The notes beneath the pieces were generated by a model. That model had not been told where the DNA came from, did not search any database, and saw only the letters and a program-made list of their open reading frames with translations. 64,000 nt of DNA, from NCBI GenBank assembly GCA_965223265.1, contig OZ244999.1:544001-608000 (forward strand). The letters run 5' to 3'. Position numbers and translations under genes: made by a program. Source of the DNA: Planctomycetota bacterium (GTDB lineage Bacteria > Planctomycetota > UBA8108 > SXIK01). Shown in pieces: positions 1 to 64,000 of the stretch (its first letter is position 1; each line of letters begins with the position of its first letter).

Positions 1-8
1 TGCGTGTG

Positions 9-146
9 ATGGCGACAGACCCAGAGGCAGATACGGATACAGATACGGAATCAGACCCAGAGGCAGATACGGATACGGATACGGATACGGAGTCAGACCC
101 AGAGGCAGATACGGAGTCAGAACCAGATACCGATACCGAGTCATAA
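9..146 (+). repeat. Low-complexity Asp/Thr/Glu-coding tandem repeat (GATACG-type hexamers plus repeated CAGACCCAGAGGCAGATACGG blocks); short ORF or 3' end of a gene starting upstream of the window
   Basis: Frame from position 9 reads MATDPEADTDTDTESDPEADTDTDTDTESDPEADTESEPDTDTES* with TAA at 144-146. The frame is also open back to the window edge. Confidence 0.6.
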
Positions 147-158
147 GCGTACCGGATT

Positions 159-367
159 CCGCCCCCGCCCCCGCCCACGCCCCCGCCCACGCCCACGCCC
201 ACGCACTCGCCCACGCACTCGCCCACGCACTCGCCCACGCCCACGCCCACGCACTCGCCCACGCCCACGCCCACGCCCACGCCCACGCACTCGCACTCGC
301 CCACGCACTCGCACTCGCACTCGCACTCGCACTCGCACTCGCACTCGCACTCGCACTCGCCCACGCC
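159..367. repeat. Hexanucleotide microsatellite (CGCCCC/CGCCCA/CGCACT units, about 34 units)
   Basis: Directly visible 6-nt periodicity. The minus strand reads TGGGCG/AGTGCG. Confidence 0.95.
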
Positions 368-665
368 TACAAGTTCGGACGGCAGCCCGAATCGGCCGGC
401 CAACCGTTGAGATCGACGCTGAGACCCGGGGCGTCTGGAGTCGGGAAATGCGCGCGAAACCTCGAGCTCGAGTTGAACGTCGACTTTTCTCTTGAGCTCG
501 CTATCCTTGTAGTTCGTCGTACGAGCCCCAGCGTGCCGCAAGCGCTGCTGCGAGGTCCGCTTTGCTTGCGACGTGATCTGCTGAGCGCGTCGAAGCCGTG
601 TCTCCACGTTGCCGTTTTGCCTGCCTTCGATTCGAAGTGCGAGGATTGATCCCAAGGTCCAAAGG

Positions 666-1661
666 TTGTCTCCTCGAGACGAGATCTATGATGTTTTGGT
701 CGTCGGCGCCGGGCCGATCGGAATTGCCTGCGGCGTCGAAGCGCGCAAGGCGTCGCTTTCGTGCGTCCTTTGCGATCAGGGAGCACTCACCGACGCGCTT
801 CTTCGTTATCCGACCAATCTCGTTTGGTTTTCGACACCCGAGTTGTTGGAGATCGGAGAGGTGCCGTTCATCTGTGCCGGCGCGAAGCCGACCGGACCGG
901 AAGTGATTCGGTACTACCGGCGCGTTGCTGAGCACTTCCAGCTCGAGGTTCGGCTCTATGAGAAGGTCGAGAGTGTCGTAGCGGAAGATGGCGACGACCG
1001 CGTGTTTACCGTCCGGACCTCGCGCCATCGCATGTATCGGGCGTCGAGTGTTGTCGTCGCCACTGGATTCTTCGACGATCCGAATCTGCTCGGCGTGCCC
1101 GGGGAGGAGCTGGACAAAGTCAGTCACTACTATGTCGGGCCTTTCCCCTACTACGCTCAAAGGGTGGCGATCGTCGGCGCCGGGAATTCAGCTGTCGAGG
1201 CTGCTCTCGAGCTCTATCGCAACGGCGCCCGCGAAGTTGCGCTCGTTCACCGCGGTGACGAGCTGGCACGCGGCATCAAATACTGGGTGCGACCGGACAT
1301 TCAGAATCGAATCCAAGAAGGGAGCATCCGCGCTTTTTTCAATACCAATGTGGTGGAGATTTCTCCGGATTCACTCACGCTTCGAACCGGCGATGGGGAA
1401 CCGTTCGAGATCGGAAACGACTTCGTTCTCGCCTTGACTGGTTACCATGCGGATCCACGTCTTCTGCAGTCGTTCGGAGTTGAAGTAGATCCAGAGACGT
1501 TGAAGCCCAGTTTCGATTCAACCACCATGGAGACCAACGTGCCCGGTCTCTATGTCGCCGGAGTCGTTGTCGGCGGACGCGATTCGGGGCAAATCTTTAT
1601 CGAGAACAGCCGCATTCATGCTCAAAGAATCATCGAGCACGTCGCACCACGTGGTGGGTGA
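666..1661 (+). CDS. YpdA-family FAD/NAD(P)H disulfide reductase (putative bacillithiol disulfide reductase)
   Basis: VVGAGPIG FAD-binding motif, FSTPELLEIG, VATGFFD, IVGAGNSAVEAAL, KYWVRPDIQNRI, FIENSRIH; no CxxC. TTG at 666 is preferred over the start at 609. Confidence 0.85.
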   Translation: MSPRDEIYDVLVVGAGPIGIACGVEARKASLSCVLCDQGALTDALLRYPTNLVWFSTPELLEIGEVPFICAGAKPTGPEVIRYYRRVAEHFQLEVRLYEKVESVVAEDGDDRVFTVRTSRHRMYRASSVVVATGFFDDPNLLGVPGEELDKVSHYYVGPFPYYAQRVAIVGAGNSAVEAALELYRNGAREVALVHRGDELARGIKYWVRPDIQNRIQEGSIRAFFNTNVVEISPDSLTLRTGDGEPFEIGNDFVLALTGYHADPRLLQSFGVEVDPETLKPSFDSTTMETNVPGLYVAGVVVGGRDSGQIFIENSRIHAQRIIEHVAPRGG

Positions 1662-1700
1662 CGATCGCCGAATCCTTGCGTTCGCTCAAGGAGCGTAAAA

Positions 1701-2339
1701 ATGGAGATTCGCTACGAGACGGTCGGTCCGTTTGCGGAAAACAGTTACTTTGTCTTCGACGAGGAAACTCGCGAAGCGGTCGCCATCGACCCTGGAGACG
1801 AACCTGAACGGTTGCTTCGCCTGATGGAAGCAGAGGCTTGGAAGATCAAGTACATCCTTAACACTCACGCTCACATCGACCACGTCGGCGCGGTTGAAGC
1901 GGTCAAGGAGCACTCGGGTGCGCCGTTCTATTTGCCCGAAGCCGAACTACCTCTGCTGGAGGCATTGCCCATGCAGGCGGCGATGTTCGGCCTCTCGCCT
2001 CCGCCGACGCCTCAGGTTGACGAGGACCTCAAGGAGGGTGACGTGTTCAAGCTCGCCGGCGGCATCGAGATTGAGGTGTTCAGCACTCCCGGACATTCGC
2101 CCGGGAGCGTTTCGTTTCGCGTCGGCGATGTTCTGATCGTCGGCGACACGCTCTTTCAGGGATCGATCGGCCGCACGGATCTTCCCGGTGGGGATCTTGA
2201 GACGCTCCTGAGTAGTATCCGTGATCGCCTCATGGCGTACCCAGATCAAACGGTTGTCTATCCGGGGCATGGACCGCCGACGACGATCGGGGATGAGCGC
2301 CGCGACAATCCTTTTTTGCAGCCTGGCGCCTTTGAATGA
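1701..2339 (+). CDS. MBL-fold metallo-hydrolase (glyoxalase II-like)
   Basis: THAHIDH, TPGHSPG, GDTLF, GRTDLPGG and PGHG motifs; AAGGAG RBS upstream. Confidence 0.9.
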   Translation: MEIRYETVGPFAENSYFVFDEETREAVAIDPGDEPERLLRLMEAEAWKIKYILNTHAHIDHVGAVEAVKEHSGAPFYLPEAELPLLEALPMQAAMFGLSPPPTPQVDEDLKEGDVFKLAGGIEIEVFSTPGHSPGSVSFRVGDVLIVGDTLFQGSIGRTDLPGGDLETLLSSIRDRLMAYPDQTVVYPGHGPPTTIGDERRDNPFLQPGAFE

Positions 2340-2363
2340 TTCCCGCTCCTCCGTGAGCGGTCA

Positions 2364-4592
2364 TCACCAATCGATCCGTTCATCACCTGCGCCGTTGTTC
2401 GCAGTGACAGAGTCTGATCCCGGGCGCGGGAGCCGCTGCAGCCAGGTGAGGGTGGTCGTGACCGTGACGTTTTTCATGAGTTCTCTCTTGTTCAGAAAGT
2501 ACGTGGGCTTCAGACGGCGCGGCTGCATGATCCTTTCAGCCTGGTCGCAATAGTGAGGCGACGTCGGATCATCACTTTGGCCGAGCGGCAACAGGGAATA
2601 GGACTTGGGAGGATTCGAAAGGACGACGATCTGCGTCGCAGTCTGGCCACCGCGAGCGAAACGATGCCCGCCCTCCAGATCGCCGAAACTCAACGCACGC
2701 GGCGTCGCGAGTCCGGGCAAGCTGCCGCCACCGATCGGGTAATGGTGCGGACTTCCGCGCCGCTTGATGCGAAAGACGTCTCCGAACGGTTTCTCAACCG
2801 TGTCGTATTGTTTTCGCATCGCTCCCGCGGCGCCCTCGAGGGCGCTTACGAGCGCCGCCGCCGAGATTGGCGGTGGCAGGATGCCGGCCCGGTCATGATT
2901 CAGAGCGGATTGCCCCAAGGTGGTTTCGTCCAGGAGACGCAGGGAAGGCGGACAATCCTCAGAGATCTCGTAGACCAGTTCTTTCCAGTGATAGTAGGCT
3001 AGCCCACCGACGGAGCTCCGGTCCAAGCGGCCATCCCAATCTTGAATCGTCTGGAGTAGCTGTTCGGCATCTGTCGAGAGGCTCTCCGAGCCGTGCTCGT
3101 TGACGGCGCGGACGAGGCGTTCTTGCCACACCTCGGCGTTGTAAACCTTCGTGCTGTGGGCGATCTCGATGGCTTCGTCGAGAGTCAGTGACGTCTCGTT
3201 TTCAAGCTCGAGCCTCGTTTGGGCAGCTCTTTGATGCAGATATGGATGCTCAGCGTTGAAGAGATAAGGATTCTCGCTGTATTTCTCGGGCTGCATTGGC
3301 GAGTCTGACAGCATCACGGTCGGCGGAACGTTGCAGTTTTGCATGTACCCTTGCGGCGGGTTCTCCAGCTGCACAAGGTCCGAGAGTGGGTGGATTCCAA
3401 GCCATTCAGTCGCCGACGTGTTGCCGGGGACAGGGCGCTGCCAATCGAAACCAGCGGGTCGAATCGGCACACGCCCGTTTCGCACATAGTAGATATCGCC
3501 ATCCACGGTGGCGATCATGACGTTCTGCTCCATCAGTTGCAGCTTGGAGAGCGCGGCTTTTGCCTGACGCAAATTCTCCGCTCGCATGAGATCGTACGTC
3601 TGCTCGATCAGGCCGACTTCGTCTGCGTACGGAAGTTTCATCGCGTAACCTTTGCCGTCCTTGCGCGCTACGATCGGGCCGTGGTGTGTTGACTCAATCG
3701 TGAAGGTCTGTGCGCGGACGCTACCGTCTGATTGGCGCACTTTGATCTCTTCGTGGCGAATTCGCATGGGCAAGGACTCGCCGTCGAAGAGGTAGCGCTG
3801 TGGTCGGTTTGGGTCGAATTCGATCTCGAACACGTCGCTGGTGTCGGGTCCCCCCGTTGTCATCGCGACTGAGAGAAAACGATTGTGTCCGAGACTCGGG
3901 AGGGGTAGCCCGAGAATCGCAACGCCGGCGAGGGCGAGATCCCCGCCATACACGCGCATTTCATAGAATCGAAACTGACCGTACCAACCCAAATGGGGGT
4001 CGATCAGCGCAATCGGATGGCCGGAAGCCGTGCGGCTCCCAGACACGGCCCACTGATTCGAACCGCGGGGTTCGATTGGGTCGAGTTGAATGCCGGCACG
4101 CGCGAGGTCGCCCGCCGCGCTGCCAGCGGGCCAACCCCAGATGATGTGACGGCTGAGGGCGACGATCATCGAAGGGTCGAGGTTGGGCGCCCACTCCGGA
4201 ACGGTCTCCGGATGTCGTTCCATGTAGAGTTGAGCTCCCGCGAGAAAAGCCTCGAGCAGTGCACGGATCGCGGCCGGGATCTCATGGTAGCGCCGCTCGC
4301 TGATCGCCGCGTGTTGGAAGAGCCTTGCGCGGAAATCATCGCGCACGTATTCCTCACCGAACGCTTCCGCCATCGTCCCCGTTGCGCGGCGATACTGCCG
4401 TAAAAGTTCCTCGAGTCGATCTTCCGCTTGTGCGTAGCCGGCAGCAAAACAGGCGGCCTCGGGGCTTTCAGCGTAGATGTTTGGTATGCCGTAGTCATCA
4501 CGATAGATGACGGCGTTTTTATGTTGGGGCAGCTGGCAGCCGAGGAAAAACATCAGCCACCCGAGGCAGAAAACCGCAAAGAGGCGCGGCAT
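2364..4592 (-). CDS. Penicillin acylase family (Ntn-hydrolase, S45) protein, probable lipoprotein
   Basis: RDDYGIPNIYA, GYAQAEDRL, GSNQWAV (Ser nucleophile), DPHL, GQSDDPTSPHYCDQA; N-terminal hydrophobic stretch ending FLGC. Confidence 0.9.
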   Translation of the reverse strand: MPRLFAVFCLGWLMFFLGCQLPQHKNAVIYRDDYGIPNIYAESPEAACFAAGYAQAEDRLEELLRQYRRATGTMAEAFGEEYVRDDFRARLFQHAAISERRYHEIPAAIRALLEAFLAGAQLYMERHPETVPEWAPNLDPSMIVALSRHIIWGWPAGSAAGDLARAGIQLDPIEPRGSNQWAVSGSRTASGHPIALIDPHLGWYGQFRFYEMRVYGGDLALAGVAILGLPLPSLGHNRFLSVAMTTGGPDTSDVFEIEFDPNRPQRYLFDGESLPMRIRHEEIKVRQSDGSVRAQTFTIESTHHGPIVARKDGKGYAMKLPYADEVGLIEQTYDLMRAENLRQAKAALSKLQLMEQNVMIATVDGDIYYVRNGRVPIRPAGFDWQRPVPGNTSATEWLGIHPLSDLVQLENPPQGYMQNCNVPPTVMLSDSPMQPEKYSENPYLFNAEHPYLHQRAAQTRLELENETSLTLDEAIEIAHSTKVYNAEVWQERLVRAVNEHGSESLSTDAEQLLQTIQDWDGRLDRSSVGGLAYYHWKELVYEISEDCPPSLRLLDETTLGQSALNHDRAGILPPPISAAALVSALEGAAGAMRKQYDTVEKPFGDVFRIKRRGSPHHYPIGGGSLPGLATPRALSFGDLEGGHRFARGGQTATQIVVLSNPPKSYSLLPLGQSDDPTSPHYCDQAERIMQPRRLKPTYFLNKRELMKNVTVTTTLTWLQRLPRPGSDSVTANNGAGDERIDW

Positions 4593-4976
4593 AGATCCTC
4601 CTGGAAAAAGCGTTGTTCGTCGGCGTGCTCAGTACCGCTGGCAGACACCCGATCGGCGGATTGTAATGCGCTTGCGAATCGAACTGAAGGAGGTGTTCGT
4701 TGCTCGCACGGCGGGGGGAGCCCAGGCCCGCGGGGCGAGAGGGCGCCTGGAACGACTTGAAACTCTGCTCTTGGTGGTAGAATTATCGTTTCGGCCCCCG
4801 GTGCGCCCGAACGCCGTAAAGAGGCTCGAGCAAGCTCGAGGCGTAGAGATCACGGCTCGCTGCGTCAAAGAGCTGATCGCTGAATCAGCTGCCTCAGCGG
4901 CATTCAGCGTTTAGCACCCGGACGTCGGCTGCGGTCGCAAGCGAGCGCTCCCTCGCCGGTGACAGCGGGCGCCGTC

Positions 4977-7900
4977 TCATGTTGCCGACTGTAGGCGTTC
5001 CCGCAGCGCGGTCATTGTTTCCGAGCACCGTTCGGCGAGCCATGGGAGCCGAGCGTCTGTCGCGAGTTTCCGCAGCTGGTCGAGCTTAGTGGCGCCGACC
5101 TGAATGTTCCCACGCTCGAGATCGCCGATCGCTTCGAGAAACACGATCTCTGCGGCCTGTTCATTCGAACAGACGTTTTGTCGGTATCCTTCGAGACGAC
5201 GACGTTCTTCGTCGGCGGTGACACGGTCGCCGTGCTCGATCGCGGCGCGGTAGCGAAGAAGTAGTACGTCGCAGAGCTGGCGCTGGAAGCCGCCTCTTTC
5301 GAACAGTACCCAGGCCTCCTCCAGCAATTGTCGAGGCCGAGTTCCTTCACTGTCATAGAGCGCCTCGGCGAGGTAGAGCTTCCCGAGTCCAACGGCGAAG
5401 CGAAGTTGGAACCGTTCTGATTCTTGAAGTGCCGTCTCGATATGCGAAATAGCGTTCTGATGTTCGCCCCGGCGAACGTAGAGTTTCGCCAAGTAGATCC
5501 GGCTGACGATGTGACCGACAACGTCCCCACAATGCTGGTGAAGCGAAACGGCCATCTTTAGCGATTCGAGGGCATGATCTAGCTGGTCGGCTCGCATGTA
5601 GATGCGTCCCAGCATGCGTTGGCTATTCGCATTCGCAGAGACATGATCGATACTCTTGGCGTCCTCGAGGCTGATCTGGGTGACCTGGAGAGCACGTTTC
5701 AAATCACCGTGGAGAAGATGGTACTCCCCGAGTCTCTCTCTCGCGCGCGCGAGAGTTCGCCGATCCGACACTTCCTTACCTTTTTCGAGTGCCGAGGAGA
5801 GAAGCTTTCGGGCTGCATCGTGTTCGCCGAGGTCGAGTAGCGCGCTCCCGAGCGAACAGACACATGCTGCTCGCGCCTGGATCAGTTCTTCACCTTCGAG
5901 GAATCCTAGGTTGCGCTGATGTAATTCGATGCTTTTGCTCAGATCGCCGATGAGATGGTAGAGGCCGGCTAGGTAGTTCTGCGCTGAGACGATAAGCAAC
6001 TTTTCGCGGACGTTTTGAGGCTCGAACCGAAGCACCTCTTCTACGGCCTTTTCTACTGTTTCTTCACAGCACGTTTTGCGCCGATTGAACCAGCGCGCCC
6101 AGATTTCACTCGCTTCCAGAGAGAGTCGAAGCGCTGGGTCGGGAGTGTCTCCCACCGACTTGGAGGCCTTTCGCAGCACGAACAGAGCGTCGTCTTGTTT
6201 GTTCTGAGCGATGAGCAATCCCGCTTGACGACGTAGCATCGCCACAAGGTCCTTCGGGCGCAGGAGGCGCTCGCCGATTCTTAGTCCCTCCTTGAGAGCT
6301 CTCTCGCTCTCCTCGAGATCCCAAAGGAACTCGTGCATTTCAGACAATTTCATGAGGCTCTGAATTTTCTTTCCAGCAGCTTCTTCTGGAAGGGCGTCTG
6401 CGATGCGGCGATGGTACTCGACGGCCAACGGGAAATTGCCACAGCGCTGCAGGAACTCTGCTGCGGCAGGAGCGTACCGAAGAAAACCAGGCGTGTTGCC
6501 GGCGGCAAGCCAATGATGCGCAAGCAGTTCCGCGGTCGCTTCGATGTCCTGCGAGTGCTCACCTTCCGTTCGCTCGATCGCTTGCGCCAAGCGTTGATGC
6601 ATGAAGGCTAATCGCTTCGCGTCAAGCTTTGAGATGAAGGACCGTTTCAGGTCTGGATAGGCCAAAGAGAACCTCGCATCGCTTCCATCTTGCTCGCGGG
6701 TTAAGAACCCAGCTCCATGCAGCTTGTCGAGGATCAGCTCGACCTTCGCAGCTTCGAGAAGAGTACAGTGACAGAGGGCAGCGGTCGCCAGGGGCGCTCG
6801 CGCGAGCGCCAACCACGCGAGAACTGTGCGCGGGTCCTCGCCGAGGGCGGCGATGCGAAGATCCATGGCGTTCGTCAGGGAGGCGGGAATCGGGATGTTC
6901 TCCAGCGATTCCGGGATTTCCCAACGCGTGCCGCGATGGCGAATGTGGTCTGATTCGGCGAGCGATTTTGTCACCTCGAGGATAAACCGAGGGTTGCCTC
7001 GCGCCGCGACGTGCATTCCGAAGAGGAAACCTTCAGGCAAATCAGTTTGATTGAGGACGTGTTCTAGAAAACCGTCGGACTGTTTACGATCAAACGGTTC
7101 GATGCGAAGATGGTGGACACCGCTGAGATTGACTGTTCCCTGATCTCCATAGGCGCGTCGAGAAATCACGACGATAAGCTTCGGGGCGCCGGGAGGTATG
7201 GAGGTTCCTTCGTGGGCGTCACTTTGTGACGTTTCACGAGTTTGACGGAATTGCTCCGAGGCAGCTTGGATCAAGCTCATCGCAAAGAGCCTGACGGTAT
7301 CCGAGGCGGCGTGAAAGTCATCGAAGTGGATCAATAGCGGCGCGTGTGCAGCGTACCAGAAGATCGCCTTTTCGAGCCCCGACGCCAGCTCCTTGGACCT
7401 TCTTACGTCGCGAGCTTTGCCGAGAATCTCATGGACACGATCGACTCCCGACGCGCCACTCGTTCGAAGACCAGCGATCAGAGCATCGACCACGGGATGT
7501 AGATGCCCCTCCACCATACGATCTTCGACCGTGACGAATGCTCCGCCTGCGATCTGTATCGTGCTCTTTAGAGCCGACACGAGCTCGGTCTTACCTACAC
7601 CGGCTTCTCCTTCTAACACGGTACATGCTGACTCCGCGTCACCCGCGATGATCTTGCTGATCCATTCATTGAGTTGCTTGAGGTGATCGTCGCGGTAGAG
7701 CAAGGTGCCCGCACTGATCGCCGGGGTCTTGCTCCGCATGTCGGTAGGGGCCGCCTCGATTCCGAGCTCCTCACCGAGGAAGCTGAGTGCCTCATCGGCG
7801 GTCTGGAATCGATCTTCTGGCCGCTTTTCAATGAGTCGATTGACGAATTCGACGTACGGCGCCGGAAGATGTGGGCAGAGAGAATCCAGCGGCAGAGGTG

Positions 7901-8645
7901 CAACGCTCAAGTGTTTCTTGAGCATGCGTTTCGCCTCCCTGTCTGGATAGACGTACCGCCGCGACGCGAGCAGATAGAGCATGCAGCCCAGGGAATAAAG
8001 ATCGGCTCGTCCGTCAGCAGCCTGGCAGAGAATGCGCTCGGGTGACATGTATCGTGGGGTGCCACGGATCTTGTCCCAGGCGACATCAACACCGCTGAGA
8101 AGGCCAAAGTCGATGATTTTAATCTTGCCAGCGAGCCCAAATACCTTGGCTTCCAAGTTGGTCATACTGGCTCGTCGCCGCGTATCTTCTGTCGTTAGCG
8201 ACGCTAGAAGTACGTTCGCTGGCTTGAGATCATTGTGGAGCATCCCGTGCTTGTGAATGAAACGGAGTCCACGCAGGAGCTGAACGGTAACGTCGAGAAG
8301 TTCATCGAAGGTGGCGTTTTGGGTTCCCTGAAAGACGCTGACACCGTCGATGAATTCTGTCGTGAAAAAGTGCTCCGACGTACCGGAGATTCTCCCGAAG
8401 TCATAGTTCGCAGCGATGTTCGGATGGCTGTATTTGGTCAGCTGAGCGAATTCGTGACGGAACGATTCGAGAAACTGCTCGTCAACTTCCTGGGAGAGCA
8501 TCGTCTTGAGCGCCAGCTGGCGGTCTTTTCGGTGCGTATCGCGCACCAAATAAACCTTCCCCATGCCGCCTTGGCCGAGCTCGCGCTCGATCGCGTAGCG
8601 CCCGTTGATCGTCTGTTCCGTCATCGTGGTTCGACTGTTCGTCAT
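4977..8645 (-). CDS. Ser/Thr protein kinase fused to a P-loop (STAND-like) ATPase and C-terminal TPR-like repeats
   Basis: GQGGMGKV, ALK, HNDLKPAN, DFG, GTPRYMSPE; Walker A GEAGVGKT, Walker B LIHFDDFH, GNPRF; helical repeats in the C-terminal third. Confidence 0.9.
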   Translation of the reverse strand: MTNSRTTMTEQTINGRYAIERELGQGGMGKVYLVRDTHRKDRQLALKTMLSQEVDEQFLESFRHEFAQLTKYSHPNIAANYDFGRISGTSEHFFTTEFIDGVSVFQGTQNATFDELLDVTVQLLRGLRFIHKHGMLHNDLKPANVLLASLTTEDTRRRASMTNLEAKVFGLAGKIKIIDFGLLSGVDVAWDKIRGTPRYMSPERILCQAADGRADLYSLGCMLYLLASRRYVYPDREAKRMLKKHLSVAPLPLDSLCPHLPAPYVEFVNRLIEKRPEDRFQTADEALSFLGEELGIEAAPTDMRSKTPAISAGTLLYRDDHLKQLNEWISKIIAGDAESACTVLEGEAGVGKTELVSALKSTIQIAGGAFVTVEDRMVEGHLHPVVDALIAGLRTSGASGVDRVHEILGKARDVRRSKELASGLEKAIFWYAAHAPLLIHFDDFHAASDTVRLFAMSLIQAASEQFRQTRETSQSDAHEGTSIPPGAPKLIVVISRRAYGDQGTVNLSGVHHLRIEPFDRKQSDGFLEHVLNQTDLPEGFLFGMHVAARGNPRFILEVTKSLAESDHIRHRGTRWEIPESLENIPIPASLTNAMDLRIAALGEDPRTVLAWLALARAPLATAALCHCTLLEAAKVELILDKLHGAGFLTREQDGSDARFSLAYPDLKRSFISKLDAKRLAFMHQRLAQAIERTEGEHSQDIEATAELLAHHWLAAGNTPGFLRYAPAAAEFLQRCGNFPLAVEYHRRIADALPEEAAGKKIQSLMKLSEMHEFLWDLEESERALKEGLRIGERLLRPKDLVAMLRRQAGLLIAQNKQDDALFVLRKASKSVGDTPDPALRLSLEASEIWARWFNRRKTCCEETVEKAVEEVLRFEPQNVREKLLIVSAQNYLAGLYHLIGDLSKSIELHQRNLGFLEGEELIQARAACVCSLGSALLDLGEHDAARKLLSSALEKGKEVSDRRTLARARERLGEYHLLHGDLKRALQVTQISLEDAKSIDHVSANANSQRMLGRIYMRADQLDHALESLKMAVSLHQHCGDVVGHIVSRIYLAKLYVRRGEHQNAISHIETALQESERFQLRFAVGLGKLYLAEALYDSEGTRPRQLLEEAWVLFERGGFQRQLCDVLLLRYRAAIEHGDRVTADEERRRLEGYRQNVCSNEQAAEIVFLEAIGDLERGNIQVGATKLDQLRKLATDARLPWLAERCSETMTALRERLQSAT

Positions 8646-8682
8646 GCTCCGTTAGATCTTTCCGTTAGCGACGAAATCGACG

Positions 8683-10140
8683 CTATATGACGGCCAGATA
8701 CTCGTCGAGCTCGAGTGAAACTTCTTCCTGCTGGTAGAGCTTGAGGATCGAGCTTTTGAAGGAACCGTTCGGGTTTTTGTCGAGGAGATTTAAGCGCTTC
8801 GTGCTCGGCTGCCCGTCGGCGTCACTCACCAGACGAACGGAAGGGCGATCCAGGAACGACGGGTTCGATGGCGGGGCGATCACAGTGGCTACTTCACCAC
8901 CGTCCAGTCGGACGACACAGCCGACAGGATAGAGTCCCATCAGATTCACGAAGGCTTTGACAACGAGTGGGTCGAATTCTGTACCGCCGCGATCCATCAG
9001 AACTCGGAGGATCTCGTCTGGCAGCTGACTCGGGCGGCCGTTTTTTGCTGTCGTGGCATGGTCGTAGTAGTCAGCGATGGCGACGATGCGGGTGAACAGA
9101 TTCTGCACTTTCGTCGTCAGGAGCTGCGGGTAGCCGGTGCGGTCGTAACGGTAGTGATGCAGGAACGACACGTTCATGCTCTTGACGATCTGATGCACCA
9201 TACTTTGTGTCAGGAGCACTTCGGTTCCCCCGTAGACGTGGGCCAAGTACTCGTCACGCTCACTGCTGTCTACATCGTTCCAACCCGCAGTACGCAAGCG
9301 CTCAGGTAAGGTCGCTTTGCCAATGTCGTGCAGCAGCGCAGTAATCCCCAAGTCGCCGAGGATCTTCTTCGAAAGGCCGAGTTTGGCTCCGATCGCGACG
9401 GACAAAACCGCGACGTTGACCGGATGGTTGACACCAAGTTCGCCATGATCCTTGATGTTTGTCAGCGCCATGAGGATGTGCTCAGAGTCGAGCGTCAGGT
9501 CGACCATCGCCTGGGTGGCGACTTTGAGAGACTTCAGGTTGATGCGGCGACCCTTCGCAGCCGCTTCGTATGCCTTGCGCATGGTTGCGATCGACTTGAA
9601 GAAAGTGTGGATCGCTTTGCGACGCACGTCGCGGGAGAAGTCTTCGTAGATGTCATGACGCTCTTCGTGCTCAGAAAAATCGATGCACGAAAGGGTGTGG
9701 CGCTGAAGGATCGCCGTGAACCCATCCCAGCGTCCAACGTTTGGCGCCGGCTTCTCGTTAAACACGGCCACCATCTTCTCTATCTCTGACTCCGTCAGGC
9801 CAGATGCGAAGCTGATGTCGCCGATGTCTCGCTCCTCCATCAGTTCGACGACAAATCGGTAATTCTCGTACCCGCCGAGATCGATTTGGATGCGGATATC
9901 GTTGAGGAAGAGAAAATCGTCGATTCGAGTCAGATTGACGTTGCCTTGCAGGCGGATGAAACCTTGTAGCAGTTCTAGGAGCTCAGCGACGGCTTCTTTT
10001 ACGTTTTGGTTGCCGGCATCGTATAGTCGGCTCAATTTGATGGCGACGGTAAGATTCGAAACGATCGACTTGCCATGCTTTCGTACGCCCGTGTTCAGAA
10101 TGGACGATAGAGAAACGGAGGCTTTTTCTTCAGTGGACAT
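8683..10140 (-). CDS. HD-GYP domain protein (cyclic-dinucleotide phosphodiesterase family)
   Basis: LHDIGK, HHYRYDRTGYP, IVAIADYYD, FDP..VKAF..MGLYPVG motifs. Confidence 0.85.
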   Translation of the reverse strand: MSTEEKASVSLSSILNTGVRKHGKSIVSNLTVAIKLSRLYDAGNQNVKEAVAELLELLQGFIRLQGNVNLTRIDDFLFLNDIRIQIDLGGYENYRFVVELMEERDIGDISFASGLTESEIEKMVAVFNEKPAPNVGRWDGFTAILQRHTLSCIDFSEHEERHDIYEDFSRDVRRKAIHTFFKSIATMRKAYEAAAKGRRINLKSLKVATQAMVDLTLDSEHILMALTNIKDHGELGVNHPVNVAVLSVAIGAKLGLSKKILGDLGITALLHDIGKATLPERLRTAGWNDVDSSERDEYLAHVYGGTEVLLTQSMVHQIVKSMNVSFLHHYRYDRTGYPQLLTTKVQNLFTRIVAIADYYDHATTAKNGRPSQLPDEILRVLMDRGGTEFDPLVVKAFVNLMGLYPVGCVVRLDGGEVATVIAPPSNPSFLDRPSVRLVSDADGQPSTKRLNLLDKNPNGSFKSSILKLYQQEEVSLELDEYLAVI

Positions 10141-11977
10141 GTTCTAATTCCTTAGCGTGTTCGTTTTTCTCAGCCCGGGTGCGCATCAAACGGAGTGCGT
10201 GACGTGCCGTAGAGGCGAGTTCACTTCGTTTCATCTCGGAGAGTTTCGTTAGCAAGGCGATGGACTCTTCGTCGTCCACGTCAGCCAGTGCCAACACGGC
10301 TGCTCCCTTCCTGCGCTCTATTGCTTTTGTCAGTGATCTTCGCCATCGCAGCACTTTGTTGCGGACGTAGTCGAGACCTTCGTCTCGTTTCGCGGCGATG
10401 AGGAGTTGAAACGTTTGAGCTTGCTTGGCCTTGTCCAGCTCGTTGAAGCGGGGAGAGTTGATGAGATTGAAGACCGGCTCGTAGATTTCTTCGGATGGAA
10501 CTCTAAGGAAGAACTGCACAGCGAAGTGAAGAAGGTCAGGAGAGGACTCGTCCAGCAAAGGAAGGAGATGTTCGGTCGCATTTCGGTCCGCGATTTCGAG
10601 AATGACCTTTGCGGCGTGCTTGCGAATCTCCTCGTTCGGATGACGTAGGGCCTGAGAGATGCGTTTTGATCTCTTGTCATCTTTGAACCGGGAAAGCAGG
10701 AGGATGATCGACTTCACTACGTTCGGATCTGGGTCGTCCAGGAACGATTCGAACGTCTTGATGGAGTTTGTACCGATTTTTTCCAACACGTCGATGATCG
10801 CTCGGCCGTGACTCTCGTACTTTAAGAGGGGGCAGAATTGGCGTACGGCATTGCCATCGAACACGGTGAGGAACTCAAACAGGCCGTGATCGGCAGGAAG
10901 TTTCGGGTGTTCGTTCAGGTAGCCGTCGATCAACTGGACGGTGTCCTTGTCACAAAACGTTCCGACCATTTCCCGGATTTGCTGTTTGTGTTCATGCGTG
11001 AGCCCGGGATGAGCATCTTCCTTAGAGAGCTTGCGAAGGAGCGCCGCGGCGTGGTGGAAGTCCAAGTTCTCGACCAATGCGAAAATGATTGAGCGAATCA
11101 TTTTCGCCGCTTCTTTGAACGCTTCCTCGTCACCGTTTTTGATCATCAGTTCGAGCAGAACGTCGACGAAGTCATATACGGGAAAGTACGCTTCCTCTTC
11201 CCGTGCGAGCGCGCGTATTTTCTCCGATTCTTCGTCGCTGAGTTCGAAGGCGTTATTTTTGCTCTCTGACGAAAGAGTCTCAGCGAGTTCCTCTCGAAGG
11301 CGTTGCTCTTCCTCTGGATCCAAGTCGAGTTGCTCTCGATCGAACCCCATCGAGAACAGATGGCTCGTCGGAATTTCTGGAATGTCTTCTTCAGACGTCG
11401 AGTCGGTGTCGTCGACAATCTGTAGCTGGACGCCGGCACAATCCTTTTCCCAGAAAACCGTGCCGAAGTCGTCGTCTTCCGAATCCGAGTCTCTCAGGCA
11501 TTTGAAACAGTCGAGAAAGTCGACCAGTTCTTCGCTTTCGATCTCTTCGAGAAAAGCCACGGCTCGCACACCGTCGGTGTAGAGACGGTAGGCGAGGCTT
11601 TTGCCCTTGTGCTCTTCGTGGTAGACGACAATGTCCTCGAAGAGGAAGTCCTTCTGGCTGATTCGAAGCTGAAGCGGCGCTTCGAGCTTCTCTACGACAG
11701 CTTCGAGGCTTTCGTACAACTTCTCGATCGAGTGCTTGACGACCTTGCTATACGATGGGTAGAGCTGGTAGTTCTTTTCAGCAACGACGAACTGCTGGAT
11801 GAACTCCTTGACTTCGTCGAGCGCTTTGGGCTGCGCCTGAGATGCCGCATTGCGCGATTCGGCATCGCCACCTCCATGTTGTGCAGACTCGGACTGCACC
11901 CTTCGCCCCGCACGGGGCGCATTGACGATCGTAGGAGCGTTGACTACGGAACCGGGTCTTTCCTGTGGCGCACTCAC
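10130..11977 (-). CDS. HEAT-repeat protein
   Basis: HEAT-like segments (LDDPDPNVVK, ALRHPNEEIRKHAA, LLPLLDE). Stop overlaps the start of the HD-GYP gene. Confidence 0.75.
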   Translation of the reverse strand: MSAPQERPGSVVNAPTIVNAPRAGRRVQSESAQHGGGDAESRNAASQAQPKALDEVKEFIQQFVVAEKNYQLYPSYSKVVKHSIEKLYESLEAVVEKLEAPLQLRISQKDFLFEDIVVYHEEHKGKSLAYRLYTDGVRAVAFLEEIESEELVDFLDCFKCLRDSDSEDDDFGTVFWEKDCAGVQLQIVDDTDSTSEEDIPEIPTSHLFSMGFDREQLDLDPEEEQRLREELAETLSSESKNNAFELSDEESEKIRALAREEEAYFPVYDFVDVLLELMIKNGDEEAFKEAAKMIRSIIFALVENLDFHHAAALLRKLSKEDAHPGLTHEHKQQIREMVGTFCDKDTVQLIDGYLNEHPKLPADHGLFEFLTVFDGNAVRQFCPLLKYESHGRAIIDVLEKIGTNSIKTFESFLDDPDPNVVKSIILLLSRFKDDKRSKRISQALRHPNEEIRKHAAKVILEIADRNATEHLLPLLDESSPDLLHFAVQFFLRVPSEEIYEPVFNLINSPRFNELDKAKQAQTFQLLIAAKRDEGLDYVRNKVLRWRRSLTKAIERRKGAAVLALADVDDEESIALLTKLSEMKRSELASTARHALRLMRTRAEKNEHAKELEHVH

Positions 11978-12146
11978 GAGTTGGGTCTCCGATGCTATCT
12001 TTCAGGCTCGAGACATCTCCGGCAGTGGAGATTCCTGAGAAGAGTAGGAGACCGGCCTAGAATCGGCAAACCGCGGCCGATAAGGAGGCAGGAGTGAGCC
12101 AGCAGCGATCGCGAGCTGCCGCTTCGCCTACAATCGGCGTTGTAGG

Positions 12147-12566
12147 CTACTTCCGAAAACGATCGTGGCACTCCTGGCAGCGGTACGAAATCCTCGTACG
12201 TGCCTGCCACAAAGAGTCGGGGTCGACTTCAGTCGCTGCGGTGCGTGCGTCTCTTACCGCTTCGACCGTGCGCGTCAACAACTCTTGGAATTCTGGTACA
12301 GCCGCAAGAGCGTGATCTCTCGCCACCGCCGGCTGCAGAAGCGCTGCTTCGAGATCCCGTGAACGATCGCCGGCGGAGAGAAGCAGCGGTTCATGAAAGC
12401 TTCGTTCGGCGATCTCCGTCAGGGCGTTGTACTTGAGTTGGACATCCTTCATGCCGCGGCGGAGAGTGCACGATGCCAACGTCACCAGTACGAGTGTGGC
12501 GGTCGCCCACGTTCGGACTGCGGGTACCGAGAATCTATGATTGGCGAATTGCGAATGGCGACGCAT
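12147..12566 (-). CDS. Putative c-type cytochrome lipoprotein (cytochrome c'-like, C-terminal CxxCH)
   Basis: Lipobox-like TLASC, helical body, CQECH five residues from the C-terminus. Start is uncertain (12566 or 12635). Confidence 0.6.
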   Translation of the reverse strand: MRRHSQFANHRFSVPAVRTWATATLVLVTLASCTLRRGMKDVQLKYNALTEIAERSFHEPLLLSAGDRSRDLEAALLQPAVARDHALAAVPEFQELLTRTVEAVRDARTAATEVDPDSLWQARTRISYRCQECHDRFRK

Positions 12567-12650
12567 ATAGAAACGTTTTCGAACCATTAAAGGTGGTTGC
12601 AGTTGACGTCGAGCTTCTGGATCGCAAGGTTTCATGCGATCGTCGGATGA

Positions 12651-13241
12651 TCAGCGGCTCGTCGACTCCAAGGCGCGTGCCGCGCAGTAGTCGAGTAGAG
12701 TCTCGATCTCGAGTTGTTGAATCTTCTCCAGGGAGGTGCGCAGTTCGCCGCGAGTGCCACTCTCAGAGACAGCGCAGAGGTCGATGAGCGCGAATGGATC
12801 CCACGTTTCCTGGCCGGTCAACTGAACGAGAAGCTGTTTCGCGTCTGTTCCCGAACTCTCAGCAAGACGTCGTGGGAGTTCGTCGAGGAGTTCGTGGTCG
12901 CCGACGAGGCGAAACCAGTACTTAGCGTTTGAGTAGTCCGGTTCACGGCGATGCATCAGGCCATGCCAGTAGCTGCCCGTCGTGGTCTTGATCGATTGAG
13001 AGATCGTATGTGAGTCCGCGTCGAGTCCCGCGCGGAGCAGCAGACCGGCACGTACCGCGGCAACCATCGAACGATCGTGAATCTCTCCGCCGAGTAGCGC
13101 CGAATCGGAAAGATCCGCGAGTTTTGTGGATATATCGCAGATAGGGGCCTCGCGGTCGTAGGATAGGGCGAGGCGCGGGAGAGCTTCCGTCACTTCGCCG
13201 TAGATTTGGGCCGCAGGGGAGCCGGGAGGGAAGATCTTCAT
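12651..13241 (-). CDS. Hypothetical protein
   Basis: 196-aa ORF with ATG start and a conserved-looking block SHTISQ...YWHGLMHRREPDYSNAKYWF. Confidence 0.7.
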   Translation of the reverse strand: MKIFPPGSPAAQIYGEVTEALPRLALSYDREAPICDISTKLADLSDSALLGGEIHDRSMVAAVRAGLLLRAGLDADSHTISQSIKTTTGSYWHGLMHRREPDYSNAKYWFRLVGDHELLDELPRRLAESSGTDAKQLLVQLTGQETWDPFALIDLCAVSESGTRGELRTSLEKIQQLEIETLLDYCAARALESTSR

Positions 13242-13449
13242 GAGCAGATCGAGCCTAGCACAGATTGCGCCGTGTCGCAGCGAGTCATAGCGGACCTGCA
13301 GCGTCTCACGCGTTTGGTAAGGGGCAATTTGAAGTGTGCGCCGCCATCAGAACAGAGCCGCGAAGCCGACACAAGTTCTTGTTGTGGGATCGTGCCGCTC
13401 GATGATGTCGGAGCAGGCGCGCCCGCGACGGATCTTGTCACGAGTTTGG

Positions 13450-14526
13450 CTATGGCAGTAGGGATACCGTGCGCTTCTCGCGGGCACTGATAACTGCAGT
13501 ATCGACCATCTGCTGTCCGATGCGCGCGATGTCCGGAGAGAGGGGACCTTCGAGTGCGGCGCCGGTCTCCAAGCAGTGCACGACGTTCTGCACTGGATTC
13601 TGATAGGGGCTTTCGACTTGATCGACCGCGATCGAGGTAGCGGTGGGTTGCGAGCGTGTTTGAAGGTGGATCGTGGGTTCGTAGTCGTAGCTCGAAATCG
13701 TGCCTTCAGTGCCGACCAGGACGAAGCCGCATTTGGGTTGAGGCTGGTGCGTCCAAGGGTCTGTGAACGTGCCCCAGCGCGTCTCGAATTTAGACAAACC
13801 TGAGCTGTATCGTGCCACCGTCACACTGTGTTCGTCGACTTCGAGACCGGGTGGGTCGTCGACGATGCTAGTGACTTCAACAGGAACCTCACCGTTCTTG
13901 AACCATGTGCCAAGAGTCACCCCGTATCCGAGATAGTCGAGGAGCGAGCCGCCGCCATGTGCCCGTTTGTAGAACCACGTGTTCGGCTTCTCACGCTCCA
14001 CGTACTCCGCGGTCGTTTCCGTCTTGCCCTCGACGTGCCATAGTGGGCCTCGGTTGCCGTCGTAGTAGTGCACTTCCTTCACTTCGCCGATGGCGCCTTC
14101 GTCGACGAGTCGTTTGGCTGTTCGATGAGAGGGGTACCATACCAGAGGCCAATTGATCGCCAGGAGTTTACCAGAGGCCTCCATCGCTCGAACCATCGCA
14201 TCCGCTTCCGCAAGCGAGGCGGCGAACGGCTTTTCCATGATGATGTGGGGGCCATACGGAGCGACCTTCTCCGTCCACTCCCCATGACGTGCCGTTGCCG
14301 GGCAGAGAAGCACAATGTCTGGGCGAGTCGTCTCGAGGCAGGAACGGTAGTCGGTAAAGCAACGCTCGGGTGGCACGGAGAACTCGCGAGCCGCGGCATC
14401 CATTCGAGCCGCGGATTCGTCGGACAGCGCAACGATCTCCACGTCCGGGTGCTCATGAGCGGCGCGCAAGTTATCCCCCATGTGGGAGTGGTCAAAGTTG
14501 ATTCCGGCAAGCGTCCACTGACTCAT
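13450..14526 (-). CDS. Gfo/Idh/MocA family oxidoreductase
   Basis: MEKPFA motif, GGGSLLDY, N-terminal Rossmann-like region; AGAAGG RBS. Confidence 0.9.
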   Translation of the reverse strand: MSQWTLAGINFDHSHMGDNLRAAHEHPDVEIVALSDESAARMDAAAREFSVPPERCFTDYRSCLETTRPDIVLLCPATARHGEWTEKVAPYGPHIIMEKPFAASLAEADAMVRAMEASGKLLAINWPLVWYPSHRTAKRLVDEGAIGEVKEVHYYDGNRGPLWHVEGKTETTAEYVEREKPNTWFYKRAHGGGSLLDYLGYGVTLGTWFKNGEVPVEVTSIVDDPPGLEVDEHSVTVARYSSGLSKFETRWGTFTDPWTHQPQPKCGFVLVGTEGTISSYDYEPTIHLQTRSQPTATSIAVDQVESPYQNPVQNVVHCLETGAALEGPLSPDIARIGQQMVDTAVISAREKRTVSLLP

Positions 14527-14640
14527 GGCGACCTTCTGCGCTCCGTACTCCTCTTGTTCGCGACTGTCCTTCGCCGCTTCAGTCTCTCAACTCGCGCCTG
14601 GAGCTGCGTCGCCGAAAGCCGCTCGCTCGATGCAGCGCGG

Positions 14641-14810
14641 CTAGCAGCCTGTTGAAAAAGTGCTTCGAGCCGAAGAAACTGGTCTCTTCGCGTCCAGATC
14701 GGCTGCGGCAAACGGAGGCAATCTTCGGGATTTTCGAGTATTGACGCGGTCGAGCTGGGCGTGAAGAGGCCAGTTTCTTCGGCCGAATGACTTTTTCAAC
14801 GGGCTGCTAG
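14641..14810. mobile_element. MITE-like element / long imperfect palindrome with CTAG at both ends
   Basis: 14641 CTAGCAGCCTGTTGAAAAAGT..GCCGAAGAAACTGGTCTCTTC pairs with GAAGAGGCCAGTTTCTTCGGC..ACTTTTTCAACGGGCTGCTAG ending at 14810. Arms about 70 bp; intergenic and non-coding. Confidence 0.7.
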
Positions 14811-14833
14811 GCTAGCTCTCGGCCCGATTCGTA

Positions 14834-15997
14834 CTATCGATTCGAGAGATACTTGTCCATCCGGCGAAGACCCTCTTCGAGCTTGTCCATGCTCGTGGCG
14901 TACGACAGTCGAAGATACCCTGCCGCCGCGTCGCCGAAAGCGCTTCCCGGCAATACCGCGACGCCGGCGACTTCGAGTAGCTCGCGCGAGAGATCTTCGG
15001 CGCTCATGCCCGTTTCCTTGACGTTCGGAAACGCGTAAAACGCCCCTCCCGGCGTGACGCAGCTGACACCAGGGAGACGATTCAATCCAGCGACCAGAAA
15101 GTCACGTCGTCGCTTGAACTCAGCCACCATCGTGCCAACGTCGTCTTGAGGGCCCGTGATCGCGGCGAGACCGCCGTATTGATTGAAGGTCGTCGCGCAC
15201 GAAATGATGTTGACGCTATAGAGCTCAAAGAGCTCTGCGAGCTCCATGGGTACGATTCCGTATCCAAGGCGCCAGCCAGTCATTGCATAGCTTTTCGAGA
15301 AGCCATCGAGGATGATCGTCCGCTCCGCCATTCCGGGAAGTGTCGAGATACTGACGAAGTCACCGTCGTAGAGGAAATTTATGTAGATCTCATCGGCTAA
15401 GACGACGATGTCCTTCTCGCACGCCACCCGTGCCACCGCCGAAAGATCCTCGCGGTCGAGTGTGCCGCCCGTTGGATTGTGGGGATAGTTGAGGATGATG
15501 AGGCGCGTACGATCACTGACCCGGGCGACGAATTCGTCGCGATCGAAGCTGAATTGTCGTTCCTCGCGAATCGGCAGAGGAACGCCGGTGGCACCGCTGT
15601 GGCCGATCAGTGAACGGTACATCGGAAAGCCTGGATCTGGGTAAATGACTTCGTCGCCTTCACCAACTAAGCTCTGGATCGTGTAGAGCATGATGGGCTT
15701 TGCGCCCGTCGTGACGATCACCTGACGCGGGTCGAACTCGATTCCCCTGCGCTCGCCGGCATCTCTTGCGATCGCCTGGCGCAGCGCCGGGAGTCCTGGC
15801 GTTGGTCCGTAACCGGTTTTGCCCTCGCCGATCGCGGCGATGGCAGCATCGCAGATGTGCTTTGGCGTCGGGAAATCCGGCTGGCCGATCATGAGGTGGA
15901 CGATGCTTTTCCCTTCCGCCTCCAGCTCTTGCGCGCGCGCGAGGACTTTGAATGCGGATTCCGTTTCGAGTTTCTTGTTTCTTGGGTGGATTCTCAT
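14834..15997 (-). CDS. PLP-dependent aminotransferase class I/II (aspartate aminotransferase-like)
   Basis: IGQPDFPTP, NYPHNPTG, ADEIY, GFSKSYAMTGWRLG, GAFYAF, YLRLSYA. Real start MRIHPRN at 15997; the longer ORF extension is not protein-like. Confidence 0.92.
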   Translation of the reverse strand: MRIHPRNKKLETESAFKVLARAQELEAEGKSIVHLMIGQPDFPTPKHICDAAIAAIGEGKTGYGPTPGLPALRQAIARDAGERRGIEFDPRQVIVTTGAKPIMLYTIQSLVGEGDEVIYPDPGFPMYRSLIGHSGATGVPLPIREERQFSFDRDEFVARVSDRTRLIILNYPHNPTGGTLDREDLSAVARVACEKDIVVLADEIYINFLYDGDFVSISTLPGMAERTIILDGFSKSYAMTGWRLGYGIVPMELAELFELYSVNIISCATTFNQYGGLAAITGPQDDVGTMVAEFKRRRDFLVAGLNRLPGVSCVTPGGAFYAFPNVKETGMSAEDLSRELLEVAGVAVLPGSAFGDAAAGYLRLSYATSMDKLEEGLRRMDKYLSNR

Positions 15998-16337
15998 GCC
16001 GTCAGGATACAGATTCCGAACCGCTCTGAAAAGGGACGCAGCTGCAACCCGCCCGATCGATCGCTCGGCCTCGACCGCGAACTCGCCAACTGCGGCGTTC
16101 GATGAACGGGCGTGCGACCGGGCGACGGTGTTGTCGGCGCTGGCACAGCGTGTCGGTTCGTGGAGATGGCGAGATGTAAGGCTGTGCATGGCAAGGGCGT
16201 TCGACCGTCGGCTCGACGGATGAGAACGGTCTTGCGGTTGGTGTCGACGGGCGGGAGAATCGTGGGCTGCTTGCATCGGTGCAGCCGAGGACGGGCCTGC
16301 TCCGGGAGAGGACCTGTTCAAGAGGATCAACGCGGAA

Positions 16338-16802
16338 GTGACCCCACCTTCGATTTCCCACTTGGGCGACCACCGCGCACTGCGCGTGACCGTGTGGTGG
16401 ATCGCCGAGATCGCTACCATCGTGGCTTGTGGAGGCGCGCTGTCCGTCAGCCTAACGTCGCGCGTCTACGCCGGTTTCTGCGTCCTGTTTGTTGTCTGGT
16501 TCGCCTTCAACCAAATGCACACATCCGTTGGGCTCGAGTCCCGCGCGCTTCGCGGTGCGAACTCGCCGGAGGTGCACGGCGCCAGGCGCCGCGTTGTGGT
16601 GCGTCTTTTGTTGTTTTACTTTGTCGTCCTGAGTGCTGGTATCGTCGGCTTGTGGTTGCAATCTCGAGTCAACACGATCAAATTGCGCGACGACAGCACA
16701 CTGTTTGTCGCGATAGTTTTTGTCCCCATCGCGATTCGCGTGGTCTGCCTGCAGAGACGCTACCTGCGGTTGCGTGGAGAGGAGCTGGAGGAGCTTCGAT
16801 GA
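16338..16802 (+). CDS. Hypothetical membrane protein (about 4 TM segments)
   Basis: Four hydrophobic stretches; ends just upstream of dusB. Confidence 0.55.
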   Translation: MTPPSISHLGDHRALRVTVWWIAEIATIVACGGALSVSLTSRVYAGFCVLFVVWFAFNQMHTSVGLESRALRGANSPEVHGARRRVVVRLLLFYFVVLSAGIVGLWLQSRVNTIKLRDDSTLFVAIVFVPIAIRVVCLQRRYLRLRGEELEELR

Positions 16803-16857
16803 TCTCTCAGCCTCCTTCGACGCCCTGTCGATTTGGCGCGAGGTTGGCGAGGAGCGG

Positions 16858-18024
16858 ATGATGGAGTCGAGCGAAAGACTGAAGGAACCGGATGCGCCGA
16901 ACGCCGGCGATGCCTCGGTTGGCGACACTGAGGCGTTGTATCCGCCGCTCGCGCTGGGCGCTGCTCGCATTTGGCCGCCAGTGGTGTTGGCGCCCATGGC
17001 TGGCGTAACCAACTACCCATACCGCAAGATCTGCAACTCTTTCGGCGCGGGGCTGTGCGTCAGCGAGATGGTCAGCAGTCGCGGCATTCTCGAAGGCAGT
17101 GAGAAAACGTGGCATCTGGCGCATTTCGGCAGCGAGGAGTCGCCGCGATCTATCCAGATCTTTGGCTGCGATCCCGTGGCCATGGGAGAGGCTGCACGGC
17201 GCATCCGATGCGAATTAGACGTCGACCACATCGATCTCAACTTCGGTTGCCCGGTCCCTAAAGTGACGCGCAAGGGAATGGGCGCAGCGGCGCCGCTCGA
17301 TCTGGACAACTTCGCGCGCGTCGTTCGAGAGGTGGTGCGCGAGGCTGATCCGTTACCGGTGACGCTGAAGACGCGCCTCGGCATGGACGATGATCGACAC
17401 ACGTACTTGGAGGCAGGGCGCGTCGCCGAAGCTGAGGGCTGCTCCTGGATTGCCCTTCACGCTCGCACCGCCAAGCAAATGTATTCCGGCGTAGCGAGAT
17501 GGGAGCTCATCAGACGACTGAAGGAAACCGTCAACATCCCTGTTCTCGGCAACGGCGATATCTTTACCGCACCGGATGCCTTGCAGATGATGGACGAGAC
17601 GGGCTGCGATGGCGTTGTGATTGGTCGCGGCTGTCTCGGCAACCCATGGCTCTTCCGCAACCTACAACGTCTTTTCCGCGGCGCGGGAGTACCGCAGCGA
17701 CCATCGATCGAAGAAGTAGCAGACGTGATGCGCTGGCACTTCGAGCTTTTGTGCGAGCATTTTCAGACCAATCCGAAACAGGCCTCGTTTCATATGCGCA
17801 AGTTCGGCACATGGTACGTGCGCGGCATTGAGGGCTCTGCCGAGATCCGCCGTGACTCCCAGAAGATCGCGTCGCGCCAAGACCTTGAACTGATTCTTGA
17901 GCGCTTGCTTGAGGCGCACTACATGCCTAACGCGTGCGATCCGGCGCGCCCCACACGCCCGACGCGTCAGCCGGACGCGTCCGCGGAGGCAACTACCCAA
18001 ACTCGATCGGGTGTTACCGCGTAG
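16858..18024 (+). CDS. dusB: tRNA-dihydrouridine synthase B
   Basis: LAPMAGVT, SEMVS, IDLNFGCPVPKV, LHART, GNGDI, GRGCLGNPWLF; GGAG RBS before ATG 16858. Confidence 0.9.
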   Translation: MMESSERLKEPDAPNAGDASVGDTEALYPPLALGAARIWPPVVLAPMAGVTNYPYRKICNSFGAGLCVSEMVSSRGILEGSEKTWHLAHFGSEESPRSIQIFGCDPVAMGEAARRIRCELDVDHIDLNFGCPVPKVTRKGMGAAAPLDLDNFARVVREVVREADPLPVTLKTRLGMDDDRHTYLEAGRVAEAEGCSWIALHARTAKQMYSGVARWELIRRLKETVNIPVLGNGDIFTAPDALQMMDETGCDGVVIGRGCLGNPWLFRNLQRLFRGAGVPQRPSIEEVADVMRWHFELLCEHFQTNPKQASFHMRKFGTWYVRGIEGSAEIRRDSQKIASRQDLELILERLLEAHYMPNACDPARPTRPTRQPDASAEATTQTRSGVTA

Positions 18025-18859
18025 CGGGTGTGCAGAGATAGTCGAGAATCGCTTTGCCTTCGCGTAGATCCGCGGCGAGTAAATGCGCACCGGCGCGCTG
18101 CAGCCGCTCCTTTTTGTCTTCGTTCATGTGGTAGCGATTCTTCTCTTTGGTGTGAAGACCTAAGCACACACCGCCCACGTCGCGGCCGTTGACGATCTCC
18201 ACATAACCATCACCAACGATCAATAGTTCCGAACCCTTGAGCTGCAGATCAGCCAGGATCTGCTTAATCACCTTCTCTTTCGAGAAGTTCTTGTAGTCCG
18301 GCAGGGCTCCAAAGATTCCGCCGTCGAAGTAACCGTCCAGCTCGATCAGTTGCGCTTCGGCCTTGACATACTCGACGTCGGTGCCGCTTGCCAAGTAGCA
18401 ACGAATGCCCGCGGTTCGGCACTCTTCAAGAAACTGTTTCGCGCCGGCGATCAAGAACTCGTCGATGGCGATACGGCCGGCGCGGACCGCGGCGTAACGT
18501 TCTTCGACGCAGAGATTGAGACGCCGATAGTACTCGTTTTTGTAGTCGAGAGGGTCCGCCGCTTCGCCGCCGCGCTTTTCGACCTCCTCCGCCAAGCGAA
18601 TCATTTGGTAGATCGTTTGCTTGCCGGTCAGATGATCGACAAAGTCGATCACAAGGGCTTCGAGTTCCTCGCGACTCTCATGTCGCGGGCACGCTTCGAG
18701 CACTTCGACCATGAGCGGGACCATGTAGTCCTGCCAGCCGTCTCGCATGTAGCTGACGGTTCCGTCGTAGTCGAAAACGGCGTGACGGATCTTGCCGCGC
18801 GGGGGCTCTTCGAGGATCTCGACGGCCGTGCCCGGAATCGTCGCTGGGGGAGAGTTCAT
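18014..18859 (-). CDS. HAD-superfamily hydrolase
   Basis: Motif I FDYDGT, LASGT, K, IVGDG. Confidence 0.85.
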   Translation of the reverse strand: MNSPPATIPGTAVEILEEPPRGKIRHAVFDYDGTVSYMRDGWQDYMVPLMVEVLEACPRHESREELEALVIDFVDHLTGKQTIYQMIRLAEEVEKRGGEAADPLDYKNEYYRRLNLCVEERYAAVRAGRIAIDEFLIAGAKQFLEECRTAGIRCYLASGTDVEYVKAEAQLIELDGYFDGGIFGALPDYKNFSKEKVIKQILADLQLKGSELLIVGDGYVEIVNGRDVGGVCLGLHTKEKNRYHMNEDKKERLQRAGAHLLAADLREGKAILDYLCTPATR

Positions 18860-19029
18860 AGTGCGGTGTATCAAACCGGGATGGCGGACACGCTCGCCGG
18901 CTCATCGCGGGTGAGCTCGGAGTGTAGTCAGGCGACGCCGCGACGCGATCGGCCGCGGCATTCGCCCGTGTGCTCAATGAACGCATTCGGAGGCCCGAGA
19001 GAGCGGACCGTCGTTCGTGGTTGCGTCCT

Positions 19030-19548
19030 TTATCCAGCCGCCGACTTGGCAGCTTCCAGTGCGGCGTTGTAGTCCGGCTCATCCGTCACTTCAGGGACGA
19101 TCTGGACGTACGTGACCTTGTCGCTTGGGTCGACGACGAAGATAGCGCGGGTGAGCAAGCTGAGCTCTTTAATCAAGACGCCGTAGTTCTTCCCGAACGA
19201 GCTTTCGCGGTGGTCGGACAGAGTCTTCATTTCCACGCTTTCGGCGCCACACCAGCGACCTTGCGCGAATGGCAGGTCAAGGCTTATCGTCAACACTTCG
19301 ACGTTGTCAGGAAGCTTTGCGACCTCCTCTGCGAAGCGCTTCGTCTGAATGGAGCAGACAGGGGTGTCGAGAGACGGGACCACGGAAAAGAGGCGCGCCT
19401 TGCCCTTCGACGAACTCAAACTCACGGGCTCGAGATCGCCGTTGATGACGTTGAAATCTGGGGCTGCATCGCCGACCTTGATTTCGGGGCCAACGAGCGT
19501 TAACGGGTTGCCTTTGAATGTGACCGCTCCGCTTCTTTCTTGTGTCAT
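19030..19548 (-). CDS. tpx: Thiol peroxidase (atypical 2-Cys peroxiredoxin)
   Basis: VPSLDTPVCS, DLPFAQGRWCG, EPDY; AGGAG RBS. Confidence 0.95.
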   Translation of the reverse strand: MTQERSGAVTFKGNPLTLVGPEIKVGDAAPDFNVINGDLEPVSLSSSKGKARLFSVVPSLDTPVCSIQTKRFAEEVAKLPDNVEVLTISLDLPFAQGRWCGAESVEMKTLSDHRESSFGKNYGVLIKELSLLTRAIFVVDPSDKVTYVQIVPEVTDEPDYNAALEAAKSAAG

Positions 19549-19892
19549 GACGTTCTCCTGAAAGTGCTTCTCGACGCGAGAGAGCGTAGCCTAACTGATT
19601 GGATCAAACCGTCGAGAGTTGTCAGCGCGGGTCCGGGAGCAGGCCCGGCAGATCGAGCGGCAGCGCGGTACACACCACTCTCGATAACCATCACCCTCGA
19701 TGGAGCCTCTGGCGTGGGAGCCCCGCATAGTAACCAGCAACACGTTTGAGTACAATAGGTCAATTCGTCGTTGCGCGTCCCAGCACGCGGACTTGCGGAG
19801 GGCGGCGACGTGCGCAAGGTTGTTCCATGTTGCCGGCGGTCGGAGGTCGACCCCGAGAGTGAGGCAGCTGGCCAGAGAAACACAGCGGAATC

Positions 19893-21212
19893 GTGGTGCA
19901 GCAATTGAACGAGGTCGAAGCCATTGCTCGCAGAGCGCGAGCCGCCGCCCTTTCGGTCGCGGCGCTGAGTGGCGAAGTGCGTGATCGTGCGCTGACTGCC
20001 GTACGCCAGTCCTTGCTTGACGAGCGGGAGACTATTTTCGCAGCCAATCGTGCCGACAAGGAAGAGTCTCAGGCTCTTGTCGCGCGGGGTGAGATGTCGC
20101 AGGCGCTCTTCAAACGGCTCGACATCGAGGCAGCGAAGTTCGACGGTGTGCTCGCGGGGATTGACGATGTGATTCGACTGCCAGATCCGATTGGCTGCGT
20201 GGACTATGCCACCCGTCTCGACGAAGGTCTCGACCTCTACCGCGTCTCCTGCCCCCTTGGAGTCATCGGCGTGATCTTCGAAGCGCGGCCTGATGCTGCG
20301 GTGCAGATTTCCGCGCTGACGCTGAAGTCAGCCAATGCCGTGATTCTGAAAGGCGGACGAGAGGCCCAAAGGACGAACAGCGCCTTGGTCGACGCGATTC
20401 GATCCGGGCTCAGTTCGGTGCCGGAATTCCCGGAGGACGCGGTGCAGCTCATCTCGACGCGAGAGGAGGTGCGCGCCATGCTCGATCTCGACGAGTGGAT
20501 CGACCTCATCATTCCGCGCGGGTCGAACGAGCTCGTGCGTTCGATACAAGCTGCTACTCGCATCCCAGTTCTTGGTCACGCCGACGGCATCTGCGCTGTG
20601 TACATCGACGCCGATGCCGCCGTTGAGACTGCCGTCAATGTCGTCCTCGATTCGAAGACGCAGTACCCCGCGACGTGCAACTCCGCCGAGACGCTCCTCG
20701 TGCATCGGCAGGCTCTGTCGCGCGTCTTGCCGGCGGTCGGTGCCGCGCTGGCGTCAGCGGGCGTCGAGTTGCGCGCCGACGATTCGGCGCGCGAGAGCCT
20801 TGAGGCCGCAGTCCCAGCGCAAGAAGCCGACTACGATACGGAGTTCTTGGATCTCGTCATAGCCGTCAAAACGGTCGACTCGATCGATGAGGCGATCGAG
20901 CACATCAACCGGCATGGCTCGCACCACACCGACGCGATCGTCACGGAGAATCAAAGTGCCGCCGACGACTTCCTCCGTCGAGTCGACTCGGCCGGCGTTT
21001 TTCACAACGCGTCGACGCGGTTCGCCGATGGATATCGTTACGGACTCGGAGCTGAGGTCGGCATAAGTACGAACAAAACCCATGCCCGCGGTCCCGTTGG
21101 GCTAGAGGGGCTTGTCATTTACAAGTTCAAGCTGCACGGAAATGGCCAAGGGGTCGCGGACTACGGACCGGGTAAGAAGCCGTTTCTCCACAAGCGCCTC
21201 GACGTTCCGTGA
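19893..21212 (+). CDS. proA: Gamma-glutamyl phosphate reductase
   Basis: PLGVIGVIFEARP, LKGGREA, IPRGS, CNSAETLL, NASTRFADG..YGLGAEVGIST.KTHARGPVGL. Confidence 0.96.
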   Translation: MVQQLNEVEAIARRARAAALSVAALSGEVRDRALTAVRQSLLDERETIFAANRADKEESQALVARGEMSQALFKRLDIEAAKFDGVLAGIDDVIRLPDPIGCVDYATRLDEGLDLYRVSCPLGVIGVIFEARPDAAVQISALTLKSANAVILKGGREAQRTNSALVDAIRSGLSSVPEFPEDAVQLISTREEVRAMLDLDEWIDLIIPRGSNELVRSIQAATRIPVLGHADGICAVYIDADAAVETAVNVVLDSKTQYPATCNSAETLLVHRQALSRVLPAVGAALASAGVELRADDSARESLEAAVPAQEADYDTEFLDLVIAVKTVDSIDEAIEHINRHGSHHTDAIVTENQSAADDFLRRVDSAGVFHNASTRFADGYRYGLGAEVGISTNKTHARGPVGLEGLVIYKFKLHGNGQGVADYGPGKKPFLHKRLDVP

Positions 21213-21577
21213 GACCCGCGCGCGACAGCGGAAGTCGTTATCGGAACCACACCGCCTATGGCTCGCTACGGGACACCCAGCAGAGGAGCTCTTGACGGGG
21301 CCGAGCAGAGCCGTTATTACTCATCGCTTTGTTCCGCGTACCGCGAGGAGAGCGTCCGTTCTCTCCGTTCAACTCGACCGGGGGAACTCAGCGGCGCAGG
21401 TCGCTCGTTGTGCGCGGTGTCCTGGTGGACAGGCGAGCCGATGCACAGGTTCGCTCTCGTGCGGCGTGCTGTCACAAACGTGGCGGCGAGGACCGGGTGT
21501 CCTGTCGACGCTCGGAGAGCCGCCGGAGAGACAGGGTCCAACTGACCCGACCGAGACACGACCGCGGGAGGCTTCGC

Positions 21578-22741
21578 TTGGCAGTTCCGTTTTCGCAAGC
21601 TTGGACGGTCGCCTCGTACGTCCTCCAGAAAAAGCTCAGGCGCCAGCAGCGCTATCCGCTGGTTCTGATGCTGGAGCCGCTGTTTCGTTGCAATTTGGCA
21701 TGCGCCGGATGCGGTAAGATTCAGTACCCGGCGCACGTTCTAAAAAAGCAGCTCACTCCCCAGGAGTGTTTTCGCGCCGCCGAAGAGTGTGGTGCGCCGA
21801 TCGTCAGTATCCCCGGCGGCGAACCACTGATGCACCCAGACATCGTCGAGATCGTCAGTGGCCTCGTCGAGCGGCGGAAATACATCTACCTGTGTACGAA
21901 CGCGCTGCTTCTGCAGGAGCGCCTGGACGAGTTTACGCCGACCAAGTATCTCACCTTCAGCGTGCACATGGACGGTCTCAAGGATGATCATGACTTCGCC
22001 GTTTGCCGCGAGGGCACCTACGAGGTCGCAATCGACGCCATGCGCGCCGCAATTGACCGCGGGTTCCGCGTCACAACGAACACGACGCTCTTCGAGGGCG
22101 CCGCGCCGGAGAGGGTCCGGGAGTTCTTCGACGAAATGATGGAGCTCGGCGTTGAAGGCATGATGATCTCGCCCGGATATAGCTACGCGAAAGCGCCGGA
22201 TCAGGAGCACTTTCTGCGACGTTCCCGGACGCGTGAGATGTTCTCTCGCATTCTCTCTCGCCCGAAACGTACTTGGCGATTCAACCAATCACCGCTGTTT
22301 CTGGAGTTTTTGATGGGCGGGCGTGACTATCAGTGCACGCCTTGGGGCAACCCGACCTACAACGTCTTTGGTTGGCAGAAGCCCTGCTATCTGCTTCAGG
22401 ATGGGTATGTCGACACGTTCGCCGAGCTAATGGGGTCCACTGAATGGGACCGATACGGAACCGGCCGTGACGAGCGCTGCTCGGACTGCATGGTGCACTG
22501 CGGCTATGAGCCGAGCGCTATGAACGATACGTTTGGCTCGCTTCGCGGTTTTTTGAGCACCGCACGGGCCGCGCTCCGCGGGCCGCGTCGCGGGCCGAGC
22601 GCTGATGAGTCCTCGCCGACGACTACGGAAACGGACCAAGAGGCTGCCCCGGTTGGCGGCTGCGTCTCTGGGGGACGCCGCGAGGACTCTTCGGACGAGC
22701 GCCCGGTCGCGGGGGTGGGGGCGGGAAGCGAGCCATCGTGA
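21578..22741 (+). CDS. hpnH: Adenosyl-hopene transferase (radical SAM)
   Basis: YPLVLMLEPLFRCNLACAGCGK, GGEPL, CTPWGNP, CSDCMVHCGYE. TTG start at 21578 after GGGAGG. Confidence 0.93.
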   Translation: MAVPFSQAWTVASYVLQKKLRRQQRYPLVLMLEPLFRCNLACAGCGKIQYPAHVLKKQLTPQECFRAAEECGAPIVSIPGGEPLMHPDIVEIVSGLVERRKYIYLCTNALLLQERLDEFTPTKYLTFSVHMDGLKDDHDFAVCREGTYEVAIDAMRAAIDRGFRVTTNTTLFEGAAPERVREFFDEMMELGVEGMMISPGYSYAKAPDQEHFLRRSRTREMFSRILSRPKRTWRFNQSPLFLEFLMGGRDYQCTPWGNPTYNVFGWQKPCYLLQDGYVDTFAELMGSTEWDRYGTGRDERCSDCMVHCGYEPSAMNDTFGSLRGFLSTARAALRGPRRGPSADESSPTTTETDQEAAPVGGCVSGGRREDSSDERPVAGVGAGSEPS

Positions 22742-23169
22742 GCGAGGCACCTACCGGCGAATCTCCGTTGCGCGGTGAGGGCGGCCCGATCGAAGGAGAG
22801 CTGTTTGTGCAGGGGTTTACGTGGTCGCTTGGTCAGGACCTTGATCTCGAACGCGTGCTGGACGCGGCGTTCGACTACCGCGGCAACGTCCTGCTACGGC
22901 TGCAGAATGATTCTGAAGTTACAGGGTACCTTTTTAACCGTGGTGCCGATGGGACGGGTAAGTTCGTGGAGGTCTTTCCCGTCGACGGGAGTCGGCAGCG
23001 TGTCCGCTGCGACGACATTCACGCCGTTGTTTTCAGTGGCCGCGATACGGCGGCGGGTAAGTCGTGGGAGACATGGGTGAAGAAGTACGAAGCCAAGAAG
23101 GCCGCCGAAGCGCGCGGAGAGCGGGTCGAATCGATCGATCTCTTTCCGGATGCGGGAGAGGAGACGTGA
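22738..23169 (+). CDS. Hypothetical protein
   Basis: GTGA overlap with the hpnH stop; AFDYRGNV and SGRDTAAGKSWETW blocks. Confidence 0.7.
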   Translation: MSEAPTGESPLRGEGGPIEGELFVQGFTWSLGQDLDLERVLDAAFDYRGNVLLRLQNDSEVTGYLFNRGADGTGKFVEVFPVDGSRQRVRCDDIHAVVFSGRDTAAGKSWETWVKKYEAKKAAEARGERVESIDLFPDAGEET

Positions 23170-23304
23170 GAGAGCGAGATTGCGAGCGCATCCTTGTGAT
23201 CGCGACGCGGTCGGTGAAAGCCGCTCTGAGACGTGGCCTCTATTTCAGCTGAACAACCTTCTACGCGACTGTCGTAGAACGAGTGAGCGCGACTGGTTCG
23301 CTCG

Positions 23305-24363
23305 TCAAGAACCCGCCGGCGGGTTGCCGTCTTCGAGCACGACCGCTTCTCCCGTCATGGTTACGGCGACTTCGTCGCCGACTCGGTAGTGGGCGGCACC
23401 GACCACGTCGACAATGAGCGATGTGTCCCCGATGAGCACCGAGTATCGCGTGACACTACCGCGGTAGTCGCGCGCGCGTATCGTGCCGGTTGCTTGATTC
23501 GGTGCGGTCGCCTCGAGGCGTAACTGTTCAGGGCGAATCGACACTGCGGCCGCTGCATCGCACTCGCGATCGAGAGGCACGCGGCCGACGCAGGTGTCGG
23601 CATGGCGCCCGCCCGGGCGCACGTCAAGTACGTTGGTTGCGCCGAGAAACCTGGCGACGAACGGAGTCTTGGGATGCCGATAGATGTCCTCCGGCGTTCC
23701 CAGTTGAACGATTCGCGCTGTATCCATGACGGCAACGCGGTCCGCGAAGGAGAATGCCTCACTCTGGTCGTGTGTGACGAGGATCGCGGTGACGCCTTCA
23801 CGTTTGAAGAGTGCTCGGATTTCTTCGCGTGTGCCAGTACGTAGGCTCGGATCGAGGTGGCTGAACGGCTCGTCCAATAGCAGTAGCCGTGGGCTTGGTG
23901 CTATGGCCCGCGCGATCGCCACGCGCTGCTGCTCACCACCCGACAGCGCCTGCGGCGAGCGATGCGCCAGTTTGTCTAAGCGGACGAGCTGCAGCGCACG
24001 CACCGCGCGTTCACGGCGCTCGGACTTTGGTAGCGACCGCAGCCCGAAGGCCGTGTTCTCGAGTACGCTGAGATGCGGAAAAAGCGCGTAGTCTTGGAAC
24101 ACAAAGCCAATGCCACGTTTCTCTGGCGGGCAGTGTACGGTCGGTGAGGCGAGGACTTGGCCGCCGAGCAAGACTTTGCCAGCGTCGGCACGTTCCAGCC
24201 CCGCGATGAGCCGCAGCGACGTTGTCTTACCGCATCCGGATGGTCCGAGCAGCGCGAAGATCTCTCCCTGTTCGACTGCGAACGTCAAATCGTCGACGAC
24301 ACAGGGTTCTGAGGCGTGGAAACGCTTCGAGAGATTCTCCAACTCGAGCAGATGAACCGTCAT
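23305..24363 (-). CDS. Fe3+ ABC transporter ATP-binding subunit (FbpC/AfuC-like)
   Basis: GPSGCGKTT, LSGGEQQR, LLLDEP, VTHDQ, TOBE-like C-terminus; ATGA coupling with the permease gene. Confidence 0.92.
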   Translation of the reverse strand: MTVHLLELENLSKRFHASEPCVVDDLTFAVEQGEIFALLGPSGCGKTTSLRLIAGLERADAGKVLLGGQVLASPTVHCPPEKRGIGFVFQDYALFPHLSVLENTAFGLRSLPKSERRERAVRALQLVRLDKLAHRSPQALSGGEQQRVAIARAIAPSPRLLLLDEPFSHLDPSLRTGTREEIRALFKREGVTAILVTHDQSEAFSFADRVAVMDTARIVQLGTPEDIYRHPKTPFVARFLGATNVLDVRPGGRHADTCVGRVPLDRECDAAAAVSIRPEQLRLEATAPNQATGTIRARDYRGSVTRYSVLIGDTSLIVDVVGAAHYRVGDEVAVTMTGEAVVLEDGNPPAGS

Positions 24364-26018
24364 GCCGCAGCAGACCTCTTTTCGACACAGAGAAGGAGGC
24401 CGACGAAGAGACTCGAAAGAGCTACCAAAACAAGAGCGTAAGGGGCGGCCTGCGGAAATCGTGCGTCTTCTACTTGGTGCCACACGCCGGTTGCCAGCGT
24501 CTCGAATCCGACCGGACTGAGAAGCAGCGTCAGCGGCAGTTCCTTCATCACGGAAATAAAGACAAACGCGAGACTGACCAGGATGCTTGGTAGTAAAGCA
24601 GGGAGCGTGACACGGAAAAAGACCGCCTGCGGGGAGCAGCCCAGTGAGCGTGCTGCTTCTTCGAGGCTCGGACGGACTTTGGCGACGCCACTTTTGAGAG
24701 GTCCGACAGCCTCAACGAGGTAGCGCAGCGCGTAAGCTGCGATGAGGAGAGACCATGATTGGTAGACGAGCGGTGTCTCGAACCCCAGCTGCCGACCTAC
24801 GCCATCGATTCTGATCGAAAAGAAGATCAAGCCTAACGCGAACGCCAGCGGCGGAACGGCGTAGCCCAGGTAGGCGCCGGTTTCTATGGCACGCGACAGT
24901 TTTCCCCGGCCTCGAACCATCTGAAAGGTCAAGGGGATAGCGATGGCGGTCGTGAGCAGCGCTGCGGGTAAGCTGGCTAGCCCGCTTGTCCAGAGGGCGT
25001 CGAGCACGTCCGGCCAGACGCTATCGGCATCCGCCCGCCAGCCGCTCACGAACCAGAACCCGATCGTTGCCAATGGAATGATGACCGCCAGCAGGGTCGT
25101 GCTGGCGATGAGAACGTAGGCCGGAACTGCCATTCTGCCGAGCCGCTGTTGACGCCTTGTGCGGTCGACGCTCGCTCCTACCGTCTCGAGGCGTAACCGA
25201 CGCAGGCCGCGGAGTTCAACGGCAACAACCAGTGCGGTGAGCAGAAGGAGAAGAAGGGCGAGGCACGCCGCATAGGTGTGGTCGAATGCAGACGAGTATT
25301 GAGTGAAGAGCGCGTAGCTGAAAGTCTCGTACCCCATGAGACTGACGACGCCGAAATCTGCGAGGACGTGCAGAACGATGAGAAGGCGGCCAGATGCTGC
25401 AGCAGGGCGAAGCTGCGGGTAGATCGCGCGCCAGAAGGCCCGTCGTCGGGTGCAGCCGAGCATGCGGGCGGCTTCCTCGACGCTCGTGTCTGCTCGCTGC
25501 AGCGCAGCTCGAAGGTTGAGAAACAGATAGGGAAAGCTGCAAAGCGTGAGAGTGAGGAGCGAGCCCCAGAACCCAGCCACGCGCGGCAACGCGAACCCAG
25601 TGAGATGGTAGCCCGTGCCGTAATCCCCGCCCAGCGCCCGATAGGCGTAGGCCATGACGTAGGGCGGGACTGCGAGTGGCAACACGCAGAGAACGGTCAC
25701 GACGCGTTGGAGTTTCCATCGCACCCGAGTTGTGAGAAGCGCGAATGGAAATGCGAGCAGCTGACTACAGACGACAACGCCGGCGGCGAGTGCGACTGTG
25801 TTGGCGATAAGTTTTAGGTTTCGCCATTGAAACACCAAGTTTTGCAGCTCTTCGCGATCGGCGTCGAGCGCTCGGATCAGAAGGTAGGCGAGTGGCAGGC
25901 AGACGCCGAGCGCCGTCACCAGCGCCAGTGCAACGACGGGCTTCGCGGCACGGAAGACGCCATGGGAAGAGATGCGGCGTGGCGCGTGGCTCCGGAGACG
26001 GTGGTGCTTCTCGATCAC
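24360..26018 (-). CDS. Fe3+ ABC transporter permease (FbpB-like, two EAA loops)
   Basis: EEAARMLG and EEAARSLG motifs; about 12 TM segments. Confidence 0.92.
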   Translation of the reverse strand: MIEKHHRLRSHAPRRISSHGVFRAAKPVVALALVTALGVCLPLAYLLIRALDADREELQNLVFQWRNLKLIANTVALAAGVVVCSQLLAFPFALLTTRVRWKLQRVVTVLCVLPLAVPPYVMAYAYRALGGDYGTGYHLTGFALPRVAGFWGSLLTLTLCSFPYLFLNLRAALQRADTSVEEAARMLGCTRRRAFWRAIYPQLRPAAASGRLLIVLHVLADFGVVSLMGYETFSYALFTQYSSAFDHTYAACLALLLLLLTALVVAVELRGLRRLRLETVGASVDRTRRQQRLGRMAVPAYVLIASTTLLAVIIPLATIGFWFVSGWRADADSVWPDVLDALWTSGLASLPAALLTTAIAIPLTFQMVRGRGKLSRAIETGAYLGYAVPPLAFALGLIFFSIRIDGVGRQLGFETPLVYQSWSLLIAAYALRYLVEAVGPLKSGVAKVRPSLEEAARSLGCSPQAVFFRVTLPALLPSILVSLAFVFISVMKELPLTLLLSPVGFETLATGVWHQVEDARFPQAAPYALVLVALSSLFVGLLLCVEKRSAAA

Positions 26019-27049
26019 AGAAGACCTGTCTCACGGAGCAGTTTGAGAGTGCCCTGTAAGTCGTCGAGAGAGTCGAGATCCATGTCCGGAGCCTTGTCGC
26101 GGACGTCTCTGAGGAGCGGCGGCGGGTTCGTTCCGGCTCGCACGGGCAGCTCGCCGACATCCTGCGTGAAGAACTTTTGTCCCTCGTCGGAGAGGAGAAA
26201 GTTGACGAGCTTGACCGCCTGCGCGCGCCGCTTGGTTGACCGCAGAACCCCAACTCCTGCGACGTTCACAAGGTTGCCGACGTCGCCCTTGTCGCTAAAA
26301 AACGTCTGCGCAACGGGGAAGTTTGGATCGGTCTTCTGAAATCGCAGGAGATAGTAGTGATTTGGGAGTCCCAAGTCGATCTCGCCCGCCGCGAGCGCAG
26401 CGAGAATCGGCGTGTTCTTGGGGTACTTCTGGGCATCGTTTGCCTTCATGGCGAGAAGCCAGGCTCGCGTCTTGGCCTCGCCTTCCTTGACTCGCATGGC
26501 GGTGACGAAGGCTTGAAACGATGCGTTCGTCGGCGCCCACCCGACCCGTCCCTTCCACTTTGGGTCCGTCAGATCGAAAACGCTGCCTGGCAGATCGCTG
26601 CGGGAGACACGTTTCGAGGAGTACGCTAGCACGCGGGCGCGTCCACTCGTCGGCACCCAGGTGTCCGCCTTGTTGCGTAGTTTCGCAGGAATTCCATCGG
26701 CGGTATCCTTCGCAATCGACTTCATCAGGTCGGGAAGGAAGAGGCCGGCCTTGGTCACAGCGCCGAGGGCGCCGGCGTCCTGTGCCCAAAAGATATCCGC
26801 AGGCGTTGCTTGGCCTTCCTCGAGGAGCGCGGCAGTGAGCTGCGCCGTGTTGCCGTATCGAGCCCGGACCTTGATCCCCGTCTTCTTTTCGAAGGCGTCG
26901 ATCACTGGTGCGACGAGGTTTTTGCTACGACCGCAGTAAAGCGTCAGGGACTCCTCGGCGTCGAGCGGCGCAGGCGCCACCAGGAGAATGAGAAAGAAAA
27001 GACGGAATCGGCGAAGGGAAAAGCGACGACGGTCTCGAGTGGCGAACAT
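26015..27049 (-). CDS. Fe3+ ABC transporter substrate-binding protein (FbpA/FutA-like)
   Basis: Signal peptide, LYCGRSK, PADIFWAQDAG, GRARVLAY, NHYY (Tyr-Tyr iron ligands). Start MFATR at 27049. Confidence 0.9.
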   Translation of the reverse strand: MFATRDRRRFSLRRFRLFFLILLVAPAPLDAEESLTLYCGRSKNLVAPVIDAFEKKTGIKVRARYGNTAQLTAALLEEGQATPADIFWAQDAGALGAVTKAGLFLPDLMKSIAKDTADGIPAKLRNKADTWVPTSGRARVLAYSSKRVSRSDLPGSVFDLTDPKWKGRVGWAPTNASFQAFVTAMRVKEGEAKTRAWLLAMKANDAQKYPKNTPILAALAAGEIDLGLPNHYYLLRFQKTDPNFPVAQTFFSDKGDVGNLVNVAGVGVLRSTKRRAQAVKLVNFLLSDEGQKFFTQDVGELPVRAGTNPPPLLRDVRDKAPDMDLDSLDDLQGTLKLLRETGLL

Positions 27050-27350
27050 AATTGTCCTTAGGAGAACGGTGGAGCTGCTCTTGTGGCGAACGGCGAAGCT
27101 GCTGACTTCCTTGTTGCTGCAAGCGCCCCGGCCACGAACCGCAGTGGAAAACCGCGCCGCGAGGCGGCGGAGGCGCGTCCAGGTCAAGCGGGCCAAACAA
27201 ACGTACTATTCAGCGAACTTTTTGCCCTCATTGCAAGAGAATGCAGTGGAATCCGGGAGTCGTAAGTGGATGCGCGGGACGATCGCCCGTGGTATGGTGG
27301 ATTTTCAGCGGACCGAGGGAGACGATCGCAGGAACGGAGAGGCAAGGCCG

Positions 27351-28745
27351 ATGAGTCAGCGAGCCATTCTTCTTTTCTTCAGTTGCGTGCTTTTGGCGAT
27401 TTCTCCAGCTCCGAAGACCTTTGCGGAGGTTTCCAAAAAGGAGGTCAGGGAGTACCAGAAGACGGTCGCGAATCTGGTCCGCGGTAAGCGGCAGGACGCG
27501 CTCTACAGGCTCGTCAAGGAGATCGCCGAGAAAGACTCTCCCAGACTTGCCACGCTGCTCCTCGATGTCGGGACAGCGCTCGAGTCGGAGCGCATTTACA
27601 ACCGCGCCGTCGAAGGGATCGCCCGCCTGAAGAACCCCGAGGCGATCCAGGCGCTCATCAAGGCCCTCGACTCCCGGAGGACGCCCACAGCGCGTCGGGT
27701 CCTTGTCTTGGACGGATTCGCCAAACGGACGGACGACGAAGAAGCGTTTCATGCTGCAGTCGAGCACTTGAAGAGCTCGTCTGTTCAGATGCAGCTTGCG
27801 GTCATCGGCGTGATGCGGAGTCATCGACGCAAAGAGGCCGTGCCACTGTTGATCGACGTGCTCGACCGTTTCAGCAAAGTGCGCGAGCGGATTTGGTACG
27901 AGGTGCGAGTCGCCCTTGTGGATCTGACCGGTCGAGATTTCGAAGAAGTTGAGGATTGGCGAAAGTTTTGGAAAACCGCGAAGGAGACGCTCGACCCGAA
28001 GAAGATCGATGAGGAGCGAAGGGGGAAGAAGGGCAAAAAGAAAGGCAAGAAAAAAAAGGACGGTAAGACGTCAGGTACGAGCATCGTGCTCAAGAAGCGT
28101 CCTGACGCCATCGAGTTCTTCGGCGCCGAAGTCTTCAGTCGAAACCTCACGTTCGTGATCGACATTTCTGGCAGCATGGTTCTTTACGACCCGTCGGATG
28201 AATACGAAGGTGACGACGAAGAGCGCGACCGTCAGCGTCTCGTGCGTGCCAAGGTGCAGCTTACAAGTGCGCTCAAGAAGCTCAAGCCGTCGACTCGCTT
28301 CAATATCATTTCCTTTTCGCACACCATCACACGTTGGAAGAAGCAGCTGGTACCGGCAAAGCCCAAGCATGTGGCGGCGGCTGTCAAGTTCGTCAGGAGT
28401 CTTGAACCAGCCGGTGGTACGCACACTGATGAAGCGATCAAAGCCGCGTTTGAGGACTTTTCAGTCGACACGATCGTGCTTCTCACGGACGGCGCGCCGG
28501 CGAAGGTTGTCAACGGTCGGCAGCGGCCGGGAAACCCGATGGGGCTGATGAAGCGGATCCTCAAGTACGTCAAAAACGTCAACGCCGGTCGACGTGTAGT
28601 GATCGAGACGTTCGGTTTCACCGGTCACGGTGAGTCTCCCTCGAGCCATCCACAGACCCCAGCGGGAGGAGATCCGAGCGTGTTCGTCAAGTTCTTGAAG
28701 AGACTTGCCTCGATCACCGGTGGCAGTTTTCACGCCATCAAGTGA
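27351..28745 (+). CDS. Secreted HEAT-repeat plus von Willebrand A (MIDAS) domain protein
   Basis: Signal peptide, HEAT-like helices, LTGRDF..WRKFW, Lys-rich linker, VIDISGSM, GGTHT, LLTDGAP. Confidence 0.85.
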   Translation: MSQRAILLFFSCVLLAISPAPKTFAEVSKKEVREYQKTVANLVRGKRQDALYRLVKEIAEKDSPRLATLLLDVGTALESERIYNRAVEGIARLKNPEAIQALIKALDSRRTPTARRVLVLDGFAKRTDDEEAFHAAVEHLKSSSVQMQLAVIGVMRSHRRKEAVPLLIDVLDRFSKVRERIWYEVRVALVDLTGRDFEEVEDWRKFWKTAKETLDPKKIDEERRGKKGKKKGKKKKDGKTSGTSIVLKKRPDAIEFFGAEVFSRNLTFVIDISGSMVLYDPSDEYEGDDEERDRQRLVRAKVQLTSALKKLKPSTRFNIISFSHTITRWKKQLVPAKPKHVAAAVKFVRSLEPAGGTHTDEAIKAAFEDFSVDTIVLLTDGAPAKVVNGRQRPGNPMGLMKRILKYVKNVNAGRRVVIETFGFTGHGESPSSHPQTPAGGDPSVFVKFLKRLASITGGSFHAIK

Positions 28746-28970
28746 GCTCGGCTCGTGAAATGTCGACCGCTCTCACCCCGCCGCGACGTGCGCGTTTCGT
28801 TCGTGTTCGCCGGCCTTTACCGGATGGCCGGCGGCGGTTCTCAGGCAGTTCGGTGGATGCTAAGATGGTGATTGCGTGGCGCATGCCGGCGGCCTCTCCA
28901 CGCGATGCGGCCGCGCGTGCGCCTTGTCGTTTGATAGACTTGGCGCGTAGGAACGATTCCGGACGGCTTC

Positions 28971-30461
28971 ATGGCTGATTCCATCATCTGTCGCAGTAGG
29001 ACTCTGTACGCCGCTGTGACTGTCTTGTTTGTCGTCTCATGGACGTCGACGTCGCTGGTAGCTGCGGATCGATTCTTTATCCCCAGCGTCGGCGCCGAGG
29101 CGGCAGCGGCGCAAGCTGCGGCCGAAGTCCACGCTGAGCACGATATTCCGGTCTCAGCGTTTTCGATCAGCTTGCGCTACGACCCGACCGCTCTGACAGC
29201 CGTTGAGGTCGTTGAACTGCTGCCGCTTGACTTCTTCGATGGCTTGACAGATACCGTCGAGGGCGAGATCGCTTACGGCGGTGTCGTCGATTTGACGGCG
29301 CCGTTCACTCCGCTTCCCGCGAGCACGGATCGAGCGCTGGTACGGATCACGTTTGACTTGCTCCTTCCCTCCGGCGAAACGACGGAGCTGATCTTCGAAG
29401 ACGGTCTGGGGGGAGATTTGCCGGTCAACAACGTCTTGACGACGGACGCCGGACAAAGCGTTCGACCGACTCTCGATCACGGCTGCATCGCCCGTGGCAC
29501 AGCGGTGCCGCGAGCGCTCATCAACGGCGCCGAGCTTGCCCCAGAGTCGACCGACGTGATTCTCGACGGCTCGACGAGCACCCCTCCGGACGCGGCCTTT
29601 TCGTGGCAGCAGGTGGCGGGGCCACCGGCGGTCGCGCTCGCCGGTGTCGACGCGCCGCAGCTGACGGTGACTTTACCCGCGGTCGAAGGCGACCAGGTGC
29701 TCACGCTTGAGCTCACCGTGAGTGGAGAATGCGGCACCGATACGGACACAGTGAACACGACAGCAATTGACGTTGATGCCCGTCGCGCACTCCTCACTTC
29801 GCGAGCTGGAAGTACGGCTCAGCTGATCGAAGGGGGGACGCGAGCCGTCGTTTTTGCCGCCGATGTCGACTGGGCAACCCCGCTTGAAGACGCCCTTTGG
29901 AGCCGCGCTCGCTTCGCGTTTGTCGGCAGCGGAGATCAGCGCCAACTTTTAAGCGGTCGAAGCGTTCTCTATGAAGACGTCAATGCCAATCGTACCCTTG
30001 ATGCTGGCGATGTTTCGTTGGCTGAGGTGAATGCGTTCGACGCAGGCGGCGGTTTCGAGTTCAGTCTTGCGCGTACGATCACTTCTGCCGCGCCGGTGCC
30101 GATTCTTCTCGTCGTCGACATCGCGCCTGAGGAGCCCGCGCCCACGCTGACGGCGTCAGCAGCCTCGCCCGTGCTGTTGCTCCTCGTGGCGACTCTCCTC
30201 ATGTTAGCGGCGCTGATTCCGTCGCAGTATCGTCGACTGCTGACGCGCAGCGCGACAATTGCAGCGCTGCTCATCGGTTTTAGCCTCATTGGGCTGCCGA
30301 GTTGCAGCAGCGGAGGTGGTGGCGGCTCCGCGTCCGCCGGTACCGGAGCGATCCAGTTCGCGCTGCAGGGGCAGGCGGATCTCTCGATCACCGGCGTCAA
30401 CACGGGCGTCGAAGGTCAGGCCGACGGCCTCCCCCTCAACGGTCCACCGCTCGATTTGTAG
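28971..30461 (+). CDS. Secreted/membrane-anchored protein with cohesin-like and PKD/Ig-like domains
   Basis: Signal peptide; AFSISLRYDP (cohesin-like), VILDGSTS...FSWQQVAGP...LELTV (PKD-like), DVNANRTLDAGD, two TM helices near the C-terminus. Confidence 0.7.
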   Translation: MADSIICRSRTLYAAVTVLFVVSWTSTSLVAADRFFIPSVGAEAAAAQAAAEVHAEHDIPVSAFSISLRYDPTALTAVEVVELLPLDFFDGLTDTVEGEIAYGGVVDLTAPFTPLPASTDRALVRITFDLLLPSGETTELIFEDGLGGDLPVNNVLTTDAGQSVRPTLDHGCIARGTAVPRALINGAELAPESTDVILDGSTSTPPDAAFSWQQVAGPPAVALAGVDAPQLTVTLPAVEGDQVLTLELTVSGECGTDTDTVNTTAIDVDARRALLTSRAGSTAQLIEGGTRAVVFAADVDWATPLEDALWSRARFAFVGSGDQRQLLSGRSVLYEDVNANRTLDAGDVSLAEVNAFDAGGGFEFSLARTITSAAPVPILLVVDIAPEEPAPTLTASAASPVLLLLVATLLMLAALIPSQYRRLLTRSATIAALLIGFSLIGLPSCSSGGGGGSASAGTGAIQFALQGQADLSITGVNTGVEGQADGLPLNGPPLDL

Positions 30462-30589
30462 AGTCCCGACGATTCGGCTTGCCAGGGTCTTGCTGTCGAC
30501 ACGCGGCGCCGTTCTCACAGAATCACGCGGAGACACTGTGCCCTCTTTGGAGTTAACAGCCGGCACCTCAATCGCTACACTGCGGCGTC

Positions 30590-31225
30590 ATGAGAGGCGT
30601 CATGAAATCGTCGACAGCTTTGAAACTTCTGCTGCGTCGCAGCCTGTCGCGTCTTGCGCTCTACGGGCTTCTGCCACTGGTCCTCGCCGGCATCGGTTAC
30701 GGGTGGTGGGTTTGGACACGGCTGGATCGTCAAGTCGCCGCAGATGACGTCGCCGCACTGAGTGTTTCGTGGCGACTGGTGCCGCCCGAGTCGAGTCAAG
30801 TCGACACCAGCTTACCTCGAGTTGTTCGCGCCATCGTTCAGCGGACAGATGGTGGACAGAATTGGCTGCACGTCGACGGCTTTGGGTTGGCTCATGGCGT
30901 CTACGATTGGAACTTCAGCCAGCAGGCGTGGCAGGTCGTCAGGCCCACCGGCGCGATGGAGCGGACAGCGCTCGAGCTCAAGCTTGTCGCCCCGCAGCCT
31001 GTTCCTCGACTGCTTGGGATTCTGCGCGACGAAGACCCACTGCGGCGGGAGGTCGCAGTCGTCGCGCTTCGAGAGCGCACGAAGCAGATGTTCGGCTTCG
31101 ATCCGAACGGTTCGGCCGGCGATCGAGAGGCTGCGGTTGCGCGGTGGGATGCCTGGTGGGAGGAGAATCGGATCGAATATGGCGCTCGCCGTGCCGTCGA
31201 AATCTTTGACGACATCGTCAAGTAA
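30590..31225 (+). CDS. Hypothetical membrane-anchored protein with C-terminal HEAT-like motif
   Basis: N-terminal TM segment; [16 protein letters not shown]...FGFDP...[12 protein letters not shown]. Confidence 0.65.
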
Positions 31226-31362
31226 CGTCAGGTAACGCGCTGTCCGGCGGAATCGTGTCGACACGCAACGATCGGTGGTTACAATGGCGATCTTTTACGG
31301 CAGGGTCCGTTGTTCTTGCCGCAGATTCTCGATTCTTTCATAGGGTTCGTAGGAGGCCGCTT

Positions 31363-31578
31363 TTGCCGAAGGACGACATGATCACCATGGAGGGGACGGT
31401 GGTCGCCGCTCTTCCCAATACGACGTTTACCGTCGAGCTCGAGAATGGACACCAGATTCTCGCGCACGTCGCTGGGCGTCTTCGGAAGCACTACATCCGC
31501 ATCCTTCCGGGCGATAAGGTGCGGGTTGATATTTCCCCATACGATTTGACGAAGGGGCGGATCACGTACCGGTTGTAG
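31363..31578 (+). CDS. infA: Translation initiation factor IF-1
   Basis: [55 protein letters not shown]; AGGAGG RBS, TTG start. Confidence 0.97.
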
Positions 31579-31691
31579 CGCCAGACGTGAGACGTTGAGT
31601 GACCTGCCGGTGGTGGTGCCAGACGGTGAATTGGCACGCTCATCTGGCACTCTGATGAGCACTCCGATGAGCACTCCGATCGTCTCGTGCA

Positions 31692-33398
31692 TCACATGCG
31701 GTCGAGCGCACGGATGCCGAGAATCGTCAGGCCACTCTTCAGGACCTGCTTGACGACACAGAAAAGTAGGAGTCGAGCCTCTGCAGTCGCGGGTTCTGCG
31801 TCCTTCACCCGCAGAGCGCGGTAGCTCGAATGAAGCGCACGGGCGAGCTCGAGCAGGTATCCCGCCAGCACGGACGGCTCGTAGAGGCGTGCAGTGTCCA
31901 TGAGCACTGCCGGGTACCGTGCCACCAGGCTCACGAGTTGATGCGACTCCGGCTCGACGAGGAGCGACAGGTCGGCCTCTGGGTTGAGTTCGATCCCGCA
32001 GCGGCGAACAATGCCAGCAATGCGCGCATGAGCATTCAGTAGATAGGGGCCGGTATCGCCTTCGAACGAGATCGCCGTGTCCCAGTCGAAGTTGTAGTCT
32101 TTGATCCGCTGTTTCGACAGGTCGGAGAAAAAGATTGCAGCGACACCAACAGCCTCGGCGACATCCTGCTCTTCGTCCTGCGACAGCTCCGGGCGCTTGC
32201 CTATGTTCTCGTGCATGTACTTGAGGGCCCGATCCCTCGCTTCATTGAGGAACTCTTCCAAGTAGATCGCGTTGCCTTTGCGTGTCGACATGCCGTGGAC
32301 AAGGCCGAAGTTTACGTGCACGCAGGTGCTGTACCAGTCGTGTCCCATGAGCTTGAGCACAGCGAAGAGCTGACGGAAGTGGAGCGACTGAGCGGTGCCA
32401 ACGACGTAGATCATTTGGTCGCAATGATAGGTGTCGTGGCGGTACTTGGCCGCGGCGACGTCGCGTGTAAGGTAGAGGGTTGCGCCGTCCGCTTTCTTGA
32501 GGAGCGCCGGAGTCTCTATGCCTTCGCCGTTGAGATCGATCACTAGCGCGCCGTCAGAAATTGACGTCAACCCTTTCGCCGCCGCTTCCTCGACGACAGC
32601 TTCCATCTTGTCATTGAAAAACGATTCGCCAACGTACGAATCGAATTCGATGCCGAGCCGATCGTAAACCCTCTGCAAGTAACGTAGGCTCGTCTCCCGA
32701 ATGGTGCGCCACAGCTCCAGTGCTTCTTCGTCACCCGCTTCCTGACGTCGAAACCATTCGCGTGCTTCTTCCGTCAGCTCCGGGGCGTTTTCTTCCTCCT
32801 GGTGGTACTTGACGTAGAGCTGGTTGAGCGCGACGAGATCGTTGACGTCGTCGGGCTTGCCGAACCGTTTGAGCCCAACGATCTGTTTGCCGAACTGCGT
32901 TCCCCAATCACCGAGGTGGTTGATTCCGACGACGTTGTAGCCGAGCGCCTTGAACACACGGTAGAGCGCGCTGCCGATGATCGTCGTGCGAAGGTGGCCG
33001 ACATGAAATGGTTTGGCGATATTGGGTGACGAGTAGTCGATGACGATGGTTTTGCCGGCGCCGACGTTGGAACGACCGTAATCTTCACACTCGTGTTGGG
33101 CGCTTTTGAGTACGGTCGCAGCAAAGAGATCGCGTTTGACCGCGAGATTCAGGTAGGGGCCAGTCGCCGTGGCGCGATGGAGAAGTTTGAGATCGTCGCT
33201 GACTCCAGCAGCGAGCTCCGCTGCGATCGCGGGTGGCGCTTTTTTGAGCTTCTTCGCGAGAACGAAGCAAGGGAATGCGAAATCGCCTAGCTCAGGCTTC
33301 GGCGGTGTCGTCAGTGAACGATCGACGACCTCGGGTTCGACGTCTCCGTGTTTGGCAATCACCGCGATGGCTTCGTCGCGGAAATCAGAAGTCTTCAC
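31692..33398 (-). CDS. argS: Arginine--tRNA ligase
   Basis: DYSSPNIAKPFHVGHLR (HIGH), NHLGDWGTQFG, MSTRKG, FEGDTGPYL. GTG start at 33398 after AGGAAG. Confidence 0.96.
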   Translation of the reverse strand: MKTSDFRDEAIAVIAKHGDVEPEVVDRSLTTPPKPELGDFAFPCFVLAKKLKKAPPAIAAELAAGVSDDLKLLHRATATGPYLNLAVKRDLFAATVLKSAQHECEDYGRSNVGAGKTIVIDYSSPNIAKPFHVGHLRTTIIGSALYRVFKALGYNVVGINHLGDWGTQFGKQIVGLKRFGKPDDVNDLVALNQLYVKYHQEEENAPELTEEAREWFRRQEAGDEEALELWRTIRETSLRYLQRVYDRLGIEFDSYVGESFFNDKMEAVVEEAAAKGLTSISDGALVIDLNGEGIETPALLKKADGATLYLTRDVAAAKYRHDTYHCDQMIYVVGTAQSLHFRQLFAVLKLMGHDWYSTCVHVNFGLVHGMSTRKGNAIYLEEFLNEARDRALKYMHENIGKRPELSQDEEQDVAEAVGVAAIFFSDLSKQRIKDYNFDWDTAISFEGDTGPYLLNAHARIAGIVRRCGIELNPEADLSLLVEPESHQLVSLVARYPAVLMDTARLYEPSVLAGYLLELARALHSSYRALRVKDAEPATAEARLLLFCVVKQVLKSGLTILGIRALDRM

Positions 33399-33532
33399 GG
33401 CTTCCTGGCTCCTCTGAGTAACGTCGGTTGCAGACGGTACTGCGGGTCGATCGCATCTTCGTCCGATTCGTGTCACGTAGGGCGCGGGCGTGCGACGCGG
33501 TGATCGCCAACCGCGCGCCGGGAACGGCTTCA

Positions 33533-34582
33533 CTACAGCGCGTCAACGACCATGTCACCAACCTCTATGGTCGAATATCCCATACGCCCTGCGCTCATGC
33601 TATCGAGTTTCTTGACGACTGTCATGATCGCGTTTTCGACGTCGTCGGCAGCTTTCTCTTGCTTCGCGGTGTATCGCAGTAGCATCGCCAATGCCCCAAT
33701 GGCAGCGAGAGGATTGATCACATGCTGGCCGGTGTACTTCGGCGCAGATCCTCCGATCGGCTCGTACATGCTGACGCCGCCGGGGTTGATGTTGCCGCCC
33801 GCAGCGATGCCCATGCCGCCCTGAATCATGGCGCCGAGGTCTGTGATGATGTCGCCGAACATGTTTGTAGTGACGATGACATCGTAGAACTCGGGGTTCT
33901 TGACCATCCACATGCAGCAGGCATCGACGTGGTTGTAGTCGATCGTGACGTCAGGGTATTCCTTGGCGACTTCGTTGAAGACGCGCCACCATAGATCGTG
34001 GGCGAACGTGAGCACGTTGGTCTTGGCGACCAGCGTCAGTTGTTTCTTGCGTCCACGTTTCTGCGTCAAGTCAAAGGCATAGCGACAGCAGCGTTCGACA
34101 CCCTGTCGTGTCGCGACCATGAGCTGTGTGGCGACTTCGTTGGCTGTATTCTTGTGTGTGAATCCACCGGATCCGACGTACAGGTCTTCTGTGTTCTCGC
34201 GTACGATCACGAAGTCGATGTCGTCGGGCCCTTTGTCCTTCAGGGGGCAGTCGACGCCTTCATACAGCTTGACGGGCCGCAAGTTGATGTATTGGTCAAG
34301 CTCAAAGCGCAGCTGGAGGAGGAGACCTTTTTCCAGAATGCCCGGCGCGACATCTGGGTGTCCAATGGCGCCGAGAAAAATGCCGTCAAACTTTCGCAGT
34401 TCATCGACGGCCCCGTCAGGCAGGACTTCTCCTGTTTTCAAGTAACGATCGCCGCCGAAGTCGAACTCCTTGGTGGAATACTCGAACGAGTGTTTCTTCG
34501 CGACGGCTTCAAGAACTTTGATGCCTTCGTCGACAACTTCGGGCCCCGTTCCGTCACCGGGGAGAATCGCTAGATTGAGCAC
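33533..34582 (-). CDS. leuB: 3-isopropylmalate dehydrogenase
   Basis: PGDGTGPEV, GILEKGLLLQLRFELDQYINLRP, VRENTE, NMFGDIITD, EPIGGSAP; AAAGGAG RBS. Confidence 0.88.
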   Translation of the reverse strand: MLNLAILPGDGTGPEVVDEGIKVLEAVAKKHSFEYSTKEFDFGGDRYLKTGEVLPDGAVDELRKFDGIFLGAIGHPDVAPGILEKGLLLQLRFELDQYINLRPVKLYEGVDCPLKDKGPDDIDFVIVRENTEDLYVGSGGFTHKNTANEVATQLMVATRQGVERCCRYAFDLTQKRGRKKQLTLVAKTNVLTFAHDLWWRVFNEVAKEYPDVTIDYNHVDACCMWMVKNPEFYDVIVTTNMFGDIITDLGAMIQGGMGIAAGGNINPGGVSMYEPIGGSAPKYTGQHVINPLAAIGALAMLLRYTAKQEKAADDVENAIMTVVKKLDSMSAGRMGYSTIEVGDMVVDAL

Positions 34583-34817
34583 GCACGGCTCCTTTCTCAG
34601 TTCGCATTCGGTCAGATGGTGGGCTCAGCCGTCGTCTGCGCGGCCGTCGCTATCCCAAGAGGCACGTCTTTGGTTCGCGTCCTCGTGCCCCGGACGACTT
34701 TCGGCTGCATGACCGCCGCTGCTCCGCTCGACGCGGAAGACACCGAGAATAGCAAACGCGTGAGGCGGCCGCAACGACCAAGACGCCGGTGTGCGCTTGA
34801 TCGGCCGCGTGCGGTAT

Positions 34818-35597
34818 CTACAGGACGCGCATGTGGAAGCCGCCGTCCAAATCGATGACCGCGCCGCAGGCGAAATCGAAGTCGCCGCTGGCGATCGCCC
34901 GCACGGCGCGCGCGATGTCGCTGGGTTCACCCCAGCGCCGCAGCGGCGTGAGGCCGTCCGCGATGAGTCGATCATACTTGCTTTCCACCGGCGCGGTCAT
35001 GTCGGTGCGAATGATGCCGGGGCGGATCTCGTTGACCGAGATGTTCTCCGTGGCCAGCCGCACAGCGAACAGACGGTTCATCATTCCCAGTCCCGCCTTG
35101 GCGACGCAGTAAGCTGCTCGCTGCACGGTGGGCGAGTATTCAGAGACGCTGGAGATGTTGATGATGCCAAGACGTCGATCAGGTGCTTGTTTCCGAATCT
35201 CGAGCATCCATTTGGCGATTGCCTGCGTGAGAAAGAAGGCGCCGCGAAGGTTCGTATCAAACGTGTCGTCAAATTCAGCTTCACTGAGCTCGAGAAGATC
35301 TTTGCGCACCTTGGGCGCGGCACCAGCATTGTTGACAAGTAAATCGACGCTGTCGAACTGCTGGCGCAGGTTGCGGGTCAACTCCTCGCGTTCAGATGCG
35401 TCTGCTAAGTCAGCTCGGAACACTGCGGCTCTCCGGCCGAGGGCCTCGATTTGGCCCGCAACCTCTTTCGCTGCAGCGACGTTGCCGCGGCAGTGAACCG
35501 CGACGTCATGACCTGCCCGCGCCAGCTCGAGGGCGATCGCGCGGCCGATGCCGCGAGACGAACCCGTAACGAGGGCGACGCTAGGACTGCCTGCCAT
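34818..35597 (-). CDS. Short-chain dehydrogenase/reductase (FabG-like)
   Basis: TGSSRGIG, LVNNAG, YCVAK (YxxxK), IRPGIIRT, DGG. Confidence 0.92.
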   Translation of the reverse strand: MAGSPSVALVTGSSRGIGRAIALELARAGHDVAVHCRGNVAAAKEVAGQIEALGRRAAVFRADLADASEREELTRNLRQQFDSVDLLVNNAGAAPKVRKDLLELSEAEFDDTFDTNLRGAFFLTQAIAKWMLEIRKQAPDRRLGIINISSVSEYSPTVQRAAYCVAKAGLGMMNRLFAVRLATENISVNEIRPGIIRTDMTAPVESKYDRLIADGLTPLRRWGEPSDIARAVRAIASGDFDFACGAVIDLDGGFHMRVL

Positions 35598-35716
35598 TCT
35601 TTCAGTGTCCTTGTTGTGAACGTCTCTTCTTCTGAACGGCGAATCGATGGGCCAGCGGAAAAGCCCTCAGCGGCACGTGCCGAGAGCCGTTCAGAGGCGG
35701 ACATAGTATCGAAGCA

Positions 35717-38017
35717 CTACGAAAAATTGTAGGGTCGGCGCTGTCGCCGCAGCGCGTGTCCCCAGAGCCTCAGGACGAAGAGAAGAGCGAGAAACAACAG
35801 CAAGTCCGTTGGCGTACGGTTGCCACTGCCGACTATGGGGAGTGCGCCGCAGCTACTACCGCCACCGCTGGAGCGAAAGATGGTCAATTCGGCATCAGTG
35901 TCAACCGTGCCGCTTGTGTTGGTGAGCGACACCGTGTACGACCCCGTGGGCAAGCCGCCCGGCACCACCGCCACGACTTCGGTGAAGGAGGTTGCTACGA
36001 CCGTGAGGTCGAACGTGCCCATTTCTCCGGCGATGTGGACCGTCTGCGCGCCGGAGAGGTTTTCGCCTAGAAGCCGAATCTCCGCATCCCCGCGGTTGTC
36101 GACAGACGTGGGCTCGATCAGGCCGCTCAGAAGGGGTAAGAGTTCGCGGACCTCTATCTGAACAGGCGCTGCAGCGCTGTCGCCCGCCGTGTTGGAAGCG
36201 ACGACGTCGAAGACTCCGGGAAATGTACCGATAGGTAGCGCGGCTTCGACGATGAACTCGGTATCGCCGCCGGCGGTATTCTCTCTAATCGTGAGCTCGT
36301 CGAGACGAGCCAAGACGGTGCCGTCTTCGACGAGAAGGATCGCCTGCGTGCCGAGAAGATGCTCCCCAGCGACGGAGAGAGTGTGCTGCACGTTGTTCGT
36401 GAACAGAAGCGGTGTGACATCGAAAACAATCGGCGGAGGCTCGGTGATGAGAAACGTGATTGCGTCTTCGCTAAGTCCCCAACGATTCTTGGCGATGATT
36501 CGGTATTCCCCTGGAATATGAAGTCGCGAGACAATCCCCGTGATCGTCGTCAGGTCGACTCGCCGAGGGTCCTCGAGGACGAACGTCTCCGGTCCTTCGA
36601 GATCGAGCCGAGTCACCTCTTCGAAATTGAATCCTGAGATGACGATCCCCGTGTTTGTTGTGTAGAGACCGCGCGACGGCTCGACGTCCGTCAGGCGGGG
36701 AATCAGGCCGTTGAACAAGAAGTCGATGTCGGTGTGCTCTGCGCCTGTCGTGATCAGAATCGCTTCCGAATCGTCCCGGTCGTCTGGCGGTTCCTCCGTT
36801 GATTCCGAAGCGCCGTTCCAGAATTCCAGCAGCCCGACCCTATCGGTGACGTCGAGGTCCAATGGTGGGTCGAGCGGCCCGACGCTCGATCCGTTGTCGA
36901 AGTTAGAATCGACCTCTTCGATGTAGAGGATATACTCTGCGCCCGGCGTCAATCCTGACAGCTCGTAGAACCCTCTCAGATTCTCCGGCAAGAATCCATT
37001 GTCGGGGCTCGCAAGCTGTCCTGAGACGAACGACAGCGCGTCTTCGGTTGGATCGAGAACGTTGCGTGCGACGACGTTCACACCTTGAATTGGAGTGACG
37101 CCGTCGATGTCGAACACACGTCCGCTGATGCGTCCCATGGCGTTGAAGCTCGCGTGCGGGTAGAGCGACGAAACCGCGGCGGCGTCGTCGCGGTGTAGGC
37201 TCGCCATCGGATGAGGGACAACACTGCGACCAAGAAGCACGGGAAACATCGTCGTGATGCGACTCAAGGTACCTCGATTGGTGAAACCCGGCACGGGCGC
37301 GCCAAGATGGACTCCGTTGATCTGTGAATGGTCAAGATTCAAGAAGTGACCGAGCTCGTGCGTGAACGTCGCGCGCAAGACTTCGGCATCACCGGCATCG
37401 ATTCCGTCACCGTTGAATACAGCGTAGCCTTTCAGAATCGTATTCGTCGCCGGATTGATGAGACTTGGACCGGCGATGCCGAGAACGCCGCTATCGGGGC
37501 CGAAAATCGCATCGAAGATGGCGCCTGAGGAATCGAAGATGATCGGATTCGTGCCGTCGTTGGCAGTGATCAACTGATCGAACTGCAGCTCGGAGAGGTT
37601 CTCGATGTCACTTCCCAGCGGATCGGCGATCGAGAGGAGCAGTCTTGATGTTTCGACGGCATTCCACTGCCGGACGGCGTGGTCGAGAATGTCCGTGGGG
37701 TTCGCCAAGGTGCCCAGGCCGCCGCGATCGGGGTGTATTCTGAGCACAGCATCGGCGTTCCAGCGCAGCGGCGTGCCATCCGCTGCGACGAGGAGGGGTC
37801 CCCCTGCGTCGAGGCGAGCAGGGGCGGCCAACGCCGCAGCGACCGCTGCCACGAACGCTAACAGCACCATCCAGTGGTGGGAAAATCTGGCGACCAGGAA
37901 CGGCGCCTTGTCCTCCGAGCAAAGCGAGTCCTTGCCGTCCTCTTTCACCGAGAGTGAAGAGGGCATGTACCCGCCTTCCGTAGACACCAGAAGCGGAGGC
38001 ATTGATCGGCAGCTCAT
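35717..38017 (-). CDS. Matrixin-like zinc metallopeptidase with IPT/TIG-like repeats and a C-terminal Gly-rich Cys/TM/basic sorting signal
   Basis: HELGHFLNLDH (HExxHxxxxxH), Met-turn TTMFP, three Ig-like repeats, SSGGGSSCG + TM + RRQRR tail. Alternative start at 37870 gives a cleaner signal peptide. Confidence 0.82.
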   Translation of the reverse strand: MSCRSMPPLLVSTEGGYMPSSLSVKEDGKDSLCSEDKAPFLVARFSHHWMVLLAFVAAVAAALAAPARLDAGGPLLVAADGTPLRWNADAVLRIHPDRGGLGTLANPTDILDHAVRQWNAVETSRLLLSIADPLGSDIENLSELQFDQLITANDGTNPIIFDSSGAIFDAIFGPDSGVLGIAGPSLINPATNTILKGYAVFNGDGIDAGDAEVLRATFTHELGHFLNLDHSQINGVHLGAPVPGFTNRGTLSRITTMFPVLLGRSVVPHPMASLHRDDAAAVSSLYPHASFNAMGRISGRVFDIDGVTPIQGVNVVARNVLDPTEDALSFVSGQLASPDNGFLPENLRGFYELSGLTPGAEYILYIEEVDSNFDNGSSVGPLDPPLDLDVTDRVGLLEFWNGASESTEEPPDDRDDSEAILITTGAEHTDIDFLFNGLIPRLTDVEPSRGLYTTNTGIVISGFNFEEVTRLDLEGPETFVLEDPRRVDLTTITGIVSRLHIPGEYRIIAKNRWGLSEDAITFLITEPPPIVFDVTPLLFTNNVQHTLSVAGEHLLGTQAILLVEDGTVLARLDELTIRENTAGGDTEFIVEAALPIGTFPGVFDVVASNTAGDSAAAPVQIEVRELLPLLSGLIEPTSVDNRGDAEIRLLGENLSGAQTVHIAGEMGTFDLTVVATSFTEVVAVVPGGLPTGSYTVSLTNTSGTVDTDAELTIFRSSGGGSSCGALPIVGSGNRTPTDLLLFLALLFVLRLWGHALRRQRRPYNFS

Positions 38018-38724
38018 TCCTTCACCTCCCGGCAGAGTGTCAGGAAAGTCTTGAGCTCGATCGACTGCGACTCCGCAAGCGCCGCCGTCAGAGCTGTGCG
38101 GCCCCGAGCTGATAGCTTTTCCGGTGCGACGCGTTCGAACAACTTCGTGGCGTGCGGGTTGACGATTGTGGTGCCGTCCTTCTTGCGATCGACACGAAAA
38201 ACACCTTGCTTGAGCCCGACCGGAGCGCAGAGCTTGAGACTCGACTCGCGCGTCAGAAAAAGTACTAGCTCGTCACCGACCTTGTAACGTGGGAGGCCGA
38301 GTCGCAGCGGTGCGACCACCGTGCCATCCGGTCGCCGCCGACCTTGCGTCGTACCGACGTGTCGAAAGGTGACGCTCTTGAGCAGCTCGCCGCGTTCGTT
38401 TCGGCAACCTCGCGTGGCGTCGATGACATCGAATGTGTACTCAGTGAACGGTAAGCCCGAGTCAGGTGTGACTTCTCGACGCGCGGTGCAGCGGCCGTGC
38501 AGAATGGTCCCCGAGCTGCGCAAAAGGGTTAGGAAGTCGCACCGTCGGACGAGGTCCGCCAGGGCGTGGGATCTATCTGCCAACAAGAGTGTGATTGACA
38601 CGAAAACGATCAGTGTGGGCCGCGTTAACTTCGGACCTCGGCGCACGGCGGACTGTGGCGATGAGCGAAGACGAGAGTGAGGACGCGGCGGTGCGGCGAC
38701 TCCTCGCTGAGACACGAGAGGCAT
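38014..38724 (-). CDS. Secreted hypothetical protein, translationally coupled to the metallopeptidase
   Basis: Signal-peptide-like N-terminus; ILHGRC...FTEYTFDVID...GLPRYKVGDELVLFL...PVGLKQGVFRV; ATGA overlap at 38014-38017. Confidence 0.7.
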   Translation of the reverse strand: MPLVSQRGVAAPPRPHSRLRSSPQSAVRRGPKLTRPTLIVFVSITLLLADRSHALADLVRRCDFLTLLRSSGTILHGRCTARREVTPDSGLPFTEYTFDVIDATRGCRNERGELLKSVTFRHVGTTQGRRRPDGTVVAPLRLGLPRYKVGDELVLFLTRESSLKLCAPVGLKQGVFRVDRKKDGTTIVNPHATKLFERVAPEKLSARGRTALTAALAESQSIELKTFLTLCREVKE

Positions 38725-39063
38725 GACTTGTCTCTCCTGATTGTGCGGCGAAGGTTGGGAGTTTGTCCCGGGTTTCCTTGAGATGCGGCGGCTGGGCCCG
38801 GCGCGAGGCCGAACGCGTGCGCTGCGGGGCTTACAACCGCTGTGGGATCACCGGTTCTCGGGAGTTGGAGAAAGGAATTCCCTATTTTATCCCTAGTTGC
38901 GGTCCAAGTCTCCGCCGCTCTGTCGCGGATCAGCTCCGACAGGTTGGGATGCGGCAATGCTTTACGCTTGCGCGCCGCGAATCGGGTCGATAGGTTCGCT
39001 GGCTGCCCGGCCGGCGCGCGTCTGGCATGGACCGAAGTCAAGTAGAAGAGGAGGCTCAATAGA

Positions 39064-40572
39064 GTGGCCGAGAAGAGCGGTGAGATCGTCCGAGTGCGCT
39101 TCGCGCCATCGCCCACCGGCTACCTTCACATCGGTGGAGCGCGAACCGCACTCTTCAACTACCTGTTCGCTCGTCAGCATGGCGGTGTGTTCGTCCTGCG
39201 CATCGAAGATACCGATCGCGCCCGTTCGACGCCGGAGGCGATCCAAGCGATTTTCGATGGGCTCGAGTACCTCGGCCTCGATTTCGATGAGGGTCCCGGA
39301 AAGGATGGCGGTTACGGGCCGTACTTCCAAAGTGAACGCGCGGGCACCTATGCGCCGCTCGTCGAGCGTCTGCTCGCCGCCGGCAAGGTGTATCCTTGCT
39401 TCTGCACTCGCGAGCGCCTGGACGCGCTGCGGGAGAGCCAGCGCGCCGCCAAGGAGCGGATTCTGTACGACCGCGCCTGTCTCGAGCTTGACCGAGCGGT
39501 CGTAGCGGACCGCGTCGCCGCCGGTGATCCGTACGTGCTGCGCTTTCACGTCCCGGAGGGCGAAACGGTCGTCGACGACATGATCCGTGGCCGCGTCGTG
39601 ACTCACAACAGCGAGATCGAGGACTTCATCGTCTGCCGTTCCGACGGCTCCGTGGTCTACAACTTCGCGGTCGTTGGTGACGATCACGGCATGCGCATCA
39701 CACACGTCATCCGTGGTGAAGACCATCTCTCCAACACCGCGAAGCAGATCCTACTCTTCGAGGCCCTTGATCTCGAGCTGCCCCGCTTCGCCCACATCCC
39801 GCTGATTCTCGCGCCTGGTGGTGGCAAGCTCTCGAAACGCCATGGCGCGGTGTCGGTGACGGAGTATGCGCAGCTGGGGTATCTTCCCGCAGCGATGAAC
39901 AATTTTCTGGCGCGCATGGGTTGGTCGTTTGACGACAAGCAGGAAATCTTTTCCATGGGTGAGCTCGTCGAGAAGTTCTCGCTGCGGGGGGTGTCGAAGT
40001 CCGGAGCGATGTATGACCTCAAGAAGCTGCAGCACCTCGGCGGCCATCACCTTCGCGAGGCGTCGACTGATGACGTCGTCGCTCAGGCTCTGTCTTTTTT
40101 GACCTCCGCGGGGCTGCTCTCGCCGCAGGACGTTGAGCGCGATCGAGATCGACTGCGTGCGATGATCGAGCTTGAGCAACCTCGGATGGAGCATCTCAGC
40201 CAAATCGTCGACAAAGTGTCTTACTATTTTGCCCCGCAGGTCACGTTGGAAACTGGTGGCCGCAAGGTCCTGCGCAAAAAGAAAGACTCTGCCGATCTGG
40301 TCGCGCGCTACGCGGATGCACTCGAGTCAGACGTGCCTGCGGTGGAATGGAAGCTCGGCTCGGCAGAGCGTCTCGAGGCACACGCGCGGGAGTTCATTGA
40401 GGCTGAAGGTGTGGGGCTGGGGGATTTGGCGCAGCCGGTGCGGGCGCTCCTCACAGGGCGCAGCGCCACGCCGAGTCTCTTCGACGTCATGCTGATCCTC
40501 GGACCTGCGGCCTGCCTCGAGCGGCTCCGACGTGGCCCCGAGCTCTTTCGCGAGGCCGGCGAGTCGTCCTGA
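39064..40572 (+). CDS. gltX: Glutamate--tRNA ligase
   Basis: VRFAPSPTGYLHIGGARTALFN, RIEDTD, IRGEDH, KLSKR. Confidence 0.97.
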   Translation: MAEKSGEIVRVRFAPSPTGYLHIGGARTALFNYLFARQHGGVFVLRIEDTDRARSTPEAIQAIFDGLEYLGLDFDEGPGKDGGYGPYFQSERAGTYAPLVERLLAAGKVYPCFCTRERLDALRESQRAAKERILYDRACLELDRAVVADRVAAGDPYVLRFHVPEGETVVDDMIRGRVVTHNSEIEDFIVCRSDGSVVYNFAVVGDDHGMRITHVIRGEDHLSNTAKQILLFEALDLELPRFAHIPLILAPGGGKLSKRHGAVSVTEYAQLGYLPAAMNNFLARMGWSFDDKQEIFSMGELVEKFSLRGVSKSGAMYDLKKLQHLGGHHLREASTDDVVAQALSFLTSAGLLSPQDVERDRDRLRAMIELEQPRMEHLSQIVDKVSYYFAPQVTLETGGRKVLRKKKDSADLVARYADALESDVPAVEWKLGSAERLEAHAREFIEAEGVGLGDLAQPVRALLTGRSATPSLFDVMLILGPAACLERLRRGPELFREAGESS

Positions 40573-40607
40573 ACCGTGCCGGGTCGCGTCACTAAGATGC
40601 CGGTGAA

Positions 40608-41363
40608 TTGGAAGTGAAACTCACCTACTTGCAGCCGCTCTTTCCCGCGATCGTTTGCGCGCTTCTTTTCTTCTGCGCGCGTGAGTGGAAACGGCGTGAG
40701 CGCAAACCGCGGGCACTCACCGCCTTTGTCGTGCTCGTCTTCTTGGTCTCTTGGATGCCGTCTGCATTCCTGGCTTCGAAGTCGCTCGAGGTGTGGTATG
40801 AGCCGGTCCCGCCGCGCGCGCAAGACGCGCAAGGCGTCGGCGCTATCGTTGTGCTCTCGGGAAGCGTTCAACACGCGGTCGAGAGCCGGCCCTACTGGTC
40901 TCTTGGCTTTTCAACGGCCGTGCGATGCCGCTACGCGCTCTACCTTCACCGCAGATTTCCGGATCTGCCCATCCTCGCTTGCGGTGGGGTGTCGAACCCA
41001 CGGTCAAGCGCCAGCGTCATGCGCGACTATCTGATGAACGCCGGCGTCAGCTCCGGAGAGATCTGGCTTGAGGAGCGTTCCACGTCGACACACGAGAACG
41101 CGCTCGAAGCAGCGGGGATTCTTCGCCAGCGTGGTGTCGAGCGCATCTTCCTCGTCACGCAGGCGTATCACATGCTGCGCTCGGAGCTTTGCTTTCGTCG
41201 CCAGGGGATCGAGGTGGTGCCGGTTCCGTGCGACTTTCGTGCCGCGGGATTCGACTTTCGCATGGCGTCGTTTCTACCGCGTGCGCGGGCGATCGAGGAG
41301 CACGAGAACGCGCTGCACGAGTGGGTCGGGCTTCTTTGGTATTGGATCCGCGACCGCATTTGA
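40608..41363 (+). CDS. YdcF/ElyC family protein (DUF218)
   Basis: AIVVLSG, CGG, EERSTSTHENA, LVTQAYHMLRS, HEWVG. Confidence 0.88.
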   Translation: MEVKLTYLQPLFPAIVCALLFFCAREWKRRERKPRALTAFVVLVFLVSWMPSAFLASKSLEVWYEPVPPRAQDAQGVGAIVVLSGSVQHAVESRPYWSLGFSTAVRCRYALYLHRRFPDLPILACGGVSNPRSSASVMRDYLMNAGVSSGEIWLEERSTSTHENALEAAGILRQRGVERIFLVTQAYHMLRSELCFRRQGIEVVPVPCDFRAAGFDFRMASFLPRARAIEEHENALHEWVGLLWYWIRDRI

Positions 41364-41429
41364 CGGTCGGTTCTTGTTGGTCTGTCCTGACCGCCGCTCT
41401 GATGACCCGCTCCGAGCGCGCATAAAAAA

Positions 41430-41503
41430 TGGTTGCCGGACAGGGACTCGAACCCCGACAACCAGGACCAGAGCCTGGCGTCCTACCATTAGACGATCCG
41501 GCA
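41430..41503 (-). tRNA. tRNA-Gln (anticodon CTG), CCA encoded
   Basis: Minus strand TGCCGGA-TCGTCTAATGGTAGGAC-G-CCAGG-CTCTGGT-CCTGG-TTGT-CGGGG-TTCGAGT-CCCTG-TCCGGCA-ACCA folds into a cloverleaf. Confidence 0.96.
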
Positions 41504-41787
41504 ACCTTATCTTGACGACGTCCATCAGATCGGCTGATCTACCGTTCCCTCTCGAATCGGCTTGGTCGTCGCTTCACGGGTTCTTATAAAGTGCGGCCCC
41601 ACAACCATGCAATCGAAAAAGAGTCAGCTTCGCCGCTACGCCGCCACGCTGCATGACGGTGCACGGCGACAGCAGGACGGCGGCGGGTTGTTCATGCCGA
41701 CCGGCGAGCTGCGGCGACAGCGGGTTCGCCTTCGTCTGCCGGCTCGGTTAAAATGGTCACCGACCGAAAATCCATCGAAACGAGCTC

Positions 41788-42735
41788 ATGACTGAGACAC
41801 GCCGCCCCGCTGCCAGCAGCGGAGCTCCGCACCACTCCCCGACGATGAAACCGCTGCCCGTGCTGTCGCCGCAGCCGAGCACGCGCCGACACCCATCGTG
41901 GATCAAAACGCGCTTTGCGGCCAACGAGCGCTATGAGTTCTTGGCGCGTGTCTTGGGCGAACGAGGGCTCCATACCGTCTGCGAGGAAGCTCAGTGCCCG
42001 AACATCGGTGAGTGCTGGGCTCACGGCACGGCGACCTTCATGCTCATGGGCGACGTCTGCACACGTGGTTGCACCTTCTGCTCTGTCGGCAAGGGAAGGC
42101 CGAGTGAGCTGGATCGCGATGAGCCGGAGCACGTGGCGGAGGTGATCGAAGCGCTCGGGCTTGACTACGCTGTGTTGACGTCGGTCAATCGCGATGACTT
42201 GCCGGACGAGGGCGCTGGACATGTGGCGCGCACGATCGAGGCGATCGCCGCGCGTCTGCCGAGCTGCAAGACCGAAGCGTTGGTGCCAGATTTTCATGCT
42301 CGCGAAGAGCTTATTGGCCGCTTAGTCGATACACCGCTCTTTGTGTACGCGCACAACGTCGAAACCGTGCCACGACTTTACCGACGGGTGCGACCCGGTT
42401 CTGACTATCGACGTTCACTCCAGGTGTTGGCTCTTGCCAAGTCGCTGCGCGGTGACGTGCTGACAAAGTCGAGTCTGATGTTGGGTCTCGGTGAGACGCG
42501 TCAAGAGTTGCTCGACGTTTGCCGGGATCTTCGCAGCGAAGGCGTCGACGTTCTGACCCTTGGTCAGTACCTGCAGCCCACCGCATCGCAGCAGGATGTG
42601 TTTCGCTACGTCCCGCCCGAAGAGTTCGCGGAGCTGCGTGACTTGACTGCAGCCATGGGATTTCGCCACGTCATGAGCGGGCCGATGGTGAGGTCGAGCT
42701 ACCACGCGTGGGAGGTTGCGGACGCCGGGGAGTGA
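41788..42735 (+). CDS. lipA: Lipoyl synthase
   Basis: CEEAQCPNIGEC, CTRGCTFC, HNVETV, GQYLQP, RSSYHA. Confidence 0.96.
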   Translation: MTETRRPAASSGAPHHSPTMKPLPVLSPQPSTRRHPSWIKTRFAANERYEFLARVLGERGLHTVCEEAQCPNIGECWAHGTATFMLMGDVCTRGCTFCSVGKGRPSELDRDEPEHVAEVIEALGLDYAVLTSVNRDDLPDEGAGHVARTIEAIAARLPSCKTEALVPDFHAREELIGRLVDTPLFVYAHNVETVPRLYRRVRPGSDYRRSLQVLALAKSLRGDVLTKSSLMLGLGETRQELLDVCRDLRSEGVDVLTLGQYLQPTASQQDVFRYVPPEEFAELRDLTAAMGFRHVMSGPMVRSSYHAWEVADAGE

Positions 42736-43026
42736 TCTCTCTCGCCCAAGTGGACGTTCGACGCTCTCCACTTGCTGGCGGTTGCCTCCGTCGTGGTGGC
42801 GACAGTAGATTCCTCCTCGAAGGCTCCGACCGTTCTTGGAGCTCAGCCGAGAACCTGTTGTAAGTTATTATAGTGGTTATCTTTATGGTTTGTTTGTGCG
42901 GCCGTTCAGGCGCCGAGGAGGGTGATTTTTTTGCTGAAACTCAGGCGTTTCTCGGGCGACTGTAGATGTAGAGACGCCAAACCGGCCGCAGCTCGCTTCC
43001 CAATCGACCCGTAGGGGGACGGATCA

Positions 43027-44748
43027 ATGTTCGACTTCTCGCGCAAGGTAGAGATTCAGAAAGCCCGACATGCCCTGCGCGAGGGGCGGCTCGACGAGGC
43101 CTACGAGCTCGTCACGGCCGAGCACCTGCAGCAGCACCGCCAATGCCAGGTGCTGCGCGAACAACTCGTGGAGCCACTTCTTGAGCGCGCTCGCGATCAC
43201 TTTGAGCATGGCCGACTCGAGGCGGCGCAGGCCGACATCGAGCGCGCCCGGACCATCGGCGGGCGCCGCCGCGAAGTTGTTGCGCTGCACGAAGAGGTCT
43301 TTGCCGCGCGCGCGGACGCCAAGCGCGCACAGATCGATGAACGAGCCGCGATCGACTCGGCCAAGCGTCACGTCGTGGCGGGCGAACTGACGCGCGCCGG
43401 CGAGCGTCTCTTGGACGTCAAGGAAGAGAATCCGGCGCACGGTCGTCTCGAGCGACAGCTGCGGCTGAAACGAGAGGAAATTGATATGGCACTCGCCCGT
43501 GTTCGTCACCACCTGCAGAACGGCGAGATCGGAGCGGCTGCGGACGCCGCACGGCAGCTCCTTGAACCAGCCGGGCGCGATGCGGCGGCGCGTGAGCTCA
43601 TCGACGAGGTGAAGAAGGCGGCAGAGCGAACCGTGCGCGAGGCGTGGGAAGCAGGCCGCCTGGAGCGCGTGCGTGATTTAGCCGCGAGGCTCAACTCCCT
43701 CGCCGCCGGTGGTGCGTCGAGCGACGATTGGTCGACGGCGCTCGGCCTGGCGGACGAGGCGGCCGCTGCAGTCGCCGGTGGCGATTGGTCGGCGGCGAAG
43801 CTAGCGGTCGGTCGACTGAGAACGCTCCATTCGAAGGTCCCTTGGATCAAGGAAGCTGAGGCGCATCTGCGACAGCTCGAGGAGCGGTTGTACGCCCTCC
43901 GTTGTGGACCGCTCGGCGAGCCGCCAAAGGCAAAGTCAGACGCCATCGACGAGACCCAGCTCGTGGCGCCGCCCCTTGCCGGCGGGGCGCAGGCTGTGCC
44001 TGTCGGAGCACTCGGTGGTGCTTTCGGCGGTGATTTCGGCGGGGCTTTCGATGGCGGCGCCGGTGCGCCGGCGCGCTCGCCACTTGCGCCGCAGCAGCAG
44101 CCCAAGCCGCGCAGCCAAGACCGCGTGCTCATGCTCATCGACGGCATCGGCAGCTATCTTGTCCTCGCAGGCAGCCGCATTACGCTTGGGCGCGTCGGCT
44201 CGTCGGCGCGGCCGGACGTCGCACTCAACGCTGATCTCGAGGGTATCCATGCGGAGATCGTGCGTACGGACGGCGACTACTTCTTGCTCGCACGCGGCGC
44301 TGTGAACGTCGCCGGACGTCCAGTCGAGAAGCATCTGCTCGCCGACGGCGACGAGGTCGAGCTCGGTCGCAGGGCCAGTTTCAAGTTTCGCTTACCGACC
44401 AGCCTGAGTACGACTGCCGTTCTTGAGCTGGCAACGTCTCTGCGGCTGAGCGGGGACGTGCGTCGTGTCGTGCTCCTCGACCAACACCTTGTCGTCGGTA
44501 AGTCGGAAGACTGCCACATCACGGCACAGAGCGGTCCCGAGCGTCTTGTCCTGAGCAGGTCGGAGGCAGGGTTTCGAGTGAAATCGTCCGATCCACTTGT
44601 GATCGATCAGAAAGTCCTGGGCGAGCGCGCGGAGATCGGTCTCGATACCTGCGTGGAGACCGGCGGTCTCACCTTTACAATGACGGCAGCGTCGGCGGGC
44701 GAAGGGCCAGCGGACGGAACGCCAACAGGCGGAAGGGGACTGGCGTGA
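43027..44748 (+). CDS. Helical-repeat (TPR-like) protein with C-terminal FHA-like domain(s)
   Basis: All-helical N-terminal 300 aa, Gly/Pro linker, ITLGR...HAEIVR...LADGDEVELG and a second LVVGK..DCHI segment. GTGA overlap with the kinase gene. Confidence 0.75.
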   Translation: MFDFSRKVEIQKARHALREGRLDEAYELVTAEHLQQHRQCQVLREQLVEPLLERARDHFEHGRLEAAQADIERARTIGGRRREVVALHEEVFAARADAKRAQIDERAAIDSAKRHVVAGELTRAGERLLDVKEENPAHGRLERQLRLKREEIDMALARVRHHLQNGEIGAAADAARQLLEPAGRDAAARELIDEVKKAAERTVREAWEAGRLERVRDLAARLNSLAAGGASSDDWSTALGLADEAAAAVAGGDWSAAKLAVGRLRTLHSKVPWIKEAEAHLRQLEERLYALRCGPLGEPPKAKSDAIDETQLVAPPLAGGAQAVPVGALGGAFGGDFGGAFDGGAGAPARSPLAPQQQPKPRSQDRVLMLIDGIGSYLVLAGSRITLGRVGSSARPDVALNADLEGIHAEIVRTDGDYFLLARGAVNVAGRPVEKHLLADGDEVELGRRASFKFRLPTSLSTTAVLELATSLRLSGDVRRVVLLDQHLVVGKSEDCHITAQSGPERLVLSRSEAGFRVKSSDPLVIDQKVLGERAEIGLDTCVETGGLTFTMTAASAGEGPADGTPTGGRGLA

Positions 44749-47700
44749 GCTTTCGTTATCAACACGGCGACAGGCCGCTCCCAGGCTACACGATCCATCG
44801 CGGCGTTGGCCGCGGCGGCTTCGGGGAAGTCTACTACGCGCTCAGTGACGGCGGCCGTGAGGTAGCTCTGAAAGCGATCTTCTTCAACCAGGAGATCGAG
44901 CTGCGCGGTGTGCGGCAATGCATCAACCTCAAGAGCCCCCAACTCGTCTCCATCTTCGACGTCCGTCCCGGCGAAGATGGCACGCCGTTCGTCATCATGG
45001 AGTATGTTACGGGCCCGTCGCTGCGCGATCTGTTGCGTTCGCATCCGCAAGGGCTCGGCGCCCAGAAGACCGGTTTCCTGACACGTGAGATTGCCAAGGG
45101 ACTGGTGTATCTCCACGAGCGCGGAATCGTCCACCGCGACCTCAAGCCGGAGAACATTTTCTACGAGGACGGGTTCGTCAAGATCGGCGACTACGGCCTC
45201 TCGAAGTTCATCAACGCATCGCACCAAAGCGGGCAGACGATCAGTGTTGGCACCGTGCACTACATGGCGCCGGAGATCGGTTCGGGGAATTACCACAAGG
45301 GCATCGATATCTACGCTCTCGGTGTCATTCTTTACGAGCTACTGACCGGCGACGTCCCCTTCAAGGGCGATAGCTTCGGCGAAATCCTCATGCGTCACCT
45401 GACCACGGAGCCCGATCTCGCGAAGCTCGACGAGCCTTTTCGCGACGTGGTGGCGCGCGCCATGGCGAAGAAGCCAGAGGAGCGCTACCAGTCGGCAGAA
45501 GAGCTTGCCTCCGATCTCTTTCGCAGTGACGATCTGAGCTCAAGTGTGGCGGCCTTCAATCCAGCGACGTTGTCGCAGGCGGCGCGTCGTGCGGGCGAAG
45601 AACTTGGCGCCGCTCGGCCGGCTTCGCGAGCGCCGAACGCCGTCGTTGGACCTGCGGACGGCGCCAGATCACCTGCAACAGCCCAGCCCGCAGCCAACGC
45701 TGCGGCTGGTGGCGTCGCTGCGGACCCAGCGGCGGCGACCGTGAAAACGCCGCCGCCCGCTCCGGCAAGCGACGGAGCCACGCCGTACGCGGCGACGCCG
45801 AATACGCCAACGCCGCCGCCGAGTCCGCGGCCCGCCGAAGGTGTGCGACGGCCGCGCTTGGTTGCGGAGACTGCCGCGCGGCTTGATCCGATGACGAGCG
45901 CAGACCGGATGGGGCGTTTCTCGTTCTTCGTCGCTTGTGTGGGGATTTTCGCGGCGCTTTTCATGGGCATCGGCTACGCGGTCGGTATCTCATTGGCTGC
46001 CGCGGGTGCCGCATTCGCTGTGTTTCTGGCGCAGACGACTTTGGCAAAGCGCTTTCAGGTGACGAGCTGGTTCGGGCGCAACTTGATGGCGGGGGCCGTC
46101 GGCGCGTTGCCGGCGATCCTCGGAGCCGAGATGGCAGTGAGGGCGCGCTACGACGAAGAGAGTATGATGGCGGTACTCATCGGGATGTTCTTCGTCCATT
46201 GGCATGATCGCGTTGATCCCTTGCGCTTCTCTCGCGTGCAGGTTGGCAGTGCTATGACGGCTGCGTTTTGGGGCATAATCGTGGCCGCGATATGCGGTGC
46301 CGATGGCTTTTTCGTCGCCGGTGTGCTTGGGTTGACATCGCTTCTCGTCAACGACTTGGCGCCGTTTGCGCCGCACGAGCGGCGGCGGCATTTCGCGCGG
46401 GGCGACGCCTCGGCCTCGCCTTCCCCGACGACTGCGACGTCTCCCGCAGCGGCGTCTCCCACGGTGAAGTCTCCCACCGTGCCGACCGGCGGCACGGGGG
46501 AATCGGGTTGGTCGTGGGAAGAAGTCTCGGATAAGGTCACCGCCGCCGTCGATCACGCCCGGCAGCGCACGCAGCAAGCCTTCGGGCGCTCCGCTTCGGG
46601 TAGCGCGTCGGCACCCGAGGTGCCCGGACCGCGGCCGCTGGCGGAGTATCCACCGAGCACGCTCACACGCGTGTTTTGGGTGCTCGCCGGTGCCACCATG
46701 GCGGCCGCCGCCGTACCGCTGATCGTGGCCCACTTCTTTGTTCGGCTCCGGCCAGACGAGGCGCTCGCCTGCAGCGCCTTCGGGATGGCCTGCGTTGGTT
46801 TTTCTGGATTCAGTTTTTACCGCGGCATCTGGGCACGACTGCCGACTTTCTGGGGGCGCACTCTGCATCCATTCCTTCTCGTCACGACGGCGACGTCGGC
46901 GACGATCTGCGCCGCGCTGTTTGTCTTAGCGCCGAGTTTGGGTTTGATCGCGCCGCATCACCGCGAGGAGCACATCTTGATCCTGTGCGCCCTCCTCGGT
47001 TCGGTGTTTCTCTTCGGCTTGGTTCTCGTCGTCAACCATCTCTTCCCTCGTCAGACGCGAGCGCTCGATTGGCGCGACGTGCCGCGTCACTTGCGGCCGG
47101 TCCCACTCGTCTTTCGGGCCGCGAATCTCTTCCTCGGGGCCAGTGCCCTTGTCGGCGCGGTGGCGTCGTTTTCTGTCGGCCTCATGAGCAGTCACTCCCA
47201 TCGCGAGGAGAAGCTCGCGTTCCTCGGATTGAGCGTTGGTCTTCTCTTTGGCGCGGTGTTTTTCGTGCGCCAGGGATTACGAAGGCGCCGTGGCTTCATT
47301 TGGAACGGACGGCTGCGGCCCTTTCTGATCACGCTGGCTGGCGCTGCAGTCACTGTGTGCGCGCTGCCTCTCTTGCTCGACATTCGGCTTCATGGCGAGG
47401 AGCAAATGGTCCTGCTGACGATTGCCAGCATTGCGACCAGCTTTGGCGTTGCGGTCTTTTTTCTTCGCCCGCCGGGCCAAGTGGCTGAGTCGCCGCTGAC
47501 TGCGCCGCTCAACGAACTTGGGTTACCTGGGAGCGAAAAGCCGCTTTCGAGCTGGTCGAGCTGTGGACTCGTGTCCTGGATGTTGGCGCTGGCTGCCGGC
47601 ATCTCAGCGGTCGCTTATCGCTTGGGGCTTCTGACTGCAGGCCCTCTTGCCAGTCACGTCGGTGACGAGCTCCTGCTCTTCGCCCGCGGGCCGGCGCTTC

Positions 47701-48116
47701 TGTGTACCGTGCTCTTCGCTGCGGCGGGAGTTTTTTGCATTCTGATCGGCCGTCGCCATCTGGGCGGGGCACACCTCGTGCGGGCGGTGATCGGTCAGCT
47801 CTGTCTCGCCTTTGGCCTCTGGGCGTTTTTCGACATTGCGTTTCAGGCCAGTGTCGATGCCGGCGGCGCCCCACTCGTCGGCCGCGCGACCGAGGAGGTG
47901 TTCAGCTTTCTGGTCGCCAGTGTCTTTTCCGTCGCATGCGGCATCGTTCTCCTCATCTGGCCCGCCCGCGCGGCGCACGAGGCGCGGGAAGAAGCGCAGC
48001 CTGAATCGCCGCGGCGGCGACGACCGGGATCGGCTCCCGCCTCTGTCACATCGTTCTTCTTCGCAGGGAGTGTCGCGTTGGTGCTCCTGCTCTTGGCTCT
48101 ATCGCTATTGGCATGA
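44745..48116 (+). CDS. Membrane-integral Ser/Thr protein kinase
   Basis: GRGGFGEV, VALK, HRDLKPEN, GDYG, GTVHYMAPE, followed by Pro/Ala linkers and many TM helices. Confidence 0.92.
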   Translation: MSFRYQHGDRPLPGYTIHRGVGRGGFGEVYYALSDGGREVALKAIFFNQEIELRGVRQCINLKSPQLVSIFDVRPGEDGTPFVIMEYVTGPSLRDLLRSHPQGLGAQKTGFLTREIAKGLVYLHERGIVHRDLKPENIFYEDGFVKIGDYGLSKFINASHQSGQTISVGTVHYMAPEIGSGNYHKGIDIYALGVILYELLTGDVPFKGDSFGEILMRHLTTEPDLAKLDEPFRDVVARAMAKKPEERYQSAEELASDLFRSDDLSSSVAAFNPATLSQAARRAGEELGAARPASRAPNAVVGPADGARSPATAQPAANAAAGGVAADPAAATVKTPPPAPASDGATPYAATPNTPTPPPSPRPAEGVRRPRLVAETAARLDPMTSADRMGRFSFFVACVGIFAALFMGIGYAVGISLAAAGAAFAVFLAQTTLAKRFQVTSWFGRNLMAGAVGALPAILGAEMAVRARYDEESMMAVLIGMFFVHWHDRVDPLRFSRVQVGSAMTAAFWGIIVAAICGADGFFVAGVLGLTSLLVNDLAPFAPHERRRHFARGDASASPSPTTATSPAAASPTVKSPTVPTGGTGESGWSWEEVSDKVTAAVDHARQRTQQAFGRSASGSASAPEVPGPRPLAEYPPSTLTRVFWVLAGATMAAAAVPLIVAHFFVRLRPDEALACSAFGMACVGFSGFSFYRGIWARLPTFWGRTLHPFLLVTTATSATICAALFVLAPSLGLIAPHHREEHILILCALLGSVFLFGLVLVVNHLFPRQTRALDWRDVPRHLRPVPLVFRAANLFLGASALVGAVASFSVGLMSSHSHREEKLAFLGLSVGLLFGAVFFVRQGLRRRRGFIWNGRLRPFLITLAGAAVTVCALPLLLDIRLHGEEQMVLLTIASIATSFGVAVFFLRPPGQVAESPLTAPLNELGLPGSEKPLSSWSSCGLVSWMLALAAGISAVAYRLGLLTAGPLASHVGDELLLFARGPALLCTVLFAAAGVFCILIGRRHLGGAHLVRAVIGQLCLAFGLWAFFDIAFQASVDAGGAPLVGRATEEVFSFLVASVFSVACGIVLLIWPARAAHEAREEAQPESPRRRRPGSAPASVTSFFFAGSVALVLLLLALSLLA

Positions 48117-48125
48117 GGGGGACGG

Positions 48126-49427
48126 ATGGAAGTTGCCGCTGAAAGTAACCTCTCGTGGGCCTTTGTTCTTTTCAGCTGTTTCCTAGCGCTGCTCGTTGGC
48201 GCGGCGTTCGCTGCCGTGGCGCGGCGTCCATCACCGGCGACCTTCTGGCTGGCGAGTGGGTTCGCACTTGTGGCCATTCTTGTCGTGTTTTCCTATCGGT
48301 CCGTCGCGACGGGGTCTTTCGCGGCTCTCCACGCGCTGAGCACGTCTGCCCCCCGATGTGGCCGCCTTGGCGTCGGCATTCTCTTTGCACTCGGTGTGAT
48401 GATCGCGTTCGCGGTGCGTCGCGGTGTTGTCTCCAAGGGGAGCGGTGAGACTGCGCCTTCGACGCCGAGCGCGTCTTCCACGGCTGCCGTCACGCCAAAG
48501 CCGCCGGCGCCGCGGCCACGTCTGCCGCTGGTGGCACTCGCGGCGGCCGCCACGATTGCGCTGCTTCTGATGCTGTCGTACTCGACGGTGCGTCGACAGG
48601 AAATCGTTGAGTGGCAAGAGGCGGCGATGTCGCGCCGCGTCTCTGATCGCGCTGAAGCTGCTGTGCGCGCGAGAACCGGCGTCTCGGAGCGCGCAGGATC
48701 TGCTACGCCCGCGAGAATCCAGGGCGAGAGCGGACCTGGAACAGCAGCGCCTGGAACATTTGCGCGCGACGCCGGCGCGAAGCAGCCCTCCACGGCAAGG
48801 CGGGTTTGGGACGATGATGACGGCTTTGCCTGGGTCAGGCACGGTTCGCACGGGCGCAGCAGCGAGCGGCCTTCGTGGCTGGAGCACGGTTTGACCTGTA
48901 CGCGGGAAGTGCACGCCGAGAATTCCGATCCGTATGTTGTCGCCTATTCGCCGCTTGCCACGACAGAGGGAGAAGCGATCAGCATCGCGCAGAAAGAGGG
49001 ATTGGACCTCATCGCCCGGGAATCCGTGGATGAGTTCTCATCGCGTTTGCCTCAGGTCAGTCGCAAGGCGATTGAAGATGCCGCGATCGAGTTGATCGCT
49101 CTGCGTTATGGTTTGCGCGTTCGGACGTACGTCGAGTCGGCGGTCAAGGACGGAAACAGGGTTTACCGCGCCGCCGTCAAGATCTCTGCGTATGAATCGC
49201 TGAAACCATGGCTTGAGGGCCAACTGACGACACGTTTCTACGGCGGCGGCGAGTCGCTGCTTGCGGGTCTGATCTTTTTCACGCTCGCCTTTGCCATGTT
49301 TCTCGTCGTGGTGATCGTGCGCGCCAATCGCGCCGGTTCGTGGCAGCTACCGCTTCAGGGAGTGGCTGCCGGGCTGCTCATTGCACTCTTCGTCGTCGTC
49401 TCCTACGCTGTGCGGCAGTTCGTGTGA
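48126..49427 (+). CDS. Hypothetical membrane protein
   Basis: About 4 N-terminal TM segments, a soluble domain and 2 C-terminal TM segments; starts 9 nt after the kinase stop. Confidence 0.7.
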   Translation: MEVAAESNLSWAFVLFSCFLALLVGAAFAAVARRPSPATFWLASGFALVAILVVFSYRSVATGSFAALHALSTSAPRCGRLGVGILFALGVMIAFAVRRGVVSKGSGETAPSTPSASSTAAVTPKPPAPRPRLPLVALAAAATIALLLMLSYSTVRRQEIVEWQEAAMSRRVSDRAEAAVRARTGVSERAGSATPARIQGESGPGTAAPGTFARDAGAKQPSTARRVWDDDDGFAWVRHGSHGRSSERPSWLEHGLTCTREVHAENSDPYVVAYSPLATTEGEAISIAQKEGLDLIARESVDEFSSRLPQVSRKAIEDAAIELIALRYGLRVRTYVESAVKDGNRVYRAAVKISAYESLKPWLEGQLTTRFYGGGESLLAGLIFFTLAFAMFLVVVIVRANRAGSWQLPLQGVAAGLLIALFVVVSYAVRQFV

Positions 49428-49481
49428 GGTCTCTCTGGCCGCTGGATTTCTTCGCGCGCATCGTCGCCGGACTGGAAAACC

Positions 49482-50384
49482 ATGGAGCGGGATCAACTGC
49501 AGGGTGAGGGTGATCGCTTCCTGATCGAGGAGGTGCGCGCGGGGTCGGCCGATGGTTTTCGGCGCTTGGTTGATCGTTATGGCGGCCGTCTGAAGGCCTA
49601 CGCCTCGCGGAAGCTTTACGGCACAGGGCTCGATCCCGAAGACGCGGTGCAGGAGACGTTTTTGTCGCTCGTGAGGGCGCTCGATCAGCTCGAGGGTGTG
49701 CGGTCGCTGCAGGCCTACCTGTTCACGATCCTTCGCCGGCGGATTGCCGACATGGCGCGAGCCCGCGGACCGGGCGGCACGCCGGTATCCATCGACGTGA
49801 GCGAAAGTTCGCGAGCGCGCCCGGTACTCGCCGCCGACGAAAGCACACCGAGCACCTACGCGCGCCGTGCTGAGGCGGTCGACGTGCGGCGCCTCGTTCT
49901 AGCCGACGTGCTCGACACTCTTCTCGCTCGCCTCAAGGAAAAGAAGGAGTTTCGCCACCTGAAGATCCTCGAGCTCATCTTCGTACATCGGAAGAGCCAA
50001 CAAGACATCGCGGCGATCGTGAAGACAAGCGAGCCGACCGTCTCACGCACCCGCAAGTCGCTCGTCGAGGAACTCCGCAGGTTGGTCGCCCGCCACGCGC
50101 AGGCCGACGCGCTGCAAGATCTGACGGCGGAGCAGGAAGTCGATGGCCTCATCACGGAGGTATGGCACGAAAACCTGTTCACCTGCGTCAAGCGCAGCAC
50201 GCTCGGCTCCTACGCGCTCGACGTCTTGGAGGCCGATTGGGCCGACTACGTCCGTTTCCATCTCGAGACGCTCGGCTGCGAATTCTGCGCCGCGCACCTC
50301 GCCGACGTCGAACGAGGCGGAGAGCGGATCTCGGCCTCGACGCGCGATCGGATTTTTATGTCGAGTGTTGGTTTTTTGAAGTGA
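49482..50384 (+). CDS. ECF sigma-70 factor with C-terminal Cys/His extension
   Basis: Region 2 LVDRYGGRL..DPEDAVQETF..YLFTILRRRIAD; region 4 SQQDIAAIVKTSEPTVSR; extension TCVKRSTLGSY...HLETLGCEFC. Confidence 0.88.
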   Translation: MERDQLQGEGDRFLIEEVRAGSADGFRRLVDRYGGRLKAYASRKLYGTGLDPEDAVQETFLSLVRALDQLEGVRSLQAYLFTILRRRIADMARARGPGGTPVSIDVSESSRARPVLAADESTPSTYARRAEAVDVRRLVLADVLDTLLARLKEKKEFRHLKILELIFVHRKSQQDIAAIVKTSEPTVSRTRKSLVEELRRLVARHAQADALQDLTAEQEVDGLITEVWHENLFTCVKRSTLGSYALDVLEADWADYVRFHLETLGCEFCAAHLADVERGGERISASTRDRIFMSSVGFLK

Positions 50385-50407
50385 GCGGGGGGTGAAGTCC
50401 TCCTGCG

Positions 50408-50531
50408 CTAGAAACGATCGCCTCTGCTGGCGATCCGACACGAGACGGACGTTTTTCACCAGCGGAAAGCTGTCGCTCGCCTCACCGAGGGGCCGATTTC
50501 TCCGTCGGACTAAAAACGAACCTGGGACGGG
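50408..50531 (+). repeat. Remnant 3' flank of the RAYT-like element, ending in one AAAAACGAACCTGGGACGGG repeat
   Basis: 50408 CTAGAAACGATCGCCTCTGCTGGCGATCCG closely matches 54239 CTAGAAACGATTGCCTCTGACGGCGATCCG. Repeat copy at 50512-50531. Confidence 0.75.
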
Positions 50532-50577
50532 ATTCTCGGATTCTCCGGAAACACGCGCCCCCTCGCGTGCCCGAGAT

Positions 50578-51180
50578 CTACTGCACCCACGACTTGGCGA
50601 AATCGGACGGCCAGTAGCGCTCGGGGAGTGGCATGGCAACGAACGGCGCTGTTGGTCTCACGACCACCGGTAAAAAAGAAGAGCAAAGACGTCGCCCGGG
50701 AAGATGCTTACGGACAAAGTACGTCGTCGAAACCTGACAGCGGTGGGCCGGACTGATCGAATGGGGAACGGGCAGGCCGTAAACGCGCGTCATTTCGTCG
50801 GTCAAGTAATCGGCGATCCCAAAGAGCTCCGGGTCGGTTGGCTCCGTGTTCTTGAGGCCATAGAGTTGGTGCGCCACGTCCTTGAGGTACTGCGGATCGG
50901 CGCGGTCGCCGGCGTCCAAGGAGTAGACCAGCTCGCCAGGGCAATCGTCGTTCCCGTCCTCGAACATCAGAGCGTTCGCTTGGATGACGTGCCCCCACAC
51001 AACGACGCCCTCAGAGAAGAGACTGCGCAGGTTCGCGAAGATAATCGTCAGTTTGTCGGTCGGACACTGGCGAAGCCACGACGGTGTCGGCACACGGAAA
51101 TAGGTCAACCGGTCCCAAAACGACAAGTCGCGAGGCGCGGGACCGAAGTTTGCGATGCATTCACGAATCATCTCTTGCAT
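50578..51180 (-). CDS. Hypothetical protein (orphan cassette gene)
   Basis: 200-aa ORF with AGGAG RBS; GVVVWGHVIQANALMF and RKHLP blocks. Confidence 0.75.
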   Translation of the reverse strand: MQEMIRECIANFGPAPRDLSFWDRLTYFRVPTPSWLRQCPTDKLTIIFANLRSLFSEGVVVWGHVIQANALMFEDGNDDCPGELVYSLDAGDRADPQYLKDVAHQLYGLKNTEPTDPELFGIADYLTDEMTRVYGLPVPHSISPAHRCQVSTTYFVRKHLPGRRLCSSFLPVVVRPTAPFVAMPLPERYWPSDFAKSWVQ

Positions 51181-51245
51181 TAGACGCTCGAAGTCTCCTC
51201 TCGAATGGTTCGAGGTTCGTGTTGCCTACGAATCTACGAATCCGT

Positions 51246-52783
51246 CAGTAGTGTTCGGCACGCTTTGTGCTTCGTCCCCCGGCCGGCTGACACGAACAAG
51301 GCTGCGACTCTTCGCGAGGAATCACAAGGCTGTAAGTCATCGCAGTGATGAGACTTACGAAATCGCTAGAATTTTGAGGAGCTTTGTCGCATCCTATAGC
51401 GCGTTGCGAAACGGCTATGGGAAGCACAGAGATGGCCAGATCCGGTGTTCGTAAGCTCCGGGCAGAGGACATTCAGGGTCGCAAGTATCTGAAGGTCTTC
51501 AACGAGATGCTCGGCAAGTTGAGGCTGCATGCTGATCAGGATGGTGCAGCGGCGAAGAACCGAAAGCTCCATTTTGATCACTACGTCGGTCTCCTGCTTC
51601 TTTACTACTACACGCCCGTGCTGACGAGCTTGCGCTCCATACAGCGCGCCAGCGAGCTGAAGAATGTGCAACGGATGTTGGGCTGCTCACGCGCGGCGCT
51701 GGGCTCGCTGAGCGAAGCTTCTTCCGTCTTCGATCCCGCCGTTCTGCGAGAAGTCATCAGGAATCTGGCCTCGGAAGTAGAAGTTCAGGGTGACGTGTCG
51801 AACAAAGCCCTGGAAGGTCTCACCGCGGTTGACGGGACACTTCTGAAAGCCATCCCTAAGATGACCTGGGCACTGTGGCGTCGTGACGAAAAAAACCGTG
51901 CTGCGAAAGTGCACCTGGTTTTCGACATACTGCGCCAAGCTCCAGCAGACGCTACTCTGACGGATGCGAATGCCTCGGAGAAACAGCAGTTGCGTGGCAT
52001 GTTGGAGAAGGGACGTTTCTACGTTCTCGACGCAGGATATGCGCAGTACAAGCTATTCGCGGACATTATCGATGTAGGTAGCTCGTTCGTCTGTCGTATT
52101 CGTGACGACGCGGCCTGGAAACTGATCGAAACGCGAGAGATAAGCTCGGAAGCAGAGGCTGCGGGAGTTGAGCTGGACGTGGTTGTGCGGATTGGTTGTC
52201 CAAACACTCGAGCTAGAATCAAACGCCCCGTCCGAGTGATCAAGGTTCAGCCACCGTCAATTGACGGAGTGCAGCGTGACCCGATGTTTTTGGCAACCGA
52301 TAGGCTCGATCTTGACGCCGAACTGGTTGCGCTGGCGTATCGTCACCGCTGGTCAGTGGAGCTCTTCTTCAAATGGTTCAAGTGCATTCTGGGCTGTCGT
52401 CAACTCCTGAGTCACAGCGAAAGAGGCCTAACGATTCAGGTTTACATGGGAATCATCGCGAGCCTGCTAATCAGTGTCTGGATCAGGCGAAAGCCGACCA
52501 AAGCCACGCTGGAGATGCTTTGGTTCTACATGTCTGGAATGGCCGATGACGAGGAACTGATCGCGCACGTCGAGCGGTTGCAAAAGCACGCGAAAAGCTG
52601 ACGAAGGGTCCCCCGCAATCCTGTCGGTGACTCGGCGGTTCCCCATCCCTCGAATTGATCGAAACGACTTGATTCGGGCACGCGCATCCCACATCGCTTG
52701 AGCGCAACGGGCAGTCGGACGGAGAATCCTTATGTGTCCAGCCCGTGGCTCCGTAGCAGCAAAATGAGGGCCGAACACTACTG
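51246..52783 (+). mobile_element. IS4-family insertion sequence, 1538 bp
   Basis: 14-bp TIR CAGTAGTGTTCGGC at 51246 and its reverse complement ending at 52783. 9-bp TSD CGAATCCGT at 51237-51245 and 52784-52792. Confidence 0.93.
51417..52601 (+). CDS. IS4-family DDE transposase
   Basis: AVDGT, KVH, VLDAGY, YRHRWSVELFFKWFK (Y-x2-R-x3-E-x6-K signature). Confidence 0.93.
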   Translation: MGSTEMARSGVRKLRAEDIQGRKYLKVFNEMLGKLRLHADQDGAAAKNRKLHFDHYVGLLLLYYYTPVLTSLRSIQRASELKNVQRMLGCSRAALGSLSEASSVFDPAVLREVIRNLASEVEVQGDVSNKALEGLTAVDGTLLKAIPKMTWALWRRDEKNRAAKVHLVFDILRQAPADATLTDANASEKQQLRGMLEKGRFYVLDAGYAQYKLFADIIDVGSSFVCRIRDDAAWKLIETREISSEAEAAGVELDVVVRIGCPNTRARIKRPVRVIKVQPPSIDGVQRDPMFLATDRLDLDAELVALAYRHRWSVELFFKWFKCILGCRQLLSHSERGLTIQVYMGIIASLLISVWIRRKPTKATLEMLWFYMSGMADDEELIAHVERLQKHAKS

Positions 52784-52792
52784 CGAATCCGT

Positions 52793-53001
52793 CCGAGGTT
52801 CATTTTCCCGTCTCGTCGCCGCTTGCTCGGTCACATAGAAAGCAAGATATCGTCACAAATCGACAAAAAAGGCACAGTTATCGCGAAAACGCGGCAGTTC
52901 AACGATACTGTCTGATCCCTGCCTGATCGATCCCTGCCTGATCCTGACCGAGGTTCGTTTGCGCATGCCTGATCTTGATCTGCCTGACCGAGGTTCGTTT
53001 T
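52793..53001 (-). repeat. Minus-oriented repeat copies (AAAACGAACCTCGGTCAGG type), short GATCCCTGCCT duplications, and a duplicated element left-end motif
   Basis: CCGAGGTTCATTTT at 52793, CCTGACCGAGGTTCGTTT at about 52943 and 52983. AGCAAGATATCGTCACAAATCGA at 52841, repeated at 53026. Confidence 0.75.
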
Positions 53002-53228
53002 CTCCCGGTGTGAGGTCAAACAGACAGCAAGATATCGTCACAAATCGAAGAAAAAAGCGCCGATGTCAATTTTGACCGTCCGCATGCGAACAGTTGTAGC
53101 GAGTACGCAACAACTGGGTGATCCATCGAGAGTCGGCACTCTCGACGAGTCCGAGTCCTCACACCGACTTACGTCATATTTGCGTGTCCGTGTGGGAGTG
53201 GAACAGCGTTTGCGTATAGGTTGCGGCG

Positions 53229-54128
53229 ATGACAGCGCCACGACAAATCATCCCCGGCACGACGTAAATGATCACCAGACGCCGCGCGCAGCGTCAGTTC
53301 CTCCTTCGACCTTCGAAGGCGGTGAACCAGGTCGTTCTCTATCTGCTGGCGTACGCTGCAGAACGTTTTTCGATCGACGTTCATGCGTACGTTCTCAGTA
53401 ACCACTATCACCTCGTCGTGACCGATCGGCTTGGCAATCTTCCCGCTTTCATGCAGTTTTTGAACTGCCTAATCGCCCGAGCACTGAACGCCTACTACGG
53501 ACGCTGGGAGAACGTTTGGGCGCCTGGATCTTACAGTGCGGTGACGCTCGTCGGTGAGGAGGACGTCGTGGAGAAGATCGTCTACGTCCTCGCGAACCCA
53601 GTGGCTGCGGGACTAGTTTCGCGCGGCGAGGAGTGGCCGGGGCTGCGTTCGTCGCCGCGGGACTTTGGAACACGCGTTGAAGTCGAACGACCAGCGTTTT
53701 TCTTTCAAAAAGAGGGTGATGCGACGGAGAGCATCGCGCTGAGCATCTCTGCACCGCAGTTTGCTTCTGGACTCTCGGGCGAGGAGCTCGCGCCTCTCGT
53801 CGAAGAAAAACTTCAAACGCGGGAAGCTGAGATCCGCACCGAAACGGCGCGGCGCGGCAAAAAGTTCGCTGGCGTCAAGGCTGTCCGCCGCCAGGACCCG
53901 CTGGGACGCCCTGGCAACGCGGAGCCTCGGCGAAGGCTGAGTCCACGTTTTGCATGCCGCGACAAGCATCGGCGCATCGATACGCTCGTGAAGTACAAGA
54001 CGTTCCTCAGAGAGTATCGCGAGGCCCTGCGGGACTTCTGCGAGGGCCTGCGCGAAGCGCTCTTTCCCCACGGCACCTACTGGATGCGTGTTCACTTCGC
54101 GGCGCGCTGCGCGCCGATGCCGCCGTAG
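53229..54128 (+). pseudogene. RAYT-like / IS200-type HUH (Y1) transposase, copy 1; early nonsense codon
   Basis: SNHYH (HUH) and YVLANPV (catalytic Tyr). Reads MTAPRQIIPGTT then TAA at 53265-53267, where copy 2 has TAC. An ATG follows at 53268, so a shortened protein is possible. Confidence 0.8.
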
Positions 54129-54288
54129 GGCGGTTGGTTCTCGAGGTTGCCAGCGCGTATTCGCTTCATGCCGAGCCCGATCTGCGATCAGCTTGTGTCC
54201 GCCGATTGCCTGAGCTGCATGAGAATCTCCGTCTCCGCCTAGAAACGATTGCCTCTGACGGCGATCCGTCGCGAGGCAGGCGTTCTCG

Positions 54289-54774
54289 TCATTCAGGAGT
54301 GTGTGGTAATTCATCGAGCACCTCGCAAATATCTGAACTAATAGTCGAGATCTTTACGTACTCATCAGCCCGCGTGATTTGAACTCCACCCAGTTCGACA
54401 ATAAACCGTGGCCACGATGGCAGTATTCGTGGAGGAACATCTCGAAAGAGAATGAGCATGTCGTCTTCCGTTCGTGGAACGAGTGGTGACACATCCCCCA
54501 TACCGACATAGACGAAAGGTCGGGGACTTTGTGAGCCGTCAATACGTCGGGTCTCAAGAGATTGGACGTAAGGATCTGTAGTACGTGTCTCGTCTTCGAC
54601 GTAAGCCACGACGTACGGTCGATCTCGCCGTATCCGCCATAGGTTTGAAAGGATAACTGCGTCGATGAGCTGTTCATTTCTTACCGAGTCCGGGAGCAGC
54701 GGAAGCAGAAGGTAATGAATAACGGAATCGTCCTGCCAAGGCGGACAGGCATGTTTTAACAGTGATAGTGACAT
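54289..54774 (-). CDS. Putative immunity protein for the upstream Rhs tip
   Basis: 161-aa ORF 58 nt downstream of the Rhs stop; visibly more AT-rich than core genes. Function inferred from position. Confidence 0.65.
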   Translation of the reverse strand: MSLSLLKHACPPWQDDSVIHYLLLPLLPDSVRNEQLIDAVILSNLWRIRRDRPYVVAYVEDETRTTDPYVQSLETRRIDGSQSPRPFVYVGMGDVSPLVPRTEDDMLILFRDVPPRILPSWPRFIVELGGVQITRADEYVKISTISSDICEVLDELPHTPE

Positions 54775-54832
54775 ATCTCAACCGTTATCGCAGACGGGTC
54801 TCTCGCGTTTCACTTCGCATTGAATTGCGTTC

Positions 54833-56412
54833 TTAAGAACCCGGAATCTTGTCTCCGGGAGAAAATCTTGCGTGACTGAACTGCGTGCCTGGGATGTCTA
54901 CATGGAAGTGAGGCCCCCTGTGAAACTCCGGCGCATTCGCATGATAGGGGTGTTGCTCAAATGTTATTCTCATCCGTCCTTGCGGAGTGGAAACATCCCA
55001 GTCAACTCTTCCGCGGCCTGGCAACGGTTGTCCGGTTTGAGGGTTCATGTCCGGCCGTCGTGTCCCCGGGAATCCCAAAAGCTCGTCGAACTCGTCAGCG
55101 CTGTTTGGAAATCGGAAATCACTCGCCCTCCTAGGGACAGTGTGAAGCACGCCATCCTGAAAATGTAACGCAGCTGGCCGTGATCGAGACAGACAATTTA
55201 GCTTGGCAGCTGCAAGCCTTGCGCCCGCCTTCATGGAGCCACCGGCCCCGGCCAAGTCGTAGGCGAGCTCGGCATAGTACTGACCGGTTTGATCCGCCCC
55301 CATGTCGAGTGCTACCTGCTTAGCCACCTGCCCTCCGATCGTTGGCCCCCCAAGAATTCCAGCTTGGAAAGAATCAGCGCCGTGCCCAATCAAGAACGTG
55401 CCCAAGGCCAGCACACCTAGCCCCGGAGCTGTCCCGACGCCTGTCGTACTCGCTGCCGCTCCGATTCCAAGCAGCGCGCCGCCTAAAGCGACCTCTGCCG
55501 CGCCGCCGACGGCTTGCAAGGCGCGCCCCGCAGCGTTCCACACGTCAAACAACCCCATCGGATCCAGCCCATTGACCGGATTCCCCCCAACATAAGCATA
55601 GGCATTCCCAGCATTGCCGGGATCGCCCCACACGCCTATGGGATCGCGGCTGACGAAGCGGCCGAGTGTGGGGTGGTACTGGCGTAGTCGGAAGTGGTAG
55701 AGCTGGGTCTCGAGGTCGAGGCGGCGGTCGGCGAAGAGGATGTCGTTTTCGTGGCTTGACGCCCCTGAGGGGTTCTGAAACGACGCGTCGAGGAAGGTCA
55801 CTTTGCCGTAGGCGTCGTAGTCGTAGCGCTCGAGCACGGCTCCGCTAGCGTCGAGGAGCGCGGTGACGTTCATGTTGGCGTCTTGCGTGTAGTACTCTGG
55901 GTCGTCGAGCTCGTCGATGTCGCCGTCGGCGTCGGTGTCGCGCACGCGCAGAGCGATCGCGTCGATGTAGACTGGGTGGTAGAGGTACTCTTCCTTCAGC
56001 GTTGTCGACAGCACCGGGTCGGTCGTCGGGTTCGAGCCGCGATCGACGGTGTCTTTGCGCACCTGCACGACTTGCCAGCCGGCGCCGTAGTAGTACTCCC
56101 ACACATCCCAGTTCGTCGTCGCGGACTGTTTGGCGAACTTGCGAGTGCGCCTGCCGAGTCCATCGTAGCGGTACTCCGCGATGACCTCGCCGGCCTGCTT
56201 GACTGCCACCATGCGGTCGAAGGCGTCGAAGACGTACTCGTGCTCGGCGAGAGCCTCACTGCCCGGGATCGGCGCCTTGGTCGCGCTACCGTTGGCATCG
56301 AACTCCGGGTCCTTCCAATTCGAGATCGCCGTCGCACTCGGCGGATCGGAGTGGTCGTTGTCGTCGTCAACCTCGTTGGCGTCGTTGTGCTGGCGCGTCT
56401 GCGTCGTCCAGC
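54833..56412 (-). pseudogene. Rhs toxin, 3' part (Rhs core end plus His-rich C-terminal toxin tip); interrupted by the 56413-60477 element
   Basis: YRYDGLGRR, ERYDYDAYG, RQYHPTLGRFVSRDPIG, NAYAYVGGNPVNGLDPMG (DPxG), Gly/Ala-rich pre-toxin region, tip EQHPYH..HRGPHFH. Confidence 0.9.
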
Positions 56413-56653
56413 TGCTGAGTCCCACAAACTCTGGCTCGTGAGCAGCGACGAGTCTCAGATTCACTGACCCGGAAACGCCCCGGCATACCCCGCCGAACCG
56501 ACCGTCCGATCATACCCCGCCTACCCCGCGCCCCCCGTTCGACGCTGCGCCCTGGACCTTCGCTCGACTCCTCGCCTCACCTCGAGTAAAGAGGGGAGCG
56601 GAGAGACCGGTGTTGGTGCACTTCTCTCCGCAAGTCCCCGTACGGAGAGAGCG

Positions 56654-57322
56654 ATGCTACCCCATTTGGTCAACGCGATACAGAGCTATGGCGAAGCTGT
56701 TCGCCGCCGTGAGATCCAGCCGACCTGTAACCGCTGCCCGAATTGCAGCGGGGAGCCAGATCGGTTCCGCTACCGCGGTCACCGAGAGCGCGTGTTCCTC
56801 GTTATCGTCAGGCGTCTGGTCGAACCTGTCCTGTCGCTTCTGAGTCGCTGGAAGTGTCCTCTGTGTAAGCGCTCCTTCACGCTCTACCCGCCCTTCGCGC
56901 TGCCGGGGAAACGCTACGTTCGCGACTGCGTTTTCGATCACGCTCGGCGCTACCTCCAGATCGACGAGCTTTCGTATCGCGAAGCCGTCAAGGTCGAACA
57001 CATGCCCGTCTTCCACGAGGGTGACGACAGGGGAGCGATCGACGAGCGCAGCCTCGCGCACTCAACACTTCATCGTTGGCTTTCGTTCTTTCGCTCTCTC
57101 AACGCCACGCTCCTGGAGGCTCTCCGCCTCATCCGAGAGCGCTCGGCGAGGTCCGACATCTTCCGCAAGGTCTTCGCCGTCCGTCCAGCCAAGTACCGAA
57201 GCGAATCACGGCGGGACACTCTCGTCGCGGCACTTCGAGCTCTCTCGATCGACCAGGTGTTCCGTTCCCTCTTCGGCCGATCGATCTTCCCCGACTTGGC
57301 AACCTCCGCAGCCTGGGCGTGA
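56654..57322 (+). CDS. Element-encoded Zn-finger protein (DUF6431-like, tentative)
   Basis: CPNC...R.R..RWKCPLC..FTLYPPFALPGKRY, then HTH-like STLHRW. Confidence 0.7.
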   Translation: MLPHLVNAIQSYGEAVRRREIQPTCNRCPNCSGEPDRFRYRGHRERVFLVIVRRLVEPVLSLLSRWKCPLCKRSFTLYPPFALPGKRYVRDCVFDHARRYLQIDELSYREAVKVEHMPVFHEGDDRGAIDERSLAHSTLHRWLSFFRSLNATLLEALRLIRERSARSDIFRKVFAVRPAKYRSESRRDTLVAALRALSIDQVFRSLFGRSIFPDLATSAAWA

Positions 57323-57362
57323 GCGAGAATCACGCCTCGCTCGCCCCATGCGAGGTGTGATC

Positions 57363-58925
57363 ATGAAAGCGAAAGATCTCGATTGGGCTATCTTCTGGGC
57401 GGCTCTTCTCCAGCCCGTCGTCATCGGCGAGGTGCCGGAGGAGGAAGCCGCGCGATTTCTCCGCGAGCTCGCCAAAGAAGAGCGCATCTTTCCCGACGGA
57501 TCGCGACGCAAGCCGGCTCTTTCGACCCTGAGGCGGAAGCTTCGCATCTATCGCGAGGAGGGCTTCGAGGGTCTTGCCCGCAGGCCGCGAAGCGATCGCG
57601 GGAAACCGCGTGCCCACGGCAAAGAGCTCGTCGAGAAAGCCGTCGAGCTGAAGCGTGATCAGCCACTGCGCTCCCACTTCGCCATCAACAAGTTCCTCCA
57701 GGCTCAGCACGGAAAGACCATTCCGCGTTCGACCCTCTTCCGCTACCTCAAGATCGCCGGCGCGACGCGGCTGAAGCTCGGTGTCGAGAGGAGGAAAGTC
57801 CGGAAACGCTGGACTCGTGACTCCACCCATGCCCTCTGGGTCGGCGACTTCGCCGATGGACCCTACGTGCTGCACGACGGCGAAGTCGTCCCCACCTTCC
57901 TCTGTGTTCTCATCGACTGCTACAGCCGCTCGCTCGTCGAGGGGCGCTACTACCTTCGGCAAAATCTCGAGGTCTTGATCGACTGCTTGCTGCGGGCGTG
58001 GGCCAAGCACGGTGCTTCGGACGAGCTCTATGTCGATCAGGCGAAGGTCTATATCTCCAAAGCGCTCAAGGCGGCATGCCTTGCCGTTGTCACCCGGCTC
58101 ATCCATCGCGGCAAGGGCGATCCGCCACCGGGTGGTCTCGTCGAACGACTCATCGAGACGATACAGGGCCAGTTCGAGGCCGAGGTCAGAGCCGGCGAGA
58201 TCCTCACTCTCGACTCGCTCAACGGAAGCTTCGATTCCTGGAAGACCGTGGCCTACCACCGCCAGGTCAACACCGAGACCGGCGAAACACCCGAGGCACG
58301 AGCCGAGGCCGGCCTCAAACGGCCTATCCGACACGTCGACATTCAGCGCGTCACCGAGTTCTTCATGTGCCGCGAGACGCGGCGCGTTCACCCGGACTTC
58401 TCCGACGTCCAGCTCGATCGCCGCTTCTATCGCGTCGACAAGAGTCTGCGCGGTGACAAGGTCGAAGTCCGCTACGATCCCTTCTCCGCGCCCGACACGG
58501 TTCTCATCTACTCCAGCAACGAAGAGTACCTCGGAAAGGGCGTCCTTCACGAGCGCGAAGAGGGCGAGGACGCCGGTGCTCCCGCCCCTCCCGCCAAAGC
58601 GAAGCACAACTATCTGGAGCTTCTTCGCCGTGAGCACGACGAGGAGCTCAAGAAGCGCGCCCAGGGGATCGACTACCGTCGTGTCATCGCCTCTCGCCAG
58701 TGGCCCTTCACCGACTTCGCATGCCTTCTCGGCCGGCTCATGGGGCGCAAGGGCGCCCTCTCGAGCTTCACCGCCGAGGAGCTCGAGGAACTCAAGAAGT
58801 TCTACAACCGTACTCCCAGCCTCACCGAAGTCCTCTTGCTGAGGGCCTTCGAGAAGGCTCCGGAGAAATCCATTCCCTACATCGCCTACGAGCTTCAACG
58901 ACTCGCAGGCAGAAAGGAGGACTGA
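57363..58925 (+). CDS. DDE transposase/integrase (rve core, IS481/Mu-like, Mu-C-terminal-like region)
   Basis: HTH (STLRRKLR..RRPRSDRG), LWVGD, LYVDQ, GLVER, VEVRYDP; GAGGTG RBS. Confidence 0.9.
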   Translation: MKAKDLDWAIFWAALLQPVVIGEVPEEEAARFLRELAKEERIFPDGSRRKPALSTLRRKLRIYREEGFEGLARRPRSDRGKPRAHGKELVEKAVELKRDQPLRSHFAINKFLQAQHGKTIPRSTLFRYLKIAGATRLKLGVERRKVRKRWTRDSTHALWVGDFADGPYVLHDGEVVPTFLCVLIDCYSRSLVEGRYYLRQNLEVLIDCLLRAWAKHGASDELYVDQAKVYISKALKAACLAVVTRLIHRGKGDPPPGGLVERLIETIQGQFEAEVRAGEILTLDSLNGSFDSWKTVAYHRQVNTETGETPEARAEAGLKRPIRHVDIQRVTEFFMCRETRRVHPDFSDVQLDRRFYRVDKSLRGDKVEVRYDPFSAPDTVLIYSSNEEYLGKGVLHEREEGEDAGAPAPPAKAKHNYLELLRREHDEELKKRAQGIDYRRVIASRQWPFTDFACLLGRLMGRKGALSSFTAEELEELKKFYNRTPSLTEVLLLRAFEKAPEKSIPYIAYELQRLAGRKED

Positions 58926-59716
58926 TGTTCACCACCCATTTCAAGATGACGACGCAGCCCTTTCTCGAGCGCGCGCCCGTCGAGCAGATTCTTTCCGACG
59001 AGCGCATCACCCAGGGACTCGCTCGACTGGAGTACCTCGCCAAGTCGGGCTCGATCGGCCTGGTGACCGGACTCACCGGGGTGGGGAAGTCGTCTCTGGT
59101 GAAGCTCTTCGTGCGCTCGCTGAGCCGCAACCTCTACGACCCGATCTATCTCTCGCTGACCTACGTCGGGGCAAACGGCATTCTGAAGCTCCTGGTTTCC
59201 AGCCTCGGCGAGCAGCCCCGCCGTGGCAAGGAGCGGCTCTTCCTCCAGATCCTGGATCGCGTCGGGGCGAACGAGCACACGACAATCCTCGTCATCGATG
59301 AAGCGCACCTGCTTCCTTCGGAGTCGCTCACCGATCTGAGACTTCTGGTCAGCTCCGGACTCGAGGACGGCCCGCCATTGAAGATCCTCCTCAGCGGACA
59401 AGAGACCCTGAGAAAGGAGCTTACCCGAGCGCGCCACGCCGATCTCACGCATCGGCTCAGCGTGCGCTACCACGTGCCGCCGCTCAGCAAGGAGCAGACG
59501 GTCGAGTACATCGACTTTCAGATGCGCGCAGCCGGCGCCTCGCAGAAAGTCTTCGAGCCTGAAGCGAAGTCGCTCATCCACGACTACTCAAGCGGCGTGC
59601 CGCGGCGCATCAACAACATCGCCACCGCCTGCCTCATTCAGGCCGCGAGCAAGAACGTCCAGAAGATCTCCGAGGCGCTCGTCAACGACACCGCCCCCGA
59701 GTTCCATCTGCCCTGA
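58925..59716 (+). CDS. ExeA-like AAA+ ATPase (transposition helper)
   Basis: Walker A GLTGVGKS, Walker B LVIDEAH, LSGQ, SGVPRRIN; TGATG coupling with the transposase. Confidence 0.9.
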   Translation: MFTTHFKMTTQPFLERAPVEQILSDERITQGLARLEYLAKSGSIGLVTGLTGVGKSSLVKLFVRSLSRNLYDPIYLSLTYVGANGILKLLVSSLGEQPRRGKERLFLQILDRVGANEHTTILVIDEAHLLPSESLTDLRLLVSSGLEDGPPLKILLSGQETLRKELTRARHADLTHRLSVRYHVPPLSKEQTVEYIDFQMRAAGASQKVFEPEAKSLIHDYSSGVPRRINNIATACLIQAASKNVQKISEALVNDTAPEFHLP

Positions 59717-59735
59717 GAACGGAGACTGACGCGCC

Positions 59736-60029
59736 ATGTTCCACAAGACCCTGATGCCTCGAGTCAACGACTTCGCCGAGTATCCTGAGCTCGCCGTTTT
59801 GATGACCCTCGCGACGAACCTCGAGATCGCCCTGTTCGCTCTGAACGCCGCGTACCCCGATCTCGACTTCGACTACACGCAACGCTCCTCCTACACCGAG
59901 CAAGACGCCTATCTCGCCGCCTTGGGCGCTCAGCTGCGAGCGCTCCAGATCGTCCTCGAAGAGTATCTCGAGAGCCTGCAACGAATCCGATATTTGAAGG
60001 CGCCGAGCGGTGGAGGTGGCGTCGCATGA
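59736..60029 (+). CDS. Element-encoded small helical hypothetical protein
   Basis: 97-aa ORF, GGAG RBS, ATGA overlap with the next gene. Confidence 0.65.
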   Translation: MFHKTLMPRVNDFAEYPELAVLMTLATNLEIALFALNAAYPDLDFDYTQRSSYTEQDAYLAALGAQLRALQIVLEEYLESLQRIRYLKAPSGGGGVA

Positions 60030-60343
60030 CAGGACGATTCTCCGGCAAGCTCCTGCGGTCGTTGAGAAACGATATACCGATCGCGTGGCTCCTCGATCTG
60101 CTCGGCGTCCCCGCGAAAATCTCCGAGGGCTACGTGCGCTTCCTCTGTCCGCGGTGTCGCGAATTCAACACCGCGACGAAGGCGTCCACCAACCTCGCGC
60201 GTTGCTTTCGCTGCGAGACGAACTTCAACCCGATCGACCTGGTCATGATCGTCAAGCGGCTGAATTTCGTCGACGCCGTCGAGTTCCTCGCCGAGCTCCG
60301 CGATCGTCGCGGTGACGCTCGCGCCACGCCTCGCCCTTCGTGA
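60026..60343 (+). CDS. CHC2/primase-type zinc-finger protein
   Basis: FLCPRC...ARCFRC..NFNPIDLVM...LNFVDAVEFL resembles the DnaG zinc-binding domain. Confidence 0.75.
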   Translation: MTGRFSGKLLRSLRNDIPIAWLLDLLGVPAKISEGYVRFLCPRCREFNTATKASTNLARCFRCETNFNPIDLVMIVKRLNFVDAVEFLAELRDRRGDARATPRPS

Positions 60344-60348
60344 TTCCC

Positions 60349-60382
60349 CGGGTCGTCGTGCCGTCCGGGACACGACGACCCG
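60349..60382 (+). terminator. GC-rich hairpin after the last gene of the element
   Basis: CGGGTCGTCGTG-10 nt-CACGACGACCCG perfect 12-bp stem; no clear U-tract. Confidence 0.4.
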
Positions 60383-60477
60383 CGCCTTCTCGCCTCGCAA
60401 ATCGCATCTCGCACCCGCGAATCAGCACCATGCCATTTAATCTGGGATTTCCGCGCCAGATACTGTGGGACTTAGCA

Positions 60478-60676
60478 TCCAGCTTTGGCCGTTGTTGGTC
60501 GAGGTCTTGAACTCGGTCCAGTTGCCGAGCTCATCGAACGTCCACTCGGCCTTGTAGGTGGCGTTGGTGATCGACGGCCCGCCGCCGGTCAACTTGCCGC
60601 GGTCGAATTCGGTGAGGCGATAAAGACCGTCGTAGGCATACTCCTGGTCGCGGTCGAGGTTCGCCGTGCCGGGATC
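60478..60676 (-). pseudogene. Rhs toxin, 5' fragment (continues in frame into 56412 once the element and one TSD copy are removed)
   Basis: Minus frame DPGTANLDRDQEYAYDGLYRLTEFDRGKL...EWTFDELGNWTEFKTSTNNGQSW joins TTQTRQHNDANEV. The 5' end abuts the repeat array at 60677. Confidence 0.85.
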
Positions 60677-60785
60677 AAAAACGACCCTGGGACGGGGTTT
60701 TCGTCCGCGAAAATGACCCTGGGACGGGGTTTCCGGGTTACCGGGACGGGTTTTCCGAGGTTTTAAAAACGACCCTGGGACGGGA
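60677..60785 (+). repeat. Array of AAAA(C/T)GACCCTGGGACGGG repeats (3 full, 1 partial)
   Basis: Copies at 60677, 60710 and 60765, partial CGGGACGGGTTTTCC near 60742. Confidence 0.9.
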
Positions 60786-60854
60786 TTTCCTCGTCGTGCT
60801 GCGATCGAAAGACTTCAACTTGAACACGCGCGCTATCAAAGATGGGACGGGACT

Positions 60855-61331
60855 TCACGTTCCCTCCCGAAACGAAAGCGTACTGATCAACGAGTCCAAG
60901 TAGTTTCCCTCCCAGCTTCCCGACGCTTTCAGGCGACGAAGTTCGGAAACGACAGCGGGGCGTGGCTTCCAGTCCCGGAGGCACGAAACGTGTAGGTGAG
61001 TGAACGAATATGGGTACAGCGGGTCCGAGAGTTCTGACGTGAGGTGGTGGATCAGGAGGTAGTCATCAGGGTGAAGTACCTCTCTATCGCAGACCACGCA
61101 AATTCGATTGCCGGGACCAGTTTGTTTCGACCAACTTGCGAAGCGCTCTTTCACGACGTTCCGTAGAGGATGTTGTTCGAAGCAAACCTTGTGAAACGCG
61201 GTGTCACTGAAGAAGAACAATTCGTCTTTCTCGTTCACGACGAACGCGGGAAAAGCAATCGTTTTCCCCAGTTCCGAAATCGGTTTGCTACAAATCCGAC
61301 AGGTTGTTTGCCCCTCGATTATCAACGCCAT
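60855..61331 (-). CDS. Putative immunity protein with duplicated Cys/His zinc-binding motifs
   Basis: CRIC...FHKVC and CVVC...HLHVSC; AGGTG RBS; starts 7 nt after the toxin-fragment stop. Confidence 0.7.
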   Translation of the reverse strand: MALIIEGQTTCRICSKPISELGKTIAFPAFVVNEKDELFFFSDTAFHKVCFEQHPLRNVVKERFASWSKQTGPGNRICVVCDREVLHPDDYLLIHHLTSELSDPLYPYSFTHLHVSCLRDWKPRPAVVSELRRLKASGSWEGNYLDSLISTLSFREGT

Positions 61332-61338
61332 CGTTCAC

Positions 61339-61509
61339 CTACCTCCTACGGCGCACGACCGTAACTTGACCTCCGTGGAACACGTACTGTTTGCTCTGAC
61401 TCAGGCCTAGAAAGCGCCTCGACATCGGCTGCGCTGGGTAGAGAACTGTCCGGGTGAGTGTGTCCAAAGATACGCGTAATCTCGCCTCCCTTGAAGTGGG
61501 CAATCCATC
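61339..61509 (-). pseudogene. Truncated, apparently frameshifted toxin tip with a JAB/MPN-like motif
   Basis: RIFGHTHPDSSLPSAAD (HxHx7Sx2D-like) in one frame and LGLSQSKQYVFHGGQVTVVRRRR* in another. The 5' end abuts a minus-oriented repeat at about 61510. Confidence 0.55.
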
Positions 61510-61766
61510 CCGAGCCCGGGTTCGTTTCTCGTCCTGTCTCGTCCGTCGCAGAGTCACCTAGACAGCAAAATATAGGCACAAATCGGAGAAAAAATCGCCG
61601 ATGTCAATTTTGAACGTCCGTATGCGAACAGTTGTAGCGAGTACGCAACAACTGCGTGATCCACCGGGAGTCGGCAGTTTCGACGAGTCTGAGTTCCTGC
61701 GCAGACTTACGTCATATTTGTGTGACCTCGCGGCCGTGGAACAGCGTTTGCCTGTAGGTCGCGGCG

Positions 61767-62667
61767 ATGACGGCGCCGCGACAAATCATCCCTGGGACGA
61801 CGTACTTGATCACCAGACGCTGTGCGCAGCGTCAGTTCCTGCTGCGACCTTCGAAAGCAGTGAATGAGGTCGTTCTCTATCTTGGCGTGCGCCGCGGAGC
61901 GCTTTTCGATCGACGTCCACGCTTACTGTGCAATGAGCAATCACTACCACTTAGTCGTCACGGACAGGTTCGGGGTCCTGCCGGCGTTCATGCAGCTTCT
62001 GAACTGCCTGATCGCCCGTGCCCTCAATGCCCACTATGGTCGCTGGGAAAACGTGTGGGCGCCTGGTTCTTACAACGCCGTGACGCTGGTCGACGAGGAC
62101 GACGCGGTCGAGAAGATCGTCTACGTTCTCGCCAACCCGGTGGCAGCGGGTTTGGTCTCGCGCGGTGAAGAGTGGCCCGGACTGCGCTCGTCGCCGCGGG
62201 ACTTCGGCACGTGTCTTGAGGTCGAACGGCCAGCGTTTTTCTTTCAAGAAGATGGCTAGACGCCCGAGAGCGTCGCCTTGAGCATCTCGGCGCCGCAGTT
62301 CGCCTCTGGGCTCCCCGGGGAGGAGCTTGCACCTCTCGTCGAGGAGAAACTTCAAGCGCGGGAGGCCGACATACGCGCCGACATGGCTCGGCGCGGCAAG
62401 AGGTTCGCGGGCGTCAAGGCCGTCCGTCGCCAGAGCCCGTTGGCGCGTCCTGGCGATCCGGAACCGCGGCGAATGCTCATCCCTCGCTTCGCCTGCCGCG
62501 ACAAGCAGAGGCGCATCGACGCGCTCATGAAATACAAAGAGTTCCTCAGAGAATACCGTGAGGCCCTACGGGACTTCTGCGAAGGCATCCGTGAAGCGCT
62601 GTTTCCCTACGGCACGTACTGGATGCGTGTTCACTTCGCGGCGCGCTGCGCGCCGAGGCCGCCGTAG
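61767..62667 (+). pseudogene. RAYT-like / IS200-type HUH (Y1) transposase, copy 2; frameshift and internal stop
   Basis: Homologous to copy 1 along its length (SNHYH, YVLANPV, FP.GTYWMRVHF). Frameshift near 61880 and in-frame TAG at 62257-62259. Confidence 0.88.
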
Positions 62668-62899
62668 GGCGAACGGCCGCACGCGGTCACGTTGATTCGA
62701 GCATGGCGTTTCAGCTCCGCGTCAGGAGCCGTGGTCAACCTACGTCCCTTAGTTGCCACAACTGCATGAGAATTCCCCTCGCAGTATCAAAACGAGAGCG
62801 CTCGACAGCGGTGCAGCCCCGAAACACGCCGCTTCGACGTCCGAGGGCCTAAACACGCCGTGAAAATCGGTCGTTTTCGAAACGACGAACTCGCGCTCC

Positions 62900-63057
62900 A
62901 AAAACGAACCTGGGACCCCTTCCTCCGAAAACGAACCTGGGACGGGTTTTCCACCAAAAACGAACCTGGGATAGGTTATCCCAAAAACGAACCTGGGACG
63001 GGTTATCTGGTTATCTGCAAAAACGAACCTGGGACGGGTTATCTGACGGGTTATCTG
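62900..63057 (+). repeat. Array of five AAAACGAACCTGGGA(CGGG) repeats with GGTTATCT duplications
   Basis: Copies at about 62900, 62928, 62956, 62983 and 63019. Confidence 0.92.
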
Positions 63058-63072
63058 TTACGCGGTGTGTCG

Positions 63073-63438
63073 TCAAAGTTCTACGTTGGCCAGGTCAAGG
63101 GTCTCCTTCCGTAGCTCCCACCTGTTGGACTCCATCCACTGCTCTAACTCTTCGGGAATTCGAACATTGTATTTTGAAACGTAGTAAAGCAGGTCTCTTG
63201 GCCACGCCCACTCTCCATCTGTCAAGATGTCTGGGGGACCGATCACAGGCTTGTCAGGGTCGAGAACGTCGTGAACGATGCCAGGGCACGCTATGAGCAC
63301 TTCTCCTTGGCTCAGGTAGGAGGCGATCTCAGTGGCATGGCTCAGAGGTTCGTCAGACACCAGAGACCGCAGGCTCTCCCCTCCGGGATCACCGTGTCCC
63401 AATTCACGGAAGAATCCAAATCGGCGTAACTTTTTCAT
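63073..63438 (-). CDS. Putative immunity protein
   Basis: ATGA overlap with the toxin stop; GFFREL..YL..G...D......TDGEWAWP.DL.YYV..YN..P pattern. Confidence 0.75.
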   Translation of the reverse strand: MKKLRRFGFFRELGHGDPGGESLRSLVSDEPLSHATEIASYLSQGEVLIACPGIVHDVLDPDKPVIGPPDILTDGEWAWPRDLLYYVSKYNVRIPEELEQWMESNRWELRKETLDLANVEL

Positions 63439-64000
63439 TTTCCTGGCGTAAATGTATTCCACACGCCCGTGTTGGACGTTGGAGAGTTTCCTATTGTCAG
63501 GTTCCCGTTCCGATGAATCCACAGGGTGTCGCTGGGTGCAGTGACTTCGGCTCCTATCTTATTCGACAGATTCTGGGCAACACCAGTAGGACAGCTCCCC
63601 GTTCCGCATGATAGTAGACGAACTGGTCCTCCAGAGTACCCTTGCTTTTTCATGAACGTCGCAAGTGAACGATGGTTCATTTTCACCCACTTCCCGTTGT
63701 GCAAAACGTGAAACGCATCGGAGCTGCCGTGGACCACGACATCGAAGACGCCTTTCTGAGGCTTCACCCAGCTTGCGGCCTCGGCTAGGTCGTCGCCGAG
63801 CCTGGCGGACGCCGCTACACAACTCTTCTTCCTCCGGTGCTTCTTTAGGGCGTCCCGGTACTCTCGATACTTCCTGAGGTTCTCTCTCGCGTGAGCAAGA
63901 TCCTCTGCGGTCTCAGCAGCCTTTGCGGCAGCTCTCCAGCGCTTTACTTGTCGATGAGCGAACTTGAGCGCGGGACCACTGCCCGCGCTGACGGCATGAA
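63435..64000 (-). CDS. C-terminal part of a polymorphic toxin with clan-CD (caspase/C80-like) peptidase-like tip; gene starts beyond the window
   Basis: Frame is open from the window end to TGA at 63435; FDVVVHG...VRLLSCGTG His/Cys dyad pattern, followed directly by a small coupled gene. Confidence 0.7.
   Translation of the reverse strand, partial: HAVSAGSGPALKFAHRQVKRWRAAAKAAETAEDLAHARENLRKYREYRDALKKHRRKKSCVAASARLGDDLAEAASWVKPQKGVFDVVVHGSSDAFHVLHNGKWVKMNHRSLATFMKKQGYSGGPVRLLSCGTGSCPTGVAQNLSNKIGAEVTAPSDTLWIHRNGNLTIGNSPTSNTGVWNTFTPGK

Follow-up and report, generated by a model that had tools for sequence, protein, structure and literature searches.

In the Rhs orphan arrays of Salmonella and E. 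coli (PMC3967940, PMC3032704), a full-length Rhs gene stands ahead of core fragments that lack their 5' ends, and every fragment has a different toxin tip and its own immunity gene. Core homology permits recombination between the main gene and its orphans, and 522 bp at 95% identity was demonstrated to be sufficient in Salmonella (PMC3967940). The Rhs elements of E. coli also harbor H-rpt, an insertion sequence (IS)–like element that is habitual among the downstream COOH-terminal tips and whose transposition is reported not to have been observed (PMC3032704). In REPtrons (PMC5581495, PMC6006769), for which 4ER8 is a structural representative, inverted short-repeat arrays lie on both sides of an HUH-Y1 gene. 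The class 2 TnpA-Y1 subclasses 2.1 and 2.3 of Quentin et al. 2018 are described as proteobacterial enzymes of ~325 aa without REPs, with NHYH and Y...NP motifs and a large COOH-terminal domain, that occur in several diverged copies in one genome (PMC6006769). Integrons and rAID-1 arrays combine co-oriented toxin-defence genes with repetitive intergenic spacers and a linked recombinase gene, with rAID-1 containing immunity genes only and a single conserved XerD-type tyrosine recombinase at its 5' end (bioRxiv 10.1101/471110).

We analysed 64 kb of planctomycete DNA (hereafter, the window) that includes the downstream portion of an Rhs locus. The main Rhs gene (2403 aa), a third Y1 mini-element, and another repeat array lie just past the window end, at window-equivalent positions 65358–73295. 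TIGR03696 was matched at three co-oriented sites (genome positions 599550, 608176, and 610756), the last of which is within the 2403-aa gene. The locus thus has the composition of an Rhs orphan array: downstream of a full-length core-containing gene come core fragments joined to new tips and immunity genes. Two orphan toxin/immunity cassettes retain core and two more leftover cassettes are present, all on the minus strand and interleaved with plus-strand copies or remnants of a single Y1/HUH element (Table 1). The two orphans retain 1.06–1.16 kb of core (864–1161 bp also being given by the blastn comparison) that is 93–97% identical to the main gene. This length exceeds the 522 bp at 95% identity sufficient in Salmonella and is enough for classical recombination. 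The locus is a classical Rhs polymorphic-toxin locus, a kind already known, and the mobile-element association is the new part. Unlike the Salmonella and E. coli arrays, this one has a planctomycete host, a Y1 copy or remnant at every junction, and core fragments that stop at element termini. No T6SS genes were seen near the locus.

Table 1. Features of the downstream part of the Rhs locus, in window coordinates
Position	Strand	Feature	Basis or remark
50388–50536	+	Lone 3' (RE) flank of Y1 element and one forward terminal repeat (50513–50536)	blastn, flank comparison
50578–51180	-	Orphan ORF, 200 aa, no recognisable family	GC3 0.74, fits coding
51210–51223	-	Degenerate inverted terminal repeat GAGGTTCGTGTT of lone LE remnant, split by IS4 insertion	
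51246–52783	+	IS4-family insertion sequence	405-aa DDE transposase at 51384–52601; ends read from sequence
52793–53001	-	Inverted terminal repeats (52796, 52951, 52991) and lone LE-start remnant (~52807–52880), upstream of Y1-A	
53002–54284	+	Y1-A element body: LE, gene, RE flank (54129–54284)	No forward array beyond
54289–54774	-	Presumed immunity gene of orphan 1, 161 aa	Directly after toxin tip
54833–56412	-	Rhs orphan 1, 3' part: core end (..DPMGL) and ~238-aa toxin tip	TIGR03696 Rhs_assc_core, E 3.9e-18
56413–60477	+	4065-bp IS/transposon of rve/Mu type inside orphan-1 core	Pfam, NCBIfam
60478–60676	-	Rhs orphan 1, 5'-most core piece	blastn and alignment
60677–60790	+	Forward terminal-repeat array, 3–4 units	Y1 body absent beside it
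60855–61331	-	Cys-rich 158-aa ORF, presumed orphan immunity gene	GC3 0.63
61339–61509	-	Short remnant upstream of Cys-rich ORF	Earlier called 'JAB-like tip', identity unsupported
61507–62844	+	Y1-B pseudogene element: degenerate inverted repeat (61507–61540), LE, broken gene (~61601/61767–62667), RE flank	
62901–63041	+	Forward terminal-repeat array, 5 units	
63073–63438	-	Immunity gene of orphan 2, 121 aa	ATG overlaps toxin stop as ATGA
63435–64000	-	Toxin tip of Rhs orphan 2	ORF runs on past window to ~65147, core homology to 65336

The original prediction described a module of Rhs tip plus immunity gene at 54289–60676. This module is split by a 4065-bp IS with 10 genome copies at an identity of at least 99.97%; its products are an rve + Mu-transposase-C protein of 634 aa and an AAA ATPase of 338 aa. 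On either side of this IS, the segment 55550–56413 matches the other two core copies at 94–97% identity and 60478–60672 is 96% identical to window-equivalent 67613–67807 (blastn). The labels 'JAB-like' and 'peptidase-like' given to two other tips gained no support in Pfam, NCBIfam, or PDB. For the former, at 61339–61509, the family search was empty even at E up to 10, and the surrounding ORF (61339–61557), with its Arg-rich translation and doubtful coding quality, may be non-coding. Family searches (Pfam, NCBIfam) were likewise empty for the 161-aa protein, the Cys-rich protein had no significant family match, and the 200-aa ORF, which is possibly a leftover immunity-type gene, had no Pfam or NCBIfam match and no usable Atlas match. 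These three proteins are unique in the genome, and genome-wide comparison revealed no cassette that was duplicated or present at a second site. The tip and immunity protein of orphan 2 recur as a pair: the immunity protein has four homologues besides that of the window (103–126 bits, ~120 aa), an immunity homologue directly follows a tip homologue at 29 of 63 metagenomic loci, and the conserved tip domain (residues 127–245) recurs adjoining the immunity family.

Both plus-strand Y1/HUH genes that had been predicted were found (53268–54128 and ~61601–62667), together with a lone 3' flank (~50388–50531), and their assignment as RAYT-like held. In a 16-sequence alignment, H90 and H92 are invariant (NH(Y/H/G)H, mostly NHYH), as are Y150 and N154, the latter being followed by P in 14 sequences and by A in two copies from the genome G025. 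The HuH motif and a catalytic Tyr in Y-x3-NP are those of RAYT (TnpA-REP, class 2 TnpA-Y1) enzymes. TnpA-REP 4ER8 is the closest protein by sequence (E 0.0023) and the best Foldseek match to an AlphaFold model (pLDDT 74; E 5.7e-5, target TM 0.66, 142 columns). The COOH-terminal half was unmatched in this comparison, and a COOH-terminal domain of ~150 aa is conserved. Scores lay below the curated RAYT thresholds (NCBIfam NF047646, 43–65 bits versus 80; Pfam Y1_Tnp, 14–16 versus 23). By motifs, sequence, and fold, the enzyme is RAYT-like. An IS200/IS605 (TnpA-IS200) identity was rejected given the diverged copies, the NP-type tyrosine motif instead of Y-x2-NQ, and the weak 3' hairpin. Covariation in the 5' hairpin did not exceed that of shuffled controls (67 and 82 of 500).

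The host genome contains five full-length Y1 copies and at least five remnants, and the relative G001 and the genome G025 yielded 18 and 34 matches, respectively. Copies are 64–84% identical in the host genome and 46–83% in G001. Three uninterrupted full-length reading frames are located elsewhere in the host genome (1626104–1627090, 2501359–2502345, and 5522754–5523716), and every copy in the locus is broken or partial. The Y1-A gene begins at ATG 53229, meets TAA at codon 13 (53265), and has a second ATG at 53268; its match to NCBIfam REP_Tyr_transpos (E 3.7e-11, under the cut-off) contains one TAA. Its LE carries a hairpin at 53091–53116 (-10 kcal/mol, z -3.4), and the LE-start remnant upstream resembles 53021–53080. 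The Y1-B gene is broken by a frameshift and TAG (two pieces, one TAG each), and 61560–62671 of this element is 82% identical to 53022–54132 of Y1-A (blastn). The lone RE flank sits between an ECF sigma gene (end at 50384) and the 200-aa ORF, with 50411–50529 being 81% identical to an RE remnant at genome positions 2429838–2429956 (blastn).

As its terminal motif, the Y1 element carries the repeat AAAACGAMCCTGGGAC, inverted at the 5' side and forward at the 3' side. A ~300-aa HUH-Tyr gene is placed between inverted arrays of (AAAAC)GAACCTGGGAC, as in a REPtron. Y1-B and the 2501k copy have inverted units upstream and forward units downstream (one weak downstream unit for the latter), whereas, in the sequence examined, only upstream units accompany Y1-A and only downstream units accompany the 1626k copy. 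The predicted clustering of the repeat at junctions was confirmed: with up to one mismatch, AAAACGAMCCT matches the window at 14 sites, of which 13 fall within 50513–63030, compared with a mean of 1.54 and a maximum of 5 in 100 shuffles. Genome-wide, 26 of 27 strict matches and all 42 nhmmer matches at E ≤0.1 lie within 2.4 kb of Y1-derived DNA, and window units fold no better than shuffles (-1 to -4.4 kcal/mol, z about 0). The repeat is not a genome-wide REP. REPtron repeats are palindromic, high in copy number, and dispersed through extragenic space, whereas this repeat is undispersed and hardly palindromic. Similarly, RAYT genes typically occur once per genome, whereas this gene is multi-copy, with 46–83% identical paralogues, the additional COOH-terminal domain, and the low family scores. 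By description, the family resembles subclasses 2.1 and 2.3 in its NHYH and Y...NP motifs, its length of around 325 aa with a large COOH-terminal domain, and its diverged copies. In contrast to those subclasses, it occurs in Planctomycetota, Myxococcota, and Acidobacteriota and has flanking repeat arrays in the host genome.

Downstream genes end close to the arrays or to the transposase 3' flank, as had been proposed. Three minus-strand ORFs end 47 nt (50531 to 50578), 65 nt (60790 to 60855), and 33 nt (63040 to 63073) from forward arrays, a fourth stops 5 nt short of the Y1-A 3' flank (54284 to 54289), and element ends bracket every cassette within 65 nt. The proposed start of the Rhs fragment at the 60677 array also stood, with orphan-1 homology to the main gene stopping at 60672, 4 nt before the array. 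Both orphan Rhs fragments have 5' truncations 4–28 nt from element ends. Of the claim that breakpoints follow the repeats rather than Rhs homology, the coincidence of cassette boundaries with Y1 ends was supported, but a replacement of Rhs homology was not, as the orphans keep their core.

We lean towards the view that the Y1 copies are mobile DNA that has settled in a region prone to recombination and that the array was built by ordinary recombination, with no new cassette-shuffling machine. Each cassette unit ends in a copy or remnant of the RAYT-like element, which is habitually placed 3'-end-first against the Rhs immunity stop codon, as in related genera. The array would most likely have grown by ordinary recombination of units comprising a truncated toxin, an immunity gene, and a Y1 element, with the local copies being degraded passengers that offer convenient sites of breakage or homology rather than an active cassette recombinase. 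Truncations next to the element 5' end may reflect element insertion or an adjacent deletion, followed by core recombination. We infer this order of events in the history of the array, whereas our data show its anatomy, the family to which the enzyme belongs, how the element is distributed over the genome, and the outcome of the controls. Several observations count against this explanation. The window Y1 copies are mutually 75–82% identical and are therefore poor substrates for homologous recombination. That each junction holds one of the five element copies or remnants, always in a single orientation, is a regularity beyond what independent random insertion would give, and the orphan truncations lie near element ends.

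Other genomes add to this regularity. The Y1 3' end adjoins the Rhs immunity gene in convergent orientation at 7 of 7 planctomycete Rhs loci in four genera, compared with ~4 of 10 non-Rhs loci in G001 (our reading), a difference that also counts against ordinary recombination. The convergent Rhs–immunity–Y1 unit is present in G001 (three loci), G025, and G041, a close-downstream Y1 match was found at all three strong Rhs core ends of G001, and a further convergent case occurs in a deltaproteobacterial MAG (L025). This constant position and orientation is not accounted for by chance alone. Independent targeted insertions near a feature after immunity genes or at orphan junctions, with Y1 having no role in array building, would be consistent with the 5–283 nt that separate the element 3' end from immunity stop codons in four genera, with the intergenic location of G001 copies, and with GAACCC(C)G at the 3' terminus in three flanks and AT-rich sequence before two. 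We consider this unlikely: the junctions show no common target sequence, replichore strand bias is absent, and five same-orientation insertions in one locus demand strong targeting.

Two Rhs loci of G001 that are otherwise unrelated share a 409-bp 3'-end module at 99.3% identity, where it follows different tips, and versions with 80–90% identity are present at a third. One of its boundaries falls exactly at the terminal motif, which hints at recent end-specific activity and speaks against our preferred explanation. The module might instead be portable downstream homology only, with RecA-type double crossover using arms in the Rhs core and the Y1 module, given that every unit has conserved core on one side and a common Y1 module on the other. 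This possibility fits the G001 module but seems rather unlikely, because host-genome flanks, at 75–86% identity over 110–190 bp, are poor for homologous recombination and because double crossover swaps cassettes and would not alone yield orphans that abut the element 5' end.

Ordinary recombination in a region that collects mobile DNA is compatible with the other elements present. The enrichment of Y1 at Rhs loci that had been anticipated was observed in the host genome (2 of 10 loci versus 0.075 expected, P=0.002), but unrelated DDE transposases show as much enrichment: 2 of 21 DDE_Tnp_1 and 3 of 14 rve matches (together 5 of 35; 0.26 expected) fall in the 6 kb that follow an Rhs core end. 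Regions downstream of Rhs genes are most likely sinks for any mobile element, and two unrelated IS are present in this locus too, one being the 4065-bp IS and the other an IS4-family element with 14-bp terminal inverted repeats, a 9-bp target duplication (CGAATCCGT), and a transposase recognized by Pfam DDE_Tnp_1 (E 2.6e-22) and, above the cut-off, NCBIfam transpos_IS4_1 (E 4.6e-51). The Y1 element encodes an HUH-Y1 enzyme and has terminal repeat arrays, whereas H-rpt encodes a DDE-type protein. Rhs-adjacent Y1 copies are mostly fragments, as expected of a recombination-prone region. The alternative named in the original prediction, selfish elements accumulating in a neutral region, largely applies, except that chance alone leaves the fixed Y1 position and orientation unexplained.

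Integron-like cassette shuffling, as originally proposed, would require intact Y1 enzymes encoded elsewhere to act in trans on the terminal repeats and to capture, truncate, or move cassettes as single-stranded DNA. The three uninterrupted frames, the cassettes within 65 nt and breakpoints within 4–28 nt of element ends, the convergence at all seven planctomycete Rhs loci, and the G001 module bounded by the terminal motif are consistent with this mechanism. It is nevertheless quite unlikely. The local Y1 genes are broken, the cassette proteins are unique in the genome, and the locus contains no intact Y1. Y1 was found at none of the 63 metagenomic loci with an orphan-2 immunity homologue, and at 35 of these the downstream flank reaches 1 kb or more. 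Contigs assembled from four runs, which cannot show rare forms, contained no rearranged form and no alternative junction beyond paralogue artefacts. DDE elements are just as enriched near Rhs genes, and most family members have housekeeping neighbours (40 of 41 full-flank loci, mostly from Myxococcota, with an Rhs neighbour only at L025, and the other 11 G001 loci examined). The repeat units, unlike REP hairpins, fold with z about 0, and class 2 TnpA-Y1 enzymes are not known to be mobile (PMC6006769). Whereas rAID-1 has one recombinase gene at its 5' end, here a broken HUH gene is repeated between the cassettes and faces them, and toxin fragments are included.

A broader version of this idea, which we regard as decidedly doubtful, is that a long-COOH-terminal RAYT-like Y1 family of Planctomycetota docks 3'-end-first at Rhs immunity stop codons, with its GAACCYSGG repeats acting as single-strand cleavage and joining sites, and in this way creates, truncates, and moves toxin/immunity units, with intact copies encoded elsewhere working in trans on the decayed ones of this array. 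If this were true, the Y1 family would be an HUH-based counterpart of integron cassette capture.

The host genome is a single contig of 9.18 Mb with a G+C content of 61%, and it carries the planctomycete-specific Pfam families PSCyt1/2, PSD1, and DUF1501 at other loci, an indication of Planctomycetota. The main Rhs gene of the toxin locus is followed by two orphans (5'-truncated Rhs core fragments, each with its own tip and immunity gene) and by copies and pieces of Y1, a RAYT-like HUH tyrosine-transposase element on the opposite strand. Directly upstream of the locus (window 44745-50384) lie genes for a 1123-aa Ser/Thr kinase, a 433-aa protein without a family, and an ECF-type sigma factor, with the lone Y1 3' flank starting 4 nt past the sigma gene. 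The 4065-bp element within orphan 1 (56413-60477) is present in 10 genome copies at an identity of at least 99.97%. Alongside genes for a 634-aa rve and Mu-transposase-C protein and for a 338-aa AAA ATPase, it contains two small ORFs, of which one weakly matches a CHC2 zinc finger, and it has the look of a Mu/Tn552-like transposon with recent activity.

Features of the Rhs locus from right to left (window-equivalent coordinates above 64000 continue beyond the window's end), with the Y1 3'-end module shared by two loci of the related genome G001
Feature	Coordinates	Strand	Remarks
Main Rhs gene	66084-73295	minus	2403 aa
Small ORF downstream of main Rhs gene	65754-66080	minus	
Y1 mini-element without gene	65358-65706		one inverted repeat, ~80 bp of 5'-end sequence, 5 forward repeats
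Rhs orphan 2	core homology 64176-65336; tip to 63435; immunity 63073-63438	minus	
Forward repeat array	62901-63041		5 units
Y1-B pseudogene element	61507-62844		
Short remnant	61339-61509	minus	
Cys-rich ORF	60855-61331	minus	
Forward repeat array	60677-60790		
Rhs orphan 1	60676-54833	minus	split by 4065-bp IS
Presumed immunity gene of orphan 1	54774-54289	minus	
Y1-A	54284-53002		
Extra inverted repeats and lone 5'-end remnant	52793-53001, 51210-51223		split by IS4 element (51246-52783)
Orphan ORF	51180-50578	minus	200 aa
One forward repeat and lone Y1 3' flank	50536-50388		
ECF sigma gene			closing boundary of the region
409-bp Y1 3'-end module, G001	L009 11453-11861 and L008 10400-10808		

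Five full-length Y1 copies, 64-84% identical, were found in this genome. The reading frames of the three copies outside the window are uninterrupted, among them that of the copy at genome 1626104-1627090, and the two within the window are broken: Y1-A has a TAA at codon 13 with an ATG after it, and Y1-B has a frameshift and a TAG. Alignment of 16 family members revealed common NHYH and Y-x3-NP motifs and a conserved COOH-terminal half ending in FPxGTYWMRV. The family matched the NCBIfam model for REP-associated tyrosine transposases with E values of 1e-11 to 1e-17, under the model's cut-off, and Pfam Y1_Tnp more weakly (E 0.01-0.06). The closest solved structure by profile was that of E. coli TnpA-REP (4ER8, E 0.0023), which a predicted Y1 model (pLDDT 74) also matched in Foldseek (E 5.7e-5, target TM 0.66); the transposases of IS608, IS200, and ISDra2 ranked after it. 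By description, the family resembles subclasses 2.1/2.3 of Quentin et al. in its size (~300 aa), its NHYH motif, its long COOH-terminal domain, and the presence of several diverged copies in each genome; those subclasses, which belong to the class-2 TnpA-Y1 proteins, are described there as having no REP association and no known mobility (PMC6006769). The family may already be classified in the supplementary tables of PMC6006769 or PMC5581495. In a species-representative genome collection, 234 of 276 candidates were confirmed as Y1 relatives, mostly from Myxococcota (Anaeromyxobacter and relatives), then Planctomycetota, with one from Acidobacteriota. With replichore arms set by an origin near 7.9 Mb and a terminus near 3.5 Mb, the strand bias expected for lagging-strand single-stranded DNA transposition gave no signal, Y1 orientations being mixed in both arms. 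The REP-associated model also matched, more distantly, a sixth site (genome 4206866-4207099, E 1.5e-12), which the Y1 protein query missed and which therefore probably represents a second RAYT-like family.

The short repeat at the cassette junctions belongs to the Y1 element. Its matches in the window (14, versus 1.54 expected) are far above chance, and Y1-derived DNA is present at the loci of 26 of the 27 strict genome matches; the one other match, at 1638819, is apparently inside coding sequence. An nhmmer profile, biased toward exact-core units because it was built from them, gave 42 matches at E ≤0.1 (22 belonging to a single array at 2502.5-2503.6 kb, 12 to this locus, and the others to sites near 1626 kb, with 3, and 2482-2486 kb, with 5), every one within 2.4 kb of Y1-related segments defined by blastn. 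In full copies, the units, with the conserved core GAACCT(G/C)GGAC, are inverted 5' of the gene and forward 3' of it, behaving like terminal inverted repeats set in arrays. In G001, a genome of the same family and a different genus, the motif GAACCC(C)G is present on the 3' side in the majority of copies, generally as a single occurrence (7 of 11 non-Rhs loci), and forms arrays at the Rhs-linked ones; a search of the G001 flanks for a common 10-mer yielded no strong candidate. The array at 2502500-2503600 (18500-19600 of locus L003), upstream of an intact Y1 copy, consists of ~22-25 units with GA-rich spacers and a higher-order duplication of ~365 bp. Folding of the units as single-stranded DNA was weak (-1 to -4.4 kcal/mol, z ~0), slightly better for the 2503-kb variant (-5.4 kcal/mol, z -1.6). 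The 5' region of Y1-A contains, at 53091-53116, a strong 10-bp hairpin (-10 kcal/mol, z -3.4); covariation among seven copies was no better than in shuffles, and RNAalifold, with two rows badly aligned, yielded no consensus. A 5'-end-like motif after the 63040 array (CGGTGTG..TCAAA, two genome matches) was rejected as circular because the pattern had been derived from those same two sites; the orphan-2 immunity protein has a natural COOH-terminus.

The cassette junctions do lie at element ends, as the original prediction held, with orphan homology lost 4-28 nt from repeats and immunity-type ORFs ending 5-65 nt away. Homology of orphan 1 to the main Rhs gene ends at 60672, and the first forward repeat starts after four bases (GATC); that of orphan 2 ends at ~65336-65338, beyond which 28 nt composed of ATAACC-type half-units precede an inverted repeat. 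The short remnant runs into the Y1-B inverted repeat. On the other cassette side, the distance from the end of the immunity-type ORF is 33-65 nt where a forward array follows and 5 nt at the Y1-A 3' flank. These positions do not rule out a part for Rhs homology at the breakpoints: the three core copies have 864-1161 bp in common at 93-97% identity, more than the 522 bp at 95% by which recombination between main and orphan Rhs genes is mediated in Salmonella (PMC3967940). The read evidence, consisting of assembled contigs of four runs from one study, contained one well-supported joint, 56406 to 60478, which corresponds to IS-free paralogous core copies; a joint of 55833 to 63258 had only 22 nt on one side.

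A preference of Y1 for toxin loci was borne out in number but not in specificity. Of the 10 Y1-derived loci of this genome, 2 are no more than 6 kb downstream of an Rhs core end as defined by TIGR03696, of which there are 12 (random mean 0.075, P = 0.002); at the second of these, Rhs and Y1 are separated by an AhpC-like gene and a further transposase fragment. Unrelated transposases are as enriched, however, with 2 of 21 DDE_Tnp_1 and 3 of 14 rve matches within the same distance versus 0.26 expected, on top of which comes the 4-kb IS inside orphan 1. Mobile elements in general accumulate on the downstream side of Rhs genes here. DDE or rve matches were also observed 1.5-5.3 kb downstream of three other core ends (2454779-2468200, 3295820-3299191).

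The relatives compared were 41 genomes, none of the same species or genus and not independent of one another, and where assemblies are fragmented the adjacency counts represent minimum values. A Y1 copy or fragment lies 1.3-3 kb downstream of all three above-cut-off core ends in G001, downstream of 1 of 9 in G025 (as two tandem copies), and of 1 of 15 in G041 (a 129-aa COOH-terminal fragment 133 nt past the immunity ORF). No Y1 shared a contig with core ends in G042 (0/7), G005 (0/3), G014 (0/12), G012 (0/3), G016 (0/2), or G037 (0/4), several of these assemblies being fragmented. Y1 is convergent with the Rhs gene at 7 of 7 planctomycete loci, against a baseline of 4 in 10 that rests on crude ORF picking, and likewise in a deltaproteobacterial MAG (L025) with the order Rhs, DUF2019, Y1. 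G001 is almost without DDE elements (0 and 3 matches), and Y1 is therefore simply the dominant mobile element there; the 11 other Y1 loci inspected in this genome are flanked by unremarkable genes (e.g., for a P-type ATPase, cytochromes, sigma factors, and peptidases). In the wide collection, tblastn detected an Rhs-like match at 4 of 79 Y1 loci, three of them in G001 or G025, and Pfam annotation of 79 neighbor ORFs at 41 full-flank loci returned housekeeping genes except at L025 and at L050, where a neighbor contains a DUF6883 domain.

Homologs of one cassette occur away from Y1. Homologs of the orphan-2 immunity protein were found at 63 metagenomic loci, 29 of which have a tip-domain homolog directly upstream, so that tip and immunity protein constitute a genuine toxin/immunity pair. 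Rhs-like sequence was present at 7 of these loci and a Y1 homolog at none of the 63 (downstream flank at least 1 kb in 35, at least 2 kb in 20). The toxin stop and immunity start overlap as ATGA (63435-63438), and the pair is without a Pfam or NCBIfam family; for the tips and immunity proteins overall, no usable result came from Pfam, NCBIfam, a sequence search of the PDB, or a single search of the Atlas. No second genome copy of any cassette protein of the window was found.

Some observations hint at present or past activity of the Y1 element ends. Two G001 loci whose Rhs proteins are only ~30% identical over the aligned part share, at 99.3% identity, a 409-bp piece comprising the end of the Y1 COOH-terminal coding region and the 3' flank, and the identity begins exactly at the terminal GGAACCCGG motif; a third locus has more diverged versions (80-90%). 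Rhs-adjacent Y1 copies are often 5'-truncated with the 3' end kept. An active HUH capture system moving cassettes, as originally envisaged, is a less likely alternative, for which no direct evidence was found here. The most economical account is recombination of ancestral units of Rhs, immunity gene, and convergent Y1 element, such as those seen in relatives. The array would have expanded as such units recombined within a region tolerant of mobile DNA and prone to acquiring it, and element ends would coincide with unit boundaries because each unit ended in an element. Truncations beside 5' ends may have arisen when an element inserted into a core, or when a deletion extended as far as one, with core-core recombination presumably coming afterward.

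Our literature search found no paper on an association of Y1 with Rhs or on RAYTs linked to polymorphic toxins. The same count for unrelated transposases provides a control for future claims that an element is linked to toxin loci. The analysis shows that mobile elements of several kinds accumulate downstream of Rhs genes, and it describes a family of REPtron-like elements, present in Planctomycetota and Myxococcota, whose repeats remain beside the gene and have not spread through the genome. Were the association with Rhs mechanistic, Y1 would be the first HUH single-strand enzyme to organize toxin/immunity cassettes and would give a concrete function to class-2 TnpA-Y1 proteins.
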